From positions 1-55,526 of IMG/VR virus record IMGVR_UViG_3300022664_000329: 55,526 nt of DNA, one strand, 5' to 3'. Of this stretch, positions 1 through 55,526 are shown piece by piece. Source of the stretch: a virus. The notes below the pieces were generated by a model. That model had not been told where the DNA came from. It saw nothing but the letters and a program-made list of their open reading frames with translations, and searched no databases. The translations under genes were made by a program, and so were the position numbers. Each line of letters opens with the position of its first letter. The stretch's first letter is position 1.

Positions 1-127
1 TGTACTGGATCCACCAGGAATGGCTCGACTGGTACATTCTCAAGGAAGGCGAAAAAAAGGGCAAATATAAGAACGTGGACCGTGTCCGCGGCAGCGAGAC
101 GCCATCGCCGTCCAATCCCTGGCTCAC
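1..127. repeat. Terminal overlap identical to 55400-55526; the contig closes into a circle of 55,399 bp unique sequence
   Basis: Direct comparison: the first and last 127 nt (tgtactggatccaccagg...ccaatccctggctcac) are identical. A 127-nt overlap is what a k=127 de Bruijn assembler leaves on circular contigs. Confidence 0.95.
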
Positions 128-1289
128 GCAGGAAGCCATCGCCCGGCGAAAAAAGATGATCTGGGAACGCGCCGCGTTCCGGCCGATGGTGCAGACGGCG
201 GAATTCTGGGGCACGATCCTTTCGCCCAGAGGAGAAATGCTTTTGCCGCACGGCCGCCTGACGTCCGCCGCCGGCTACGTGATCGAACCGCCGACCGCCG
301 ACATTCCCTACCGGACGCTGCGCTGGCCCGGCCTGGCGTTTTCGCCGATTCCCGATCTGCTCAAGTTCAACGGCCGCGGCCTATTGGAAGGCATCATGTC
401 ACTGTGGGAATCGATGTGCAATTTGATGTGCCTCCACAACGACAACATGCAGTGGATCGTCAATCCCATGACGGAAATCAATGTCGACGCCCTGGCCGAT
501 CCGACGGACACGGCCACCTGGCCCGGCAAGGAATTTCTGTCCCGCGATACGGTATCCGGACAGCAGGCGGTCCGGATCGTGCAGCGGCGCAGCACAACCA
601 ACGACATTCTGGCCAACATGCAGTACGCCGACCAGAATTTTCAGCGCGGCTCGTTCGTGACGGACGCGGTGCAGGGGCTCCCCGGATACCGCAAGGACAT
701 GACGTACCGCGAGGCGGCGATGAATCTCGACCAGGCGCTGGGCGTCTACAGTCTGATGGGAGAAAATATCGAGTCCGGCGCCATCCAGTTTGTCTCCGCC
801 GCCGCGGAAATTATCCGGGAATACGCCACGTACGAAGACTATCTGGAAGTCTTCACCGCAGAAGAACTCGCCGCGGCCGGCGTCCGGAAAAATCCGGATG
901 CCCCCAACGGCGTGGAAGGCGTGCCCGTCATCGACGGCACGTTCCACATTTCCGGAATCCAGACGCTCATGAAAGACAACGAAACCCTGACCAATCTCAA
1001 GCAGGTCATTTTGCCGCTGGCCGAGAAGCCCGCCTTTGCCAAGTATATCAATACGTACAAGGCGCTCAAAGCCATCGAGCTGCGCACGAACATGCAGGAT
1101 GAAGGCATCATCATCGATGACAAAACCGCCGCGGACCGCGATCGGCAGGAGCAGGAAGCGGCCCAAAAAGCCGCCCTTGCCGCGGACCGCGCGCAAGACA
1201 CAGACGAAGCGGCCAAGATTGCCAAGATCGTGCAGGCCGTAACCCCATCCGGCGGCGCGCCGCCGGCCGTAAAGGAGACGCCACAATGA
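3..1289 (+). CDS. Portal protein, C-terminal part; continues the ORF that starts at 54772 (about 638 aa once the circle is closed)
   Basis: The reading frame is continuous through the 127-nt overlap. The gene sits directly after terL and before the scaffold and capsid genes, and its size is typical of portals. No motif-level proof. Confidence 0.6.
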   Translation, partial: YWIHQEWLDWYILKEGEKKGKYKNVDRVRGSETPSPSNPWLTQEAIARRKKMIWERAAFRPMVQTAEFWGTILSPRGEMLLPHGRLTSAAGYVIEPPTADIPYRTLRWPGLAFSPIPDLLKFNGRGLLEGIMSLWESMCNLMCLHNDNMQWIVNPMTEINVDALADPTDTATWPGKEFLSRDTVSGQQAVRIVQRRSTTNDILANMQYADQNFQRGSFVTDAVQGLPGYRKDMTYREAAMNLDQALGVYSLMGENIESGAIQFVSAAAEIIREYATYEDYLEVFTAEELAAAGVRKNPDAPNGVEGVPVIDGTFHISGIQTLMKDNETLTNLKQVILPLAEKPAFAKYINTYKALKAIELRTNMQDEGIIIDDKTAADRDRQEQEAAQKAALAADRAQDTDEAAKIAKIVQAVTPSGGAPPAVKETPQ

Positions 1290-1639
1290 GCATGAGGGGA
1301 GCAGACATCGATATTCGCACCGGCCGCCCCCTGGAAGAAGCGGCCGCCGGCAGAAAAGCGGAAGAGCAGGCGCAAGAAGAAGCCATTTTAAAGGCCCAGG
1401 CCCAATGGCTGGGCATTTCCGAAAGCGCCGAGGGACAAAAACTGGTGGAACTGATCTGCCGCCGCCTGGAAGCCCGTCTCCGGACGCTTTTGCAAAACGA
1501 TCCGCAGGCGCAGGCGCTCATCGACCTTTTGTCCGACCTGGGCCTTAAGGACAACGCGGCGCACAGCGCCGTCGCCCAACTGGCGAGCATGAAAGTGGGC
1601 CGCGGAAAGCGCTTTGAGTGGAGATATGACGAAACGTAA
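1286..1639 (+). CDS. Hypothetical protein (117 aa) between portal and scaffold
   Basis: ATGA start/stop overlap with the portal gene suggests translational coupling. G/C-ending codon bias in this frame. Confidence 0.5.
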   Translation: MSMRGADIDIRTGRPLEEAAAGRKAEEQAQEEAILKAQAQWLGISESAEGQKLVELICRRLEARLRTLLQNDPQAQALIDLLSDLGLKDNAAHSAVAQLASMKVGRGKRFEWRYDET

Positions 1640-1668
1640 CGCGACGCCCGCCGATCCCGGGCGCCGCG

Positions 1669-1713
1669 GCAAGAGGGTCCTTCCGATCCGTCCCGGATAT
1701 GCGGCCCTCTTGC
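1669..1713 (+). promoter_or_regulatory. Nested stem-loop in the 158-nt gap upstream of the scaffold gene
   Basis: GCAAGAGGG (1669-1677) pairs with CCCTCTTGC (1705-1713). An inner ATCCG/CGGAT stem is present. No U-run follows. Confidence 0.3.
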
Positions 1714-1797
1714 ACACGACGGACACCGGCCGCAAGGCTGACAATAAACCGGCCCCTCCCGAAAAGAGGACCACGCCGGAACTAAAGGAGAGAGAGT

Positions 1798-2802
1798 ATG
1801 CCTAACACCAATCATTCCGCAGCAGACCACGCCGACGATCTGGATGCCATCATGCGGGAAGGGCTGGAACAGTTCGATATGCCGCAAGGCGACGAAGCAG
1901 CCGCACCCGCCCAGGCAGCCCCCGCCGGCCCTGCTGACGCAAGCGGCCGACCAGCCGATAAATCGCAACCTCCGGCAGGCGGTGATGACGACGACGATGC
2001 CGCCTCGTACCGGTTTAAAACGCATTCGGAAGCGGAAAAGGGGTATAAAAACCTCCAGTCCGAGCATACGCGCATCGCGCAGGAAAACGCCGAGCTCAAG
2101 CGCTCCCTGGAAGCGCGCGAGCGCGAAAAAACCGAAGCCGCCGCCCGCGAGCAGGCGGAAACGGAATTTCGCACATACGCCGCCGATCAGCGACTGGCCA
2201 TGCTCGACGAGATCGACGCGCTGAATCCCGACGACCCGGATTACAAGAAACAGGTCGCCGCGATCCAGGCCAAGACCGATCTGGCCATCTTCACCGCCCG
2301 CCAGAATGCCCCCCTGTCCGCCGCGCAGGCAAAGCCGCCGGTCAAACCCGGCGCGGCGCCGGCGACCGAGCCGGGAGCCGCGACCGCAGCGACGCCACAG
2401 GCCGCCGCCCCGGCCGCGGACAAAGACGCAGTTGTAGCCTACACCCGCGAAAAGATCACCGCGCCGGACATCGGCCTTGCCGCCGATGATCCGCTGTTCT
2501 GGACGTTTGCCCTGCGCGCTCCGAAAGAGGACGACTCCGGCAACACCCTGACGCTCGACGATCAGATTTCCTGGGCCGTAGAGCAAACCAAAAACTACCA
2601 CGCTTCAATCCGCACCGGCGCCGACCCGCAGCAGGCTCAGCAAAAAGCCGAAGCCGCCGCCCGCGAGCGCGCCGCCCGCGAGCAGCCCCTGGGACGCTCC
2701 GGCGCCGCCCGCCCGCCCGCCGAAGCCGCAGCAGGCGGCCAGCCGGCCTACGGCATCGCCGACGCGCTGGCGGATGTGCGCGAGATGAGGCGCATCACCT
2801 AA
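1798..2802 (+). CDS. Putative scaffolding protein (334 aa)
   Basis: Lies immediately upstream of the capsid gene. Ala/Glu/Pro/Gln-rich with coiled-coil-like stretches (EAEKGYKNLQSEHTRIAQENAELKRSLEAREREKTEAAAREQAE). SD aaaggagagagagt precedes the ATG. Confidence 0.5.
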   Translation: MPNTNHSAADHADDLDAIMREGLEQFDMPQGDEAAAPAQAAPAGPADASGRPADKSQPPAGGDDDDDAASYRFKTHSEAEKGYKNLQSEHTRIAQENAELKRSLEAREREKTEAAAREQAETEFRTYAADQRLAMLDEIDALNPDDPDYKKQVAAIQAKTDLAIFTARQNAPLSAAQAKPPVKPGAAPATEPGAATAATPQAAAPAADKDAVVAYTREKITAPDIGLAADDPLFWTFALRAPKEDDSGNTLTLDDQISWAVEQTKNYHASIRTGADPQQAQQKAEAAARERAAREQPLGRSGAARPPAEAAAGGQPAYGIADALADVREMRRIT

Positions 2803-2818
2803 AGAAAGGACCATACCC

Positions 2819-3778
2819 ATGACGTTCACCTGGACTTACGACGCCACCGACGGCGTTTATAAATCGCACGCTCTGTCCAAAGAGCTTTTGAAGCTGGCCG
2901 CGCTCCGGTTCCGCTTCGTTCAGTTCACCAAAAAAGTCAACGGCTACGGCCGGAGACAGGGCGAAACGGTCACGCTGCCCTACTACAAGCCCCTGCCGGA
3001 GCCGACGACCGCGCAGCTCGAAGAGCAGACCCGCATCCCCATCGACAAGCTGGAGATGGGAAAATACACCATCACCATCAAAGAATGGGGTCGCGGCGTT
3101 GAATTCACGTCTCTGGCGAAAGACCTGTCCGCGCTCGATCCGGAAGAAGGCGCGCAGCAGCGGCTCATCGAGCAGATGGACGGCTGCATGGACAGCGCCG
3201 CCGCCGACGCTTTCACGGGCGCCAATGCCAAGATTGCGTTTATTCCGACGTCGCTGACCGGCGGCGTGTTCGACACGGACGGCACGCCTTCGTCCACGGC
3301 CACCTCGCCGCTGACCAAAGACCACATGGCGTGTATCCGCGATTACATGGCCAACACGATTCACACGCCGTTTTTTGAAGGCGATCATTACGTCGGCCTC
3401 TTCTCCACCAAGGCGCTCCGCGGCCTCAAAAACGACCGCGTTCTCCAGGCCTTCAATATGTACCTCCAAAAGGGCGACATTCTGTACCGCAACGAGGTCG
3501 GCCTGGTGGAAAACATCCGCTGCGTGGAAGTCAACCACGAGCGCGCCCTTTCCGACGGCGTCGGCACCAATTCCGTGCTCGGCGAAGGCGTCGTGTTCGG
3601 CGAGGCCGCCGTCGGGCGGCTGGAAATCGAATATCCGCACCTGCGCGCGGATATGAATTACAAGTCCGATTTCGGCCGCAAAAAAGCCGTGGCCTGGTAC
3701 GGGACCGTCGCGTTTGACGTGCTGTTCCAGAGCGCCACCGACCGCGAAGCCCGGATCATCAAGATCACGAGCGCGTAG
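2819..3778 (+). CDS. Major capsid protein (319 aa)
   Basis: Position after portal and scaffold. Size and sequence character are consistent with an HK97-fold coat protein. A very strong hairpin follows the gene. Family not verified. Confidence 0.65.
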   Translation: MTFTWTYDATDGVYKSHALSKELLKLAALRFRFVQFTKKVNGYGRRQGETVTLPYYKPLPEPTTAQLEEQTRIPIDKLEMGKYTITIKEWGRGVEFTSLAKDLSALDPEEGAQQRLIEQMDGCMDSAAADAFTGANAKIAFIPTSLTGGVFDTDGTPSSTATSPLTKDHMACIRDYMANTIHTPFFEGDHYVGLFSTKALRGLKNDRVLQAFNMYLQKGDILYRNEVGLVENIRCVEVNHERALSDGVGTNSVLGEGVVFGEAAVGRLEIEYPHLRADMNYKSDFGRKKAVAWYGTVAFDVLFQSATDREARIIKITSA

Positions 3779-3807
3779 CAGACAACAAGGTTCAAGGACC
3801 ACAACAC

Positions 3808-3833
3808 GCCTTCCTCCCGCCAGGGAGGAAGGC
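3808..3833 (+). terminator. Perfect 11-bp stem hairpin just downstream of the capsid gene (attenuator or RNA-stabilising element; no U-run)
   Basis: gccttcctccc-gcca-gggaggaaggc, read directly. Confidence 0.4.
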
Positions 3834-3855
3834 ACAGAGAAAGGAGCTTACAACT

Positions 3856-4314
3856 ATGTTACAGCAAGGAATCATGGCGCTCCCCTACGACGCCTATATC
3901 GATTACGACGACACGCTGGGTGTCGATCTGGACCAGGCCGCCGCAGACGTGGGATTTTTCAAAATTCCCATGAAGTGCGAGGTCATTGAAGCAGGCGGCA
4001 TCGTGACGGAAACGTGCGGCGGCGCCACCGGAAAGCCGGAGTTCGATTTCGATCTGCGTCCCGTCGCCGGCTCCGACGCGAACCGCGAAGCCGGCGCCAT
4101 CGGCCACCTGGTGCTCGGCGCCACGGCCGCCGGAAAAGTCATGTTCGACAAGGTCGCCCGCGGCACGATCCTCGAACCCGGGCAGGAGATCGTCGCCCAG
4201 GTGCAGACGCGACCGACCGGCGACGGCGCCGCCGGTCACCTGCGACCCTACGTGCTTGTCAAACCGCTCGACGAGGTCAAGGGCAATCTGGCCAACATGA
4301 TCGAGACGACCTAA
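3856..4314 (+). CDS. Hypothetical virion-module protein (152 aa)
   Basis: SD aaaggag lies 9 nt upstream of the ATG. Located in the head module. Confidence 0.5.
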   Translation: MLQQGIMALPYDAYIDYDDTLGVDLDQAAADVGFFKIPMKCEVIEAGGIVTETCGGATGKPEFDFDLRPVAGSDANREAGAIGHLVLGATAAGKVMFDKVARGTILEPGQEIVAQVQTRPTGDGAAGHLRPYVLVKPLDEVKGNLANMIETT

Positions 4315-4386
4315 ACGCCGCCCGCGGCCTCCGGCGCTCCGCACACGGGACACCGGAGATAACGTACCAGTGAAAGGAGTTTTACT

Positions 4387-4857
4387 ATGGCAGTAATAGC
4401 CGCAGCCAATGTCGCCGTCAGTCTCCCGGCGCGCAGCCGTGATCTCGGCGGCATCTCCGCCGTGAAAGAGATCAGCCTCGCGACGATTACTTTCGGCAAT
4501 GGAACGCTGACCTATCCCACCGGCGGCGTCCCCCTGCCCGCGATCGGGCAGTTCGGCTTCAAAAAAGCCATCGACGCCGTGTTTGTCGCGCAGCCGCCCG
4601 GAAACGGCTTTGTCTATAAGTACGACCAGGCCAACCACAAGATGAAGATTTTCACGCAGGGGGCCGTTACCGGCTCCACCGCCGCCGCTGACGCGACGTC
4701 CGGCGCCAAGGCGGAAAACTCCGCCGGTGCGGAAACCAACGTGCGCCTGATGGGCACGGCCGTCGACACCACGTACGACCTGGGTCCGCTCATCGAGCTG
4801 CCCAATACCATCGCGCCGGCGGAAGTCTCGATTCCGCTCCTCATGATCGGAGAATAA
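4387..4857 (+). CDS. Hypothetical virion-module protein (156 aa), possibly a decoration or structural protein
   Basis: SD aaaggag upstream. Gly/Ala/Thr-rich, beta-rich sequence character. Located in the head module. Confidence 0.5.
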   Translation: MAVIAAANVAVSLPARSRDLGGISAVKEISLATITFGNGTLTYPTGGVPLPAIGQFGFKKAIDAVFVAQPPGNGFVYKYDQANHKMKIFTQGAVTGSTAAADATSGAKAENSAGAETNVRLMGTAVDTTYDLGPLIELPNTIAPAEVSIPLLMIGE

Positions 4858-4868
4858 CCCTCAAACCT

Positions 4869-4894
4869 CCGGGCGGGGCGCAGGCTCCGCCCGG
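4869..4894 (+). terminator. GC-rich hairpin after the 156-aa gene (no U-run)
   Basis: ccgggcgg (4869-4876) pairs with ccgcccgg (4887-4894). Confidence 0.3.
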
Positions 4895-4915
4895 ACAAAA
4901 ACGAAAGGATTGAAC

Positions 4916-5437
4916 ATGCCGCAAGTTCTATACGTCAAGTCGAAGGACGAGCAGACCACCACGGCGGTGAAAGTGCTGCGCTCCTGGGCCGAAGCCTCCG
5001 GCCGCGTCATCTTTCTGCACGCGAACGGCGTTTACGGCGACAAGTCCGGCGCGCCCGTGCGCGATCTGGCCGATCTGCAAATCCTTCCCCCGGCCCACCG
5101 CAAACACGCCGAAGCGTGGTGGGAACGCGCCGGACGGAAACTGTCCGAGGAATATTACGCCCGGATTGCGGCCCGCGAAGCGGCCCGCGCCGGAGATTAC
5201 CAGCAGGAACTGGCGCAGGCGGACGCCAACACGGCGCTGGACAGCATTCTGTATTCCCGCCGCCCGATCGTGAAGGGCAAGCCCGCGACCGCCGTTACGG
5301 CGCCGCAGGCCTGGATGGAATTCGGTTTTGCCGCGCGTCCCGACTGGTGGGGCCAGGCCCGAACCATCGCGTTTGCCGATTTCGAATACATCATGCACGA
5401 CGACACCCCCGCCGCCGAGGGTAAGGCGGAGAAGTAA
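4916..5437 (+). CDS. Hypothetical protein (173 aa from the ATG at 4916; the ORF track starts at a TTG at 4910)
   Basis: aaagga SD lies 6-7 nt before the ATG at 4916. Confidence 0.5.
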   Translation: MPQVLYVKSKDEQTTTAVKVLRSWAEASGRVIFLHANGVYGDKSGAPVRDLADLQILPPAHRKHAEAWWERAGRKLSEEYYARIAAREAARAGDYQQELAQADANTALDSILYSRRPIVKGKPATAVTAPQAWMEFGFAARPDWWGQARTIAFADFEYIMHDDTPAAEGKAEK

Positions 5438-5454
5438 ATATAACAGGGTAAACC

Positions 5455-7869
5455 ATGAGTTTTTTGACCGGCTGGACATACCGGAGGTATTTCACCGTTG
5501 TACGAGACGCCGGTGTAGAAGCAGAAACAAATTATCCTGTGCCAATCCGCGTTGGCGAATCGTCCGGAGCGTCCGATTTTGACCTGCATTGCGTCGGGAA
5601 ATGCAAGAGCGATTTTTCGGACCTGCGCTTCACTACCGCCGACGGCGATACGACGATGCCGCTTTGGATCGAGTCCATATCCGGCACGAGCCCAAATCAA
5701 ACCGCCATCATCTGGGTCAAATATCCTTCCGTCGGCGAAAATTCCACAACGGCGTATCTCTATTACGGCAACCCGGAGGCGGAAGGCGTCAGCGACGGAG
5801 CGGAAGTGTTTCAGTTTTTCAGTGATTTTTCGGCCGCGCCGCTCGATACATCGCAATGGACCGCGACACTAGAGGGAAACGGCACGGCCGCAGTGTCCGG
5901 CGGCGTCCTGAGGCTGAATTGCCCGGACGGCGCGACAAACCGCGCCAAGGTGACCAGTACTACAGAGTTTTCATACAACACGGCAATCCGCTTCCGAATG
6001 CGCTACAAAAAATTCGGAGCATCAAAAGCCAATCTCCGGATCGGCTATTTAAAAGACAGCCCGGCAGTTAACAGACTCCATTTTTATTCCAACGAAAATT
6101 CTAGAAGCGTCATCGCCTGGTCATCATACAAAAATGGTGCAGGGTCGCTCACGAATGACAATCCTTTCACGTCTGACGTCTTTGCCATTGTGGATATGAT
6201 CCGCAGTTCCTCAAAATCCGTGTATAAATTTAACGGCACGGTCAAGGCGACGCACACGACGAACGTGCCCGACGGCACATTGCCGATCGTGTTCGACTCA
6301 GACAACGATCAATCCGGAGCTGCGTGGTACATAGAATTGGATTGGCTCGCCGTCCGAAAGTATGCCGACGGCGAACCTCTGTTTGGCGACTGGGGCCGCG
6401 AGGAAGAAAATGGCGTTACCTACAATTCCTGTTGGACAATCGAAGGCTTACCACATACCGGCGAGGTCATCACGGTCGGCCCCAGCGGACGTGACTTCGT
6501 GCACCCGCAAGACGCCTATGCTGCCGCCAGCACGGGGGCACTTCTGCTGGTCTATCCGGGAACGTATGATCTAAAATTCGCCGGTGATCCAGACTGGATA
6601 TTCAAGACATGGAACAAGCGCGTCTACATCCGCGGCCTGGGAGACAACGCGGATGACACCATTTTCATCAACAGCGTTAATTTTTCATCCGGATCGTTTT
6701 TGTTTTGCTTTGCTGTCGTAGAAAATATTACCGTCATACACAACTCCAACAGGCCATGGTCAACTACCGTTGGTTTTGCGCATTCTTTCGCCGCGACGAT
6801 ATTTTCCAAGTGCCATCTCGCCGTCAGCGGCGTTTATGAAAATCAATATGTTTTACTAAGTCTATGGGTCACGACGCATGACGGTTATGTCAAGTTTCGC
6901 TTCTGCAAACTCACACGAGGAAATTATCGTCACTTCTCCGGACAGGATAGTAACACTTATGCCTTAGATTTATCCAAAATTTACCTGGATAAATGCGAAA
7001 CCAACGGCGCGCTGCTGCTGCAATATTACAAAAATGCGTTGGCGCTGGCAGATTATGTAACATCGCCCGCCGCCGGATATGGTTATGATGCTGGTGATTT
7101 TATCATTATGCCCTGCATTCTTCAGGTCTCCACTCAGGCCCCGTCGAATATAACCAGCATTTCCTTTCAGGCCAACGGCACGATAGACGATGAAGGGCTC
7201 CTCCCGGTCACACGCCGCGGTTTTTGCTATATGCCGGGCACATCCGGAGAACCGACGATTGCCGATAGCGTTGTCGACGAAACCGGAGATTTCGATCCCG
7301 GCTCGTTTTCCCTGCCTGTCTCCGAATTAACCAGAGACGTCAATTACCGCGTCCGGGCATTCGTAGAAAATACCGACGGAATCATCTACGGCGCGCCGAC
7401 ATTTACAGTCACAACACTCAAAAGTTCCCCCACCGTCGCCACCGGAAAACCGGTTGACGTTCTTTCCATGTCCGCCACATTTTCCGGCACGCTTCTGGAC
7501 ACGGGCGGGCAGGACGCTTTCCGGCGGGGCTTCTGCTACGTTCAAGCCGCCCTGGCCGAGCCGACGGTAGCCGACACGGTCGCGGCTCTGACCGGCACTT
7601 TCGGCGCCGGCGGGTTTTCTCAGCGGGTTTCCGGCCTGGCCCAGGGGAAGCCTTACCGCGTCCGGGCGTTTGCCGAAAATACGCTCGGCGTCGGATACGG
7701 AGCGACGCAATCCTTCACCACGCAGGACCCGTCGCCGTCAGACGCCATCCGGCTTTGCCGGGTGTGCGAAGCCATGTTCATGGAAGACCCGGCTTTGACG
7801 ATCGGAGAAGTCAGCTGCCCGCAGTGCGGCTCCAAAATGGACGAAGGGCAGCAAAAAGCGAAACGCTAA
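5455..7869 (+). CDS. Tail fibre / receptor-binding protein (804 aa): N-terminal DUF2341/LamG-like region, central beta-helix-like region, two tandem ~70-aa repeats, C-terminal Cys4 zinc ribbon
   Basis: The N-terminus (WTYRRYFTV...YPVPIRV...DLRFTTADG...LWIE...IWVKYPS...YLYYGNP) matches the DUF2341 pattern as I recall it. Two repeats share RRGFCY...EPT[IV]AD...YRVRAF[VA]EN...GYGA. The C-terminus reads CRVCEAMF...CPQCGSKM. Confidence 0.6.
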   Translation: MSFLTGWTYRRYFTVVRDAGVEAETNYPVPIRVGESSGASDFDLHCVGKCKSDFSDLRFTTADGDTTMPLWIESISGTSPNQTAIIWVKYPSVGENSTTAYLYYGNPEAEGVSDGAEVFQFFSDFSAAPLDTSQWTATLEGNGTAAVSGGVLRLNCPDGATNRAKVTSTTEFSYNTAIRFRMRYKKFGASKANLRIGYLKDSPAVNRLHFYSNENSRSVIAWSSYKNGAGSLTNDNPFTSDVFAIVDMIRSSSKSVYKFNGTVKATHTTNVPDGTLPIVFDSDNDQSGAAWYIELDWLAVRKYADGEPLFGDWGREEENGVTYNSCWTIEGLPHTGEVITVGPSGRDFVHPQDAYAAASTGALLLVYPGTYDLKFAGDPDWIFKTWNKRVYIRGLGDNADDTIFINSVNFSSGSFLFCFAVVENITVIHNSNRPWSTTVGFAHSFAATIFSKCHLAVSGVYENQYVLLSLWVTTHDGYVKFRFCKLTRGNYRHFSGQDSNTYALDLSKIYLDKCETNGALLLQYYKNALALADYVTSPAAGYGYDAGDFIIMPCILQVSTQAPSNITSISFQANGTIDDEGLLPVTRRGFCYMPGTSGEPTIADSVVDETGDFDPGSFSLPVSELTRDVNYRVRAFVENTDGIIYGAPTFTVTTLKSSPTVATGKPVDVLSMSATFSGTLLDTGGQDAFRRGFCYVQAALAEPTVADTVAALTGTFGAGGFSQRVSGLAQGKPYRVRAFAENTLGVGYGATQSFTTQDPSPSDAIRLCRVCEAMFMEDPALTIGEVSCPQCGSKMDEGQQKAKR

Positions 7870-7895
7870 ACTTTAAAAAGAAGGAGGACTTTATT

Positions 7896-8207
7896 ATGAA
7901 AGGAATAGCCCCCAGAGACCAATCGGCAGATTCGTACGAAAAACATTCGGAAATCAACTTTCGTTTCGGACCGAAAAGCAAGGTCAAACCCACAGGCGTC
8001 GAAGCGCTGGCGCCCAATGCCGACGTCACGGTCGTCTTGAAAGGCAAGATTACAAGTTTTTCGAGCGGCGAGACCTGGGACAAGAGCGTGCGCTTTGCGC
8101 TCGACATGCAGTCGTGCAGCATTATGCTGCCCCCCAACCGCCGCGCTGAAAACGCGCTGGACGACGCGCTGAACGAAGCCAAAAAGACGCTTAAGAAGGT
8201 GAAATAA
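7896..8207 (+). CDS. Hypothetical protein (103 aa)
   Basis: Strong SD aagaaggagga precedes the ATG at 7896, which lies inside the longer ORF-track entry 7755-8207. Confidence 0.5.
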   Translation: MKGIAPRDQSADSYEKHSEINFRFGPKSKVKPTGVEALAPNADVTVVLKGKITSFSSGETWDKSVRFALDMQSCSIMLPPNRRAENALDDALNEAKKTLKKVK

Positions 8208-9133
8208 TGAACGGGTCGATGCTCAGACGGTGGTTTTACCACTTCCTCGATACAACCGAAGCCAACACGGATTACGCGCCGCTTTTAAAGGCGTACGACT
8301 GCCTGGACATGGCCGCCAGCATCTTTGTCCGCGAAACCCGCGTGCTGCATGATGCGGTCGAGCTCGTCAGCGAAGCCGGACGCCAGAATTACGCGCTCCC
8401 GCCCGATTTTCTCGATCTGTACATCCAAAACCACCGCGGCCGCTTCTGCATCCGCTACGACGACGGCGAAAATCTCAGCACGCCGTTTTGTGTGACGTAC
8501 GAGGAAATCTTTCTGGCGGCGCTCGCCGACGCGCAGGAATCCCCCGATACGTTCGCGATTTCGGAGATCGGTCCGTCGGGCATTCCCGCCGCCGTATCCG
8601 GCACGGTAACGGCGACCACGGCCGCATCCGGCGGCCGGTCGATCCTGACGGATACGGCCAAGGATTTTTCGACGCTCGGCATTTTTCCGCGGGATACCGT
8701 CCGCAACGCCGCCTCCGGAGCGCTCGGCCTGGTGCTGGAGGTGATCGATGCCACACACCTGGCCGTGGCGATTTTTACGGCGGATGGGGCTCCGGCGGGC
8801 TGGACGAGCGGCGATGCCTATACGATCCAGTCGGCGACCAAACATGCTCTGGTGCTCCCCGCGCCCTCCGCCGTATCCGGACACACGCTGACGGTGCCGT
8901 ATATCTGCATGCCCCGGCCGGTGTACACGGACGACGGCGTCTGGCCCCTGTCGTCGCGTTCCTGCGAGGCGATCGCGGCGGGCGCGGCGGCGCTTTTCAA
9001 ACTGCCCAAGACGGAATTTGTCGAATCGCAGGCGCTGGGCGGACTCTTCAATGAGGAAATCCGCCGGCTCAAGATCGAACGCGGACAGCAAACGCTCAAA
9101 CAGGGACACCGGCGCCGGGAAAGGCTTTTGTAA
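8207..9133 (+). CDS. Hypothetical virion protein in the position of a T7 gp11-like tail adaptor (308 aa)
   Basis: TAATG overlap with the upstream gene. The call rests on synteny only. Confidence 0.4.
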   Translation: MNGSMLRRWFYHFLDTTEANTDYAPLLKAYDCLDMAASIFVRETRVLHDAVELVSEAGRQNYALPPDFLDLYIQNHRGRFCIRYDDGENLSTPFCVTYEEIFLAALADAQESPDTFAISEIGPSGIPAAVSGTVTATTAASGGRSILTDTAKDFSTLGIFPRDTVRNAASGALGLVLEVIDATHLAVAIFTADGAPAGWTSGDAYTIQSATKHALVLPAPSAVSGHTLTVPYICMPRPVYTDDGVWPLSSRSCEAIAAGAAALFKLPKTEFVESQALGGLFNEEIRRLKIERGQQTLKQGHRRRERLL

Positions 9134-12100
9134 ATGTCGCACGAAGAAACGAAACGCACTGATCATATTTTCGATTTCCGCGGCTCCTGGCTGCCGTCTA
9201 TCGATCCGCTGAATATCGGCGGCAAGAATTTTTCGGCCATGGCCAATCAGATGCCCTCACCCGACGGACTGGAAGGCGTGCCGGGCTATTCAAAGGTGAC
9301 ATCGGCCGTGTATTCGTCCGTCTATACGGCGGCGCGCAGCGGCATCCAACTGCGCCAGGGATCAGGCACGCTGTCGCGACTGCTCATGCAGGCGCAAAAC
9401 GCCGCCGGGACGCAATCGGCGATTCTGGAAGTCAAAGCAGCAAGCGCCGCGGAAGACGTGCCCAACGTCAAGAATTTCGAGAGCGAACCCCTGCACATCG
9501 ACGCGCCAGGCGCCGGCCTCGGACGCTTCGCCAAATGGCCGCGCAATTCGATCGCCTACACCAACGGCCGCGAAACGCTGATCTACGGCGGCGACGAAGT
9601 GCCGCCCGCCCGATTCATCATCGGCGGAACGCCGCTGCTGGACACGATCAACAACGCGGTGGACTATACGGACGCGGTCACGAACGATCTCACGACGCCC
9701 GGCAACGTCGCCCGCATCGGTTCTTCCATCGACGCCGCGACGCTGCTTTATCTGGCCTGCGACGGGGACCAGGACGCAACGGATTTTATCGACGCCTCGA
9801 ACACGGACGGCGGCCGCGTGGTGCATACCGTCACGGCCAACGGCAGCGTGAAAATCGACCAGAAATACAAGAAATACGGCTCCGGCGCCGCCCTCTTCGC
9901 CTCCGGCGGCTATCTTTCCGCCCCGGACAGCGCCGACTGGCATTTCGGCGCGGGCAATTTCACGATCGACATGCAGACGCGGATGAATTTCGGCTCGCAC
10001 GGCCTGTGCGGTCAGTACGCGGACGCCCAGAATTTCTGGTACGCCAGGCTGACCAACGGGCTGGTGGAGGCGGGCGGCAATTCCTTTTCTGTTTCGTCGG
10101 TGTCGTTTCATGCCGTTTCCGGCGGCACGGCCGTGGCGCACTATGTGTTCACGTTCATCGATCCGATTTTCGAAAATCACTGGTACAACAAGTGGCAACA
10201 TATCGAGATCAGCCGCTCGGGCGCGACGATGCTCTGCTTCCGCGAAGGCCTCGGCCCCTCAAACACCGCGGAGACGACCGCCATCGGGACCAATGCGATG
10301 CCCGATCTGGACGCGCCTCTGACGATCGGCCGGGTCTCCAACGGCGCGTACCAGGCGCTCGGCCGCATGGATGAAATCCGGATATCCAAGGGCGTCGTCC
10401 GCCATCTGACGCCCTTCACGCCGCCCTCGACGGCCTACGGCGTATCCAACAATCTGATGGTGCTTTTCACCAACCGGCCCATCGATCGCGCCAAGATTTA
10501 TCTGACGTCTCTCAATACGGCCGCGGGGGCGGCGCTGTCCGCCATCTACTGGACCGGCGCGGAGTGGACGACGCTCGATCTCACGGACGGCAGCAGCGGA
10601 CTTTCCGTCAATGCCGGCGTCATTTCCTGGCCCGCGACCACGGGCAGCGCCAAACGCAAGCTGATCGCCGGCCAATACCGCTTTGTCTACGGGCTCGTCC
10701 TCTCCGCCGGCACGGCGGAAATCTACAAGGTGACGACGCATCCGCCGCTGCAGCCGATCCAGGATATCTGGGACGGCACGCTCCGGCCGGTGCTGGAGTT
10801 CGGACACTACCATTCGGGCGAGTTTTACGACGACACGAAAAACGTGCTCGAAGAAACGGCCGCAGGCATCGACGCCGACGCTTCCTATGTGGCCAACGTG
10901 GGCGGTCTGACGACGTCCGAGTACATCGATATCGCCGTCGCCGAACGGGCGGCCGGTTTCCGCATCACGATGTTTACGCGCAAGACGCACAAGGTCAACG
11001 TGGTCGTGGCGACGCTCCGGCCGCACTACTGGAACGGCCGGGCCTACGTCGCGCCCGAGGGCATTGTGGACGGCACGCTCGATCCCGACGACGGCACGAA
11101 GACGCTGAATCAGTCCGGCGATCTGTCCTATACGGTGCCGGACCTGTCGCAGGAGTTCCCCAGAACCGAACGCGGCAAAACGGCCTGGCGCTACCGCCTC
11201 ATTCCCAGCGATACGCTGCACTGCTACGGCGGCGGAAACGATGTCTGGATCGACAAGGTGGAGGCGATCCCCGCGCCGCAGCTGCCCAATAATCTCGGTT
11301 ATAAATTTCCGTTCATGCTGCAAAACCGCGCCATGCTCTGCAATCGCATCGCCTCCGGCGAAGGCAACCGCGTGGACTTTCCTCTGTCCGGCTCCACGGA
11401 GGGATGGAACGGCGAAGATTCGTCGTTCGGCGAAGGCAAAGACGCGCTGTTCATCGGCGGCGCGGAAGAGCTGACGTCCGCGTGCGAAATTTTCAACCGC
11501 CTGGGGTCGTCGATTTATGCGTTCGGACTGTTTTTCAAGGCCTATGAGACGTACATTCTGAACGGCTACGACGCGGAAACATTCAAATGGTATCAGATTT
11601 CAGACAAGATCGGCAATCCCGCGCCGCTGTCGCTGGATACGTACCAGATCACGGATTCCCGGCAGCAGGACCAGTCATCTCGCACGGTGGCCTGCTGGCT
11701 TTCCTACCAGGGGCCGTTCATGTATTTTGCGGGCGATATCATGCCCCTGCCCGGCCTGGACTGCTATTTCGATCCCAACGACGCACGCTGCATCAATTTT
11801 TCCGCCATCGAGGCGGCCCGCGGCTGGTTCGATCCGGACAAGCCGCACTATAATATCCAGTTTCCCTCCGGCGCCGGACAGACCGCCAATAATGTCTGGC
11901 TGGCCTACGATTTCGCGTCGAAGCGCTGGTATTCGAAAGCGCCCTCGTGCGCCAGTCCCTATCTATCCGCCCATATCTGCGTGGTGGACGCGGCCGGCCG
12001 GAAATACGTGTACGGCGCGCGCGCCAACGGGTATCTCATGCGCCTGGAGCACGGCACGACCTGGGACGGTTCGGCGATAGCGCAGTATGTGGAAACCGGT

Positions 12101-12415
12101 GAAATCCTGCCCGCGACCATCTGGGATCTGTGCAAGAATACGCTTTTCAAGTTGATGTACCGCCCGATTGCCGAAGACGCCACGCTGACGGTGACGCTGT
12201 ATCGCAACGGCGAAAGCGATCCCAACGGCCAGGTGCTGGCCCAGATTGCGCTGAAGGGCACAGGCCGCTATCTGGTGTACAATAAGAAGTTGTCTGCCGA
12301 TGCGTTTACCGGCTACCGGCTGAGATTTTCCGCGGCCACGTCGGCCACGCCGCGCGGCTTGCAGATGCTGGCCTGGGGCATCAAACATTCGGTGGATCAT
12401 AAGCATGATCAGTAG
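9134..12415 (+). CDS. Large tail (nozzle/tubular-B position) protein with an inserted LamG/concanavalin-like domain (1,093 aa)
   Basis: Synteny, plus a segment (~aa 200-420: LACDGDQDATDFIDAS...GSGAALFASGGYLSAPDSADWHFGAGNFTIDMQ...LTIGRVSNGAYQALGRMDEIRISKG) that is typical of Laminin_G_3-type domains. Confidence 0.45.
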   Translation: MSHEETKRTDHIFDFRGSWLPSIDPLNIGGKNFSAMANQMPSPDGLEGVPGYSKVTSAVYSSVYTAARSGIQLRQGSGTLSRLLMQAQNAAGTQSAILEVKAASAAEDVPNVKNFESEPLHIDAPGAGLGRFAKWPRNSIAYTNGRETLIYGGDEVPPARFIIGGTPLLDTINNAVDYTDAVTNDLTTPGNVARIGSSIDAATLLYLACDGDQDATDFIDASNTDGGRVVHTVTANGSVKIDQKYKKYGSGAALFASGGYLSAPDSADWHFGAGNFTIDMQTRMNFGSHGLCGQYADAQNFWYARLTNGLVEAGGNSFSVSSVSFHAVSGGTAVAHYVFTFIDPIFENHWYNKWQHIEISRSGATMLCFREGLGPSNTAETTAIGTNAMPDLDAPLTIGRVSNGAYQALGRMDEIRISKGVVRHLTPFTPPSTAYGVSNNLMVLFTNRPIDRAKIYLTSLNTAAGAALSAIYWTGAEWTTLDLTDGSSGLSVNAGVISWPATTGSAKRKLIAGQYRFVYGLVLSAGTAEIYKVTTHPPLQPIQDIWDGTLRPVLEFGHYHSGEFYDDTKNVLEETAAGIDADASYVANVGGLTTSEYIDIAVAERAAGFRITMFTRKTHKVNVVVATLRPHYWNGRAYVAPEGIVDGTLDPDDGTKTLNQSGDLSYTVPDLSQEFPRTERGKTAWRYRLIPSDTLHCYGGGNDVWIDKVEAIPAPQLPNNLGYKFPFMLQNRAMLCNRIASGEGNRVDFPLSGSTEGWNGEDSSFGEGKDALFIGGAEELTSACEIFNRLGSSIYAFGLFFKAYETYILNGYDAETFKWYQISDKIGNPAPLSLDTYQITDSRQQDQSSRTVACWLSYQGPFMYFAGDIMPLPGLDCYFDPNDARCINFSAIEAARGWFDPDKPHYNIQFPSGAGQTANNVWLAYDFASKRWYSKAPSCASPYLSAHICVVDAAGRKYVYGARANGYLMRLEHGTTWDGSAIAQYVETGEILPATIWDLCKNTLFKLMYRPIAEDATLTVTLYRNGESDPNGQVLAQIALKGTGRYLVYNKKLSADAFTGYRLRFSAATSATPRGLQMLAWGIKHSVDHKHDQ

Positions 12416-12448
12416 TTTCACGGGAAACACGAGAAAGGAGTCCCAACC

Positions 12449-12979
12449 ATGGCACATTCCGGACATGAATATCTGTTGCGCCGCGCCTCGCTGCGCGAGG
12501 CGGCCAAGGCTTCGGCGACGGGCATGACGCCGTCCAACGACGAGGCAGTGGTCGAAGCGACGTCCGCCCGGGCGGCAGCGGACGCTGACGCGATCCGCCA
12601 CGACGCCGCTTTAAAATTCGACGAACGCCGTTTTGTATCCCATCTGCTCAATACGTACGATCAACTGGCCGCCTGGGGCAAGCAAAACGATCTGGCGACG
12701 CTGATTGCCGGCGCTACGCTGCCGGTGCAAGGCATCGCCGCGGCCAAGCAGATAGACAGCATGAATCGGCAGGAACAAGGCTTGAAGGATGCGGCCGCCT
12801 TGCTCCGGAAGCCCGTGGGGCTCGCTGAGGCGGCCAACGCCGAAGGCCGCGCCTTGTGGAACAATACCCGTCCATTAACCTCCGCCGAGGAAAACGCAGC
12901 GCTCCTGCCCAGAAATGAAATCGGCCGGGTGGTGGACGACTACGCCAATCAACTGAAACGGAGGCCCGTAGTACGATGA
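12449..12979 (+). CDS. Putative internal virion / ejection protein (176 aa)
   Basis: SD aaaggag upstream. Sits between the tail gene and the giant internal protein, analogous to the T7 gp13-15 block. No motif. Confidence 0.35.
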   Translation: MAHSGHEYLLRRASLREAAKASATGMTPSNDEAVVEATSARAAADADAIRHDAALKFDERRFVSHLLNTYDQLAAWGKQNDLATLIAGATLPVQGIAAAKQIDSMNRQEQGLKDAAALLRKPVGLAEAANAEGRALWNNTRPLTSAEENAALLPRNEIGRVVDDYANQLKRRPVVR

Positions 12980-14124
12980 CATCTTTATCTTCCATCGCCG
13001 ACGAACAGTTATCCGGACTGACCGGACGGAAAACCAAATTCAACCGCAATCTGGCCATCATCAGCCAAATCCCCGCCGCCCGGGAAATTGAGAAGGTCCG
13101 GCAAGTAGAGAAAAAACAGGAAAAACAGCTTGCGGCCCAAAACAATCTGCAGCGCCAAAATGCCGAGATCGCGGAGACGCAGGCCAACCGCGCCGCGCTT
13201 TTGCAAGGCGGCACGACGCTGGGCCAGGCGGCTTATCTGACACGCGACTCCTGGCTGCCCGCCGCCAAAAACGCACTGGGGTTAGGCGAAGCGGCGCTGA
13301 ATCCGGACGCAGCAGCCAAGGCGACGCAGACCGCCCTCGACGCCCTGCCCGCTCCATCCTTTGCCAACGTCGCCCCGGCGCCCGGCATCAACGCGACGCC
13401 TGTCCCGCTGGCCGAGGCGGCTCAGACGGCCGTCGCTCCCGCCGCCGAAGCGGCAGCCACAGGACTGGCCGAGGCGGCCGGCGAAGCGATTCCCCAGGCC
13501 GTGATCGACAGCGGCATTGATATTTCCGGCACGATCGTCGGCGAAGGCGCGGCGACCGCGGGCGCGGAAGCCGCCTCCGCCGCCGGAAGCGGCGCGCTTT
13601 CGACGATTTCCTCGGCCGTCAGCACCGCGATTCCCTATGTCGGCATCGCCGCTCTGTCCGACCTGGCGGACAAGTATATCACGCGGCCGATCGTCGATAA
13701 GATCGTGGGCGACGAAGGCACGAAAGAAGCCGTCAATGTCTTTCTGGACATTCACAATCCGATCCGGCCGCTGGCCCGTCTCGGCGGGTGCATCATCATC
13801 ACGGCCTGCACGTCTCCCGACGCGCCGGAAGTGCAGATTGCGCGGGAATACCGCGATGCCTATCTCTCGGTCGAGCAACTGCGCGGCTATTACATCATTG
13901 CGGAGACAGTCGTTCCGCTCATCCAACGACGCCGCGTTGTCAAACGGCTGGTGAAACGGTATCTGGTGGATTCACTGGTGGCCGTCGGGCGCTATGAGTT
14001 GCAGAAATCGCCCGCCCGACCGTCTTTTTTCGCGCGACGCGTCACACGGTCTTTTTTAAAACTCTGCCGTTTCATCGGCCGCCGCCGGACGTCGTTTGTC
14101 CGCGCCAACGGCGAAACTGTCTAA
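12976..14124 (+). CDS. Putative internal virion protein (382 aa), Ala-rich with a Cys-containing basic C-terminal module
   Basis: ATGA overlap with the upstream gene. A long Ala/Gly/Thr-rich low-complexity centre is followed by GCIIITACTSPDAPEVQIAREYRDAYL. Confidence 0.35.
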   Translation: MTSLSSIADEQLSGLTGRKTKFNRNLAIISQIPAAREIEKVRQVEKKQEKQLAAQNNLQRQNAEIAETQANRAALLQGGTTLGQAAYLTRDSWLPAAKNALGLGEAALNPDAAAKATQTALDALPAPSFANVAPAPGINATPVPLAEAAQTAVAPAAEAAATGLAEAAGEAIPQAVIDSGIDISGTIVGEGAATAGAEAASAAGSGALSTISSAVSTAIPYVGIAALSDLADKYITRPIVDKIVGDEGTKEAVNVFLDIHNPIRPLARLGGCIIITACTSPDAPEVQIAREYRDAYLSVEQLRGYYIIAETVVPLIQRRRVVKRLVKRYLVDSLVAVGRYELQKSPARPSFFARRVTRSFLKLCRFIGRRRTSFVRANGETV

Positions 14125-14136
14125 GGAGGTGCCACC

Positions 14137-15411
14137 ATGTACAATCCCTACGGAGCCGTTCCCGAAGCCATCAAAGACGCGCGCGTCTCGCTGCGCGACA
14201 TCACGGCCGATCTTTTGGCCACCAAAAAAATGGAAGGCGAGCTGACGCTGGCCAAAACCAAGGCCGAAACGGAGGCGTCCCTTGCCGCCGCCGCCTCCGA
14301 ACGCTATAAGCTCGAAAACGAAAAGGACATCTCGCGGATGAATATGCAGTCCGATCAGTTCAACCGGCAGCTGGATCAGTCCGGGCGACAGTTCCAGGAT
14401 AACTTTTCCCTGGCCAAAAGCGCCCAGGCGTTTCAGCAGGGGCCGAAGTTCGAGCAGGAAAAAAGACTGACCGACGTGCAAATCGCCGCGTCCCGCGCGC
14501 AGACGGCGCATTCCGCCGCGCAAACCCGCCAGCTCCAGCGCAGCGAGCAGCAGATCACGCCCCGGGCCTATCTGCAGGAGCTCGGCGCTCCGGATGGGCT
14601 CTTTGCACTGTTTCCGAACATCCAGCCGGATAAATCCTACCAACGCTGGCAGCTCGAAGATTTCAAGAATCAGTTTGTCGATTTCAATAAACGCAATCCC
14701 GCCGTGGCGCTGCTTTCGAACATGGCCGCGGTGCAGCAGCAAATCCCCGCCCTGGTGCAGCAGTTCCACGCGGAGCAGGATCCGGCCAAAAAGAAGGTTC
14801 TGGGCGACCGGGTGCGCCAACTGTATGAGGCGCAGGACGTGGGACAGCGCCTGGTGCTGGCGGCCAACGAACCTTCGGCGGTGGAGATCACCCGGGCCGC
14901 GGAAAAACTGGGCGAAGACCCGCAGGAGTTTGCTAAAAAAGTCAATGAGGTCCGTTCAGCGATTCAGCCGAATCTGCGGCAATGGCGGATGGATGCAGCC
15001 ACTTTTGAGATTTCGCCGACATACGGCAGCGATGTGACGCAATACGCCAAGATCATCGAAACGAAAATGCCCGCCGGTCCGCAAAAAACACAGCTGATCG
15101 CCGCACACAAGGCGCTGCAGGATAAGGTCGCGGCAGGCGATCCGGCCGCCGCGAAACAGCTATACGACAATATGAAAGGCTGGGCGCAGCATCTGACCTC
15201 CGGAACGCCCACCGGCAAACAGGCCGGCACCAAACCCGCACCCGGAAAGCCGGCCGGTGAGTCCTCTCTGTCCAAGGCGGCGGTTTCCGCAGTCCATCAT
15301 CCGCTCGATCCCTTCGGCCCGGCCAATCCCGGCAGCACCGGGTATGCGCTGGACGACATCGCCCGCGCGGTTAAGCTGACATTGAACCCAAAAAACGGAG
15401 AAAGCAAATAA
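14137..15411 (+). CDS. Putative internal virion protein (424 aa), coiled-coil rich
   Basis: SD aaggaggt upstream. Gln/Ala/Lys-rich helical sequence. The call rests on synteny. Confidence 0.35.
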   Translation: MYNPYGAVPEAIKDARVSLRDITADLLATKKMEGELTLAKTKAETEASLAAAASERYKLENEKDISRMNMQSDQFNRQLDQSGRQFQDNFSLAKSAQAFQQGPKFEQEKRLTDVQIAASRAQTAHSAAQTRQLQRSEQQITPRAYLQELGAPDGLFALFPNIQPDKSYQRWQLEDFKNQFVDFNKRNPAVALLSNMAAVQQQIPALVQQFHAEQDPAKKKVLGDRVRQLYEAQDVGQRLVLAANEPSAVEITRAAEKLGEDPQEFAKKVNEVRSAIQPNLRQWRMDAATFEISPTYGSDVTQYAKIIETKMPAGPQKTQLIAAHKALQDKVAAGDPAAAKQLYDNMKGWAQHLTSGTPTGKQAGTKPAPGKPAGESSLSKAAVSAVHHPLDPFGPANPGSTGYALDDIARAVKLTLNPKNGESK

Positions 15412-15511
15412 CTGGCCGCAAGATAGAGGATTGATTCCCGCTTGACTTCGCCTGCGAAAATGGCAAAATAAAATAGTCTTTGCCATCAACGCCATAAAAG
15501 GAGCAGCAACT

Positions 15512-16120
15512 ATGAAAAAGATAGGGCTTGTTCTTATCCTCGCAGGATTTTTTCTTCAGCTTGCCGCCATCGCCTTGGTCGGAAACTATGAGCCGAAACT
15601 GGGATTTATCGGCAGCATGGACCGGATGGAAGTGGTTTTACATCAGGGACGTTTCGATCGGGAGGCATTTTTACACGATGCCGCCGTGGCATTCGTTTCC
15701 TCCGGCAACGTGGACCGCATCAACAAAAGCGATCTTACGTATTATCCCGATCGCGTATCCATAGGCTACCGCAGCATGTTCATCATCGCGCTCCTCGTGT
15801 TCTTTTCCGGCGCAACGCTGCTGGTCTTTTCCGGCGGGCGATCTTTTCCGGTAAGGATGCCACTGCAAAAAACACTCAGCCCCCGCGGCAGGACCGCCGC
15901 GATTATTGCGCTTGTGGTTGTGCTGGCGGCGGCTCTGGGCCTGGCCCGGGAATTGTGGCCCAATGCTTTTTGGCTGCGGATCGGCATCAGTATGATCGGC
16001 ATCGCGTTTTTCTGTTTCCTGATCGGTAAGCGCAGATCCGCGCCGCAAAATAATCCGCGGTGGCGCGACGGACTGAGACGTCTCGACGCCCCCGCACACG
16101 GGAACGAAAAAAGGATTTGA
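15512..16120 (+). CDS. Multi-pass membrane protein (202 aa), moron-like
   Basis: Four or five hydrophobic segments (LVLILAGFFLQLAAIALVG; MFIIALLVFFSGATLLVF; AAIIALVVVLAAALGLA; ISMIGIAFFCFLIG). Visibly lower GC than its neighbours. It has its own SD, and a terminator lies downstream. Confidence 0.6.
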   Translation: MKKIGLVLILAGFFLQLAAIALVGNYEPKLGFIGSMDRMEVVLHQGRFDREAFLHDAAVAFVSSGNVDRINKSDLTYYPDRVSIGYRSMFIIALLVFFSGATLLVFSGGRSFPVRMPLQKTLSPRGRTAAIIALVVVLAAALGLARELWPNAFWLRIGISMIGIAFFCFLIGKRRSAPQNNPRWRDGLRRLDAPAHGNEKRI

Positions 16121-16145
16121 TTTGTCAAAAAACTCGCTTTATAAA
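16117..16145 (+). promoter_or_regulatory. Sigma70-like promoter TTGATT-N17-TATAAA overlapping the stop codon of the membrane-protein gene
   Basis: Hexamers read directly. The same arrangement recurs at 34553-34582. Confidence 0.4.
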
Positions 16146-16153
16146 ATGGGCAT

Positions 16154-16172
16154 TCCGGCCTGATCACCCGGA
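16154..16172 (+). promoter_or_regulatory. Dyad-symmetric box TCCGGccTGATCAccCGGA (copy A)
   Basis: Near-identical copy at 34604-34622 (TCCGGatTGATCAccCGGA). Lies between the promoter and the terminator. Confidence 0.4.
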
Positions 16173-16212
16173 TCGACCCACAACATAACCCGCACACAGC
16201 GGGCAAGAACAC

Positions 16213-16249
16213 AAAACCCGGACGGCACCGCAACCGCCCGGGTTTTTTT
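16213..16249 (+). terminator. Rho-independent terminator (copy A) directly upstream of the giant gene's RBS
   Basis: aaaaCCCGGaCGGcaccgcaaCCGcCCGGGttttttt. Near-identical copy at 34634-34669. Confidence 0.6.
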
Positions 16250-16268
16250 ATGCCTGGAGGAAACCGAG

Positions 16269-19200
16269 ATGCCGGACACCGACCGCCGCAATCATCACGA
16301 CATTGGCTATGGAGAGGATTTCTACCGAGCTTTAGACCCGCATTACCACGCGCCCGCCGCCCTTCCCGAAGCAAAATCAAATAACGATGCCGGTTATGGA
16401 GAGGATTTCTACCGGACTTTAGACCCGGATGCGCCGGCAACGCAAAAATCGCCTGCGGTCAAGACACCGTTACAAAACGCCCCCGAGCAACGCGGATTTT
16501 TCAAGGAAGCGGCCTCCGCGCTGGCTTCGGGCGCCGTCTCCACGGCGGAAGCCCTGACGTCCACAGCCGAGATGATCGGCGTGCCGGGCGCCGAGCGCGC
16601 TTCTTCCTATCTGCGCGGCGTGCAGGAATCCGAAGCGCTGGTCCGCCCCGATTATCTGCGCTCAGGCACCGTCCTGGATGAGCCCGCCCGCCTGGCCGAC
16701 TGGCGCTGGTGGACGAGAACAGTCGGAGAAAATATTCCCAATGCGCTGGCGATGCTGGTTCCGGCCGGCGCGGTAAGCAAGCTGGGCCAGATCGGCAAGC
16801 TCGGCACACTGCTCAAGGGCAGCGCAACCGCCCGCCGGGCCGCCGCCCTGGGCGCCGGCTTTTCGGCGTCCTTTCCCCTGGAAGCCGGTTCGGCGTATTC
16901 GAGCGCGAAACAGGAGATGTCGGCCACAGGACAGTATGACGCGGATACGATCGAACGCATTGCCACGGCCGAAGGCCTGGTCGCCGGAACGACAAACGCG
17001 ATTATCGAGCTGCTGCCGATCGACAGCCTGCTTTTCAAGCAGTCCGGCGGCGATCGGCTGCTGCGCCGCATTCTCCGGCAGGCGTACATCGAGGGCGGCA
17101 CGGAAACGGTGCAGGAGGCGGTCAATATTCTGGTGGAGCAGTACGGGCATGCCCCCGACGCCACGCTGAAGGATCAGATCGGCCGCGTGATCGAGGCGGG
17201 ACTGGCCGGCGGGGTGATCGGCGGCGGTTTCGGCGCGACGATCGGCACGGCCGAGCATCGCGCAAAGACCAACGCCTATTTGGCCATCGCGCATAAAACG
17301 GACCTGGATGAAGATATTGTCCGCTGGAAACAGGAGGACCTGCCGGACAAAAACATTGCCGAGCTGGTATCCGCAAGGCTCGATGACTACCGCCGCAGCG
17401 CCGCGCCCGACGAAACAACGCAGATTCCCGCCAAGATCGACGCGGCGGAAATGGTGTCGTTTGTGCTGTACGGCTCCGGCAGATTCCAGCCGGACCGCTC
17501 CGGTGCAAAAAAGAAAGCAGCCGTTTTACGCGCGATGGGCATGAAACCGAAAACGCCGCCCGCGGAAATGCCGATGACGACATCGGCCGCCGACGGCAAG
17601 GCGGTGATCACGGAAGAACAACGCGCCCAGGCGCAAAACGAGCGGGCCGCCGCGAACAGGAAGGCCCAGGGAAAGACGTTGTTCGACGCGGTGGCCAGCG
17701 AGGACCTGGCCGAAACGCAGGCGATCGAACAGGCGCGCCAGGATGACGAGGCCCGCCGCAATGCAGAAACGGTCCGCCTGGCCGCCGCCGAGCAGGCCAG
17801 CCGGGATAAGGCGGTAGCAGACGCCCAGAGCCGGCAAGACGCGCTCATCGCCCGCCTGGCCGGCGCTGATCCGCAAAAGCAGGCCCTCGTCCAAGACGTG
17901 CTGGGGCTTTCGGAACGGGCGCTTTTGTCCGCTGTGCAAAAAGAGCTGAAGCTGACTGTTACGCCCGCCGGCCCGGGAGCTTACACGGTGGAGACGCCCG
18001 GCGGGCCGCAGCCCGCCGATCTGTTCGATTTACGGCAACGCCTGGCCGAAAAGCGCTCGGCCGATTTTACGGCCCGCCAGGACGAGGAAGCGGCAAACGC
18101 GGCCGCGGTCCGCCGAATGGAAGAAGAACAGGCCCGGAAAAAAAGGGAGCGGGAAGCCGCCGCCGCTCTTGATATGTCCCGCCGTTCCCTTGTGGCTTCG
18201 CTTTCCGGCCCGACGCCGCAGCAGTTGGCCCATCTCAATGCCAACCGGCAGCGTTTGACGCCGGACGAGATTGCACGCCTGGACCGCTGGATGAAGAAGG
18301 ACCGCGACTCTGCGCCGGTGTCGCCGCCGCCTGCGCCCCGCCCGCCGGCTGTTATTTCGGAAGAGGTCAATGCCGCCGCCAAAGCGGCGCCACCCCCAAA
18401 GCAGGACAACGGGCAGGATGACGAGGCGGCCCTGGTCGATCTGATGCTGTCCGATGTGGCCAACGCCCGCAAGGGCGGAGAGCTGCGCACGGACGATGCC
18501 GGAGAAACGATACGGGACACGGCGGGCATTGCCTGGCTTACGGCCGCGAACAGAGCGGGCGCGGACGTAACGGTGAAGGACGCTAAAACGGTGCTCAACA
18601 AGGTCAAGACCGGAGAGGACCTGACGGAGCGCCAGCAAAGGCAGCTGACGGCGATTCTGGACGCCATGCGGGCGGCCGGCGGGGCGAAAGTCACGCAGGC
18701 GCTTTCCTGGGCGAAAAAAGGCTATATTCCGGTGGACAATCGCCGCATCGCCGTGCGCGACATGGTGGAAGGCGACTCCTATGTGATCGACAACGAGGAA
18801 TTCCGCGTCACGGATATCGATGACGCAGGAAATGTCACGCTCAAAGACGGAACGATCAAGAAGGTCCGCGACGGCGAGATGCTGACCGGCGTGGATTTTG
18901 TGAAGCCCGTGGAAGGCGCGGAAGATTTCAGCGGCGAATCCTTTGACGACGCCATGAAAAGAGTGGAGAGCGAAGCGGAGCCCCCCCAAGCGCCGCCGGT
19001 TCCCGAGAGCCGAAAGACGCCGCCCGCTTCCGTCGCCGTGACGACGGGGCTGAAAACCAAAGCTCCGGAGAAACGGGATATTTCGCAACTGGCCGGCGAT
19101 CTGGCCGCCGGACGTATCGCGCCCGGGAAATTCACGTTTCCCGCAGATGTTACGCCGCAGGAGATAAACGAGGTCTGGGACGATCTTTCCGCCGCCGTGG

Positions 19201-22200
19201 AAAATATCGCCAAGAAAAATGAGCCTTTCATCCGCGCTCTGCATGAGGAAATTGATGCGCTCGGCCCCGCCCGCACCGCCGCTATCAAGGCGCAAAAGAA
19301 AGCGCTGCTGGATAAGATCCGTGCGCTGCAGGACGAAGCCGATGCACTTGACCGCAAAATTACCAACGCATTTGAAGGCGCCCAGGCGCAGCTCCTGGAC
19401 ACAATCATTGAACGGGCCAAGGCCGAAGGTCTGTTTATTGACGACGCAGAGTCGGAAGAGGTTTATGAGCTGTATTCGACGCTACAGGAAGGACGTTCTC
19501 ACGACCCGCTCTTTATCGACGGGAAAATCCCGGAAGATTACGTCAATACCTGGACTGTCCCGCTGGCCGAGCAGATTCTGGATGAACTGCGCGCCCAGCA
19601 GCCTACCGGCGATGCGTATCCCGTCCCCAACAGTTCCGGCGTGTACAATGAGAAGCAGAAGAAAGCCGAAGTGATTAGCTTCCCGCAAAACAAAGCTTTT
19701 GACGCGGCCGTCTATGTCTTGCAGGTCGGTCCCGAAGAATGGATTTCGGCCGAGGACGTTTCGCTCAAAACCGGCAGCTATGCGGGACAGAGCTCGCCGC
19801 TGACGAAAAATCCGGTTTTCCCGACGCGCAAAGCCGCGCTGGCCGACGCGTTGAAAACGGTGCAGCAGTTCGGCGAAAGCAATGCCCGGGATGCCAGTTC
19901 GCCTGCAACCGACAAATCGCGCAAGGCCGCCGCCCAAATCGCTCAATGGGCCGAAAAGCAATACCTGGAGCTTTATCCGCCGTCGCAGGCGCCGTCGCAG
20001 GCGGTCGCCGTGACGACGGGGCTGAAGAAGACTCCGGAAACGGCGCCGCCGCCAATAATCAAACGGATTCTTGATATTTACGGGAGATATCATTACGTCG
20101 ACCAAAACGAATTGCAGGGCGATAGAACCATTCTTAAAACTTATAATAGCCGCGGAGAGCGCCTGCTCGCCGGAGGCGGAATCCACAGAGGATATATCGT
20201 TAATCAGGAAGACACCAGCGCCGTCGAGAAGGCAAGGAAAGTGGCGAGGTTGAGGAGTCTCGAAACCAAGGCGCAGAAAGAAATGTTGACGGATGGGGAA
20301 ATAAAAGAAACCAAAAGTCTCATTGCGGAAATCTACAACAAACCGGTTGAAAAACCCTCCGAACCTGCTACAATCCCCGACGTGACACCCCCCAAGGGGA
20401 CGGCCGACATACCCGCCAAGATAACCCCACAGGCCGAGGCGTGGAAAGACAAAATAGAAGCAGATGTAAAAGACGGTTGGTATATTCATGGTAGAAGGGG
20501 CACGGATGATCTTCTTTCTGAATTTAAAAAGCATGAAATATTTGTGTCAAAAGAGGCCGATGTTGCAGAAGATTATGCTGGCAACAAAGGTTCAATTTGG
20601 CAGCTAAGACCAAAGAAAACGGCAAACATCTTAGATGCGACCGACGACATTCAACGAACCGAAGTTGTCGATAGGTTAAAAGAACAGTATGAAAGCGGTG
20701 ATCTTAACAACGGCGCATATACTAAGCTCTCGCAAGAGATTGATGACGAAATTGAATCCTACGGCGAAGGCAAAGCATGGGAAAGAATATCTGAATCACT
20801 AAATCCGAAGGATATCGTTGAAGATGAGGGATTTTATAGCGATACTGACTTTGTAAATTGGCTTTACGAAAACTTTGAATACGATTTTGTTTCAACAAAT
20901 CGCGGAGGCGTTGCCTATAATCCAGATGCTTTCGATCTAAAGAAATTCAACCCTAACCCATCCCGCCCCCCGGAGGTTGGGGGGCAGTCTGTAAACCTGT
21001 CCACTGAAGATCTGTTTGGGGCCGTTGAAAAAGCCGTGACGACGGGGCTGAAACCGAAAAAGGCCGCCGCCCTGCCGCCCGAAATGCCGATCATCCGCGC
21101 CCGCCTTCAACACCTGAAAAGCCTGGGCGTAAACACCGCCGGATATGATGAATGGGTAAAGGTTATGGAATCCGGCGACGCCGCGGCGCTGGCCAACGAA
21201 CCGCCGGCACAAGATACCCTGCGCGCCATCAATCTGACCATTGCCGAGGAAGAAAAAATATTAAAGGCCCAGGCCCAGGAGAAAGGATTCGGCGCGGGCA
21301 ATACGCTCTTTACCGAGGACAAGGCGGCTAAGGCCCGGGCGATTCTCAAGGCCAAGTTGTCCGGCGCGCAGCTCAATGCCGGCATTGATCCGGAAATCCT
21401 CACGGCCGGCATCGACCTGGCCGGGTATTACATCGAAGGCGGCGTGCGCAAGTTTGCGGACTTCACTGCAAAAATGGTGGAGGATATCGGCGAGCAAATC
21501 CGGCCCTATCTCAAGTCGCTTTACCTGGCCGTGCGCAATTATCCCGGCTTCGACAATGCGGGAATGGAGACGGAAGCCGATATCGAAAAGTCCTTGACCG
21601 CCGCCGCCGCCACAGATAAAATCGCCGCGAAGGGAGAAAAAAGCCATGCCGATTCATCTGACCTTGACGCCGGAGCAGCAGGAAACGCTCCAGCGGTTGC
21701 AGCCTCTGCTCGACAAGCAGAACAAAACGCCGGAAGATTACCGGAAGATGTCCGAGCTGTTGTATCCGGAATTGAAGGCCAAGCTCGCCGCGAAGGGAGT
21801 GAAGTTCCCCAAGGCGTAAATCTCCCGGCGGAGATCCAGGCGCACGCCGAGCAGTACCTCTACCATGCCACTTACGCGGAAAAAATCGCCGGCATCAACG
21901 CCGCCGGCCTCGATCCGACCAAATCCAACCAATACATTTACGGCAACGACACGACGAAAAGGGTGTACCTTTCCCCGGACCAGGAGTTGTCTCTCGCGTT
22001 CGGCGACGTGCTTTTGCGCGTCCGGCGCAGCGCTCTGAATCAAAAGCTCCTCAAGGAAATCGCACGCCAGGGCGGTCAGGAAGTCTGGTATTTCGACCGC
22101 ATCGCCCCGTCGCTGATCGAACGCCTCACCCCCCGCGGCGAATGGGCCGCCCTGTCTGCGCAAACGGAGAAGATTCCGCAAAGCGTGGCCGTGACGACGG

Positions 22201-25200
22201 GTGCCAAAACGCCGAAAACAAAAGAATCCCCCTACATGGCCGCGGTCGGACTGATTTCCGGCGGCCGCGCGGACCGCGCCGTTGCCCGCGGTTATGTTTT
22301 TGCCTATGGCCCGGCGGACGCCGCCACCCAAAGTGAAATGGTAGGCCTCTTTTCGGGTCTGGCCGCCGATAAGCTCATCGAGGCGGGGATTACGATAGAA
22401 CGCAAAACGCCCGCCGCCTTCAAGAAAGGCGACCGCGTGGTGATGAAAAACGGCCGCCACGGTGAAATTATCGCCGATGAAAGCTACACGATGATCGCGG
22501 CCACGATCTTCGGTGGGCAGAGAAACGTCGAGCGCTACGAAAATTACCGCGTCCGCACCGACGCCGGCGCAGAATTCGGGATGATCAAACCGGAGGACCT
22601 GACGAAGGAAACGGAAAAACCGGCCGAACCGGTGGTTCCGGACATAAAACTCATAGACGGTCATTTTAACGAACCGGACCGTGTTTTAAACCGAATCGCC
22701 CTGCATCAAAGCAATGAACAGAAAAAACGTGCTTCCGCACAACGGGCGCGAAAGCAGGATAACATTGATAAATTATTAGAAGCCGCAGAAAAAGAAAAGC
22801 GAATCGCTGCTGGTTTGCGCGCCCGCTATGACGAATGGGCCGCAAAGTATCCGGACGAAGCGGCCAAGCACGCCCCGGCCAAGACGCTGCCGCCCATCGG
22901 CCAGGTGCATCCGTCGATCCGGGAGAAGTATGCGGCAAAGCCGACTGCCGCAGCAGCAAAAGCATATCCGGACTTGACCGTGTCCGGTCACCCCAAACCC
23001 GTGCCGGATCATCCGGATGCCTCTTATGTGGTTCATATCCGCAAGCCGGACTTGATCCCTGACACTTTCCGCGTCGTTGTGTCTGCACAACGCGCGGCAG
23101 GCGGCGGTTTCCTGACGCAGGCCGGAACGGGCATGACTCCGGAACAGGCGTATGACAATGCCCTGGCCAACTACGACAGGACCATTGAAACGCGGCGATC
23201 CTCCACCAACCAGGACGCTGAGAGCGTCACGAACACAACCACACCCGTTGACAACGAAAAAACAAACGATTATAATAAGATTGAACAGGAGGCCCAAGAT
23301 GCCCCATCTGACCGACACGATACAGACGAAACATCGTCTGAAGATGATCGAGCAGGCGCTCAAGGACCAGGCACCCGAGATGTATCAGCAACTTCAGACG
23401 AAAGGTCAACTTCCGGAGTATCTCAAGGAACGCGACGCGCTGATGATGAACACGTTCGAGGTCCTGTTCGTGGAACTCTGCAAGCTGCCATCCGACACGA
23501 ATCCGACCTATCAGGAACAAGTCCAGCACCTGACTTCCGCACGCAACCGGGCGTGGGAAGAAACAATGGCGACGTGGCTGACGTTCAGCGATCCGCAGCC
23601 GGAGAGCGAACCGACCATGTCATCACCCCCGGCGCCATAGACCGTACCGGTTCCTGGTTCCAGACCGCCAAAAACAATCTCGACATCATCGAACTGGCAA
23701 AAAAAATCCAGACGGAAAACCGTCCGGCAACGCCCACCGAACAGGCGCTGCTTGCCCGCTATACGGGCTTCGGCGCGTCGGAAATCGCCAACCGGATGTT
23801 TCCCGGCTGGGCCGAAGCGGGCGAGATTCAACTCTGGCGCGCCGATCAAAAATGGAAGCCGCTGGTGGAACGCATGCAAAAGCTGTTTTCACCCGCGGAG
23901 ATCGCCACGGCCGCCCGCTCTACGCAATACGCGCATTACACCAGCCCGGCCATTATCGATTCGATCTACAAAGCGCTTGACGGCTTCGGCTTTCCCGGCG
24001 GCCGCGTCCTGGAACCGGGCATGGGCGTGGGCTCGTTTTTCGGTCTGATGCCGGAATCGATGCGGACGACAACAAAATATACCGGCATCGAAATGGACGG
24101 GATTACGGCGCAGATCGCCAAGCTCTTATATCCTCGCCAGAATATTATTGAAGGCGATTACACCAAGGCGCAGTTTCCAAATAATTATTTCGACCTGGCT
24201 ATCGGCAATCCTCCGTACGCCAAAACGATGATATTGGCCGATCCGGATTACAAGAAGCTGCGGTTGTCGCTGCATGACTTCTTTTTCGTCAAATCCCTGG
24301 ATAAAATCCGCCCCGGCGGGCTCATGGTGTTCATCACGTCGCGCTATACGATGGACAAGGTGGACAGCCGCGTGCGCAAAATCCTCAATGAAAAGTCCGA
24401 CCTCCTGGGCGCCGTCCGCCTGCCGCAAACGGCATTTGCAAAAAACGCCGGCACGGAAGTGGTAACAGACGTGATTTTTCTGCGCAAGAAAGTCCCCGGC
24501 GAAAAAAGCGCCGGGATGATGTGGGGCGAAGTCGCCCCGGTTACTACGCCGGAAGGCGATTTCCGCATCAATGAGTATTACCTGGCCCACCCCGAAATGG
24601 TTCTCGGCGATCATTCCGGCCGCGGCACAATGCAAAATTCCCGCGATCCGCAATACACGGTCCTGCCCCGCGAAGGCAATATCGAAGAGGCGTTTGCCCA
24701 GGCCGTCACCCATCTGCCCAAAGCCGTCTATTCCCTGATCAAAGCCGCGCCGGCGGTGCAGGAAGCCGCCGCGATCGAAAGGGACTTCAATCCACAAAAC
24801 AAGAAAGAAGGCGGCTTGTATCTGTCCCCCAACGGCCAGGTGATGGTCACGGAGTCCGGAGCCGGTGTGCCGATTACCGCTATCGCCCCGAAACTGTCAG
24901 ATAAAGACAGGCGCTGGTTGACGTCCTATATCACGCTCCGGGACGCGGTGAAGCAATGCCAGTATGACCAGCTCACCGACGGAGACTGGGAGTCGTCGCT
25001 CAAGGAACTCAACAGGGTGTACAAGGCCTTTAAAATGGCCTGGGGCCGCATCAATGCGTTTACGATCACTGAACGCAAATCCACGGACGAAGACGGAAAG
25101 GAAATCACCATCCATCTGCGCAAATTCGCCAACAGCCGCCTTTTGCGCCTGGATGTCGAATCGCCGCTGGTCATGGCGCTCGAAAAGGTGACGGAAGATT

Positions 25201-28200
25201 TCCAGATCGCCGACGGCCCGTTTCTTTCCAGCCGCACGATTAAAAAACCGGAACCGCCGCAAATCTCCACGGTCGCCGACGCCCTGGCCGTTTCGCTGAA
25301 TGAAAAGGGCCGGCTCGATCTCGCGCATATCGCGTCTCTCATGGGCGCCAGCGAAGCCGATGTCTTCGAGCAGCTGGGCGATCTGGTCTATGACACTCCG
25401 GATAAAGGCATTCAACTTGCCGACGCCTATCTGTCCGGCAATGTGGTGAAAAAGCTGGAGGAAGCCAAGGCCGCCGCGAAAATCGATCCCAAGTACGAAC
25501 GCAATGTGCAGGCGCTGATCGCGTCTTTGCCCAAGCCGCTGACCGCTAAAGACATTACGCCTTCTCCCGGCGCAACCTGGATTCCGCTGCCCGTGTATAA
25601 CGATTTTTTGCACGAGGTGCTTGAACTGCCCGAAAGCGCAGCCGCCGATCATTCCCCCGCCGACAACCAATGGACAATTTCCGGCCTGCCCGTGCAGTCG
25701 CAGCGCGGCCGCGCCTCCGCATGGTCATCACCCGACCGCGGCGCAAATGAAATTTTCTCTGCCGTTCTCAATAATGCGACGCTGAAGGTCTATAAGACGG
25801 AAAAAGTCGCCGGCGTTGAGAAGACGTATCTGGACCCGGCCGCGACGGCGCAGGTCAACGATATCGCCAAGAAGATGAAAATCCGTTTTCGCAACTGGGT
25901 ATGGGAAAACGCCGGCCGCGCGCACGAGCTCCTGAATATCTACAATTCCACCCGCAATAATATCGTGCCGCGGCGCTTTGACGGTTCGCACCTGACGCTG
26001 CCCGGCGTCTCTTTGCGCTTTAAGCTCATGCCGCACCAGAAAAACGCGATCTGGCGCATCATCCAGGACGGCAATACCTATATCGCCCACGCCGTCGGCG
26101 CAGGCAAGACGTATGAGATGGTCGCCGCCGGCATGGAAATGAAACGCCTGAGCCTGATTTCCAAACCGCTCTATGTGGTGCCCAACCATATGCTCCAGCA
26201 GTTTGCCAACGAGTTTCAGGAACTCTATCCGCTGGCGCATGTGATGGTGGCGGACGAGGAAAACTTCCATACGACGAACCGCCGCCGTTTCATGGCGCAA
26301 GCCGCCCTCAATAATCCCGATGCGATTGTGATCACGCATTCCGCTTTCGGTCTGTTAAAAATGAAGCAGGAAAACATCCTGCCGGTGCGCAATGACGTCG
26401 TCTCTGAAATGCAAGCCGCACTGGATGATCTCGAAGGCGATAAAAAAGCCAACCGCATCCGCATTAAACAGATGGAGGCGCGCATCGAACAGACCGAACA
26501 ACGTTTTGAATCCATGATCGCCCAGGGCGACAACGTCATTACGTTTGAAGATATGGGCGTTGATTTTCTGTTTGTGGACGAAGCCCACCAATTCCGCAAG
26601 CTGGATTTTACGACCAACCGCCAGGCCAAGGGCGTCGATCCGTCCGGGTCGGTCCGCGCTATGATGCTCTACATTAAAACACAATGGCTGGACCGTCAGA
26701 ACCCCGGCCGGTCCCACGTATTTGCCTCCGGCACGCCGATTACCAACACGATGGGAGAACTCTACACGGTAATGAAGTTTTTCGACATGGACGGGCTCCG
26801 GCGCGACGGCCTGGACTATTTCGATTCCTGGGCCGCGGAATACGGAGACATGAACTCCGCGCCCGAGATGAACGCCGCCGGCCGCTATGAGATTGTCGAT
26901 CGCTTTTCCCGTTTTGTGAATGTGCCGGAATTGATGAGCCGGGTCCGGTCGTTTATGGACGTTCTGACGTCCTCGCAGCTCGGCGCTTTTGTGAAACGGC
27001 CGAAAGTGCGCGGCGGACAGCCGACGATCGTGGTGACGCCGGCATCCCCCGCCCTCAAAAACTACCAGACGAATGTCCTGCTGCCGCGCATTGAGAGCAG
27101 CAAGAACTGGAAACCGAGTAAGGAGGAGCCCGGTAACCCCGACCCGCTCATCAATATCATCACGGACGGCCGCCTGGCGTCGATCGATATGCGGTTCGTC
27201 GCCCCCGGTTCTCCCAATGATCCGGACAGCAAACTCAATAAGTACATCGACAAGATTATTGAGCATTACAAGGAAACCGCAGGCCATACCTATCTGGACC
27301 CGGCCACGGGCCAGAAAAGCCCCGTTCGCGGCGCGGCGCAAATCTGTTTCTACAATCACGGATTCGGGCGCGGTGTGGCCTCCAGCCGCGGATTTGACGC
27401 CCGCGCCTGGGCCATGCGCCGCTTCAAGGAGGCGGGCATCCCGGTCGATGAAATCGCCTGGATTGACGATTTCGACACGGCCGCCAAAAAAGAAGCGGTG
27501 ATGAAAGAGGTCCGCAACGGCCACAAACGCATCCTGATCGGTTCGGCGAAGAAAATGGGCACGGGCATGAATGTGCAAACCAGGCTTTCTCACATGACGT
27601 ATCTGGATCCGCCCTGGTATCCGTCCGACGTCGAACAGCCGGTCGGCCGCATTCTGCGCCAGGGAAACCAAAACGAAGAAGTCGGCATTTTCTATTTTTC
27701 GACCAAGGGCAGCTATGACGCCACCATGTGGCAGATGGTGACGCGCAAGGCCAAATTCATTGAAGACGCTTTGGCCGGCGGCGGCGCCCGCGCCATCGAG
27801 GATATTTCCGAGTCGTCGCTTTACGAAATGGCCGCCGCCCTGGCCTCCGGCGATGAGCGCGCCATCCGTCTGGCCGGACTCAGAAACGAGATTGAAGGGC
27901 TGGAAAATCTGCGCTCCGCGCACTATCACACGCAGACGAATCTCCAACGTGAAAAACGTCTGTATGAAATCGGCCATCCGGGAAAAAAAGCGTATGTCGC
28001 CAAACTGGAAGCGGCGATGCAAAAAGTACCGTTCGATCTGCGATATTTATCCGCTCAGCATCCGATCAAGGCCAAACTCGGCCACCGGGACTATACGGAC
28101 CGCAAAGCTTTCGCCCAGGATCTCCTGGCGAAGATCGTGGCTCTGCGCAATGCCGGCACGGCAGGCACGACACCGATCGGCCATTTCTTCGGGCTGGAGT

Positions 28201-31200
28201 TGCGTGTTGTGCAGGCGCAGGGCGGAAACACGGAAGTGTGGGACCGCAGCGGACAGACGGAATTAATCCCCGGAAAGGTGGTCAATCAGCTCCAACTGCG
28301 CATTACGGATGATGTGATCTATGACGTCGCCAGCGATATCACGGATACGTCCGACGCGCCGGGCCTCGTGACCCGGCTCACGAACCGCGCTAAAGCCGTG
28401 CCTTCCGATCTGGCTCAGGCGAAACAATCACTGGAAGAAACCGAAACGGAACTTAAAAAGATCAACGCCCGTCTCGGCGCGCCTTTTGAGCTGGCGCGTG
28501 AACTGGAAGAAAAAATCGCCGAAGCGGCGCAGATTGACGCCGATCTGGTCCGCGAAGGACAGGCCACCGCCGCCGCACAACAACAGCAGCACACTGCGCC
28601 GGCGCAAACACCCGATCAGACTCCGCCCGACACTTCCGGGCCGATGCTTTCGCTCGAAGAAACTCCGATATTTTTCTCGCAGATGTCCCGCGTGCTCCAG
28701 GCGAAGCTCCCCGGCTCCGGAACGCCCGAACAGTACCGCTCCGCGATTGTCTCCTGGGCCAACAAGGGCGAATTCAAGGCCGACGAGTTGAAATGGTCCG
28801 GGCTCACCGACTGGCTGGTGGCGCAAAAAGGGAAGCTCGCCAAACAGCAGGTGCTCGATTATCTGGCGGCCAACGAAGTGCAGCTCCGGGAAGTGCATCT
28901 CTCCGACACCCCCTCCGATCCGCAGCTGGACCGTCTGAAAAACGCCTTTGCACAAGCCGAGGAGGGCGTACGGGCTATCGAGCAGGCGCTGGGCGCCCGT
29001 CCCTATATGTCCGGTGCGCCTCTGCGCTGGATGTACCGGCCGGACGACGAAGCGCCCCGGAATGTGCCGAAGCAGTATTTCGACACGCTGGACCGCTGGT
29101 CGGAAGCAAGACTCGACCTGGATGATTACCAGGCCACCCATGAAGGATTTTTTGAAGAAGATGAGGAAAGCACCGGCCGTACGCAATACTCTAATCAACA
29201 ACTTCCCGGCGGAAAGAATTACCGGGAACTGCTTTTGACGCTGCCGGAAAAGAAAACCGTCCCCACATTGAAGCACTCTTACCGTTCCGCCCATTGGAAC
29301 ACGCCCAATGTTCTGGCGCATGTGCGCTATAACGACCGGACGGATGCCAACGGGAACCGCGTCTTGTTTCTGGAGGAAGTCCAATCCGACTGGCATCAGG
29401 AAGGCAGAAAAAAAGGGTATGCTGACGACAAAATTACCAGGACGCCGCCGACCCGGGACGAAATAGCGCAAGAGATTTATGGTGCGCGATATGCGGACCT
29501 GGACACGGTAACGCAAAGCGCCGTCGATGGAGAACTTGACGCCAGAATTCATGGCACCGGCGGCGCCGCGCCTGCGACCAGCGGCATCAGTTACGTTCCG
29601 CCTGCGCCGTTTGCCAAGACCTGGCATGAGCTGGCCATGAAGCGGATGCTGCGCTATGCGGCTGAAAACGGCTACGACAAGGTGGCTTGGACCACGGGCG
29701 AACAGCAGAACGAGCGATACAATTTGAGTAAGCATATCGAGAGTATTGGTTACCACAAAAGGGGCGATTTGTTCGCGCTCACCGTTTGGGATAAAAAAGG
29801 CAAGGCTATATACCAAAATCAATCAACCACGAAGCAAGAGGTTGAGAACACCATCGGCAAAGAAATGTTGCAAAAGATGGAAGCCAATGTCGGACGCCGG
29901 GAAAATGGGAATTTTTACATTGAAGGTCTCGACCTGAAAGTCGGCGGCGAAGGAATGAAGGGCTTTTACGATACGATCCTGCCCGCCTTCGTGAATAAGT
30001 ATGCGAAAAAGTGGGGGGCGAAAGTCGGTACAGCGGATATCCGGACGGAAGCATTAAACAGGACGCCTGGAGCAGCTAAAGCTGATACGGTATCCGTGCA
30101 CGCGATCGACGTCACGCCCGCGATGAAAGAGTCCGTCCTGACCGGGCAGCCGATGTTTTCGCGCCAGGATAAAACAGCCCACCGGCGCCCCCATCGTCTG
30201 GGCGACGTGGAGCTGGATGAGATGGTGCAGCAGCTCGCGGCGCTGCTCAAGGGCGTGAAAATTGTCAAACACGGAAACGAAATCCGGCTCAAAACCCGAT
30301 CCGGTGAGGAAGTCCGGATCGAATCCGCCGAGCAGATCGATCCGGACACCATCGCGCTGGCCATCAAGAAGCATTATTCGCAGGATAAGAAGCAGACGCC
30401 GCAATCCGGCGCAGGCGTGGCCGGTATGTATTCGGCGGGCAAGATCACGCTGGTGGAGGATGTGGCGGGCATCTGGACGCTGTCCCATGAGTTTTATCAT
30501 TTCCTCGAAGACATCGGCGCGATATCCAACGCCGACAAGGCAACGCTGAACCGCAAAATTGCATATCTCGTCACGTCTCAACCCGAAACCTATGGCTATC
30601 TGCAGGAGCGGTCGCTCCCCGAACAGCGGGCCGATTACGTGGGCCGCACGCTCACGGGCATGTATGACGCGACGACGCCGACCGGCACGATCCTGGCGCG
30701 CATCCGCGAAGTCATCGACCGCATTCTCAACGCGCTCGGCATCCGGACGGCCCGCGGCATCCTGCGCGATATTGAAACCGGGAAGATTTATAAGGACCAA
30801 GGGGAAAGGAACAAGGGGCAAGAGAAAGGGAAAACTCCCCTCCTCCGGCAGGATATTGACAACATCCGGGAACGGGCTTATACTTATGGTGAAGGAGGTA
30901 AGCATGAGACATCTGTATCCGATTCCGGATTCGACGGAGAAGGTAGCCGGCAGTATCCCGGACGAGACGCCGCCTTACGGTTCCAGCCGACCGTCGTCGG
31001 CCGCGAAAAGAAAGGCTCCATCCCGGCCGCAGGACGCATCGTCCGAACACCACACGACGCCGCGAAAATCGCAGCAACGTATCTAAACAAGTATCCAGAT
31101 GAACACATGATTTCCCTTGTCCTTGATGCCAAGGGCAAGGTCATCTCCGTGTATCATCACACCAGCGGCCTGCCCGGAAACTCCCAGGCATCGATGCCGA

Positions 31201-34200
31201 TTCTCGCCGGCGAAGCCATGAATACCCCCGGCGCGTCATCTATTATTGTTGCCCATAACCATCCGTCCCAAAACGCTGAATTTTCGCCAGAAGACCGTGC
31301 ATTTGCCCGCCAACTGAACAACTTATTGACCGGCTCCGGCGTGACCATGCGGGATTTTCTGGCAGTTGCACAGAAACAATATTCTTCTTACAGCGAAAAT
31401 ATGCTCGTTTATGTCGACGACAGCGTTGACATAAACAGCGCCAGATCAGGAGTAAAAATCCCTATTGTTGGCCGAATCTTTGAATCGGTACGCTCTCCCC
31501 TCCTCAAGGTTTCGTCCGCCGAGGATGCCTTGCCGCTGGCGCAGCAGTATATCCCCGACGGTGGAACATTGATATTGGATGGCCAAAACGCCCTTGCCGG
31601 TTTTTCCACTATTCAGAACTATGGACGAATTCGCGGCGACGCGCAGCGGGCTATTTTGCAGGATATCGAAAAACGAAACGGCCGCGCCATGATCGTCTAT
31701 TCCCCCGGTCGTATCGTCGGCACAGCCGAATCTTTTAATCTCGGGAAGTTTATTGCTGCAACCGGCGGCCAGGTCCGCCTGTTAGATATTATTGATTCGT
31801 CCGGCTCTCACGCGGACAATGGGGATATGCCCGCGATTCCCACGGCAGATTCCAGCTTGTTTTTGTCCGTTGCCGAAGATGTCACCGAAAAAGCGGCAGA
31901 CGCCGTCGGGCGCAAAGTCTCCCGCGCGGTCGATCTGATCACGGGGCGCGTATCTCCCGAAAAACGGGAGACGCTTTCCGCCCTGCGCAAAAGCTGGGCG
32001 GAATTCTGGCGGCCGTTTTCGACGGTGACAAACGGCGAGGAGGTCCTGGCCCGCCGCTATGAATCGATGGGCAATGTGGCCAAGGCGGTGCGGTTTATCG
32101 AGACGATGAAGGCGGAACTGGATCAGTTCCCGCCGGAAACGAAGAAAGATATTTTCTGGTATCTGAACGGCGACATTCCGCTGACCGTCCTGCCGGAAGA
32201 CGCCCAGACTTTTGCGAAAAATATTCATCGCCGGACGGAAATTATCGGTGAAATGCTGGTGGACCGCGGGCTCCTGACGGAAGAAACCTTTGAGGCACAC
32301 AAAGGCACGTACGTTCACTACCTTTACGCCAAGCATATCGTGGGCGAAGATGCGCCCGTGGGCATTACGTCGTCGGGCAAGCTGGATCTGTCCTACACGC
32401 TCCGGCGCAATCCCGATCTGACGATGCAGCAACGCAAGGAGCTGGGCCTGATCGACGATGCTTCCGTCGCCGTGCCGGTGGGCATGGGCAAGGCGCTCAC
32501 GGATATTGCGAAGTTCGATTACCTGGAGACGATCGCGGAAAATCCCGACTGGGTCTGGCAGCCGTCCGTGGTGCGTGTGGCCGTGGGCAAAAAGCTCAAG
32601 ACGCCGGTGATGGGCCGGACGCGGCGCTATGTGATGATGGGCATCGGCAAACTCCAGGAACAGGTCCGCACGTATGACGAGATGATGCGGACGCGGCCGA
32701 CTACCGAAGTGGCGGAGATCCACAAAATCCTCACGGACGCCTGGCAAAAAGAGCAGGCCAAGACGCAAAACGCGCCCGCCGACTTCGTGCAGCTGCCCAA
32801 CACGCGCGGCTACGGGCCGCTCGCGGGCGCCTTCGTCAAAAAGCCGATCGCGGACGATCTGCGCCCGGTGATGGATGTCAATACGGACCGCGGCAAACTG
32901 CTCAACACGGTTCTGGAAATCGAACGCCAGGGCATGGCGGCGTTCAAGATGGGGAAAGTCGCGCTCAATATTCCGACGGCCTGCCGTAATATCGTGTCCA
33001 ACATCATTCAGAACAACATGCGCGGCCGCGCGCTGGCGAAGATCCCCGGCGATATCGTGGCCGCCTGCCAGTCGATGAAAGCCAGGGACGCTCATTATGA
33101 AGAGGCGTTCGGCATGGGGCTGTTCCATACGAATTGGTTCGTGACGGAAATCAACGATGTGCTCCAGGAATTCCGCAAGATCGAGTCCGGCCGGATCGAT
33201 CAAATCCTGTCTGCGGTGAAAAACGTGGCGAAGTATTACGGCCGGATTGACGATATCAGCAAGTTTGCGATCTTTCTGCAGATGCGCAAAGCCGGCGCTC
33301 CGATCGACAAGGCCGCGATCGAAGCCATGAAATGGGGAATGGACTATTCGCTCACGTCGCGCTCGATCAAGGGGCTGCGCCAGACGATCATGCCGTTTGC
33401 GACGTACCAGTATAAGATCGCTCCGCTCATCGCCGAATCGCTGCGCAAGCGGCCCTGGGTGCTCGCCAAGTTCGCGCTGATTTATCCGGCGGCCAAGCTC
33501 GCGGCGATGGCGCTGCACGATCTGGACGACGATGACTGGGAGGACCTGGAAAAACAGCTGCCGGCCTATATCAAGAAGTCCGGCTCGATGATGATTCTGC
33601 CCTGGAAGACGGATCAGGATCAATGGCAGTGGGTGAATCTGGAGTATTATTTCCCGTTCGGCAATATGCTGGCGATTTTCCGCGATGCCAAGGCGCTGGA
33701 TTCCGGCGAGGCGCTGCGCGATCTGGGCATTTCCAATCCGTTTCTATCCATGTTCTACACCGGGCTTTCGGCCCGCGAGGATTCTCCGCCCTTGCATGCG
33801 TATTCCGGCATTCCGATTTACAATGAGCTCGATCCGGGATGGATGAAGGCGGCAAAATATCTGGAGTACATGGCCAATACGTGGCTGCCCGGCATGCTCA
33901 CGCGCCAGGGCGCCCTGGGCTACACGGGCAAAGCGATTGCCGGCGGCGAGGACCGCTGGGGCCGCGAGGTGTCGTTCGGCCAGGCGCTCGGCCGCTGGTT
34001 CGGTTTCAATATTGTCTCGGTGTCGCCCGAGCAGTCCCGCGCGCAGGTGGCGGTGAAGATCCAGGATCTGCACAAGGAGATGGCCCGGATCGAGGCCGAT
34101 CCGTCCCGCAGCGACGAAGCTAAGGCGGAATACCGCGCCCGGATGAATGAAGAGTTGTCGCAGATGGCCGAGCAGGCGCCGGCCGCCGTGCTGCCGATCA

Positions 34201-34556
34201 CGAAGGCCAAGGGGCCCGATCCGGTTTATGACGCGCTGCGCACCATGGCCGCCCGCGGCATTCTGCACACCGGTCCGCCGTCGCGGACGCTGGAGATCGG
34301 CGGCATTCCGCGAAAAATGACGCTGGAGCAGTACCGGGAATATCTGGACCGCTCAAGCGATATCGCGCGGCGCAAACTGGCTGCGCTGGTGACGTCGCCG
34401 TCGTGGGAGACGATGACGGATGAACGAAAAACGCAGGTGGTCTCCGGCATTGTCGCCAACGCCCGCAAGGCGATCCGGCAAAAAATAAAGGCGCAGCTGG
34501 CCCGCGAATTCCGCGGACAACAGTTCCGGCCGCAAAATAGCGAAAAAAGGAGTTGA
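16269..34556 (+). CDS. Giant polyvalent virion-associated protein (6,095 aa): DarB-like N6-adenine DNA methyltransferase + SNF2/DEAH helicase core, flanked by many other modules including HExxH peptidase-like and RadC/JAB domains
   Basis: Uninterrupted 18,288-nt ORF with a GGAGG SD 8 nt upstream. Motifs read in the translation: EPGMGVGSFFG and NPPY (MTase I/IV); AHAVGAGKT, FVDEAH and QPVGRILRQGN (SF2 helicase I, II, VI); SHEFYH (HExxH); IIVAHNHPS...SPED (JAB/RadC). Position corresponds to T7 gp16. Confidence 0.85.
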   Translation: MPDTDRRNHHDIGYGEDFYRALDPHYHAPAALPEAKSNNDAGYGEDFYRTLDPDAPATQKSPAVKTPLQNAPEQRGFFKEAASALASGAVSTAEALTSTAEMIGVPGAERASSYLRGVQESEALVRPDYLRSGTVLDEPARLADWRWWTRTVGENIPNALAMLVPAGAVSKLGQIGKLGTLLKGSATARRAAALGAGFSASFPLEAGSAYSSAKQEMSATGQYDADTIERIATAEGLVAGTTNAIIELLPIDSLLFKQSGGDRLLRRILRQAYIEGGTETVQEAVNILVEQYGHAPDATLKDQIGRVIEAGLAGGVIGGGFGATIGTAEHRAKTNAYLAIAHKTDLDEDIVRWKQEDLPDKNIAELVSARLDDYRRSAAPDETTQIPAKIDAAEMVSFVLYGSGRFQPDRSGAKKKAAVLRAMGMKPKTPPAEMPMTTSAADGKAVITEEQRAQAQNERAAANRKAQGKTLFDAVASEDLAETQAIEQARQDDEARRNAETVRLAAAEQASRDKAVADAQSRQDALIARLAGADPQKQALVQDVLGLSERALLSAVQKELKLTVTPAGPGAYTVETPGGPQPADLFDLRQRLAEKRSADFTARQDEEAANAAAVRRMEEEQARKKREREAAAALDMSRRSLVASLSGPTPQQLAHLNANRQRLTPDEIARLDRWMKKDRDSAPVSPPPAPRPPAVISEEVNAAAKAAPPPKQDNGQDDEAALVDLMLSDVANARKGGELRTDDAGETIRDTAGIAWLTAANRAGADVTVKDAKTVLNKVKTGEDLTERQQRQLTAILDAMRAAGGAKVTQALSWAKKGYIPVDNRRIAVRDMVEGDSYVIDNEEFRVTDIDDAGNVTLKDGTIKKVRDGEMLTGVDFVKPVEGAEDFSGESFDDAMKRVESEAEPPQAPPVPESRKTPPASVAVTTGLKTKAPEKRDISQLAGDLAAGRIAPGKFTFPADVTPQEINEVWDDLSAAVENIAKKNEPFIRALHEEIDALGPARTAAIKAQKKALLDKIRALQDEADALDRKITNAFEGAQAQLLDTIIERAKAEGLFIDDAESEEVYELYSTLQEGRSHDPLFIDGKIPEDYVNTWTVPLAEQILDELRAQQPTGDAYPVPNSSGVYNEKQKKAEVISFPQNKAFDAAVYVLQVGPEEWISAEDVSLKTGSYAGQSSPLTKNPVFPTRKAALADALKTVQQFGESNARDASSPATDKSRKAAAQIAQWAEKQYLELYPPSQAPSQAVAVTTGLKKTPETAPPPIIKRILDIYGRYHYVDQNELQGDRTILKTYNSRGERLLAGGGIHRGYIVNQEDTSAVEKARKVARLRSLETKAQKEMLTDGEIKETKSLIAEIYNKPVEKPSEPATIPDVTPPKGTADIPAKITPQAEAWKDKIEADVKDGWYIHGRRGTDDLLSEFKKHEIFVSKEADVAEDYAGNKGSIWQLRPKKTANILDATDDIQRTEVVDRLKEQYESGDLNNGAYTKLSQEIDDEIESYGEGKAWERISESLNPKDIVEDEGFYSDTDFVNWLYENFEYDFVSTNRGGVAYNPDAFDLKKFNPNPSRPPEVGGQSVNLSTEDLFGAVEKAVTTGLKPKKAAALPPEMPIIRARLQHLKSLGVNTAGYDEWVKVMESGDAAALANEPPAQDTLRAINLTIAEEEKILKAQAQEKGFGAGNTLFTEDKAAKARAILKAKLSGAQLNAGIDPEILTAGIDLAGYYIEGGVRKFADFTAKMVEDIGEQIRPYLKSLYLAVRNYPGFDNAGMETEADIEKSLTAAAATDKIAAKGEKSHADSSDLDAGAAGNAPAVAASARQAEQNAGRLPEDVRAVVSGIEGQARREGSEVPQGVNLPAEIQAHAEQYLYHATYAEKIAGINAAGLDPTKSNQYIYGNDTTKRVYLSPDQELSLAFGDVLLRVRRSALNQKLLKEIARQGGQEVWYFDRIAPSLIERLTPRGEWAALSAQTEKIPQSVAVTTGAKTPKTKESPYMAAVGLISGGRADRAVARGYVFAYGPADAATQSEMVGLFSGLAADKLIEAGITIERKTPAAFKKGDRVVMKNGRHGEIIADESYTMIAATIFGGQRNVERYENYRVRTDAGAEFGMIKPEDLTKETEKPAEPVVPDIKLIDGHFNEPDRVLNRIALHQSNEQKKRASAQRARKQDNIDKLLEAAEKEKRIAAGLRARYDEWAAKYPDEAAKHAPAKTLPPIGQVHPSIREKYAAKPTAAAAKAYPDLTVSGHPKPVPDHPDASYVVHIRKPDLIPDTFRVVVSAQRAAGGGFLTQAGTGMTPEQAYDNALANYDRTIETRRSSTNQDAESVTNTTTPVDNEKTNDYNKIEQEAQDAPSDRHDTDETSSEDDRAGAQGPGTRDVSATSDERSTSGVSQGTRRADDEHVRGPVRGTLQAAIRHESDLSGTSPAPDFRTQPGVGRNNGDVADVQRSAAGERTDHVITPGAIDRTGSWFQTAKNNLDIIELAKKIQTENRPATPTEQALLARYTGFGASEIANRMFPGWAEAGEIQLWRADQKWKPLVERMQKLFSPAEIATAARSTQYAHYTSPAIIDSIYKALDGFGFPGGRVLEPGMGVGSFFGLMPESMRTTTKYTGIEMDGITAQIAKLLYPRQNIIEGDYTKAQFPNNYFDLAIGNPPYAKTMILADPDYKKLRLSLHDFFFVKSLDKIRPGGLMVFITSRYTMDKVDSRVRKILNEKSDLLGAVRLPQTAFAKNAGTEVVTDVIFLRKKVPGEKSAGMMWGEVAPVTTPEGDFRINEYYLAHPEMVLGDHSGRGTMQNSRDPQYTVLPREGNIEEAFAQAVTHLPKAVYSLIKAAPAVQEAAAIERDFNPQNKKEGGLYLSPNGQVMVTESGAGVPITAIAPKLSDKDRRWLTSYITLRDAVKQCQYDQLTDGDWESSLKELNRVYKAFKMAWGRINAFTITERKSTDEDGKEITIHLRKFANSRLLRLDVESPLVMALEKVTEDFQIADGPFLSSRTIKKPEPPQISTVADALAVSLNEKGRLDLAHIASLMGASEADVFEQLGDLVYDTPDKGIQLADAYLSGNVVKKLEEAKAAAKIDPKYERNVQALIASLPKPLTAKDITPSPGATWIPLPVYNDFLHEVLELPESAAADHSPADNQWTISGLPVQSQRGRASAWSSPDRGANEIFSAVLNNATLKVYKTEKVAGVEKTYLDPAATAQVNDIAKKMKIRFRNWVWENAGRAHELLNIYNSTRNNIVPRRFDGSHLTLPGVSLRFKLMPHQKNAIWRIIQDGNTYIAHAVGAGKTYEMVAAGMEMKRLSLISKPLYVVPNHMLQQFANEFQELYPLAHVMVADEENFHTTNRRRFMAQAALNNPDAIVITHSAFGLLKMKQENILPVRNDVVSEMQAALDDLEGDKKANRIRIKQMEARIEQTEQRFESMIAQGDNVITFEDMGVDFLFVDEAHQFRKLDFTTNRQAKGVDPSGSVRAMMLYIKTQWLDRQNPGRSHVFASGTPITNTMGELYTVMKFFDMDGLRRDGLDYFDSWAAEYGDMNSAPEMNAAGRYEIVDRFSRFVNVPELMSRVRSFMDVLTSSQLGAFVKRPKVRGGQPTIVVTPASPALKNYQTNVLLPRIESSKNWKPSKEEPGNPDPLINIITDGRLASIDMRFVAPGSPNDPDSKLNKYIDKIIEHYKETAGHTYLDPATGQKSPVRGAAQICFYNHGFGRGVASSRGFDARAWAMRRFKEAGIPVDEIAWIDDFDTAAKKEAVMKEVRNGHKRILIGSAKKMGTGMNVQTRLSHMTYLDPPWYPSDVEQPVGRILRQGNQNEEVGIFYFSTKGSYDATMWQMVTRKAKFIEDALAGGGARAIEDISESSLYEMAAALASGDERAIRLAGLRNEIEGLENLRSAHYHTQTNLQREKRLYEIGHPGKKAYVAKLEAAMQKVPFDLRYLSAQHPIKAKLGHRDYTDRKAFAQDLLAKIVALRNAGTAGTTPIGHFFGLELRVVQAQGGNTEVWDRSGQTELIPGKVVNQLQLRITDDVIYDVASDITDTSDAPGLVTRLTNRAKAVPSDLAQAKQSLEETETELKKINARLGAPFELARELEEKIAEAAQIDADLVREGQATAAAQQQQHTAPAQTPDQTPPDTSGPMLSLEETPIFFSQMSRVLQAKLPGSGTPEQYRSAIVSWANKGEFKADELKWSGLTDWLVAQKGKLAKQQVLDYLAANEVQLREVHLSDTPSDPQLDRLKNAFAQAEEGVRAIEQALGARPYMSGAPLRWMYRPDDEAPRNVPKQYFDTLDRWSEARLDLDDYQATHEGFFEEDEESTGRTQYSNQQLPGGKNYRELLLTLPEKKTVPTLKHSYRSAHWNTPNVLAHVRYNDRTDANGNRVLFLEEVQSDWHQEGRKKGYADDKITRTPPTRDEIAQEIYGARYADLDTVTQSAVDGELDARIHGTGGAAPATSGISYVPPAPFAKTWHELAMKRMLRYAAENGYDKVAWTTGEQQNERYNLSKHIESIGYHKRGDLFALTVWDKKGKAIYQNQSTTKQEVENTIGKEMLQKMEANVGRRENGNFYIEGLDLKVGGEGMKGFYDTILPAFVNKYAKKWGAKVGTADIRTEALNRTPGAAKADTVSVHAIDVTPAMKESVLTGQPMFSRQDKTAHRRPHRLGDVELDEMVQQLAALLKGVKIVKHGNEIRLKTRSGEEVRIESAEQIDPDTIALAIKKHYSQDKKQTPQSGAGVAGMYSAGKITLVEDVAGIWTLSHEFYHFLEDIGAISNADKATLNRKIAYLVTSQPETYGYLQERSLPEQRADYVGRTLTGMYDATTPTGTILARIREVIDRILNALGIRTARGILRDIETGKIYKDQGERNKGQEKGKTPLLRQDIDNIRERAYTYGEGGKHETSVSDSGFDGEGSRQYPGRDAALRFQPTVVGREKKGSIPAAGRIVRTPHDAAKIAATYLNKYPDEHMISLVLDAKGKVISVYHHTSGLPGNSQASMPILAGEAMNTPGASSIIVAHNHPSQNAEFSPEDRAFARQLNNLLTGSGVTMRDFLAVAQKQYSSYSENMLVYVDDSVDINSARSGVKIPIVGRIFESVRSPLLKVSSAEDALPLAQQYIPDGGTLILDGQNALAGFSTIQNYGRIRGDAQRAILQDIEKRNGRAMIVYSPGRIVGTAESFNLGKFIAATGGQVRLLDIIDSSGSHADNGDMPAIPTADSSLFLSVAEDVTEKAADAVGRKVSRAVDLITGRVSPEKRETLSALRKSWAEFWRPFSTVTNGEEVLARRYESMGNVAKAVRFIETMKAELDQFPPETKKDIFWYLNGDIPLTVLPEDAQTFAKNIHRRTEIIGEMLVDRGLLTEETFEAHKGTYVHYLYAKHIVGEDAPVGITSSGKLDLSYTLRRNPDLTMQQRKELGLIDDASVAVPVGMGKALTDIAKFDYLETIAENPDWVWQPSVVRVAVGKKLKTPVMGRTRRYVMMGIGKLQEQVRTYDEMMRTRPTTEVAEIHKILTDAWQKEQAKTQNAPADFVQLPNTRGYGPLAGAFVKKPIADDLRPVMDVNTDRGKLLNTVLEIERQGMAAFKMGKVALNIPTACRNIVSNIIQNNMRGRALAKIPGDIVAACQSMKARDAHYEEAFGMGLFHTNWFVTEINDVLQEFRKIESGRIDQILSAVKNVAKYYGRIDDISKFAIFLQMRKAGAPIDKAAIEAMKWGMDYSLTSRSIKGLRQTIMPFATYQYKIAPLIAESLRKRPWVLAKFALIYPAAKLAAMALHDLDDDDWEDLEKQLPAYIKKSGSMMILPWKTDQDQWQWVNLEYYFPFGNMLAIFRDAKALDSGEALRDLGISNPFLSMFYTGLSAREDSPPLHAYSGIPIYNELDPGWMKAAKYLEYMANTWLPGMLTRQGALGYTGKAIAGGEDRWGREVSFGQALGRWFGFNIVSVSPEQSRAQVAVKIQDLHKEMARIEADPSRSDEAKAEYRARMNEELSQMAEQAPAAVLPITKAKGPDPVYDALRTMAARGILHTGPPSRTLEIGGIPRKMTLEQYREYLDRSSDIARRKLAALVTSPSWETMTDERKTQVVSGIVANARKAIRQKIKAQLAREFRGQQFRPQNSEKRS
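16305..16427 (+). repeat. Two copies of a 12-aa / 36-nt repeat, GYGEDFYR[AT]LDP, at the N-terminus of the giant protein
   Basis: 16305-16340 and 16392-16427 are nearly identical at the nucleotide level. Confidence 0.8.
19032..19055 (+). repeat. Linker motif VAVTTGLK, copy 1
   Basis: gtcgccgtgacgacggggctgaaa. The 14-nt core gccgtgacgacggg is shared by all four copies. Confidence 0.9.
20004..20027 (+). repeat. Linker motif VAVTTGLK, copy 2
   Basis: gtcgccgtgacgacggggctgaag. Confidence 0.9.
21033..21053 (+). repeat. Linker motif AVTTGLK, copy 3
   Basis: gccgtgacgacggggctgaaa. Confidence 0.9.
21646..21819 (+). CDS. Embedded 57-aa ORF in the +1 frame of the giant ORF (MPIHLTLTPEQQETLQRLQPLLDKQNKTPEDYRKMSELLYPELKAKLAAKGVKFPKA)
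   Basis: GGGAG SD lies 9 nt upstream. By hand count, 47 of 57 codons end in G/C in this frame, against 18 of 57 in the giant frame over the same nucleotides. The giant-frame translation here is Ala/Gly/Ser-rich shadow-like sequence. Confidence 0.5.
   Translation: MPIHLTLTPEQQETLQRLQPLLDKQNKTPEDYRKMSELLYPELKAKLAAKGVKFPKA
22185..22208 (+). repeat. Linker motif VAVTTGAK, copy 4
   Basis: gtggccgtgacgacgggtgccaaa. Confidence 0.9.
23299..23640 (+). CDS. Embedded 113-aa ORF in the +1 frame of the giant ORF, TnpV-like by recollection
   Basis: Perfect AGGAGG (23287-23292) lies 6 nt before the ATG and is preceded by an AT-rich intergenic-looking stretch. About 73% of codons end in G/C in this frame. 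The pattern LKDQAPEMYQQLQTKGQLPEYLKERD resembles the LKEHxPxLYxxLxxxGKLxEHLxExD core of TnpV-type proteins. The giant-frame translation here is S/T/D/R/G-rich. Confidence 0.6.
   Translation: MPHLTDTIQTKHRLKMIEQALKDQAPEMYQQLQTKGQLPEYLKERDALMMNTFEVLFVELCKLPSDTNPTYQEQVQHLTSARNRAWEETMATWLTFSDPQPESEPTMSSPPAP
24012..24218 (+). other. N6-adenine DNA methyltransferase catalytic motifs within the giant ORF
   Basis: Motif I EPGMGVGSF at 24012-24038. Motif IV NPPY at 24207-24218. Confidence 0.8.
26097..26589 (+). other. SF2 (SNF2/DEAH) helicase motifs I and II within the giant ORF
   Basis: GAGKT at 26097-26111. DEAH at 26578-26589. Motif VI QPVGRILRQGN lies further downstream, near 27640. Confidence 0.8.
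30486..30500 (+). other. HExxH (HEFYH) zinc-metallopeptidase-like motif within the giant ORF
   Basis: Codons cat gag ttt tat cat, read directly. Context: TLSHEFYHFLEDIG. Confidence 0.5.
30856..30906 (+). promoter_or_regulatory. Near-consensus promoter + SD + ATG inside the giant ORF, with the ATG in the +1 frame
   Basis: TTGACA (30856-30861), 17-nt spacer, TATACT (30879-30884), AGGAGG (30893-30898), 5 nt, ATG (30904-30906). Confidence 0.45.
31254..31268 (+). other. RadC/JAB (JAMM-type) HNHPS motif within the giant ORF
   Basis: IIVAHNHPSQNAEFSPEDRAFARQL, preceded by the typical RadC core (ISLVLDAKGKVISVYHHTSG). Confidence 0.7.
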
Positions 34557-34582
34557 TTTGGAGTTTTTTTTTACGCTATAAT
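34553..34582 (+). promoter_or_regulatory. Sigma70-like promoter TTGATT-N18-TATAAT overlapping the stop codon of the giant gene
   Basis: Hexamers read directly. Paralogous to 16117-16145. Confidence 0.4.
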
Positions 34583-34603
34583 ATTTCAACAATTAGATGA
34601 TGT

Positions 34604-34622
34604 TCCGGATTGATCACCCGGA
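34604..34622 (+). promoter_or_regulatory. Dyad-symmetric box TCCGGatTGATCAccCGGA (copy B)
   Basis: Copy of 16154-16172. Confidence 0.4.
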
Positions 34623-34633
34623 TAACCCAACCC

Positions 34634-34669
34634 AAAACCCGGACGGCACCGCAGCCGCCCGGGTTTTTT
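34634..34669 (+). terminator. Rho-independent terminator (copy B)
   Basis: aaaaCCCGGaCGGcaccgcagCCGcCCGGGtttttt. Differs from copy A by one loop base. Confidence 0.6.
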
Positions 34670-34695
34670 GATTAACCGAACCCAGGGAGGTCAAT

Positions 34696-34947
34696 ATGAT
34701 TAACGCCCGCACCATTCATTTTCCGTTCGACGGCGACGATCTGCAAACCGCCGTCGCCTACGACGCCAGCAAGCGGCCCGAATATGTCGGCCGCGCTCCC
34801 GCCGGTGTCGCGACCAGTGTCGCGCAGTGGCAAATCCGCAAGATCGCGTATAACGCCGACTCTCAGGTCGTATCCGTCAAGTTCGCAGCCGGCGCCAACG
34901 ATTATAACCAAATATGGGATAACCGATCCCTGCTGACGTACGCATAA
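34696..34947 (+). CDS. Hypothetical protein (83 aa)
   Basis: GGGAGG SD upstream. First gene after terminator copy B. Confidence 0.5.
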   Translation: MINARTIHFPFDGDDLQTAVAYDASKRPEYVGRAPAGVATSVAQWQIRKIAYNADSQVVSVKFAAGANDYNQIWDNRSLLTYA

Positions 34948-34961
34948 AGGAGGGCCCAGCC

Positions 34962-35975
34962 ATGAAGGTTTTTGCGAATATTCTGGCGCTCTATGCGCAG
35001 ATCTGCGGAGGGTCGATCAATAATACGCCGATCGGCAATGTCACCCCGGCCCCGGCCGCTTTTTCGTCTCTGTCCATTCCCGCGGGCACGCCGGTTAATG
35101 CCGTCGCCGCAACGGGAACGCTGACGGCGGACGCCAATCCGTCTCCCGCCGCCCAGGCGAGCGGCATTCTGACGTCCAATGAGTCCCTGGTCGCCGACGG
35201 CGCAACGGTGACGATCGGCACGACGGTTTATACGTTTAAGACGGCGTTGTCCGCCGAGCCGTCGGTCGCCTATGAGGTCCTGATCGGCGAAAATTACAGC
35301 GCGCAACTGGCCAATCTGGCCGCGGCCATCAACGGCGGCGCAGGCGCAGGCGTTACGTACGGCACGGGCACGGCCGCGCATCCGGATGTGCAGTCCTCCG
35401 AACCGTTCAACGCCGCCATCACGATCACGGCAAAGGTCGCCGGCGACGCGGGAAACCTGATCGCCAAGGATACCGACAGCGGCAATCTGGATTGGGACGG
35501 CACCGGCGATTTTCTGACGGGCGGACTGGATACGGAAACGGTGACGATCGGTGCGAAGACGTATGCGTTTGTCGCGGCGCTCACGCCCGCAGAAGGCGAG
35601 GTGCTGATCGGCGAAACGCTGGAAGCCACGCTCACGAATCTGAAAAACGCGATCAATCACACGGGCACGCCGGACACGGATTACAGCTGCGCCGAGGCTC
35701 ACCCGTCTGTCTCCGCGACGGCCGACGCAACACACCTGGTCGCCACGGCAAAGGTGAAAGGCGCGGCCGGCAATGCGATCGCGACAAGCGACGCCGAGGC
35801 GGGCGAAGAAACGCATATGGCGTGGGCGGCGGAAACGCTGGAAGACGGCATCGACGGCACGGCCGCGCCCGCCCGGGCGATCTGCGCGGATAACAGTTAC
35901 ATCTACTATTGCATCGCAGCCAATACGGTCGCGGACGCAAACTGGAGACGGATCAGCATCGGCACGGTCTATTAA
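34962..35975 (+). CDS. Fibre/spike-like structural protein with two internal ~110-aa repeats (337 aa)
   Basis: AAGGAGG SD upstream. Repeats: TVTIGTTVYTFKTALS...YEVLIGEN...LANLAAAING...AAHPDVQS...ITAKVAGDAGNLIA versus TVTIGAKTYAFVAALT...GEVLIGET...LTNLKNAINH...EAHPSVSA...ATAKVKGAAGNAIA. Confidence 0.45.
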   Translation: MKVFANILALYAQICGGSINNTPIGNVTPAPAAFSSLSIPAGTPVNAVAATGTLTADANPSPAAQASGILTSNESLVADGATVTIGTTVYTFKTALSAEPSVAYEVLIGENYSAQLANLAAAINGGAGAGVTYGTGTAAHPDVQSSEPFNAAITITAKVAGDAGNLIAKDTDSGNLDWDGTGDFLTGGLDTETVTIGAKTYAFVAALTPAEGEVLIGETLEATLTNLKNAINHTGTPDTDYSCAEAHPSVSATADATHLVATAKVKGAAGNAIATSDAEAGEETHMAWAAETLEDGIDGTAAPARAICADNSYIYYCIAANTVADANWRRISIGTVY

Positions 35976-35987
35976 CGGAGGCGCCCC

Positions 35988-36197
35988 ATGAACGGCATCA
36001 CGCGCGATACTTTTGCGAGCATGAACACGGACAGCAAGCTCATGGTGCTGTACGATCTGGTGCAGGAAAATCATCAGTGCTCCTGTGAGATTCAAAAACA
36101 GCTGCAGTTTAAAAAGAAAGTGGATTGGTCATTGTCCGCCGCGCTGGGTCTGATCGGCGGAATGATTTCCGGGGCCGGCATCCGGATTATCAAGTAA
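35988..36197 (+). CDS. Small protein with a C-terminal transmembrane helix (69 aa), lysis-cassette associated
   Basis: GGAGG SD upstream. C-terminus reads WSLSAALGLIGGMISGAGIRII. Directly upstream of the holin and endolysin. Confidence 0.4.
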   Translation: MNGITRDTFASMNTDSKLMVLYDLVQENHQCSCEIQKQLQFKKKVDWSLSAALGLIGGMISGAGIRIIK

Positions 36198-36211
36198 TAA
36201 GGAGGAAGAAG

Positions 36212-36688
36212 ATGGAAGCCATTATCGGCGGCCTGATCGGCGGCATTTTCCGCGTCATCCCGGAGTTGATCAAACTGTTTGACGCCAAAAGCGAACGCAA
36301 GCACGAACTCGACATGCAGGATAAGGCGCTGGAGTTCCAGAAGCTCACGGGATCTCAGAAGCTGAACGAGATTACCGCGCAGGGGCAAGTGGAATGGGAT
36401 AAGCGCGCGCTCGATGCGCTGAAAGGCGCGATCGAGGGCCAGGATAAACCGAGCGGCGTAGCCTGGATCGACGGCCTCAGCAAGCTGATGCGGCCGGTCA
36501 TCACGCTGCAATGGGTGATTATTTTGTATCCCGCGGTGATCGTATCGCAGATTATTTTGCTGGTCGTGAGCGGAACTCCCGCCCCCGAGGCGGTGATCCG
36601 GATTTTCGGGACGGAGGAAAAGGCCATTACGGCGGGCATTCTGAATTTCTGGTTTTTGGGCCGCGTTTTTGATCATGTGAGACGATGA
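36212..36688 (+). CDS. Holin (158 aa), GTA/3-TM holin-like
   Basis: AAGGAGG SD before the ATG at 36212. The N-terminus MEAIIGGLIGGIFRVIPELIKLFD...ERKHELDMQ and later hydrophobic segments resemble the GTA_holin_3TM pattern. ATGA overlap with the endolysin gene. Confidence 0.55.
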   Translation: MEAIIGGLIGGIFRVIPELIKLFDAKSERKHELDMQDKALEFQKLTGSQKLNEITAQGQVEWDKRALDALKGAIEGQDKPSGVAWIDGLSKLMRPVITLQWVIILYPAVIVSQIILLVVSGTPAPEAVIRIFGTEEKAITAGILNFWFLGRVFDHVRR

Positions 36689-37122
36689 GTATTCTGGATC
36701 GCGCAAAAATACTGTGCAAGCGCCTGGCCCGCGCCTTCGAAGGCCTGGCGCTTGCCGTTTATTTCTGTCCCGCGAAAAAACCGACGATCGGTTACGGGCA
36801 TGTCTGTGCGCCGGATCATCCGCCGATCACGGCGGCCCAGGCAGAGGTCTATCTCGACGTGGATGTGATGGTCGCGCTGGCCGGCGCACTGAAATACTGC
36901 CCCGGTCTGGCCAGGCATCCGGCAAAACTCGGCGCGATTGCGGACTTCTGCTTGAACCTCGGCGTCGGCAGGCTCCAGACGTCCACGCTCCGCCGGCGCA
37001 TCAACCAGGGCGACTGGGAAGCAGCGCGCCGGGAACTCGCCAGATGGGTGTATGGCGGCGGTCGCGTGCTGCCGGGACTGGTCCGCCGGCGGGCGGCCGA
37101 AGCAAAGTTGTTCGGGGAATGA
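36685..37122 (+). CDS. Endolysin, glycoside hydrolase family 24 (phage lysozyme), 145 aa
   Basis: Signature FEGLALAVYFCPAKKPTIGYGH (catalytic Glu followed by the TIGYGH block) and LNLGVG...F further on. Confidence 0.85.
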   Translation: MSILDRAKILCKRLARAFEGLALAVYFCPAKKPTIGYGHVCAPDHPPITAAQAEVYLDVDVMVALAGALKYCPGLARHPAKLGAIADFCLNLGVGRLQTSTLRRRINQGDWEAARRELARWVYGGGRVLPGLVRRRAAEAKLFGE

Positions 37123-37232
37123 TTATTCCGGCAAAATCAGGGCGATTTTTTGCTGCAATGCTTTAGCGCCGAATGATCCGTCGAAATCGGCGCGTATCAG
37201 GTTTCCACTCACCCGGTATTCGACAACGCGCC

Positions 37233-37757
37233 CTAGTCGATACCGGTATGTGCTCCCAGGCTCCCGGTCTCCGATAACCTCCGGACCGCCTCCTTCAATT
37301 CTTTCAATTCGTTTTTCAGGGATTCGCTGCTTTGTTTTAACTCGCTGATTTTATTATCTTGTTCCTGCTTATCCTCAAAACGATCCAATGATAATGAGAA
37401 GGCTTCCAGGTTCGAGAGTAGAGCTTTGGCCGTTTTTTTGTCCGGGGATTCAATGATGCGTTTGACGGTGCGGCACGCTTCCTGCGTCTCCACCGCCCAC
37501 GATTCCATTTCCCCGGTTTTGTTTTTTTCGTCCGTCAACAGCCGGTCAAGTGATACATTGTAAATTCTGTGTAATTCCAGCATCTGCGCGCCATCCGGCA
37601 GGTTGTTGCCCAGACACCACCGCCGCACAGTTTCGTACGAGCATCCTATTTTGCGAGCAAATTCTTCTTTACTACCCCCTTCCCTTTCATCAATCAACAT
37701 ATTGATTTTAGAGGCAAATTGCAAGTATTCTACTTTGGGAGTAATTTTTCTTGACAT
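37233..37757 (-). CDS. CI-like repressor, XRE-family HTH with a coiled-coil C-terminus (174 aa from the ATG at 37757; the ORF track extends to a GTG at 37820)
   Basis: HTH segment SKEEFARKIGCSYETVRRWCLGNNLPDGAQMLELHRIYNVSLDRLL. One of only three minus-strand genes. Divergent from the early operon. Confidence 0.7.
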   Translation of the reverse strand: MSRKITPKVEYLQFASKINMLIDEREGGSKEEFARKIGCSYETVRRWCLGNNLPDGAQMLELHRIYNVSLDRLLTDEKNKTGEMESWAVETQEACRTVKRIIESPDKKTAKALLSNLEAFSLSLDRFEDKQEQDNKISELKQSSESLKNELKELKEAVRRLSETGSLGAHTGID

Positions 37758-37825
37758 TGTACTACTTTGTGTGTTATTTGCTACCCCGTCATACAAAATA
37801 AACATTGTAAGGAGTGTCACTGGTC

Positions 37826-38155
37826 ATGACGGCTCCACCCGAAATCACCACCTACTACCATTCGCTGCGCCGCGCGGTCCTCCATCTGCTCGTTGATCTG
37901 GACCTGGCCGGTCCCAAATTCAGCAACCTTCCGAAACTCGCCGCCGAACTTTCGGAATATTCCGGGCGGCGCATTTCCCGCGCGTCGCTGTCGCTGGCCC
38001 TTTCCGGCGGCCGCCAAGGGAAGAAATACGTCGAGTATCTGGCAACGTTGCAATGGATGCTCAGGCGTCAAGGCACGTCCATCCCTGTTTCAAATAACAC
38101 AATTTGCGAAAAACAACAAGAAAAGGAGGCTCATGATGATGTCGTCAAACGATGA
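37826..38155 (+). CDS. Cro-like / early regulator candidate (109 aa)
   Basis: Divergently transcribed from the repressor across a ~70-bp AT-rich gap. HTH-like stretch LPKLAAELSEYSGRRISRASLSLALSG. Confidence 0.4.
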   Translation: MTAPPEITTYYHSLRRAVLHLLVDLDLAGPKFSNLPKLAAELSEYSGRRISRASLSLALSGGRQGKKYVEYLATLQWMLRRQGTSIPVSNNTICEKQQEKEAHDDVVKR

Positions 38156-38348
38156 AGTCTATTTGTCGGTGGAAACAGATCCTCTGAATGAGCAGTATGC
38201 GCTGCGCATTCCCACAGTGACAAAACGAAAACTGGATAAGCTCAGCCGGGCGCAAAAAAAAGCGCTGAACGAGCAACTGCTGATCACGATCGCCCGAGCC
38301 ATCCACGAATCCGAATTCACACCGTCCGAATATCTGAAGGAGGAATGA
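38133..38348 (+). CDS. Small early protein (71 aa), possible ribbon-helix-helix
   Basis: AAAGGAGG SD before the ATG at 38133. Overlaps the 3' end of the upstream gene. Confidence 0.4.
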   Translation: MMMSSNDEVYLSVETDPLNEQYALRIPTVTKRKLDKLSRAQKKALNEQLLITIARAIHESEFTPSEYLKEE

Positions 38349-38349
38349 C

Positions 38350-38577
38350 GTGCGGGAAGTGATCACTCAGTCCGACGACAAGAAAACAACCGTGGCGATC
38401 AAGTCGCCATGGCTCTCGTCGTCGGAGGCGTGCGTTTACCTGGGCATCGCCCGCGCTGAGTTTTATGCGTCGGTCGCCAATGCGGTCCCTTTTCGGAAGG
38501 TCGGCCGCCGTCGGCTTTACAACTGTCACGATCTTGATGATTTCGGCAAGGAGGAAAAATATGAGCGCATCCGATGA
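38350..38577 (+). CDS. Excisionase-family / HTH_17-like DNA-binding protein (75 aa, GTG start)
   Basis: WLSSSEACVYLGIARAEFYASV...VPFRKVGRRRLYNCHDLDDF fits the AlpA/Xis-type HTH pattern. Confidence 0.5.
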   Translation: MREVITQSDDKKTTVAIKSPWLSSSEACVYLGIARAEFYASVANAVPFRKVGRRRLYNCHDLDDFGKEEKYERIR

Positions 38578-38839
38578 TGACGATATCACGTTGGCCGCCA
38601 AGGCTATGGCGCAGGCCGCACTGGCCGCGTTTGTGCTCTTCCTGGTGGTGCTGATCTGCCAACTGGCCGCGCCGACAACACGGCCGGCCCAGAACGCCGC
38701 CTCGTCGCGCAACGAACAAACATTCGCCGCGCTTTCCGCCCGGCATGGCAGGGACGCGGCCCGGCAGGTGGTCTATGAGCGCGATGGGCGCCGCTTCTAT
38801 TATCCGACCGCACAATCCGGCGAGGAGGAAATACCATGA
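38561..38839 (+). CDS. Small membrane protein (92 aa)
   Basis: AAGGAGG SD before the ATG at 38561. One transmembrane segment, AALAAFVLFLVVLICQLAA. Confidence 0.4.
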   Translation: MSASDDDDITLAAKAMAQAALAAFVLFLVVLICQLAAPTTRPAQNAASSRNEQTFAALSARHGRDAARQVVYERDGRRFYYPTAQSGEEEIP

Positions 38840-39105
38840 GGGACAGACCTGCGTCTTACGCCAAAGATAATGTGCCGGTCCCGCCCGGCATGTTCGTCGT
38901 GACAAAATTCGTCACGAGCCCGGACGCGCTCGCAGACTGGCGGGCGCACTTCACGCGCAAAGGGATCGCGACGGCGATCGTCGCGACGAAAAGCGGCAAG
39001 TATGTCTTGTGCCGGGCAGGCACGGAAGCAAACCATGACCGACTGGAACGGCAAATCTATCAGTCGGCAAAAACCAAAAGGAGGGCGGCCGCATGCTCGG
39101 GCTAA
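38836..39105 (+). CDS. Hypothetical early protein (89 aa)
   Basis: GAGGAGG SD upstream. ATGA overlap with the upstream gene. Confidence 0.4.
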   Translation: MRDRPASYAKDNVPVPPGMFVVTKFVTSPDALADWRAHFTRKGIATAIVATKSGKYVLCRAGTEANHDRLERQIYQSAKTKRRAAACSG

Positions 39106-39374
39106 TCGTCAAGATCACGAACCCGCGCGCCTCCCGCGCCGGGTCCTATCATCAGTTGGTGATTTTCAAGGACATGCTCACAGGACAATATCTGCCGATG
39201 TGTCTGCCGCACTCGGCCGACATTCTCAAACACTGGGACGGCGCACTGCAACGCGGCGCGGTCCTCGATGATCTCAATGTGGTGCTTCGCGGCAAAACGC
39301 CGATGGTGGACGCAAAATCACGCCCGCACCTGGTGACGCATATCGATCTGCATAACAGGCGCTGTAACGCCTGA
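39093..39374 (+). CDS. Hypothetical early protein (93 aa)
   Basis: AAGGAGGG SD upstream. Confidence 0.4.
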   Translation: MLGLIVKITNPRASRAGSYHQLVIFKDMLTGQYLPMCLPHSADILKHWDGALQRGAVLDDLNVVLRGKTPMVDAKSRPHLVTHIDLHNRRCNA

Positions 39375-39520
39375 TTGACCGCGGCCTGGCCAGCGGCAGG
39401 GAAACGATTCATCCCAACGAGAAAGGAGTTACTGAAAACACTGCATACACATGCCCGTTATGATCGCCGGTCCGCTGGCCGGCGCTGTAACGGATGAATC
39501 ATCAAAGGGAGGTTAAAAAG

Positions 39521-39754
39521 ATGGGAAAAGAATGTTCATTACCCGTACCTTGGAAATTGGATTTTGACGACACCGGTCTGCCGCGCGCCATCAAGGACGC
39601 CGATGGGGAGCACATTGGGTACTGCCTGCTGCGCGACGCCCGATACCAGAAGGCGCTGTTTCTCTACGGCTCGGGCGCGAACGGCAAATCCACGTTCCTG
39701 GATGTGCTGTGCGCGATGGTGGGCGAGGAAAACACGTCGTCTACTTTTACCTGA
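39521..39754 (+). pseudogene. Fragment of a D5/P4-type helicase gene (77-aa ORF carrying only the Walker A region)
   Basis: 39617-39741 is ~97% identical (about 4 mismatches in 125 nt by eye) to 41981-42105 inside the intact primase-helicase. The ORF reads ...GYCLLRDARYQKALFLYGSGANGKSTFLDVLCAMVGEENTSS and then stops. Confidence 0.6.
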
Positions 39755-39905
39755 CGCTGAGTTGTCTTCTGCTTCGTTCGGCGACGTGTTTCTTTGGGAG
39801 CTTTTGCAGGCTGCGCCGGAAAGGCGGTTGATCGATGCCGCCATTGCTCTGGCGGAACTCAAATAGACGACTCCGGCTGAATCACGAGAAAGGGAGGTTG
39901 TTGAT

Positions 39906-40184
39906 ATGACTGAGGCATCCATTATCGGCATCAATGATGCCGGAAGCACGGACATACGCGATAAGAGCGGCCAGGCTTACCGCGTGGGCCTGCTCGTCTT
40001 TTTTGTGTCGATCAACGAGGCTGCGCCGGTCCCGGTGACGGCCTATTATCCGCTTTGCTACCAGGATAGTGTTTTTAAGATGCTGAACCGCATTACGTTC
40101 GTGCAGCCGCAAAAGCCCGGCGACACGTCGGAGACGGAGCAGATCCAGATCCGGCATAATCCAGGGCTGAAAGTACGGTCATGA
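39906..40184 (+). CDS. Hypothetical protein (92 aa)
   Basis: AAGGGAGG SD upstream. ATGA overlap with the primase gene. Confidence 0.45.
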   Translation: MTEASIIGINDAGSTDIRDKSGQAYRVGLLVFFVSINEAAPVPVTAYYPLCYQDSVFKMLNRITFVQPQKPGDTSETEQIQIRHNPGLKVRS

Positions 40185-42865
40185 CGGCTACTGCTATTTC
40201 TCTGTACTCCACTTTTTTCCATCCCGGCGAGGTGGTCGAGCTGCGCGCCATGGGGCTGCGCGGTAAAAATTCCGCCTGGTCGGGATTCGCCGGCGGCAAG
40301 GCGGGTATTGTCGCCGGATATTTCGACGACGCCGATAAGTTCCAGGCCGCCGCCCTGGCGCTCGATCGCTCCGGCGCCCGCGGCGTCTATTTCACGGCCA
40401 ATCCCGTGCACCCCGCGCTCCTGGCCCGCGCGGCCAACCGACTCACCTGCCCGTCCGACGGCGAAATCACGAACGATCTCCATACGGCCTGCCTGCGCTG
40501 GTTCCTGGTCGACCTGGACGCGCCCATGCTGGACGGCTCCCGCCGCCCGAAGGGCATTTCGGCGTCGAACGAGGAAATGCAGTTGTGCATGGCCCGCGCG
40601 GAAGAGGTTGCCCGTTACCTGGAAGGCGAGCACGGTTTCGCGCGCGCGCTCCGCGGCATGAGCGGCAACGGGTATCATCTGAATTACCGCCTGCCGGATT
40701 TGCCCAACGACGACGAGCACCGATTCCTGATCCGGGACGCGATGGCGGCGCTGGCGGAGAAATTCGGCCCCGTCACGATCGATGTTTCGGTGGTCAACCC
40801 GTCGCGGATATGGAAATTCTACGGCACAACCGCGCGCAAGGGGGACTCGACCGCGGACCGGCCGCACCGCGTGGCGTATCTGTACCCGAATCAACCTGCT
40901 GTACTGGATGATATACCCAGCACGGATATCGAGACGTTTCGAAAATTCGCGTCGCTTACCGCCGCAGCGGAATCAGCGACGCATGCCGCCGGCTCCGCCC
41001 GCCAGGACCAACCTCCTCCTGCGCAGGCGTCGCAGTCGGCGGCACCTTCTCCTGTCGCCAAAACCACACGGATGAAACCCAATGAACTGGGTCCGCTCGA
41101 CATGGAAAAATATCTGTCCCATTTCGGCGTTAAACACTCGGTCAAGGAAATCACTCATTCGAAGTACGGGCCGGCGACGGCGTACGTGCTCAATCAATGT
41201 CTGTTTAACGCCGATCACACGGACGGCGAAGCGGCCATTATTGTTCCCCATAATGGTGCGTTCAAGTATCAATGTTTTCATGCGTCGTGCAAGGGGAAGA
41301 CCTGGAAGGACGCTAAATCGACAATTTCGGGCGGAAAAAATCTGGCGGAATTCTGCCGCGGCTACGATCCCGCCTGGACACCGCCCAAGGACACCGGCAC
41401 GGGCATGATGGCGGCGCTGCCGACGCCGATGACGAATGCGACGGCGCTCCAAAACGGTCTGGGCTCGCCTACCCCTGTGCCCCAGCCGACGGAAGTGGAC
41501 CCGACGGAATTCTACGAGCGCCGCGGGAAACGTCCGGCGTTCGTGCCTCTGTATCTGGCGAAATATCTTGCCGCGTATCTGCATCCGATTTGCTCCACTA
41601 ACGGCGTGTTTTATCATTATTCGAACGGACTCTGGAAGGAGTTTCCCAAGACGCAGATCGCGCAGATCTGCGTACACGCGATGCGCGAACACATCCAGGC
41701 GGCCTGGATCGACAATACGTTTAAAATCCTCGCCGGGCTCTGCAATCGGGAAGAGGCGGAATGGCCGGATAACCCCCACGTTGTCAATGTCAAAAACTGC
41801 ATGCTGGATATGGTCACGCGCGAAGTGTTCCCGCACGATCCAAAATGGGGCAGCCGCACGCAGCTGCCGGTGGAGTATCACCCGGAGTTGGACTGGTCGC
41901 CCCGCTTTATTCAATTTCTGGAGGATATTTTCCCCGAAGACGCCAAAAGCGAAAAAAAGTTTATGCTCATGCAGTTCTTCGGGTACTGCCTGCTGCGCGA
42001 CGCCCGATATCAGAAGGCGTTATTTCTCTACGGCTCGGGCGCGAACGGCAAATCCACGGTCCTGGATGTGCTGTGCGCGATGGTGGGCGAGGAAAACACG
42101 TCGTCGCTCACGCTCACGGACCTGGCCAAGCAATTCCGCGCGCATTTTCTCCAAAATAAGCTGGTCAATATTTCAACAGAAACGGAAACCCGCGATCCGC
42201 TGACGACGTCGACGTTCAAGGCGGTCGTGGACGGCTCGCCGATTACCGCTGAACGGAAATACGGAGAGGCGTATCAGTACCGGTCTTTCGCAAAGTGGAT
42301 TGTGGCGATGAATGACCCGCCGGTGATTCCCGACAAATCTCACGGTTTCGGCCGCCGTGTGATTGTTCTCGATTTCAACCGCCGGTTCGAGGAACACGAG
42401 ATTAAGGACCGGATGGCGGAGTACCTCATCGAGGAGCTGTCCGGCGTGTTCAACTGGGCGCTCGACGGCCTCAAAATGCTCCTGGCCAACAAGGGGTTTA
42501 AGCTGGGGTCGCTGGTGCGCCGAGACACGGACAAGCTGATGGAACGGATGAATCCGCTGATTTCGTTCGTCAAAGATTGCTGCGAGATCAATGACAACGC
42601 CGATCTGGACTGGTACGAGCACGTCAAACCCATGTGGCTCGCCTACACGGAATGGTGCACGGAAGGCCACAACCGCGCGATGGGCCGGAATAATTTCTAC
42701 GAGCAACTGCAATCGACGTTTTTAAGAATCAAGAAGGACCGAAAGACGATGAAGGATGGAAGTCAACCCTATGTTTTAAAGGGCATCCGGCTGACGGACG
42801 CCGGCCGCGAATACGCGGAACGCGGGCAACAACGCCTGGACCGCGGCCGCGAGAAAAAATACTGA
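40181..42865 (+). CDS. Bifunctional primase-polymerase (AEP-type) / D5-P4 family helicase (894 aa)
   Basis: N-terminal prim-pol-like region (VYFTANP...WFLVDLDAP...MSGNGYHLNYRL...NPSRIWKFYGT). Zn-binding KYQCFHASCKGKTW. D5_N-type middle region. Walker A FLYGSGANGKST with downstream VAMNDPP. C-terminal FVKDCCE...YTEWC module. Confidence 0.85.
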   Translation: MTATAISLYSTFFHPGEVVELRAMGLRGKNSAWSGFAGGKAGIVAGYFDDADKFQAAALALDRSGARGVYFTANPVHPALLARAANRLTCPSDGEITNDLHTACLRWFLVDLDAPMLDGSRRPKGISASNEEMQLCMARAEEVARYLEGEHGFARALRGMSGNGYHLNYRLPDLPNDDEHRFLIRDAMAALAEKFGPVTIDVSVVNPSRIWKFYGTTARKGDSTADRPHRVAYLYPNQPAVLDDIPSTDIETFRKFASLTAAAESATHAAGSARQDQPPPAQASQSAAPSPVAKTTRMKPNELGPLDMEKYLSHFGVKHSVKEITHSKYGPATAYVLNQCLFNADHTDGEAAIIVPHNGAFKYQCFHASCKGKTWKDAKSTISGGKNLAEFCRGYDPAWTPPKDTGTGMMAALPTPMTNATALQNGLGSPTPVPQPTEVDPTEFYERRGKRPAFVPLYLAKYLAAYLHPICSTNGVFYHYSNGLWKEFPKTQIAQICVHAMREHIQAAWIDNTFKILAGLCNREEAEWPDNPHVVNVKNCMLDMVTREVFPHDPKWGSRTQLPVEYHPELDWSPRFIQFLEDIFPEDAKSEKKFMLMQFFGYCLLRDARYQKALFLYGSGANGKSTVLDVLCAMVGEENTSSLTLTDLAKQFRAHFLQNKLVNISTETETRDPLTTSTFKAVVDGSPITAERKYGEAYQYRSFAKWIVAMNDPPVIPDKSHGFGRRVIVLDFNRRFEEHEIKDRMAEYLIEELSGVFNWALDGLKMLLANKGFKLGSLVRRDTDKLMERMNPLISFVKDCCEINDNADLDWYEHVKPMWLAYTEWCTEGHNRAMGRNNFYEQLQSTFLRIKKDRKTMKDGSQPYVLKGIRLTDAGREYAERGQQRLDRGREKKY

Positions 42866-42880
42866 TCCGATCGAGAGGAA

Positions 42881-43468
42881 ATGATGAGCAAAAAAAGTGA
42901 AGTTAAAAACGGTTCGTTCGTGCAGTTTCTCAATGACTGCTGCATATTAGTCAGTAGAGATCAAAAGCATTCTTTTTACCGTGAAATATCCGCAGCTTAT
43001 TTCTTATGGTGTGACACACATTCCGTCACAAGCCGCCTATGTCCTGCCATGCTCCGGGCCAAAATGGAAGAATATCCTTATCTGCGCCTGAATGAGACGG
43101 GATGGAAATATGCGGATCGCCTGCTGCACCTTTCCCGTATCAAAGTATTCGGGCATCACTATCAGCATATCCAGGACGACCAACTGACAATGGCCGCAGG
43201 CACGCCCGGACAGATTTGCTCACGACTGCACTGGATCAAAACCGACCCAACCGCACCCCGAACACGACAGGAAGAGGCGCTGCTGCATGAGATCTTCGAG
43301 GCGCTGCGCTATCATCTGAATCTGGAAGAAGTCATCAGCCACCAGGTCATGTCGTCACTTAGTGAAGGTTTGTTTGCCGTAATGAAGGACAATCCAGCAT
43401 ACTTTACTATCCGCATCCCGCCGTTGCCCGCGCCGACCGAACTGGGCGGAAGCGATATACCGTTTTGA
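42881..43468 (+). CDS. Hypothetical protein (195 aa) whose N-terminus resembles the C-terminal module of the primase-helicase
   Basis: SFVQFLNDCCILVSRDQKHSFYREISAAYFLWCDTH compared with ISFVKDCCEINDNADLDWYEHVKPMWLAYTEWCTEGH. Lower GC than the flanks. Confidence 0.45.
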   Translation: MMSKKSEVKNGSFVQFLNDCCILVSRDQKHSFYREISAAYFLWCDTHSVTSRLCPAMLRAKMEEYPYLRLNETGWKYADRLLHLSRIKVFGHHYQHIQDDQLTMAAGTPGQICSRLHWIKTDPTAPRTRQEEALLHEIFEALRYHLNLEEVISHQVMSSLSEGLFAVMKDNPAYFTIRIPPLPAPTELGGSDIPF

Positions 43469-43642
43469 AAGGAGAGGAAGATGATGAAGGATGGAAGTCA
43501 TCCCCATGTTTTCAAAAAGCGGCCGCTCAATATGGACCGGTCGCGTTAAAAAAAAGCTGATGCCGCTCAGTTGCGTGCACGATTATCCGCGATTATAGGC
43601 AGTGGCAAGGCCTGTAAAATACTGAAACCAAAGGAGATAAAA

Positions 43643-44422
43643 ATGAAAAATCTGAAAATCGAAAGAAAATGGCCGGATGATGTCATGATGATTCCGGTGG
43701 CCAACGGGATATTTGACGCAGAAAATAGGACCTTCACAGAATGTCAGCATGACCCGGAAACGGATTATTATATCCCTGTAAGCTACAAATTATCCGCCGG
43801 TGCCATCATGGTGGATGACTGGATCACTTTTCTGGATGAGGTTTTGCCTCACCAGCAACACCAGGACCTGCTGCAAAAGATGTTCGGGTATTGCCTGTTA
43901 CGCGACAATCGTTTTTCCCGCGCTTTTTATCTGTGCGGACCCGGAAACGGGAAATCGACCATCATCAATGTATTAATTCACATACTCGGCCATGAGAATG
44001 TTACGGCACTCAACACACAGCAACTACTACATAGTTCGTTTCGCCGGGCGATGCTACATAATCGGCTGGTTAATGTTTACGGTCAGGACGAGCTGTTCAT
44101 TACCACCACAGGTAAACCTATGGGAACCCTCGGAATCTTCAAGGCAATGGTGCAAGGTGATATCTGTACGGCTAAACACAAATATGGCAACACCTTCCAG
44201 TTTGTTCCCTTTGCAAAATGGGTAGGGAGCGGTTCCGAGATCCCGCGCATGATGGAAAATACAAGCATCGGGAGAAGAATGCAGATGATCGCTTTTAACG
44301 AGATTATCCCGCCGGAAAAAATACAGATGAATTACCACCACGTCCTGCTTCGGTCCGCGCCCGCGATTCTTTCCTGGGCGCTCGATGGTTTAGGCATGTT
44401 GATTGTAGATCAAGGATTTTAA
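43643..44422 (+). CDS. Diverged D5/P4-type helicase ATPase-domain paralogue without a primase domain (259 aa)
   Basis: AAAGGAG SD before the ATG at 43643. MFGYCLLRDNRFSRAFYLCGPGNGKSTIINVL parallels the intact gene. Lower GC. Confidence 0.6.
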   Translation: MKNLKIERKWPDDVMMIPVANGIFDAENRTFTECQHDPETDYYIPVSYKLSAGAIMVDDWITFLDEVLPHQQHQDLLQKMFGYCLLRDNRFSRAFYLCGPGNGKSTIINVLIHILGHENVTALNTQQLLHSSFRRAMLHNRLVNVYGQDELFITTTGKPMGTLGIFKAMVQGDICTAKHKYGNTFQFVPFAKWVGSGSEIPRMMENTSIGRRMQMIAFNEIIPPEKIQMNYHHVLLRSAPAILSWALDGLGMLIVDQGF

Positions 44423-44454
44423 TAAAATAATTTCTGAAAAGGAGAATAATAATC

Positions 44455-45366
44455 ATGTCCGAAGTCACGAACTCGAATGCCCGCGATCCGATTATCCACA
44501 TTATTCACCATGATGACCCCGACGGAATCTGCGCCGCCGCCATTGTTTTATTGGCTCTGAACAGCCACCCTTCCGGAAATTCGCCGCGGTTCATGTTATA
44601 TCCGGTCAACTATAACCACCCGGTCGACGTTTCCCGGATGGCCGATGGCGATAGGGTGGTGATTGTCGATTTTTCGTACCCGCCTGCGGAAATGGCGAAG
44701 ATTGAAGCGATCATCATGCCGCAAAGTATTTACTGGATTGATCACCACAAGACGGCAGAAGCCTATGGTTATCAGTACAAGGGCCTGCGCGATTTTTCCG
44801 ACAAAGGGCAGTCAGGCTGCGAGCTGGCCTGGGCGTATTTTTTCCCGAACAGACCGTTTCCGCTCGCGGTGCGACTCATCGGCGATTATGATTCCTGGCG
44901 GCTTTCGCTGACCGAATCCAAATGCTTCCACGAGGGGATCAAGATGCTCTGCCCTACTCCCAGGGCTGAGTTGTGGCATGAATTGCTGTACAAGAATTCC
45001 TCCGGCGCCCGAAGCTATGTCCAAAATGTCGGTTCCTACGCCATGCAGTACCGCGACGCCTACTGCGCCCGGATGCGTCAGTCGCACGGGTATCCGACCA
45101 CGCTGGCCGGTCATCCGGCGTACGCGCTCAATGTGTACGGTTTCGGCTCGCAGGCTTTCGGCGATCTGTTTACCTGTTTTCCTCTCGTCATTGCCTATGT
45201 GCACGACGGCCGGCGCTTCACGTGCTCGCTCTATTCGGAGACGGTCGACGTAGGGGCTATCGCTAAAAAACTGGGCGGCGGCGGACATAAAGGTGCGGCG
45301 GGCTTTGTCTGCGATGTGCTGCCGTTCAAACCCGAAGCTCTGTTTGCAGCAGGAGTCACAGAATGA
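44455..45366 (+). CDS. DHH/DHHA1-family phosphoesterase (303 aa)
   Basis: Motifs HHDDPDG, VVIVDFS, WIDHHKT and GGGGHKGAAGF. Confidence 0.8.
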   Translation: MSEVTNSNARDPIIHIIHHDDPDGICAAAIVLLALNSHPSGNSPRFMLYPVNYNHPVDVSRMADGDRVVIVDFSYPPAEMAKIEAIIMPQSIYWIDHHKTAEAYGYQYKGLRDFSDKGQSGCELAWAYFFPNRPFPLAVRLIGDYDSWRLSLTESKCFHEGIKMLCPTPRAELWHELLYKNSSGARSYVQNVGSYAMQYRDAYCARMRQSHGYPTTLAGHPAYALNVYGFGSQAFGDLFTCFPLVIAYVHDGRRFTCSLYSETVDVGAIAKKLGGGGHKGAAGFVCDVLPFKPEALFAAGVTE

Positions 45367-45947
45367 GCGAGAATAAAGGATTCGACTGGAAAACATTGAT
45401 TGCAGGCAATGTTACGAATACCCCACATCTGATGTATGGCACGTTCCTGTTATTTCTGGCCGCCTGCCGAGATGCAAAAACGGCAATCATCCTCGGAGAT
45501 GATTACGTCATCATGGATGCCCGTTCGTACACGGATCTGTGCGCTAAGGTGGACCAGACCCAGAGCCTGCTGGAAGCACAACGCGCCCAGGCGGTACCAA
45601 CTCCTGATCTTTCCTTCATCAGGAGGAACGCTGGGCCAGGAAAAGGCGTCCGCCCCTTTGATTATCTCATCGACTTGTCTGCCCGCGGGCAGGAGTGGGT
45701 GCGCTTTTGCGAGCGCGTGCTCGATCACATTGAAGGTTATACCGTCCCGCAATATGGCGACCTGCCGAATGATCAGATTTCGTCCTGGTCGGTCGATGAC
45801 GTTATGCAGGCGATCCGGAAACGCACGCACCGCCACGGCAAAAACAGCCGCGGACCCGACGAGGATCTGCGCGATTGCCTGAAAATAGCTCACGAGGCGT
45901 GTATCGCGTATTTCAAGATTGTGCAGCAACAAGGGAGGAAAAAATAA
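45363..45947 (+). CDS. Hypothetical protein (194 aa)
   Basis: ATGA overlap with the DHH gene. The C-terminal half (IRKRTHRHGKNSRGPDEDLRDCLKIAHEACIAY) is reminiscent of DUF3310-like phage proteins. Unverified. Confidence 0.45.
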   Translation: MSENKGFDWKTLIAGNVTNTPHLMYGTFLLFLAACRDAKTAIILGDDYVIMDARSYTDLCAKVDQTQSLLEAQRAQAVPTPDLSFIRRNAGPGKGVRPFDYLIDLSARGQEWVRFCERVLDHIEGYTVPQYGDLPNDQISSWSVDDVMQAIRKRTHRHGKNSRGPDEDLRDCLKIAHEACIAYFKIVQQQGRKK

Positions 45948-45949
45948 TC

Positions 45950-46141
45950 ATGTCAAAAACAAGGTCGGCGCGTAAGCAGAACCGCAGGGACTTGATTTTC
46001 GCCGGAAAAAAGACTTTTTTTACTGGACAGAGAACCAGCGCGGCCCGGCAGGAAAAAAATCGCATCATGTCCGAGCAAGGGCTGAAAACCGGAAAGCAGT
46101 ACCGCCGATGGGTGAAAGATCACCGGAGGATAATCACATGA
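45950..46141 (+). CDS. Small basic protein (63 aa)
   Basis: GGGAGG SD before the ATG at 45950. Arg/Lys-rich. Confidence 0.4.
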   Translation: MSKTRSARKQNRRDLIFAGKKTFFTGQRTSAARQEKNRIMSEQGLKTGKQYRRWVKDHRRIIT

Positions 46142-46343
46142 ATATTGAACAGGCCTATGCGCTCATCTGGGCGGAACTGGTGGCCGCGGAAAAAAAGCAT
46201 CCCGGATGGCCGACCGATCTGATTCACGCTGACGGCATTGCTCCAAGATGGGCGAAAACGTGGACGGGTATATTATCGGCCTAAAACGTTACGCACTGGA
46301 AAACGGTATTGATATTAGTGGCAGCATCTACCTGAGTCGATGA
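46138..46343 (+). pseudogene. Disrupted MazG-like (all-alpha NTP pyrophosphohydrolase) gene: GC-rich N-terminal piece (46138-46284, frame 1) and AT-richer C-terminal piece (46248-46343, frame 3)
   Basis: The N-terminal piece MNIEQAYALIWAELVAAEKKHPGWPTDLIHA matches the usual start of phage MazG/DUF550-like proteins but lacks the EExxE block. The second piece, GYIIGLKRYALENGIDISGSIYLSR, resembles the MazG C-terminal helix and ends at attC1. Base composition changes near 46240. Confidence 0.4.
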
Positions 46344-46344
46344 T

Positions 46345-46406
46345 GCCCAACGCCGAGGTAAGCCGGAGGTGCGTAGCACCGATCGGCTTGAGCGCCATTG
46401 TTGGGC
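46345..46406 (+). repeat. attC1 (62 bp): R'' GCCCAAC ... R' GTTGGGC
   Basis: GCCCAACgccgaggtAAGCCGgaGGTGCgtaGCACCgatCGGCTTgagcgccattGTTGGGC. Inner stems AAGCCG/CGGCTT and GGTGC/GCACC. Confidence 0.7.
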
Positions 46407-46443
46407 GCTTGTGTAAAACAAATTAACAAGAAAGGATATAATA

Positions 46444-46614
46444 ATGCAACGAATAGAAAAATTAGATTCGTGGGATTTTCCAGATACAAGACCTTTGCGC
46501 GACGGATATGATGTTAAAACTGTTCCTGATATGAGCGCGGCAAATATTTTAGTTCTTATGGATAAGATAAACGAAATCATAGATACGGTAAACCAGTTAT
46601 TGCCGCCGGGTTAA
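46444..46614 (+). CDS. Cassette ORF (56 aa), unknown function
   Basis: aaaggat SD-like sequence upstream. The stop lies 3 nt before the GCCCAAC inverse core. Confidence 0.45.
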   Translation: MQRIEKLDSWDFPDTRPLRDGYDVKTVPDMSAANILVLMDKINEIIDTVNQLLPPG

Positions 46615-46617
46615 TAA

Positions 46618-46728
46618 GCCCAACTGAAAAACTATTTTGCGTAGCAATTATTAAAAACTGTTCATCGTACCAACGCCGGAGCTGAGGCGGAGCGCGTAAG
46701 CGCGATCGGCTCTAGCGTTTTGTTAAGT
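46618..46728 (+). repeat. attC2 (111 bp if R'' is GCCCAAC at 46618; a second AAC box, TACCAAC, lies at 46668): R' GTTAAGT
   Basis: ...taCCAACgccggagctGAGGCGgaGCGCgtaaGCGCgatCGGCTCtagcgttttGTTAAGT. Confidence 0.6.
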
Positions 46729-46759
46729 GGTTTTTAATTTTTATTAAACGGAGGGCAGG

Positions 46760-47041
46760 ATGACAAAAGAAGAAGCAATAAGTCTGTATGACTCTAAATT
46801 CTGGGAAGCAATGACGTATGCAGAAAGGGCAAAATTCCAGATGTTTGAACCTCTGCTTTGTATGCCTTTTGATATTTTCCATGAAGCAGTAGAAAAAACA
46901 CTTGGTCGCCCGGTATGGACTCATGAGTTTGTGGGAGATAATCTTAAAAAAGAATTGCTTGGTCAATCTCCTGCTCCTTCAATGGAAGATATTATTAATA
47001 TGATACCGGAAGACAAGCGCATGATTGTTGTTCACACTTAA
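46760..47041 (+). CDS. Cassette ORF (93 aa), unknown function
   Basis: GGAGGG SD upstream. The TAA stop lies inside the inverse core ACTTAAC. Confidence 0.6.
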   Translation: MTKEEAISLYDSKFWEAMTYAERAKFQMFEPLLCMPFDIFHEAVEKTLGRPVWTHEFVGDNLKKELLGQSPAPSMEDIINMIPEDKRMIVVHT

Positions 47042-47091
47042 CGCAAAAATCACCCGGAGCGCAGCGATCGGGTGGATTGCCCTTGTTGGGC
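47036..47091 (+). repeat. attC3 (56 bp): R'' ACTTAAC ... R' GTTGGGC
   Basis: ACTTAACgcaaaaatCACCCGgagcgcagcgatCGGGTGgattgcccttGTTGGGC. Confidence 0.7.
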
Positions 47092-47122
47092 TTTCTATGT
47101 CTGCGCAGAAAGTTTATAAGCA

Positions 47123-47305
47123 ATGCATACCATATCTACTGGTGATCCATCTACCCTCGGAACATATAAAAAGCTTGCTACTATTTTCGGAGAAAAGGCC
47201 GTCAAATTTATACAGGATAAAATTGACGAATCCCCTGACGGAGAAAACGAAGAAGTGATTGCAGATGAACGGCAGATGATGTTTTTGCTCATGTCGATGA
47301 TGTAA
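47123..47305 (+). CDS. Cassette ORF (60 aa, acidic), unknown function
   Basis: Ends 8 nt before attC4. No clear SD. Confidence 0.35.
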   Translation: MHTISTGDPSTLGTYKKLATIFGEKAVKFIQDKIDESPDGENEEVIADERQMMFLLMSMM

Positions 47306-47313
47306 TTTTGTAT

Positions 47314-47380
47314 GCCCAACGCCGGAGATAAGCCGGAGCGGCACATAGTGCCGCGATCAGCTTGAGCGACTTTGTTATCT
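47314..47380 (+). repeat. attC4 (67 bp): R'' GCCCAAC ... R' GTTATCT
   Basis: GCCCAACgccggagatAAGCCGgagcgGCACatagTGCCgcgatCaGCTTgagcgactttGTTATCT. Confidence 0.65.
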
Positions 47381-47598
47381 GATTTTTTAATTTAGTGGCG
47401 AGAGGATTATCAAAGCAAATGCCAGGAATAAAGGAAACACTGATCCTCAATCTTTATTCCCGCCGACAGAAAGGGGATATGTCGGGACGCTTTAAATAGC
47501 CCCGTATGCTGGATAAATATCTGGCGCTGACAGGCATAAACTCCATATGGTGGAGAGTGCGCAAAACATGTCGTCGGAGCGAGTAACCGATTATTAAC

Positions 47599-47654
47599 AG
47601 ATAACGCGCGAATCAGCCGGAGCGTAGCGATCGGCTGTATGGGCCTTGTTAGGC
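47599..47654 (+). repeat. attC5 (56 bp): R'' AGATAAC ... R' GTTAGGC
   Basis: AGATAACgcgcgaatCAGCCGgagcgtagcgatCGGCTGtatgggccttGTTAGGC. Confidence 0.7.
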
Positions 47655-47680
47655 CCAATATTAAAAAGGAGAAAAAATAA

Positions 47681-47842
47681 ATGGAAAATAAAACATCTTC
47701 ACTTTCACCGACACATAAATATTTTTTTAGTACGGGACAACTACCCCGGAAACCATTACCCGGTGAACAAACATATGAATCATTTTGGCAACGAGTCAAG
47801 GCAATCCATTTTAAGAGAAAGTTTAAGCGAACTGTAGCCTAA
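47681..47842 (+). CDS. Cassette ORF (53 aa, basic), unknown function
   Basis: AGGAG SD 9 nt upstream. The TAA stop lies inside the inverse core GCCTAAC. Preferred over the TTG-initiated track ORF 47646-47837. Confidence 0.45.
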   Translation: MENKTSSLSPTHKYFFSTGQLPRKPLPGEQTYESFWQRVKAIHFKRKFKRTVA

Positions 47843-47843
47843 C
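47837..47843 (+). repeat. Orphan inverse core GCCTAAC (truncated attC6), right edge of the array
   Basis: Exact reverse complement of the attC5 core GTTAGGC. The conserved GCCGGAGCG...GCGATCGGC interior does not follow it. Confidence 0.5.
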
Positions 47844-47856
47844 AATTAAGCAGCAA

Positions 47857-48180
47857 ATGAATGATATGACTCCCAATGAACTAGAAACCCTGGCCGCCCT
47901 GGTAGCAAAAGAACTGGCTCCGCTGCTGCAGAAAAAGCCGTGGCTTACTCTGCGTGAGGCCGCGTCGGAGTATCATATCGGAGAGCATCGACTCATTCAC
48001 CTGGCCAAGACAGAAAAGAAAATAAAAGGGTTCCAGGATCCGGACAGTAAACGCAACGATTGGTTGTTTGAACGTAAATCGTTGGATCGATACCGTGACG
48101 ACCAGGCTCCTGCAGTCATCACGCCCCGTGAAAAAGCGCTTGCAATAATCTCAGGCCGGCGTATAGGAAAAGTGGCATGA
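47857..48180 (+). CDS. xis: Excisionase / HTH_17-like DNA-binding protein (107 aa)
   Basis: PWLTLREAASEYHIGEHRLIHLAKTEKKIKGF...WLFERKSLDRY. ATGA overlap with the integrase gene. Confidence 0.6.
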   Translation: MNDMTPNELETLAALVAKELAPLLQKKPWLTLREAASEYHIGEHRLIHLAKTEKKIKGFQDPDSKRNDWLFERKSLDRYRDDQAPAVITPREKALAIISGRRIGKVA

Positions 48181-49184
48181 GAATCTTTCAGAAACGTGGC
48201 TGGTATCACGTGGAGATTGATCGCAATCACTCCAGGGCACTCGGTACGCGCGATCCGGCCGAGGCCGCTAGAATTGTCGATGAGATCATTAAAGCGGAAG
48301 CCCGACAAAAAGTTTCCGAGATCGAATCCGCGTCCCGCATTAAACTCAAAAACTTCGCAGAAAAATATATCGAATACCGGGAAGGGCTAAAGGACCTGTC
48401 CGAAGAAACCATCAAAAAAGACAAATTATCTCTAAAACTCCTGGCCGGTGCAATCGGAGACGACACGTTAATGGCCGCGATCGTCCGAAAGAAATCAAAA
48501 AAGCTGGAAGATTTTAAGAAAATTGCACTTGCCGCCGGCGCATCGCCAATCACGATTAACGGCTACCTGCGTCATCTAAAAACAGCATTTAAGTGGGGCA
48601 AAGAAGACGAGGATCTGATCGATCGATTACCGAAGATCGTCATGTACAAGCGGATAAAAAAAGACGAAGAGGCTATGCTGGACCGCATCCTGATGCCCGA
48701 GGAAATTAAAAAGGCCCTGGCTAAAGCAGATGAATTCAACCCTAAGTTTGGATTGTATGTCCTAACATTGCTCTGGACAGGAGGCCGCCGCCGTGAGGCA
48801 CTGGGCCTGGAATATCAGCGCATGGATTTCACGCATAATCTAATCACACTGATCGGGAAAACCGGTAAACGCATCATTCCCATGCTGGCCCCGGTAAAAG
48901 AGGCACACAAGCCGTTTAAGAAGGACATCGGCCGAGTTTTTCCAGACTGGCATCCTGACACCGTTTCTCACTGGCTAAAAAAGGTATTGCGCGATTGCGG
49001 GATAGAAGACCATCGGCTGCATGATTTACGCCACACCTGCGCCACCTACCTACTCAAGAATGGTGTTGAATTGGCAGTTGTACAACGCATCATGGGCCAC
49101 GCCCAAATGTCGACGACACAGATTTATGCCAAGGTCCTACCAGATATCATGGCCAGCCAGATGGAAAAATTGAATTTTGATTGA
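48177..49184 (+). CDS. int: Tyrosine recombinase, phage integrase (335 aa)
   Basis: Catalytic signature TGGRRREAL ... HDLRHTCATYLL ... GHAQMSTTQIYAKV. Followed by an attP-like site. Confidence 0.9.
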   Translation: MRIFQKRGWYHVEIDRNHSRALGTRDPAEAARIVDEIIKAEARQKVSEIESASRIKLKNFAEKYIEYREGLKDLSEETIKKDKLSLKLLAGAIGDDTLMAAIVRKKSKKLEDFKKIALAAGASPITINGYLRHLKTAFKWGKEDEDLIDRLPKIVMYKRIKKDEEAMLDRILMPEEIKKALAKADEFNPKFGLYVLTLLWTGGRRREALGLEYQRMDFTHNLITLIGKTGKRIIPMLAPVKEAHKPFKKDIGRVFPDWHPDTVSHWLKKVLRDCGIEDHRLHDLRHTCATYLLKNGVELAVVQRIMGHAQMSTTQIYAKVLPDIMASQMEKLNFD

Positions 49185-49192
49185 CATCCCTC

Positions 49193-49213
49193 TGCGGTAC
49201 ATCTGCGGTACAT
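49193..49213 (+). repeat. Arm-type repeat TGCGGTACATCTGCGGTACAT (left arm of attP)
   Basis: Identical 21-mer at 49379-49399. Each is a tandem TGCGGTACA dimer. Confidence 0.7.
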
Positions 49214-49252
49214 CGTTCGTAAGTAGTTATTATCATTCATATGGGCAATCAA

Positions 49253-49297
49253 CTTTTAATCCGTTGGCCGCGGGTTCAATCCCCGCACGGCCCACCA
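49253..49297 (+). other. attP core: 3' 45 nt of a tRNA-Lys(UUU) gene (anticodon loop to CCA); not a complete tRNA
   Basis: CTTTTAA-TCCGT-TGGCC-GCGGGTTCAATCCCCGC-ACGGCCC-A-CCA has the anticodon loop, variable loop, T-arm and acceptor 3' strand. The upstream sequence cannot supply the matching 5' acceptor or anticodon stem. Confidence 0.65.
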
Positions 49298-49306
49298 AGA
49301 AAAACA

Positions 49307-49342
49307 AGGGTTTTCGGTGTTTACAGCCGAAAACCCTTTTTT
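49307..49342 (+). terminator. Rho-independent terminator
   Basis: AAGGGTTTTCGGtgtttacagCCGAAAACCCTTtttt. Perfect 12-bp stem plus a U-run. Confidence 0.6.
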
Positions 49343-49378
49343 CATACCTCCTCAAATCTCCTCATTTTGGGCCAGTTT

Positions 49379-49399
49379 TGCGGTACATCTGCGGTACAT
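49379..49399 (+). repeat. Arm-type repeat TGCGGTACATCTGCGGTACAT (right arm of attP)
   Basis: Identical to 49193-49213. Confidence 0.7.
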
Positions 49400-49441
49400 T
49401 TTACTAGCGATATACTAGTTATTCCGTTGAATAATGCTTGA

Positions 49442-50026
49442 TTAATGGGCTTTTAGGCCGTCAAACCACCGGCTAATTCTAGCCCCCAGACATACTCGAC
49501 TTCCCCCCTTGGCCGATATTTCCTCGACGACATCTGATGACGCCACACTGATGACGATGCACGGGGTCAGCGTCTTGCCGCGATATGCCCGCCCAGCGAT
49601 GATGGATGTGATGGCTATACCCTCCGGGATGGAGACGTGCTCTGCGATGTACCTATCCATCACCCTATCGGCAGCAGCCGGAGCGACCGGCGATCCGTCA
49701 AACATACCAGAGCCGTACTCCCCGATGTAATATGTAGGCCACGGGATATGGACTGATAGGACGCCGTTTATGGGTATCAATTTAGTGTTCAGTGAATATT
49801 TTTCGGACCCATCCACGGTAATTCCTCTTGGGCGGCCGCCAAGCTTTCCGTTTGCCTTGCTTGATGCGGCTTTCTTCTCTGTTTTTTTTTGCCCCATGAG
49901 ATAGGCCGCATAGTCCACGAATTTTCCTCCACAGTTTCCGTGACTCATGCCCTGTGTTGCGAGACTAAAACCGACATCCAGATCGTCCTGGATTGCCCCA
50001 CACTTGTTGCATATTGATTTTCCCAT
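49442..50026 (-). CDS. Hypothetical protein (194 aa from the ATG at 50026) with an N-terminal Cys-rich region; att-adjacent moron
   Basis: AAGGAGGAG SD on the minus strand before MGKSICNKCG...HGNCGG. Contains a GGRPRG motif. One of three minus-strand genes. Confidence 0.5.
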   Translation of the reverse strand: MGKSICNKCGAIQDDLDVGFSLATQGMSHGNCGGKFVDYAAYLMGQKKTEKKAASSKANGKLGGRPRGITVDGSEKYSLNTKLIPINGVLSVHIPWPTYYIGEYGSGMFDGSPVAPAAADRVMDRYIAEHVSIPEGIAITSIIAGRAYRGKTLTPCIVISVASSDVVEEISAKGGSRVCLGARISRWFDGLKAH

Positions 50027-50237
50027 GATTTCTCCTCCTTCTTTATTTTTTGTTAAGCATAATATAAAGCTAGCGCTAGGTTTTGTCAAGCATTATTTTA
50101 ATTATTTTTTATGTGTAATGTTGTTATTAAGTATTTGGATGATGTTAGATGTTTTTCAGGAAGGCCTAGAGCGTACCTTTTTTCCGCCTCCCCCCTCCCC
50201 TTTTTCTTTTTTGTCCCCTTTTTCATCTTCCAAAAAC

Positions 50238-50579
50238 GGCAGCAAAACCGGCAAGCAGATCCCGGAATACGCATTTTCCCTACGCCACAACATGCCGCCC
50301 CGGCTCCCGCCGCCCCTATATTTTTAAGTTCATTACTATTCCCCTGCCAGTTTTTGAGGGTGGCTGCCGGTTTTGCTGCCAGTTTTTGAGGGTGGGCTTG
50401 TCGTTTATTATTTAATATAATCAAATACCTATCCAGTTTTGCCGGTTTTGCCAACTTTTTTTACAAACTTATTTTATAATTGATCACACGTGCGTCGCGT
50501 TATAATAAATATAATGTAATAGGGGTCATAGGGGATTAATTAATAAATAGTTCCGTTAAAAAGTTGGCAGAACTGGCAG
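50238..50579. repeat. Cluster of CTGCC(A/G)GTTTT-type iteron-like repeats in an AT-rich non-coding region
   Basis: CTGCCAGTTTTTGAGGGTGG at 50344-50363 and 50376-50395, bridged by CTGCCGGTTTTG. Related copies lie at 50433-50455 and, inverted, at 50238-50258 and 50563-50579. Confidence 0.5.
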
Positions 50580-50844
50580 TTCACAGCCGCCCGGATTCGC
50601 TGTCGATGACTAAAATGGATATACCTGGGCGGGGGATTTTGAATTTTTGGTCATCCTGGTGACTCGGGGATGGGCCAGCAGCTGCCGTATTCACCCAGAC
50701 GCAGCGCAGCTTTAACTGGTCTTGGCTTCCAGTTGCCGGGGGGAAGGGGCTCCCGGGAGGATAACGTAATGATATTTGCAGAGTATAATATTTTGACTTA
50801 ACGACGGCTTTGGCGGGCGTAAATCGTTTATGCGCCGCGATCGG

Positions 50845-50876
50845 AGCCCGGCCGGTAGGATCGACCGGGCTTTTTT
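50845..50876 (+). terminator. Hairpin plus T-run between the iteron region and the 3' end of the recombinase gene
   Basis: AGCCCGGccggtaggatcgaCCGGGCTttttt. Confidence 0.5.
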
Positions 50877-50921
50877 CGGTGAAAATGGATTTAATTTGAA
50901 AGGCGCCGGAAGGAAAGACGG

Positions 50922-51536
50922 CTATTTCTGCCGGGCGGTCCGGATGCCACGTTTCCGCATCCAGTTGGCCAGGTTCGCTTCGGTGGTATCATACATCGCC
51001 GCGATGGACTTCTGGGGAACCTTGAGGGCGATCAATTCCCGGATCCGGGCGTCGTTGGCATCGAGTTTCGATTTGCCGGGTCCGGTCGGGCGGCCGAGGC
51101 GGACGCCCTGGGCTTTTTTGGTCGCCAGAGCGCTGCGGGTGCGTTGGCTGATCAGGTCGCGCTCGATTTCGGCCGCCATCGCCAGCACCATGGCCATGAT
51201 CTTGGATTGGAGGCTGCCGTCGAGTTTCCACCCGCCCTTGGCCGCGTAAACCCTGATGCCGCGCTGGGCGCACTGGGACAGCATTTCCATGATCTCCAGC
51301 ATGGACCGGCCGAGGCGGGATAATTCGGCGACGATCAGGGCGTCGCCCTTCTGCAAATCCTCCCGGATGATCGGCGCGATGGACCGCTCGCGCCATGCCT
51401 TGCGGCCGGAGACCACTTCGTCGACCATCTTCACCTGGCCAAGATTCAGATCGTTGGCCAGCTTCAGGATTTCCAGGCGCTGGTTTTCGACGTCCTGGCC
51501 GTCCGTGGATACCCTCACATACGCGATCGTTTTCAT
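50922..51536 (-). CDS. Small serine recombinase (resolvase/invertase family), 204 aa
   Basis: N-terminal MKTIAYVRVSTDGQ catalytic-Ser motif, GDALIVAELSRLGRS, and a C-terminal HTH. Confidence 0.9.
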   Translation of the reverse strand: MKTIAYVRVSTDGQDVENQRLEILKLANDLNLGQVKMVDEVVSGRKAWRERSIAPIIREDLQKGDALIVAELSRLGRSMLEIMEMLSQCAQRGIRVYAAKGGWKLDGSLQSKIMAMVLAMAAEIERDLISQRTRSALATKKAQGVRLGRPTGPGKSKLDANDARIRELIALKVPQKSIAAMYDTTEANLANWMRKRGIRTARQK

Positions 51537-51729
51537 TCCCTGACCTCCTGATTTAATGTAAACCGCTATTTTGTAGTTTTAATATCATTATTGTTATCAA
51601 TATGTCAAGTGCTTTCATTATTATTTATATAGCCGCCTAAACGTTCGTTTATTCTATCATTTAATACGTTTTTCGGAGCCCGGCCCGCCGACCGGCGCCG
51701 GCGGGAACTCTCGGCAAGCAACGCCGGCG

Positions 51730-51768
51730 ACCATATTGAGGCCGTGGGCAGACCGGCCTCAATATGGT
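51730..51768. repeat. Perfect 14-bp inverted repeat (ACCATATTGAGGCC ... GGCCTCAATATGGT)
   Basis: Read directly. 11-nt loop. Confidence 0.6.
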
Positions 51769-51950
51769 GATCATCGGGCGGCGGCCCGGCCGACCGCCGG
51801 AAGGCAAAACCGGAGACGGACGGCGGCGGAGATTCCGGGCGCGGCGGCAGCCGGACGCCGGCCTGCCTAGCGCCGCGGGCAGGTCGGCGCGGCCCGGCCG
51901 GTCGACCAGACGCGCGACCCCCGGGAAACGAAAACCCCGGGACCGGGACT

Positions 51951-51960
51951 CCCCCCCCCC
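51951..51960. repeat. C10 homopolymer tract
   Basis: act-cccccccccc-tgg, read directly. Confidence 0.9.
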
Positions 51961-52191
51961 TGGTGATGGTGGTTGCCGTGTAATTTTTTCAGTCCACTGC
52001 TCTATGCCGGATTTATTGCCAGGGGACGCGGGGTTGCCTTTTTGGTCTGTTTGCGAAATTGCGCAAGTTTATATCGACAAGTGTTTTTCTCTGACGATCA
52101 GGGGGGCGGGGTTGCCTTTTTTAGCAGGTGAATATTATGACTTCGGATCGTCTTTTTATTCCCTGTCAAGTTTTTTTTTGCATATTTCCAT

Positions 52192-52224
52192 ACACGTATG
52201 GACACGTATGGACACGTATGGACA
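52192..52224. repeat. Tandem 10-bp repeat (ACACGTATGG) x3.3, ~160 bp upstream of terS
   Basis: acacgtatggacacgtatggacacgtatggaca, read directly. Confidence 0.9.
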
Positions 52225-52383
52225 ATCCACGGAAGTATTTTCGTCCGCCGACCCTCTTTAAAAAAAACCGATGCTATGATTGCCGCGCTCATCGTTATCT
52301 CCTTTTCTTGCGGTGAGGCGGCACCGGGATACTGACCAACCCTGCCGCTTCACCCCTGAAATCCCAACGCTGGGCAGCAAAGG

Positions 52384-53022
52384 ATGACAGGACAGATGGC
52401 GACCAATAAAATCGTACGCAAAAAACTGGAGAAGACCGTCGAGGATCTGATTGCCGCGGGAATCTCCACGTCATCCGCCATCGCCGACGCGCTCAAGGCT
52501 CAGGGCCATTCCGTATCCCAGCCGACTGTTTCGCGCTATCTGCGGACCCTGGAGGAGCAGCGCCGGGACGAGACGATAAAACTCGTTTCCGACCACGTCC
52601 AAAAGAATGTCCCGGCCGATCTCACCGCCCTGGAGACGATGGAGGCGCAATGCCTGGACTGGGCTGGCGAAAAACAGGACGCCTTTGCGCATCGCCTGGC
52701 CGCCAAACACATTCAGGAAGCAGCGCAAGAATGGTCCGACGCCATCTTGCAACTGACCGACGCAGACCCGAAGGCGCGCGCCGAAGCCCTGGAAGTCATC
52801 GCCGGCCAATGCCTGTTGTGGATCGCCGACGATCTCAAGTTGCAGTCCGCCCGGATCGCGGCCATGAAGCAGGCGGCGGCGATCATTCAACTCAAGCTCC
52901 ACTTTGCCCTCGGCGATAAATCGGAGGGCAATATCTATTTTCTCGACGCAGAACGCGGCGACCGGATCGAACGCGACGACCAAACCGGCCGCGTCATGGT
53001 ATTTCCGGGAGGAAAAGACTGA
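52384..53022 (+). CDS. terS: Terminase small subunit (212 aa)
   Basis: Directly upstream of terL and overlapping it (TGATG). N-terminal HTH-like segment SSAIADALKAQGHSVSQPTVSRYLRTL. Confidence 0.55.
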   Translation: MTGQMATNKIVRKKLEKTVEDLIAAGISTSSAIADALKAQGHSVSQPTVSRYLRTLEEQRRDETIKLVSDHVQKNVPADLTALETMEAQCLDWAGEKQDAFAHRLAAKHIQEAAQEWSDAILQLTDADPKARAEALEVIAGQCLLWIADDLKLQSARIAAMKQAAAIIQLKLHFALGDKSEGNIYFLDAERGDRIERDDQTGRVMVFPGGKD

Positions 53023-54476
53023 TGGCGGGCGATATTGTTTTCCAGCTTTCGCAGACGCAAAGCGCCTTCGTTCATTCTCCGGCCCACATCAATCACCTGA
53101 CCGGGCCGATGGGCGAAGGAAAAACCCACTGCGCCGTGGCCCGGATGATCGCCCACGCCAACCGCTGCAAACTTTCCGTGCCGCTGCGCGCCGCGATTAT
53201 CCGCGACACGCACGTCAACATCAAGACCAGCACGGCCGTCAGCATCAAGGAAATCCTGGGCGACCGGGCGATTTTCAAGGACGACTACAAAAAACTGTTC
53301 ATCAAGGCGCGCTATCCGATCGAAGCCGACCTGTTCGGCATCGACGACGAAGCCTCCATCTCAAAACTCCAGGGTCCCCAATACGGGACCATCTGGCTGG
53401 AGGAGCCGGCGCCGATTTACGAAAAGGCCAACGCCGGACTGCCCTATGAAGTTTTCACTCTCTCCATTGCACGCTGCGGGCGCCAGTCCGGCAGCATTCC
53501 CAACCTGCAAATCACACAAAACCCGGCCGACGAGGAGCACTGGACATCCCAGTTAATCGACGAGCCCGAAGAATTCATGATCGCGGCCGACGGCACCGTC
53601 ATCACCAAAAAGACGTTTCACATCCGCCGCGGCGAAAACACCTTTCTTTCGGCCGTGCAGCGGGCCATGAACATGGCCGCGTTCAAGAACGATCCGGCCA
53701 AATACGCGCGCTATGTGGAAGGGAAAACCGCTTCCGTCATCCGCGGCAAGGCCGTGACGCCGAATTATAACGCCGATCTGCACTATGCGCAGCAGATCCA
53801 GCCCTTCTTTCCGAAGCTGGAGGCATTCCGCTGGTGGGACGGCTACCAGCATCCCTCCTGCGTCATCGCGCAGTGGAACCCGTTCGGCCAGTTGGTGATT
53901 CACGACGTGCTCACGATGGACGGCCACGGGGTGGTAGAGCTGATCACCGAAAAGCTCAACCCGCTTTTAAAAACCCCCAAATATCGCGACAAGGATGCCC
54001 CCTGGCGCGATATCGGCGACCCGAGCATGCAGACCCCCGACCAAAGCACCAGCTCCACCACAGCGGCCCGGCGCGTAGCGCAGCTGCTGTCGACACGGTT
54101 CGAGCCGGGGCCGACGCGCTGGCAACCCCGGATTCAGCCGCTCAACCACGCTTTGACCCGCCTGGTCGGCAGCGGGCGGCCGCTGATTCTGATTTCCGCC
54201 TCCGCGGCCGCGGCGCACCGCGCGCTCAAGGGCGGCTGGCACTATAAAATCGACAATAACGGGCATCAGATGGGCGATCTGCCGGTTAAAAACGAGCACG
54301 ACCACGTCGGCATGGCGATGGCCTACGGGACGGCGGTTGTGCTGCCGTACAACGCCCGCGAGCTCATCAATCCGGCCAAGAAAGGCCCGCGCGCCGACGC
54401 CGCCCTGCGCATGTCCCGGGCTCTGTCCTACGGAGCCGGCGCGCCCGCGAGCGGCGCCCGAAGGAGTTTTATATGA
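53022..54476 (+). CDS. terL: Terminase large subunit (484 aa)
   Basis: Walker A LTGPMGEGKTH, Walker B-like GTIWLEEPAP, and a C-terminal nuclease-type region. Followed by the portal gene. Confidence 0.85.
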   Translation: MAGDIVFQLSQTQSAFVHSPAHINHLTGPMGEGKTHCAVARMIAHANRCKLSVPLRAAIIRDTHVNIKTSTAVSIKEILGDRAIFKDDYKKLFIKARYPIEADLFGIDDEASISKLQGPQYGTIWLEEPAPIYEKANAGLPYEVFTLSIARCGRQSGSIPNLQITQNPADEEHWTSQLIDEPEEFMIAADGTVITKKTFHIRRGENTFLSAVQRAMNMAAFKNDPAKYARYVEGKTASVIRGKAVTPNYNADLHYAQQIQPFFPKLEAFRWWDGYQHPSCVIAQWNPFGQLVIHDVLTMDGHGVVELITEKLNPLLKTPKYRDKDAPWRDIGDPSMQTPDQSTSSTTAARRVAQLLSTRFEPGPTRWQPRIQPLNHALTRLVGSGRPLILISASAAAAHRALKGGWHYKIDNNGHQMGDLPVKNEHDHVGMAMAYGTAVVLPYNARELINPAKKGPRADAALRMSRALSYGAGAPASGARRSFI

Positions 54477-54772
54477 CAGCCGTAAAAGTCAAAGCCGGGA
54501 AAGCGTCCCGCAAAAACGACCCGTTCTGGGAAATGCGGACCGGCGGGCCTTATTCCGCGGCGGAAGGCGACGCCCGGGAAATTTTCAAATGCACGTCCTG
54601 CGGCGCCGAGACCGCGCCGGACAAAGGCTGGAACGGCGCGCCGGATAAGCATCGGTGCTCCGCCGGTTGCGCCTGCCGGACGTCGGACTGGAAGCCGGGC
54701 GGCGGCTATTCCGCCCAGGGACGAAAAAACTTTGACCGCATTTTCCCCAATGCGCCGGGAGCAGGACTGTAA
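54473..54772 (+). CDS. Small Cys-rich protein (99 aa)
   Basis: GAAGGAG SD upstream. ATGA overlap with terL. Contains CTSCG...HRCSAGCAC. Confidence 0.5.
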   Translation: MTAVKVKAGKASRKNDPFWEMRTGGPYSAAEGDAREIFKCTSCGAETAPDKGWNGAPDKHRCSAGCACRTSDWKPGGGYSAQGRKNFDRIFPNAPGAGL

Positions 54773-55526
54773 TGCCTATCTTCGACCCCATCGATCCCTC
54801 CGCCGACCTGATGAAACGCATCCGCGCCGTCCTGCGCCGGGTGTCCGCCGCCGCTCAGGGCATCGATCCCCGGGAACTTACCGAGCGCGAGGAAGCGGCC
54901 CGGGCCTACGCCGGAGAAAACGAGCAACACTTTTCGGACTATGTGCAGGACTGCATCAACCAATCGGTGAAAGCCAACGAAAACATCCGCAGCGTGCAGG
55001 CGCACTGCTGGCGGGTGTACAACGAGGACGAACCGGTCAATTACGCGCGCAAGGAAGCCTGGCAGAGCCGCATCGTCATCCCCAAACCGTTCGGCACGGT
55101 CCAATACGGCGCAAGCGCCATCAAACGCGCTTTCACGCCGAAGTTTCTCTCGGTGACGAACGCCCGCAACACGGCCGCGGGCGAGTTCTGGAAGCGGATC
55201 ATGGAGTACCAACTCAACGAGCAGCACGCGAAATTCGTGATCCGCTTTACCGACGCGACCACCATGGCGCTCGCCGTCGGCCTCAGCATGGAGATGATTC
55301 CGCGCTTTATCCCCGGCCAAGGCCTGGCGATCGAGCTGATTCCTCCCTGGCACATTCACCGCGATCCGGACGCGTCGCCGCGCGATCCGCAAAGCGGACT
55401 GTACTGGATCCACCAGGAATGGCTCGACTGGTACATTCTCAAGGAAGGCGAAAAAAAGGGCAAATATAAGAACGTGGACCGTGTCCGCGGCAGCGAGACG
55501 CCATCGCCGTCCAATCCCTGGCTCAC
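54772..55526 (+). CDS. Portal protein, N-terminal part (runs off the window end and continues at position 3 via the circular junction)
   Basis: The ATG at 54772 overlaps the upstream TAA. The frame stays open to the window end (MPIFDPIDPSADLMKRIRAVL...). It is absent from the ORF track because it has no stop inside the window. Confidence 0.6.
   Translation, partial: MPIFDPIDPSADLMKRIRAVLRRVSAAAQGIDPRELTEREEAARAYAGENEQHFSDYVQDCINQSVKANENIRSVQAHCWRVYNEDEPVNYARKEAWQSRIVIPKPFGTVQYGASAIKRAFTPKFLSVTNARNTAAGEFWKRIMEYQLNEQHAKFVIRFTDATTMALAVGLSMEMIPRFIPGQGLAIELIPPWHIHRDPDASPRDPQSGLYWIHQEWLDWYILKEGEKKGKYKNVDRVRGSETPSPSNPWL
55400..55526. repeat. Terminal overlap, identical to 1-127
   Basis: See the first feature. 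Confidence 0.95.

What the first reader, a model, noticed from the sequence alone, without database searches (positions are those of the whole stretch)
30795..31086. Near-consensus promoter, SD and out-of-frame ATG inside the giant ORF, just upstream of the RadC/JAB module
TTGACA-N17-TATACT is followed by AAGGAGGT and, 5 nt later, an ATG at 30904. This complete expression signal lies between the end of the HExxH module (..RDIETGKIYKDQ) and the RadC module. The ATG is in the +1 frame and opens only a 60-aa ORF, which turns S/P/R-rich after about 20 residues. The RadC domain is encoded in the giant frame from about 30970 onward (ALRFQPTVVGREKKGSIPAAGRIVRTPHDAAKIAATYL). Either this is the fossil start of a once-separate RadC-plus-C-terminal gene; or an indel or programmed frameshift about 60 nt downstream of the ATG lets the promoter express the last ~1,200 aa independently; or the promoter drives a short regulatory peptide or RNA.
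Basis: seen in the sequence. Interest (0 to 1): 0.7.

Follow-up and report, generated by a model that had tools for sequence, protein, structure and literature searches.

The report
Small gene nested in giant gene
Inside a 6,095-codon phage gene sits a complete promoter, ribosome-binding site and start codon, conserved in distant relatives, that most likely expresses a ~60-residue peptide from a second reading frame; giant multi-enzyme ("polyvalent") phage genes can therefore hide separately expressed small genes in their linkers.

Summary
TTGACA-N17-TATACT, AAGGAGGT and an ATG in the +1 frame lie at 30856-30906, at the 5' edge of a RadC cassette (30822-31862) that the closest relatives lack.

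Relatives that carry the cassette are only 44-50% identical in protein. All of them keep TTGACA, the 17-nt spacer and TAT of the -10 while the surrounding linker diverges. Every one also has a +1-frame ATG, either 5-7 nt after the -10 (leaderless type) or 19-22 nt after it behind a GGAG site.

Among 41 more distant RadC modules embedded in long ORFs, promoter-like sites pile up at this one offset. Four of five further homologues that I picked from their peptide pattern had the predicted promoter plus ATG in their DNA.

Synonymous variation in the giant frame is suppressed from the promoter to the +1 stop (observed/expected 1.70, z = 8.1; flanks about 1.0). No conserved RNA structure, slippery site or in-frame start was found.

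Best reading: a selected internal promoter that drives a nested ~60-aa +1 ORF carrying a conserved Tyr-Pro motif. The fossil and frameshift readings are not supported. A second perfect internal promoter at 23248 drives a TnpV-like +1 ORF. There are no expression data.

The parts
16269..34556 (+). Host gene: a 6,095-aa polyvalent-protein ORF (Eco57I-type methylase, SNF2/ResIII helicase, HExxH peptidase module, RadC/JAB, large C-terminal module). It lies after the virion genes of a temperate SU10-like phage.
30822..31862 (+). RadC cassette: linker, RadC/JAB domain and a degenerate RadC-like second domain. The closest relatives (P0001, P0002) lack it, and P0003 and P0005 carry other inserts at the same spot. 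The promoter sits at its 5' edge.
30856..30861 (+). -35 hexamer TTGACA, encoded by aTT GAC Aac (I-D-N). Invariant in all cassette-bearing relatives.
30879..30884 (+). -10 hexamer TATACT (TAT ACT = Y-T; ACT is 8% of Thr codons in this ORF). Relatives have TATAAT, TATCCT, TATGTT or TATAGC, always with the 17-nt spacer.
30891..30892 (+). Predicted transcription start, 7-8 nt after the -10 (inferred, not measured).
   Evidence: inference from promoter geometry
30892..30899 (+). Shine-Dalgarno AAGGAGGT (codons GAA GGA GGT = E-G-G). It lies in a 4-codon stretch that the leaderless-type relatives lack.
30904..31086 (+). Nested +1-frame ORF of 60 codons plus TAA (MRHLYPIPDSTEK...QQRI). It overlaps the linker and the first ~40 codons of the RadC module.
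30916..30921 (+). TAT CCG, the Tyr-Pro of the nested peptide. YP is kept in 10 of 13 lineages with synonymous variants (TAT/TAC, CCG/CCC), while the giant frame reads VSD, ISD, VSA, LSE, VPD, VPE or VSP.
30810..31086 (+). Stretch of suppressed synonymous variation in the giant frame. It falls back to baseline at the +1 stop.
31044..31400 (+). RadC-like JAB domain (Pfam PF04002, 65 bits) with the AHNHPSQNAEFSPED metal motif, in the giant frame.
23248..23640 (+). Second nested unit in the same giant ORF: TTGACA-N17-TATAAT (12/12), CAGGAGG, ATG 23299 (+1 frame), and a 113-aa TnpV-like helical ORF over a low-complexity stretch of the giant frame.
21594..21819 (+). Third candidate unit: TTGACC-N17-TAAAAT (10/12), GAAGGGAG, ATG 21646 (+1 frame), and a 57-aa ORF over an Ala/Gly-rich linker.

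Best explanation
This is a self-contained expression unit written into the coding sequence of a giant late gene.

Proposed mechanism: a sigma-70-type promoter (30856-30884) in the disordered linker just before the RadC module lets host RNA polymerase start at about 30891. The 12-13-nt leader carries a strong Shine-Dalgarno site. Ribosomes start at ATG 30904 and read 60 codons in the +1 frame, across the linker and the first ~40 codons of the RadC module, stopping at 31086. The product is a small, probably disordered peptide with a conserved Tyr-Pro motif near its N-terminus and a basic Ser/Pro/Arg/Lys-rich tail.

Because the promoter is of host type, the peptide can be made independently of late transcription of the 18-kb gene, for example early in infection or in the lysogen.

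Shown here: the signals exist; they are conserved by selection in relatives; the ORF is kept open; and the host frame is synonymously constrained exactly over the unit.

Inferred: that transcription and translation actually occur, when they occur, and what the peptide does. A role tied to the RadC module is likely, because the unit travels with that module.
For: 1. Signals in the window. Three sites score at least 11/12 (0.26 expected). All three have GGAGG-N3-9-ATG downstream (0.005 expected). One of them is an ordinary intergenic promoter of a minus-strand gene (50089), so the host evidently reads this consensus.

2. Conservation in close relatives. Loci L006, L091, L087/L095, L088-L090 and L029 are 44-50% identical in protein. 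All keep TTGACA, the 17-nt spacer and TAT of the -10, and two are perfect 12/12 matches. Linker residues diverge around them.

3. Codon choice. The synonymous codons that the hexamers need have usage-based probabilities of 0.009, 0.065, 0.12, 0.003 and 0.010 in five lineages.

4. Linkage to the cassette. Relatives without the RadC cassette have no promoter-like site at the junction.

5. Distant modules. In 41 non-redundant embedded RadC modules from IMG/VR, 7 promoter-like hits fall in the one 60-nt bin that matches the window's offset. The other 55 bins hold 0-2 hits each (mean about 0.5), and the minus strand is flat. The hexamers sit in different codon phases and are encoded by different residues.

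6. Prediction test. Five further homologues were chosen from their peptide pattern alone. Four have TTGAC[AG]-N18-TA[AG][AG]AT plus an ATG exactly 6 nt later in the +1 frame.

7. Start codons. In 11 of 13 promoter loci, the only ATGs within 45 nt of the -10 are in the +1 frame. They lie at +5 to +7 (leaderless geometry) or at +19 to +22 behind GGAG. The ORFs are 48-79 aa.

8. Synonymous constraint. Same-codon pairs are 131/201 inside 30856-31086 against 484/1233 in the flanks (Fisher p = 8e-12). Corrected for codon bias, observed/expected is 1.70 (z = 8.1) against 1.02-1.11 in the flanks.

9. Open frame. The joint probability that the +1 frame stays open in five lineages is about 1e-3.

10. 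Peptide conservation. The +1 peptides are 40-50% identical, as high as the host frame. YP occurs within the first 30 residues in 10 of 13 lineages, against 4% of control windows (p = 4e-12). Its variants are synonymous in the +1 frame and non-synonymous in the giant frame.

11. RNA alternatives. There is no conserved RNA structure and no Rfam match.

12. Precedent in the same ORF. The perfect promoter at 23248 with an SD drives a +1 ORF that matches Pfam TnpV (E = 3e-4) and folds as confident helices.
Against: - There are no transcript, ribosome or peptide data.
- Nei-Gojobori pN/pS is about 1 in both frames over the linker, so classical purifying selection on the peptide is not shown.
- The peptide is predicted to lack secondary structure and has no database homologues. 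A short-motif HMM did not pick out further members significantly.
- One lineage has a -10 without the final T (TATAGC), and another has a weak TATCCT.
- Only about 17% of distant embedded RadC modules show the promoter.
- Only 4-5 close lineages were available, and the pairwise counts are not independent.
- The five homologues of the prediction test were chosen by pattern, not at random.
- The YP motif and the giant-frame [VI]S[DE] motif occupy the same bases and are partly confounded.
- No terminator follows the ORF.
Confidence: 0.68

Rival explanations
1. The promoter is real and selected, but the functional product is a non-coding RNA or the act of transcription itself (for example activating or priming something, or helping DNA entry). 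The +1 ORF would be translated only incidentally or not at all.
For: pN/pS is about 1 in the +1 frame. The peptide is predicted to be disordered and has no homologues. Conservation is spread over all three codon positions in the linker. At least one perfect internal promoter in a relative (L099, position 4723) has no ATG behind it.
Against: The +1 start codon is conserved with either leaderless or SD geometry in 11 of 13 loci. The +1 frame is kept open (joint p about 1e-3). The constraint ends at the +1 stop. The YP motif shows +1-synonymous variation. There is no conserved RNA structure (covariation term +0.92), no Rfam match and no terminator.
Confidence: 0.14
2. It is a fossil: the RadC cassette was captured as a whole gene together with its promoter, SD and ATG, and these are now decaying, non-functional remnants read through as linker.
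For: The element sits exactly at the 5' edge of a cassette that the closest relatives lack. Standalone radC genes exist. Only a minority of distant embedded modules retain a recognisable promoter.
Against: The hexamers, spacing and ATG are intact in lineages whose synonymous sites are saturated in the flanks (observed/expected about 1.0), and the rare codons are retained. Amino-acid changes keep the DNA motif: N to S to R keeps the first-position A, and T, N, P and V all have a third-position T. The ATG is in the wrong frame for RadC in every lineage. The +1 N-terminus is not similar to the in-frame linkers or N-termini of other RadC proteins.
Confidence: 0.06
3. The promoter and ATG express the RadC and C-terminal ~1,200 aa on their own, through a programmed frameshift or transcriptional slippage from the +1 frame into the giant frame shortly after the ATG.
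For: The ATG lies about 23 codons upstream of the RadC module, a natural N-terminal distance. The +1 motif P-x-Y ends just where giant-frame conservation begins. The standalone homologue P0143 starts MKEYPMPP, which loosely resembles the +1 peptides.
Against: There is no X XXY YYZ heptamer and no homopolymer run between the ATG and the module start in any lineage. There is no conserved stimulatory structure. The resemblance to P0143 is not significant (E = 0.78). The synonymous constraint and the open +1 frame extend about 100 nt beyond any such shift point, to a shared stop.
Confidence: 0.04
4. It is a peptide-level motif of the polyprotein, for example a processing site [IV]-D-N...Y-x-Y...V-S-D, or plain chance, that only happens to spell a promoter, an SD and an ATG.
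For: The giant-frame peptide ID[NSR]xxE.AY..[VI]SD is recognisable in the close relatives. V-D-N-x5-Y-N recurs at 23248. Polyvalent proteins are thought to be cut by their own peptidases (PMC5512222).
Against: In distant loci the hexamers are encoded in other codon phases and by other residues (L-T; F-D-N and D-I-I; L-D-K and V-K-S). Synonymous positions inside the hexamers never vary, whereas the residue after them varies freely. A peptide motif would not suppress synonymous change for 230 nt. The chance expectation for the full signal is 0.005 per window.
Confidence: 0.04

Closest known systems
Embedded phage genes such as lambda Rz1 inside Rz (+1 frame), or phiX174 E inside D (own knowledge)
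   Same: A short ORF lies wholly inside a longer gene in the +1 frame, has its own ribosome-binding site, and encodes a small Pro-rich or low-complexity product typical of overprinted genes.
   Different: Those embedded genes are translated from the host gene's own mRNA. This ORF has a dedicated sigma-70 promoter inside the coding sequence. It lies in the linker of an 18-kb multi-domain gene and moves with one domain cassette (RadC) between different giant genes.
Morons of lambdoid prophages: autonomous promoter-gene-terminator units inside late operons (Hendrix and colleagues, own knowledge)
   Same: A host-type promoter and a small gene are placed among the late or virion genes of a temperate phage, so the gene can be expressed independently of late transcription.
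   Different: Morons sit between genes and carry a terminator. This unit is inside a gene, in another reading frame, and no terminator was found.
Leaderless lambda cI mRNA from promoter PRM (own knowledge)
   Same: Several relatives place the ATG 5-7 nt after the -10, so the transcript would begin at or next to the AUG.
   Different: The window itself uses a 12-13-nt leader with a strong SD. Leaderless use in the relatives is inferred from geometry only.
Polyvalent proteins of phages and conjugative elements (Iyer et al. 2017, PMC5512222)
   Same: The host gene fits this class: methylase, SNF2 helicase, zincin-like peptidase and RadC/JAB in one polypeptide next to virion genes. Relatives carry Pfam families PF18760, PF18796, PF18819 and PF18857; PF18796 (LPD1) and PF18819 (MuF_C) are named.
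   Different: That paper treats these as single polypeptides. It has no occurrence of the words 'promoter', 'overlapping' or 'TnpV'. Nested, separately promoted ORFs in the linkers are not part of the description.

Membership tests
Sigma-70-type bacterial promoter | -35 and -10 hexamers close to TTGACA and TATAAT, 17 +/- 1 nt apart, with A2 and T6 of the -10 present | tested here: met
   TTGACA-N17-TATACT scores 11/12. The window has 3 such sites against 0.26 expected.
Sigma-70-type bacterial promoter | Hexamers and spacing conserved in relatives beyond the surrounding sequence | tested here: met
   TTGACA, N17 and TAT are invariant in 7 aligned sequences at 44-50% protein identity. Hits are enriched at this position in 41 distant loci. 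The prediction was fulfilled in 4 of 5 new loci.
Sigma-70-type bacterial promoter | The host polymerase recognises this consensus | tested here: inconclusive
   An intergenic TTGACA-N17-TATATT with AAGGAGGAG and ATG precedes a minus-strand gene at 50089. The host is inferred to be Smithella/Syntrophus. No biochemical evidence exists.
Sigma-70-type bacterial promoter | A mapped transcription start site | not testable with these tools
   Needs dRNA-seq, 5'-RACE or a reporter fusion.
Overlapping (nested, overprinted) protein-coding gene | An ORF entirely inside a longer ORF in another frame, with its own start signals | tested here: met
   ORF 30904-31086 in the +1 frame, with SD AAGGAGGT 4 nt upstream.
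Overlapping (nested, overprinted) protein-coding gene | Start codon and open frame preserved in relatives | tested here: met
   A +1 ATG is present in 11 of 13 promoter loci, and the ORFs are 48-79 aa. The joint probability of openness is about 1e-3. L010 and L021 share the same 59-aa ORF.
Overlapping (nested, overprinted) protein-coding gene | Reduced synonymous variation of the host frame across the overlap only | tested here: met
   Observed/expected same-codon ratio is 1.70 (z = 8.1) inside, against 1.02-1.11 in the flanks. It falls to baseline at the +1 stop.
Overlapping (nested, overprinted) protein-coding gene | Purifying selection on the nested protein | tested here: inconclusive
   pN/pS is about 0.7-1.3. 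Against that, the YP motif is conserved with +1-synonymous variants (p = 4e-12), and +1 peptide identity is 40-50%.
Overlapping (nested, overprinted) protein-coding gene | Product detected | not testable with these tools
   Needs ribosome profiling or mass spectrometry.
Moron (autonomous unit in a prophage late region) | Own promoter upstream of the gene | tested here: met
Moron (autonomous unit in a prophage late region) | Own factor-independent terminator downstream, and a position between genes | tested here: not met
   There is no plus-strand terminator-like site between 31086 and 31716. The unit lies inside a gene.
Programmed -1 ribosomal frameshift site | Slippery heptamer X XXY YYZ in the incoming frame before the RadC module | tested here: not met
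   The +1 frame was read in the window and in four relatives, and none has one before the module start. A G AAA AAG occurs only in L088, inside the conserved VVGREK.
Programmed -1 ribosomal frameshift site | Conserved downstream stimulatory structure | tested here: not met
   RNAalifold consensus is -11.4 kcal/mol over 227 columns, with a covariation term of +0.92.
Polyvalent protein (Iyer et al. 2017), host gene | Several unrelated enzymatic domains in one phage polypeptide next to virion genes | tested here: met
   Eco57I methylase, ResIII/SNF2 and RadC by Pfam. Homologues carry the Pfam families PF18760, PF18796, PF18819 and PF18857. Portal, capsid and adaptor genes lie upstream.
RadC-like JAB domain (PF04002) | Pfam score above the gathering cut-off, and the HxHPx(n)SxxD metal motif | tested here: met
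   65.1 bits against a cut-off of 22.1. The motif AHNHPSQNAEFSPED is present.
TnpV (PF14198), for the second nested ORF 23299-23640 | Pfam score above the gathering cut-off | tested here: inconclusive
   21.1 bits (E = 3.2e-4) against a cut-off of 27. The match covers profile positions 28-104 of 111. The single-sequence AlphaFold model is helical, with pLDDT 82-91 over residues 11-50.

The most novel reading that the evidence does not exclude
Giant polyvalent-protein genes are not single genes. They serve as scaffolds whose disordered linkers routinely carry separately promoted small genes in the +1 frame. This ORF has at least two and probably three: 21646, 23299 (TnpV-like) and 30904. Another giant gene (L103) has a perfect promoter, SD and an 88-aa +1 ORF over a Gly/Glu-rich linker. 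The basic 'YP' peptide is a conserved, co-transferred partner of the RadC/JAB module, for example an inhibitor, regulator or targeting factor made from a host-type promoter before or without the late giant protein.
Probability: 0.4. Interest if true: 0.8.

Novelty: new variant of a known kind. Interest (0 to 1): 0.72.

Why it matters
Gene callers never report ORFs nested in the same strand of a longer gene. Any small proteins encoded this way in the largest phage genes are therefore invisible in current annotations.

A conserved host-type promoter inside an 18-kb late gene would mean that parts of these counter-defence genes are read on a different schedule from the polyprotein itself. It would also give the enigmatic RadC/JAB module a genetically linked partner that can be tested directly.

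The comparative signature found here is a reusable recipe for finding more such units:
- hexamers kept by rare codons;
- a switch between leaderless and SD-led starts;
- synonymous constraint that ends at the nested stop.

Tried and rejected
- Phage GenBank records by blastn and tblastn: no match.
- First IMG/VR scan with the single protein: none.
- Word-indexed protein search with the cassette: one weak hit.
- The contig of the 99% relative P0122 is not on record. Its extra Tyr codon next to the -10 (RERAYYTYGEGG) could therefore not be read at DNA level.
- The +1-peptide alignment found no database proteins.
- The TnpV-like ORF found nothing in plasmids or IMG/VR, and its model found nothing in the PDB.
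- Rfam: none.

Ideas rejected:
- Conserved RNA structure.
- Programmed frameshift: no slippery site.
- Termination-reinitiation at Met 31107: that Met is not conserved in relatives.
- The +1 N-terminus as the ancestral in-frame N-terminus of RadC: best E = 0.78.
- Paralogy among the three internal promoter sites of this ORF: no similarity beyond the motifs.
- Recent recombination as the cause of low synonymous divergence: non-synonymous divergence in the overlap is not reduced.

Inconclusive:
- pN/pS in either frame.
- Codon-position periodicity in the linker.
- HMMs of the +1 N-terminus or the YP motif against six-frame translations gave suggestive but non-significant hits.
- The rare-codon table at the YP site is partly circular, because I aligned on the Tyr. 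The window-frequency test replaces it.
Full report
**The observation.** The sequence reads as described.
- -35 TTGACA at 30856-30861, a 17-nt spacer, and -10 TATACT at 30879-30884.
- AAGGAGGT at 30892-30899, then four bases, then ATG at 30904.
- The ATG is in the +1 frame of the 6,095-codon ORF 16269..34556.
- It opens 60 codons and ends at TAA 31084-31086.

Simulation of the whole window expects 0.26 sites scoring at least 11/12, and 0.005 such sites followed by GGAGG-N3-9-ATG. The window has three of each. One is an ordinary intergenic promoter of a minus-strand gene at 50089, so the host evidently uses this consensus. The other two, at 23248 and 30856, lie inside the giant ORF.

**Context.** The window is a temperate phage.
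- SU10-like portal, adaptor and capsid genes and a large terminase subunit are present.
- A D5-type primase, a tyrosine integrase and a serine resolvase are present.
- Relatives come from anaerobic digesters and activated sludge, and from Syntrophus and Smithella bins.

The giant ORF is a polyvalent protein in the sense of Iyer et al. 2017 (PMC5512222). It has an Eco57I-type methylase, a ResIII/SNF2 helicase, an HExxH peptidase module, RadC/JAB and a large C-terminal module.

BLASTP of the closest relatives against the giant protein shows that P0001, P0002 and P0005 align up to residue ~4851 and resume at ~5199. Nucleotides 30822-31862 are therefore a cassette inserted at a variable slot:
- P0001 and P0002 have only a short linker there.
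- P0003 carries a phosphoribosyltransferase-like insert.
- P0005 carries something else.

The promoter sits at the 5' edge of this cassette. Cassette-less relatives have no promoter-like site at the junction.

An exhaustive profile search shows that the RadC-plus-second-domain unit is an internal module of hundreds of giant proteins: 1,803 cluster representatives at E < 1e-3.

**Conservation of the promoter.** Six loci carry the same cassette at 44-50% protein identity: L006, L091, L087 (= Smithella MAG L095), L088/L089 and L090. L029 is more distant. At the homologous place they read as follows:

| Locus | -35 | Spacer | -10 | Score |
|---|---|---|---|---|
| L006, L091 | TTGACA | 17 | TATAAT | 12/12 |
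| L088-L090 | TTGACA | 17 | TATCCT | 10/12 |
| L029 | TTGACA | 17 | TATGTT | 10/12 |
| L087 | TTGACA | 17 | TATAGC | no final T |

In the seven-sequence alignment TTGACA and TAT are invariant, while the spacer and the flanking peptide diverge.

The hexamers are held by particular synonymous codons: xTT for Ile/Val, GAC, TAT, and a T-ending codon for a variable residue (ACT, AAT, CCT, GTT). The usage-based probabilities are 0.009, 0.065, 0.12, 0.003 and 0.010 in five lineages. Amino-acid replacements preserve the DNA motif.

**Distant modules.** I anchored 41 non-redundant embedded RadC modules from IMG/VR on the module start.
- Seven promoter-like hits of at least 9/12 fall in the single 60-nt bin that corresponds to the window's offset.
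- Each of the other 55 bins holds 0-2 hits (mean about 0.5). My Poisson estimate is about 1e-6.
- Exact TTGACA shows the same peak, and the minus strand is flat.
- The hexamers there lie in other codon phases and are encoded by other residues. This rules out a peptide motif.

**Prediction test.** From peptide patterns alone ([IV]-D-x...[VI]-[EKR]-Y) I predicted a promoter in five further homologues and then fetched their DNA. Four of the five have TTGAC[AG]-N18-TA[AG][AG]AT (10-11/12) at offsets -128 to -185.

**What the promoter serves.**
- No start codon in the giant frame follows the promoter before Met 31107, which lies inside the RadC fold and is not conserved.
- In 11 of 13 promoter-bearing loci, the only ATGs within 45 nt of the -10 are in the +1 frame.
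- Those ATGs lie either 5-7 nt after the -10, a leaderless geometry with C-A at the start, or 19-22 nt after it behind a GGAG-type site.
- The SD-type lineages differ from the leaderless ones by a four-codon stretch that contains the SD.
- The +1 ORFs are 42-79 aa.

Given each lineage's giant-frame protein and codon usage, the +1 frame would stay open with probability 0.58, 0.29, 0.13, 0.39 and 0.13. The joint probability is about 1e-3.

**Synonymous constraint.** Among aligned pairs with the same amino acid in the giant frame:
- The same codon is used in 131/201 pairs within 30856-31086, against 484/1233 in the flanks (Fisher p = 8e-12).
- A plateau runs from about 30810 to 31050 and decays to baseline at about 31070-31090, the +1 stop.
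- Corrected for each lineage's codon bias, the flanks give observed/expected of 1.02-1.11. Synonymous sites there are saturated and the lineages are effectively independent.
- The element gives 1.70 (z = 8.1). The part that overlaps the conserved RadC N-terminus alone gives z = 6.2.
- Non-synonymous divergence is not reduced there, so recent recombination does not explain the pattern.

RNAalifold finds no conserved structure and Rfam finds nothing.

**Peptide or RNA?** Classical pN/pS is about 1 in both frames over the linker. This is what dual constraint gives, but it proves nothing.

Points in favour of a peptide:
- The +1 peptides of the close lineages are 40-50% identical, as high as the host frame.
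- Across 15 lineages the peptides share a basic N-terminal stretch followed by Tyr-Pro.
- YP lies within the first 30 residues in 10 of 13 independent lineages, against 4.2% of control +1 windows (p = 4e-12).
- Its codons vary synonymously (TAT/TAC, CCG/CCC), while the giant frame at the same bases reads VSD, ISD, VSA, LSE, VPD, VPE or VSP.

Points against a folded protein:
- AlphaFold predicts no secondary structure.
- No database protein matches.

Low complexity and Ser/Pro/Arg richness are usual for overprinted genes (PMC6195259 for the general point; the details are my own knowledge).

**Interpretation.** The best-supported reading is a selected internal host-type promoter that drives a nested +1 small ORF travelling with the RadC cassette.
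- The fossil reading fails on conservation.
- The frameshift reading fails on the absence of any slippery site or stimulatory structure, and on the constraint that continues to the +1 stop.
- The resemblance of the +1 N-terminus to the standalone RadC protein P0143 (MKEYPMPP...) is not significant.
- Transcription, translation, timing and function remain inferences.

**A wider pattern.**
- The perfect promoter at 23248 (V-D-N-x5-Y-N) is followed by CAGGAGG and ATG 23299 in the +1 frame. This opens a 113-aa ORF that matches Pfam TnpV (E = 3.2e-4, below the gathering cut-off). It folds as confident helices from a single sequence. It lies over a low-complexity Asp/Ser/Thr/Gly/Arg stretch of the giant frame.
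- A third unit at 21594/21646 opens a 57-aa helical-looking +1 ORF over an Ala/Gly-rich linker.
- Another giant gene (L103) has TTGACA-N16-TATAAT, TAAGGAGG and an 88-aa +1 ORF over a Gly/Glu-rich linker.
- Iyer et al. 2017 do not mention promoters or overlapping genes.

Nested, separately promoted genes in the linkers of polyvalent-protein genes may therefore be general. That is the most novel reading the evidence allows.

Noticed in passing
window 23248-23640: A perfect TTGACA-N17-TATAAT sits inside the giant ORF, followed by CAGGAGG and ATG 23299 in the +1 frame. The 113-aa ORF matches Pfam TnpV (E = 3.2e-4, below the gathering cut-off) and is predicted helical. The giant frame over it is low-complexity. 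It is probably a real nested gene.
   Followed up: partly
window 21594-21819: TTGACC-N17-TAAAAT (10/12), GAAGGGAG and ATG 21646 (+1 frame) open a 57-aa ORF (MPIHLTLTPEQQETLQRLQPLLDK...) over an Ala/Gly-rich linker. It has a weak PHROG Arc-like hit (E = 0.02). The single residue that differs from the 99% relative P0122 in this stretch (V to A in the giant frame) would be a silent TTG to CTG change in the +1 frame if it is a single-base change.
   Followed up: partly
window 30822-31862 versus P0001, P0002, P0003, P0005: The slot between the HExxH module (..RDIETGKIY) and the C-terminal module (..SLAEDxxE..) is a hotspot for cargo. Relatives have nothing there, a phosphoribosyltransferase-like insert, another unknown ~350-aa insert, or the RadC cassette.
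   Followed up: partly
window 31401-31862: The ~150 aa after the RadC domain resemble the RadC N-terminal half weakly (E = 0.015) but lack the HNHPS metal motif (AMIVYSPGR instead). This looks like a degenerate tandem RadC-like domain. The pair is conserved as a unit in hundreds of giant proteins.
   Followed up: partly
loci L013, L020, L031, L032, L034, L044, L065 and others, 30-100 nt upstream of the RadC module: Many linkers just upstream of embedded RadC modules carry QLDLF-, QIDLF- or GDLF-type motifs that resemble the beta sliding-clamp-binding motif QL[SD]LF. The window's own linker lacks one.
   Followed up: no
L099 position 4723; L006 position 5920; L103 position 6658: Other giant polyvalent ORFs also contain perfect or near-perfect sigma-70 sites. 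Two lie at a homologous spot at the end of the methylase domain (IIIDNTGKSDYNK and LVIDKPAANKDNK) with no ATG behind them. One (L103) has TAAGGAGG and an 88-aa +1 ORF over a Gly/Glu-rich linker.
   Followed up: partly
window 34553-34700: TTGATT-N18-TATAAT overlaps the stop codon of the giant ORF. It is followed by a strong hairpin plus T-run (about 34640-34668) and then GGGAGG-ATG at 34697. This is a promoter with a leader terminator ahead of the next gene block.
   Followed up: no
L001-L005 (contigs of P0001): In the closest cassette-less relative, the homologous gene starts only ~25 residues before the HExxH motif, after an AT-rich non-coding stretch, and is followed by a PIN-domain gene. 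Five independent assemblies all break within ~170 nt upstream of it.
   Followed up: no
window, about 30-32 kb: The cumulative GC skew of the window reaches its broad minimum near 30-32 kb, around the element. This is probably a transcription or codon-usage effect and was not examined.
   Followed up: no
P0122 (99% relative), residues ..RERAYYTYGEGG..: The near-identical relative has one extra Tyr codon right at the -10. If the codon is TAT, the promoter becomes TTGACA-N17-TATTAT and is preserved. The DNA was not retrievable.
   Followed up: partly

Follow-up and report, generated by a model that had tools for sequence, protein, structure and literature searches.

How does a temperate phage that encodes no integron integrase come to carry a row of what look like integron recombination sites, and what moves the genes between them? 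What is known of integrons concerns mainly bacteria, in which they drew attention first through antibiotic resistance and, more recently, as stores of anti-phage defence genes. The window analysed here, the whole 55.5-kb stretch of IMG/VR record IMGVR_UViG_3300022664_000329, contains portal, capsid, endolysin, primase and terminase genes and belongs to a temperate phage; at 46345-47843, our reading of the sequence finds five attC-type hairpin sites plus a lone core. The sites span 1.3 kb of an accessory region between the replication genes and the xis-int-attP module, and, as claimed in a preliminary description of this DNA, no intI lies in cis anywhere in the 55.5 kb. With a probability of roughly 80%, we read 46345-47849 as an integron-type array in the accessory region of a temperate phage, with five cassettes, the same number of attC sites and a truncated junction of attI type; its sites belong to the attC family of Syntrophales/Smithella-type chromosomal integrons, and its cassettes would be moved by IntI, most likely that of the host acting in trans. 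The central claim of the preliminary description, that integron-type attC sites bound mobile cassettes inside a phage genome devoid of IntI, is therefore supported, albeit with several amendments. Coordinates are given in Table 1.

Table 1. Features of the array, its flanks and the adjoining phage integration module (window coordinates).
Feature	Coordinates	Strand	Description
Left-flank ORF	46138-46284	+	Fragment-like piece of a longer phage gene
31-aa ORF + GCCCAA	46248-46350	+	Phage backbone, or 3' stump of a further cassette without its attC
attC E1	46345-46406	+	Cores GCCCAAC/GTTGGGC; 76.8 bits; complete attC farthest from the attI-like junction
Cassette a	46351-46623	+	E1 body + 56-aa ORF (46444-46614); end GCCCAA
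50-nt remnant	46624-46673	+	Decayed attC left arm or cassette, between two AAC cores
attC E2	46668-46728	+	Cores TACCAAC/GTTAAGT; 66.2 bits
Cassette b	46674-47041	+	E2 body + DUF7736 gene (46760-47041); end ACTTAA; stop in core
attC E3	47036-47091	+	Cores ACTTAAC/GTTGGGC; 68.5 bits
Cassette c	47042-47319	+	E3 body + 60-aa ORF (47123-47305); end GCCCAA
attC E4	47314-47380	+	Cores GCCCAAC/GTTATCT; longer terminal hairpin; 67.4 bits
Cassette d	47320-47604	+	E4 body; no convincing gene (best + strand ORF 34 aa, 47395-47499); end AGATAA
attC E5	47599-47654	+	Cores AGATAAC/GTTAGGC; 66.4 bits
Cassette e	47605-47842	+	E5 body + 53-aa ORF (47681-47842); end GCCTAA; stop in core; nearest the attI-like junction
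Lone core GCCTAAC + AATTAA	47837-47849	+	Putative truncated attI-type junction
Excisionase-like HTH gene	47857-48180	+	Weak HTH_17 match; phage integration module, outside the cassette system
Phage tyrosine integrase	48177-49184	+	PF00589, 77 bits; phrog_1, 180 bits
attP-like region	49193-49399	+	tRNA 3' fragment (~49240-49300) between two GCGGTACATCTGCGGTACAT copies

All five of the elements described beforehand are present: a covariance model built from them, run over both strands of the window, returned these five alone at 66-77 bits, with the next best match at 12.6 bits. The second required correction, in that GCCCAAC at 46618 does mark a cassette boundary but is not, as had been supposed, the start of the conserved attC body, which begins with TACCAAC at 46668; the 111-nt version of this element folded no better than shuffled sequences (z +0.49 and -0.71), and for this reason we replaced it with a 61-nt site and a 50-nt remnant. 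As a working criterion for attC sites we took a variable terminal structure and a total length of ~57-141 nt; those in the window measure 56-67 nt, differing in the apical hairpin, with 56 nt as the median for the family. Each of the five has AAC and GTT, and across 150 family members these core pairs are 98.9% paired; the cores TACCAAC, AGATAAC/GTTATCT and ACTTAAC/GTTAAGT depart from the RYYYAAC/GTTRRRY consensus.

The architecture of the sites was observed directly in the family alignment, where 96.5% of cells are paired. The L box is a 3-bp helix (columns 14-16/56-58), which covaries from AU to GC 33 times and from AU to CG 29 times, with 5-7 unpaired nt intervening before the R box; this pairing displaced a hand-drawn one between R box and stem (model R1). 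The 6-bp stem does show the compensatory changes claimed for it, and within the combined helix of L box and stem, 7 of 9 pairs have changed on both sides, two of the three L-box pairs among them, even though the L-box pairs were absent from the model with which the alignment was built. Folded as DNA, E1 has a closed 7-bp R box (z=-3.3), as do the sites reconstituted in the circular form of the cassettes (z -2.1 to -3.3; cassette c, z=-2.8). At column 55 a single base is bulged, being T in 83 members, G in 47 and C in 16; exactly six pairs away, column 48 is T in 150/150 members, and both of these extrahelical bases belong to the 3' arm of the window's + strand. An attC bottom strand is recognised by a pair of extrahelical bases on the same arm, with a 6-bp stem between them and the distal one a conserved T (PMC5027507). 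The bottom-strand fold that the preliminary description had suggested looking for is thus found, with closed R box, covarying L box, unpaired spacer and extrahelical bases; judged by these features, however, it is the + strand that is the attC bottom strand, contrary to the canonical orientation implied before, and each gene travels with the attC on its upstream side.

Might these elements be no more than commonplace hairpins between genes, terminators for instance, or REP-like repeats? They do sit between genes as G+C-rich hairpins, and attC sites are themselves thought to be weak transcription terminators. Yet a search of Rfam gave no relevant match, either over the whole window at the gathering threshold or over 45800-50200 at E<=10, and hairpins of this kind would leave unaccounted for the conserved extrahelical bases along with four further observations set out below, namely the boundary rule, the AA|C breakpoints around identical cassettes, the physical link to IntI and the conserved attI motif. 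We therefore regard this explanation as extremely unlikely.

The boundary rule concerns the cores on either side of each cassette, which had been said to be complementary at five junctions, and in the window are so at 5/5: GTTGGGC at 46400 with GCCCAAC at 46618, GTTAAGT at 46722 with ACTTAAC at 47036, GTTGGGC at 47085 with GCCCAAC at 47314, GTTATCT at 47374 with AGATAAC at 47599, and GTTAGGC at 47648 with GCCTAAC at 47837. The chance of five such matches in succession is ~2e-8. The same rule holds in related arrays, where 86 of 123 pairs of neighbouring sites match at 4/4 variable positions, versus 2.9% in shuffled pairings, and where the two cores of any one site are complementary at chance level only. 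Stop codons reported to lie within the core are indeed there, at 47039-47041 (in ACTTAAC) and 47840-47842 (in GCCTAAC).

That the boundaries so defined are those at which cassettes part company can be seen from other samples. Cassette a recurs, identical or at 99.6-100% identity, in three loci with other contexts (L168, L169 and L170); the match in L168 stops exactly at GCCCAAC, where another attC follows, and homology with L169 begins at the AAC of the E1 core, to the left of which the sequence is wholly different. The 50-nt remnant is absent from L168 and present in L169, and in L170 the same TGAAAAACTATTTTGCGTAGC as it contains runs on into the right arm of an attC. Cassette b, the gene of which encodes a DUF7736 protein (Pfam PF24875, 52 bits), recurs in L161, L162 and L163 beside different neighbours (99.4-100% nucleotide identity; right breakpoint at ACTTAA|C), and L002 contains a relative at 88% identity, preceded by the same attC; homology with both L002 and L161 begins right after the AAC of E2. 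One phage backbone, moreover, is seen with other cassettes: in L166 a different attC and ORF follow TACCAA|C, and L160, which has the same xis-int in another sample, carries a different sequence at the position of cassette e. Samples containing this phage include SRR6476074, SRR28789609 and SRR25909814. Breakpoints around cassettes shared with other samples fall at the AA|C crossover, and identical cassettes with different neighbours, together with one backbone with different cassettes, demonstrate recent turnover. An exact look-up of the ORF at 47681-47842 returned no record.

On the opposing side, some breakpoints in short-read contigs lie off the core, inside the attC in L163 (46702) or 2-3 nt from the core in L160; these are not predicted by a single IntI crossover.

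The array is A+T-richer than its surroundings, as the preliminary description had noted, with a G+C content of 0.39-0.47 over 46300-47950 versus 0.50-0.60 just upstream, the drop starting near 46240. Such a shift could mark an assembly chimera, the more so as repeats could mislead a short-read assembler and several of the related contigs are short de Bruijn-graph contigs; the repeats here are, however, just ~60 nt, and other contigs run into the block from either side. One (L164) is 100% identical to 42242-46650, from the replication genes to E1 and cassette a, and another (L159) is 100% identical to 47062-49281, from E3 through int, although each possibly derives from the window's own sample; L166 and L167, from two further samples, span the left junction. 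A chimera is, on this evidence, very unlikely.

Both ends of the array had been described as truncated, which seems to fit the left but probably not the right. On the left, the array appears to abut a truncated phage gene, the flanking ORF matching PHROG family phrog_31484 (E=1.9e-5) with its residues 3-35 aligned to positions 114-146 of a 230-position profile; a covariance search with filters off detected no attC to the left of the 31-aa ORF. On the right, the lone core and the AATTAA after it resemble the motif RYYYAAC|AATTAATATAC, which closes arrays in at least 27 genome and 9 viral loci; in L041, L099, L114 and L116 it comes shortly before intI. The same phage in another sample (L160) has the full AATTAATATAC motif plus ~145 nt and then TTAAGCAGC, and the window retains 6 of the 11 conserved nucleotides. 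By comparison with this motif, we read the right-hand lone core as a probable attI-type junction; given that only 6 nt of the motif remain, insertion there may no longer work in this particular genome.

Where, then, might the enzyme come from? A pattern scan places the same attC family in at least 120 loci of Syntrophales/Smithella-type genomes, nearly all of them Syntrophales or 'Deltaproteobacteria' MAGs. Eight of these loci encode an IntI beside their arrays (TIGR02249, 411-435 bits; cut-off 265), the arrays lying on the 5' side of intI; examples of a Syntrophales IntI are those at 3296-4309 in L072 and 3927-4937 in L043. The family also occurs in ~25 viral contigs, several with an attI-like end of their own, although viral and genome loci may share ancestry and these counts are not of independent events; in other array-bearing viral loci, DnaB, AAA_24 or RadC-like genes come after the attI-like end. 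From the occurrence of the family, the host is probably a Syntrophales/Smithella-type bacterium. We found no host genome carrying this prophage; BLAST of the array and 12 kb around it gave no match among GenBank phages or PLSDB plasmids, and closer relatives sought through the protein at 45363-45947 (in viral contigs) or the integrase (in metagenome contigs) were not found either.

A candidate nearer at hand is the phage's own tyrosine recombinase (48177-49184), which might move the cassettes as well as integrate the phage: it adjoins the attI-type junction, on the side and in the orientation that intI takes in the chromosomal integrons, and the protein is Xer-like, folded single strands being possible substrates for Xer proteins (PMC5027507). 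With the IntI model TIGR02249, though, it reaches 53.8 bits where the cut-off is 265, matches over its last 60 residues only, and lacks the IntI-specific insertion of ~25 residues between conserved patches; on profile and alignment, we class it as a protein other than an integron integrase. It has, besides, its own attP, with arm-type repeats and a tRNA 3' fragment, and the other array-bearing viral loci examined yielded no tyrosine recombinase. The attP-like region contains no complete tRNA that we could find, and is internal to the phage genome, since the large terminase lies to its right (53022-54476). A related phage (L001/L156) has an integrase 54% identical to this one, preceded in L001 by an xis homologue (40% identical), but shares only xis and int, and no array. 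The protein is thus the ordinary tRNA-targeting phage integrase that it had been taken for, and a second role for it in cassette exchange seems to us quite unlikely. We also considered a capture beside attP, akin to specialised transduction, and rejected it because xis and int separate the array from attP.

In a cassette of canonical polarity, the gene has the attC top strand as its sense strand and is followed by its attC. Chromosomal cassettes of this family largely conform, 200 being opposite to the bottom strand and 23 of 223 on it, whereas in viral cassettes 45 of 50 genes lie on the attC bottom strand and 5 opposite (Fisher p=1e-28, for loci that may share ancestry); in the window, the DUF7736 gene and the other ORFs are likewise on the strand with bottom-strand features, and the upstream attC travels with the gene. 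This inversion of gene-to-attC polarity in phage cassettes appears to be new. The cargo differs too: chromosomal cassettes carry kinase, TIR, AbiJ, HNH and exonuclease genes, a set that looks defence-like, and that of the phages looks counter-defence-like.

These contrasts bear on a further explanation, in which illegitimate recombination or faulty excision on a single occasion brought the phage an inert stretch of a host chromosomal integron, with no life of its own in phages. Its attC family is that of host chromosomal integrons, the block is A+T-richer than the backbone, its left edge abuts a truncated phage gene, and such captures have been described for Vibrio phages by Qi et al. (PMC9892861); simple borrowing from a chromosomal array does not, however, fit with inverted gene polarity, and nor does it fit with phage-type cargo (DUF7736 is common in phage early regions), with similar arrays in some 25 viral contigs, several of them closed by an attI-like end, with different cassettes on the same backbone in other samples, or with xis and int standing between the array and attP. 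We hold this origin to be unlikely.

On the mechanism that we propose, the moving unit would be the cassette, delimited at AA|C. Of the attC strands, the one with the two extrahelical bases, here the + and coding strand, would fold to a hairpin, which IntI would cut between the A and C of the 5' core and exchange with another attC or an attI-type site, with replication completing the event; for the folding and replication steps, we follow the established integron mechanism (PMC5027507). As the phage has no IntI of its own, the enzyme would most likely be the chromosomal IntI of the host, acting in trans during the phage's stay in the cell, and the cassettes would be read by phage transcription towards xis-int.

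The basic arrangement, which the preliminary description had taken to be undescribed, is not new, as it was already published in 2023 by Qi et al., who reported phage genomes with three complete integrons, one In0 and 17 CALINs, temperate phages among them, showed that IntI1 recombines phage attC sites and proposed a reliance on bacterial IntI (PMC9892861). The present array resembles their CALINs as an attC-bounded array of cassettes in a phage genome without IntI, and viral arrays related to it share methyltransferase-type cargo with theirs; those CALINs were found by software in isolated phages, and the polarity of genes relative to the attC strand was not reported (PMC9892861), whereas here the sites are of a family linked to a particular host lineage and its IntI, an attI-type motif ends phage arrays, turnover is seen directly and polarity is systematically inverted. 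Sedentary chromosomal integrons (the Vibrio cholerae superintegron; Syntrophales L028, L041, L043, L072, L099 and L114) similarly have a homogeneous attC family, and share the R/L box, spacer, extrahelical bases, boundary rule and AA|C crossover and, probably, the attI-type junction. Unlike them, the phage array is short (5 cassettes), has no intI in cis, bears genes on the attC bottom strand that run towards the attI side, where the chromosomal ones run away from it, and carries small phage genes instead of the kinase, TIR, AbiJ, HNH and exonuclease set.

Insertion of cassettes by IntI at non-att genomic sites, as described in a preprint (bioRxiv 10.1101/2022.09.11.507474), could offer a route of first entry into a replicon with no integron platform. 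A random secondary site nonetheless explains the phage arrays poorly, because most of them end in an attI-like motif shared with chromosomal integrons. Phage 'moron' regions beside int/xis consist of small, A+T-richer, variable genes between the early genes and the integration module. The array fits this description, but its variability, unlike theirs, has a defined site-specific mechanism with recognisable recombination sites.

Going further, and only tentatively, since we would give it somewhat less than even odds, we speculate that phages of Syntrophales-type hosts maintain their own integrase-less platforms, each an attI-like site plus array, and draw on a phage-specific pool of opposite-polarity cassettes whilst sharing the host's IntI and sites; counter-defence genes (methylases, Mom and others) would circulate in the one pool and host defence genes in the other, and inverted polarity would serve to keep the pools functionally apart, as opposed to being inherited by chance. 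If so, a cassette that crossed between pools would find itself antisense to local transcription and stay silent. At a more general level, the finding indicates that the phages infecting a single bacterial lineage share the recombination sites of their hosts, and probably rely on the host enzyme, in swapping small accessory genes, several of which are counter-defence-like; the reversal of polarity may, in turn, bear on how cassettes form.

What lies between the replication genes and the xis-int integration module of this temperate phage (see table) is a genuine integron cassette array, 'integrase-less' and active in the recent past. Its five repeated elements (E1-E5) and the lone core that follows lie where the preliminary description had placed them, with one position adjusted; the complementarity of the junction cores and the reduced G+C content of the block relative to its surroundings were likewise borne out. 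A covariance model built from the five scores them at 66-77 bits (next-best match 12.6 bits) and detects no further site in the window, and the block has no match in Rfam or among GenBank phages or plasmids. The pattern of the conserved interior recurs in viral contigs (8 in a first scan, then 25) and in at least 120 genome stretches, the genome matches listed being almost all from Syntrophales, Smithella, Syntrophaceae or other 'Deltaproteobacteria' MAGs; arrays of the same sites were detected in these loci with the covariance model. Eight genome loci encode an integron integrase (411-435 bits with the NCBI integron-integrase model, cut-off 265 bits), with the array on the 5' side of intI in each case; in L114, L041 and L072 the array stops ~125-175 nt before the intI reading frame, its end being a lone core that is complementary to the final attC site. 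Since arrays of this family adjoin intI in genomes, the window elements are attC sites of the chromosomal integrons of a Syntrophales-type lineage and, judging only by where such sites occur, that lineage is also the likely phage host. The 'Bacteroidetes UR.bin43' MAG also has such sites, on several of its very small contigs.

When recombining, the attC bottom strand presents an R box, an unpaired spacer, an L box and two extrahelical bases that sit a 6-bp stem apart, the distal one being a conserved T (PMC5027507); the layout of the family matches this architecture, with the bottom-strand features on the + strand of the window. Of the cells in a 150-member family alignment, 96.5% are paired, and both-sided changes occur in seven of the nine pairs of the helix made up of L box and 6-bp stem. 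Two of the three L-box pairs covary, which provides an independent check as the L box was absent from the search model. A single bulged base separates L box from stem, and the T exactly six pairs away from it is invariant (150/150). Rejoining the two cores of each window cassette, as in the circular form, yields sites with a closed 7-bp R box (z -2.1 to -3.3); folding is poorer for the hybrid sites found in the array itself.

Of 123 neighbouring site pairs in related arrays, 86 are complementary at all four variable core positions, as compared with 2.9% of shuffled pairings, and a site's own two cores are complementary at chance level. Using exact-protein look-ups, we traced window cassettes in other contigs. 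The DUF7736 cassette recurs at 100% identity in L161 and L162 and at 99.4% in L163, with different neighbours in each; its right breakpoint falls at ACTTAA|C (the bar marking the crossover) in all three, and its left breakpoint lies immediately after the AAC at 46668-46674 in L161, as it does in L002, which is 88% identical to the cassette. Cassette a was found again in L168, L169 and L170. Two contigs from run SRR28789609 carry the window phage backbone (L166, 99.8% identical over 44134-46695; L160, 100% identical over 47846-49281) and the cassettes between these shared stretches differ from those of the window. The recurring cassettes, their breakpoints and this variation on one backbone show directly that site-specific exchange of cassettes has taken place recently in this phage lineage; they also show that the attC moving with each gene is the upstream one.

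Between two AAC cores lies a 50-nt segment (46624-46673), apparently a left arm from an attC that has decayed; L169 and L166 have it, L168 does not, and in L170 it leads into the right arm of an attC. In L163 (125-225; compare L166 2518-2600) identity to the window begins mid-attC, at 46702, with a different left arm; such a start is not predicted by a single IntI crossover at the core, and similar attC sites may have undergone homologous exchange, or the assembly may have switched. At its start, L160 has 30 nt that match the reverse complement of 47163-47192, inside the ORF at 47123-47305, and that join GCCCAAC|AATTAATATAC where the window reads GGAA|C; the cause could be either rearrangement at a secondary AAC or, as an artefact, overlap in the de Bruijn graph.

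The motif RYYYAAC|AATTAATATAC ends arrays in at least 27 genome loci and nine viral loci, has no attC past it in 36 of 41 cases, and lies directly upstream of intI in L041, L099, L114 and L116; we take it to be the attI-type junction of the window attC family. On the other strand (e.g. L019 2561, L041, L114) it reads GTATATTAATTG|TT and holds a -10-like TATATT/TATTAAT box directed into the array, suggesting that it may double as a cassette promoter in chromosomal integrons. Many chromosomal arrays, L019, L020, L033, L121 and L138 among them, have an attI-type end with no intI within 2-6 kb, followed by housekeeping genes (DXP synthase in L033, an AMP-binding enzyme in L138), such that integrase-less platforms seem common in Syntrophales-type bacteria too. 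At the right end of the array, the window reads GCCTAAC|AATTAA and then runs into xis; L160 reads GCCCAAC|AATTAATATACGCAG..., with ~145 nt extra before the common TTAAGCAGC. By this comparison, the window resembles a phage of the L160 type that has lost the sequence between two TTAA repeats. On its left, E1 abuts a short ORF whose match to a phage family of 230 residues is confined to the middle of that family, and some truncation here is plausible. Read on the - strand, the locus follows the standard integron layout, with a recombinase gene pointing away, an attI-type junction, cassettes and a complete distal attC (E1), but its recombinase is not IntI and its genes face the other way.

Three lines of observation, independent of one another, identify the + strand of the window as the canonical attC bottom strand: the position of the extrahelical bases, the orientation of arrays to intI, and the strand of chromosomal genes. 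In all seven IntI loci with placeable sites the model strand points towards intI, with the array on its 5' side, and chromosomal cassette genes lie on the opposite strand, pointing away from intI; the chromosomal integrons are thus canonical. Cassette genes on viral contigs lie mostly on the model strand (45, versus 5 opposite), those in genomes mostly on the opposite one (200, versus 23; Fisher p = 1e-28). Pfam matches confirm real genes in both, comprising protein kinase, TIR, radical SAM, HNH, AbiJ and RNase T in chromosomal cassettes, and two N6/N4 methylases, MT-A70, Mom, radical SAM, a sigma-70 region 4 protein and a DruA-like protein in viral ones. Chromosomal integrons have recently been described as stores of defence genes (bioRxiv 10.1101/2024.07.02.601686), and the defence cargo seen in the chromosomal cassettes is in keeping with this.

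At least some genome loci of exceptional polarity look phage-derived, with a C5 methylase in L029 and a lambda NinG-like gene in L025. The latter (PLLX01000044.1, labelled as a Bacteroidales MAG) also encodes an RNA ligase and carries six cassettes of phage polarity whose attC sites are of the Syntrophales type; it probably derives from a phage and was binned into the wrong genome. To our knowledge, gene polarity inside a cassette cannot be altered by IntI recombination, so the phage cassettes form a separate population. The inversion may exist because cassettes passing from one pool to the other, phage or host, are silenced, or because the bottom strand folds more readily on the non-template strand or lagging-strand template; it may also be due simply to common descent.

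Within the window, DUF7736 is the cassette Pfam match. DUF7736 genes of other phages (L004-L009) are located in early or replication regions, without strong attC sites in L004-L007 and with only weak matches nearby (19-21 bits) in L008 and L009; members of the family can thus be cassette-borne or ordinary phage genes. Cassette d has no convincing + strand gene, and an antisense 129-aa ORF (47410-47799, -) that passes straight through E5 is probably spurious.

As to the enzyme that moves the cassettes, the phage's own integrase matches the IntI model (53.8 bits) over its last 60 residues only and is without the IntI-specific insertion, present in four of four Syntrophales IntI proteins aligned. 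No tyrosine recombinase was found in the stretches examined of the other array-bearing viral loci, where the attI-like ends are followed by DnaB, AAA_24 or RadC-like genes. We therefore favour host IntI acting in trans; Qi et al. showed that IntI1 acts in this way on attC sites of other phages (PMC9892861).

The window is a tailed-phage genome, and its terminase lies beyond the attP-like site, which is therefore internal; the window accordingly represents a free phage genome, permuted, rather than the edge of a prophage. The tRNA 3' fragment in this region ends in CCA, and would by eye be tRNA-Lys from its CTTTTAA loop; ARAGORN found no complete tRNA in the window. A terminator-like hairpin is also present, and the two GCGGTACATCTGCGGTACAT copies, ~190 nt apart, could serve the integrase as arm-type sites. 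Two of the related contigs, L159 and L160, terminate at 49281, within the tRNA fragment.

Features of the phage genome and its cassette array
Feature	Position	Remark
Portal	75-1289	
Major capsid protein	2819-3778	
Single ORF, structural region	16269-34556 (+)	6095 aa; very large for a 55-kb genome
Endolysin	36685-37122	
D5-type primase	40181-42865	carries DUF5906 domain
Second DUF5906-domain gene	43571-44422	shorter (283 aa); separate from the D5-type primase
DHH/DHHA1 phosphoesterase-like gene	44455-45366	next gene
attC sites E1-E5	46345, 46668, 47036, 47314, 47599 (+)	
Cassette a	46351-46623	
DUF7736 cassette	46674-47041	
Cassette d	47320-47604	
Lone core	47837-47843	
HTH excisionase-like gene (xis)	47857-48180	integration module
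Tyrosine integrase (int)	48177-49184	integration module
attP-like region	49193-49399	tRNA 3' part ~49240-49300, between two GCGGTACATCTGCGGTACAT copies
Large terminase	53022-54476	

A cassette array on a temperate phage had initially been thought undescribed, a claim that fails, since phage genomes with integrons or CALINs, some of them from temperate phages and some with methyltransferase cassettes, were reported in 2023 (PMC9892861). In a literature search of incomplete coverage we found nothing on inverted cassette polarity in phages, on attI-like sites on phages without IntI, or on Syntrophales integrons, which for all three is absence of evidence only. An array in a phage is, then, a known arrangement; it is the inverted polarity and the attI-type end that set this locus apart, and that deserve follow-up.
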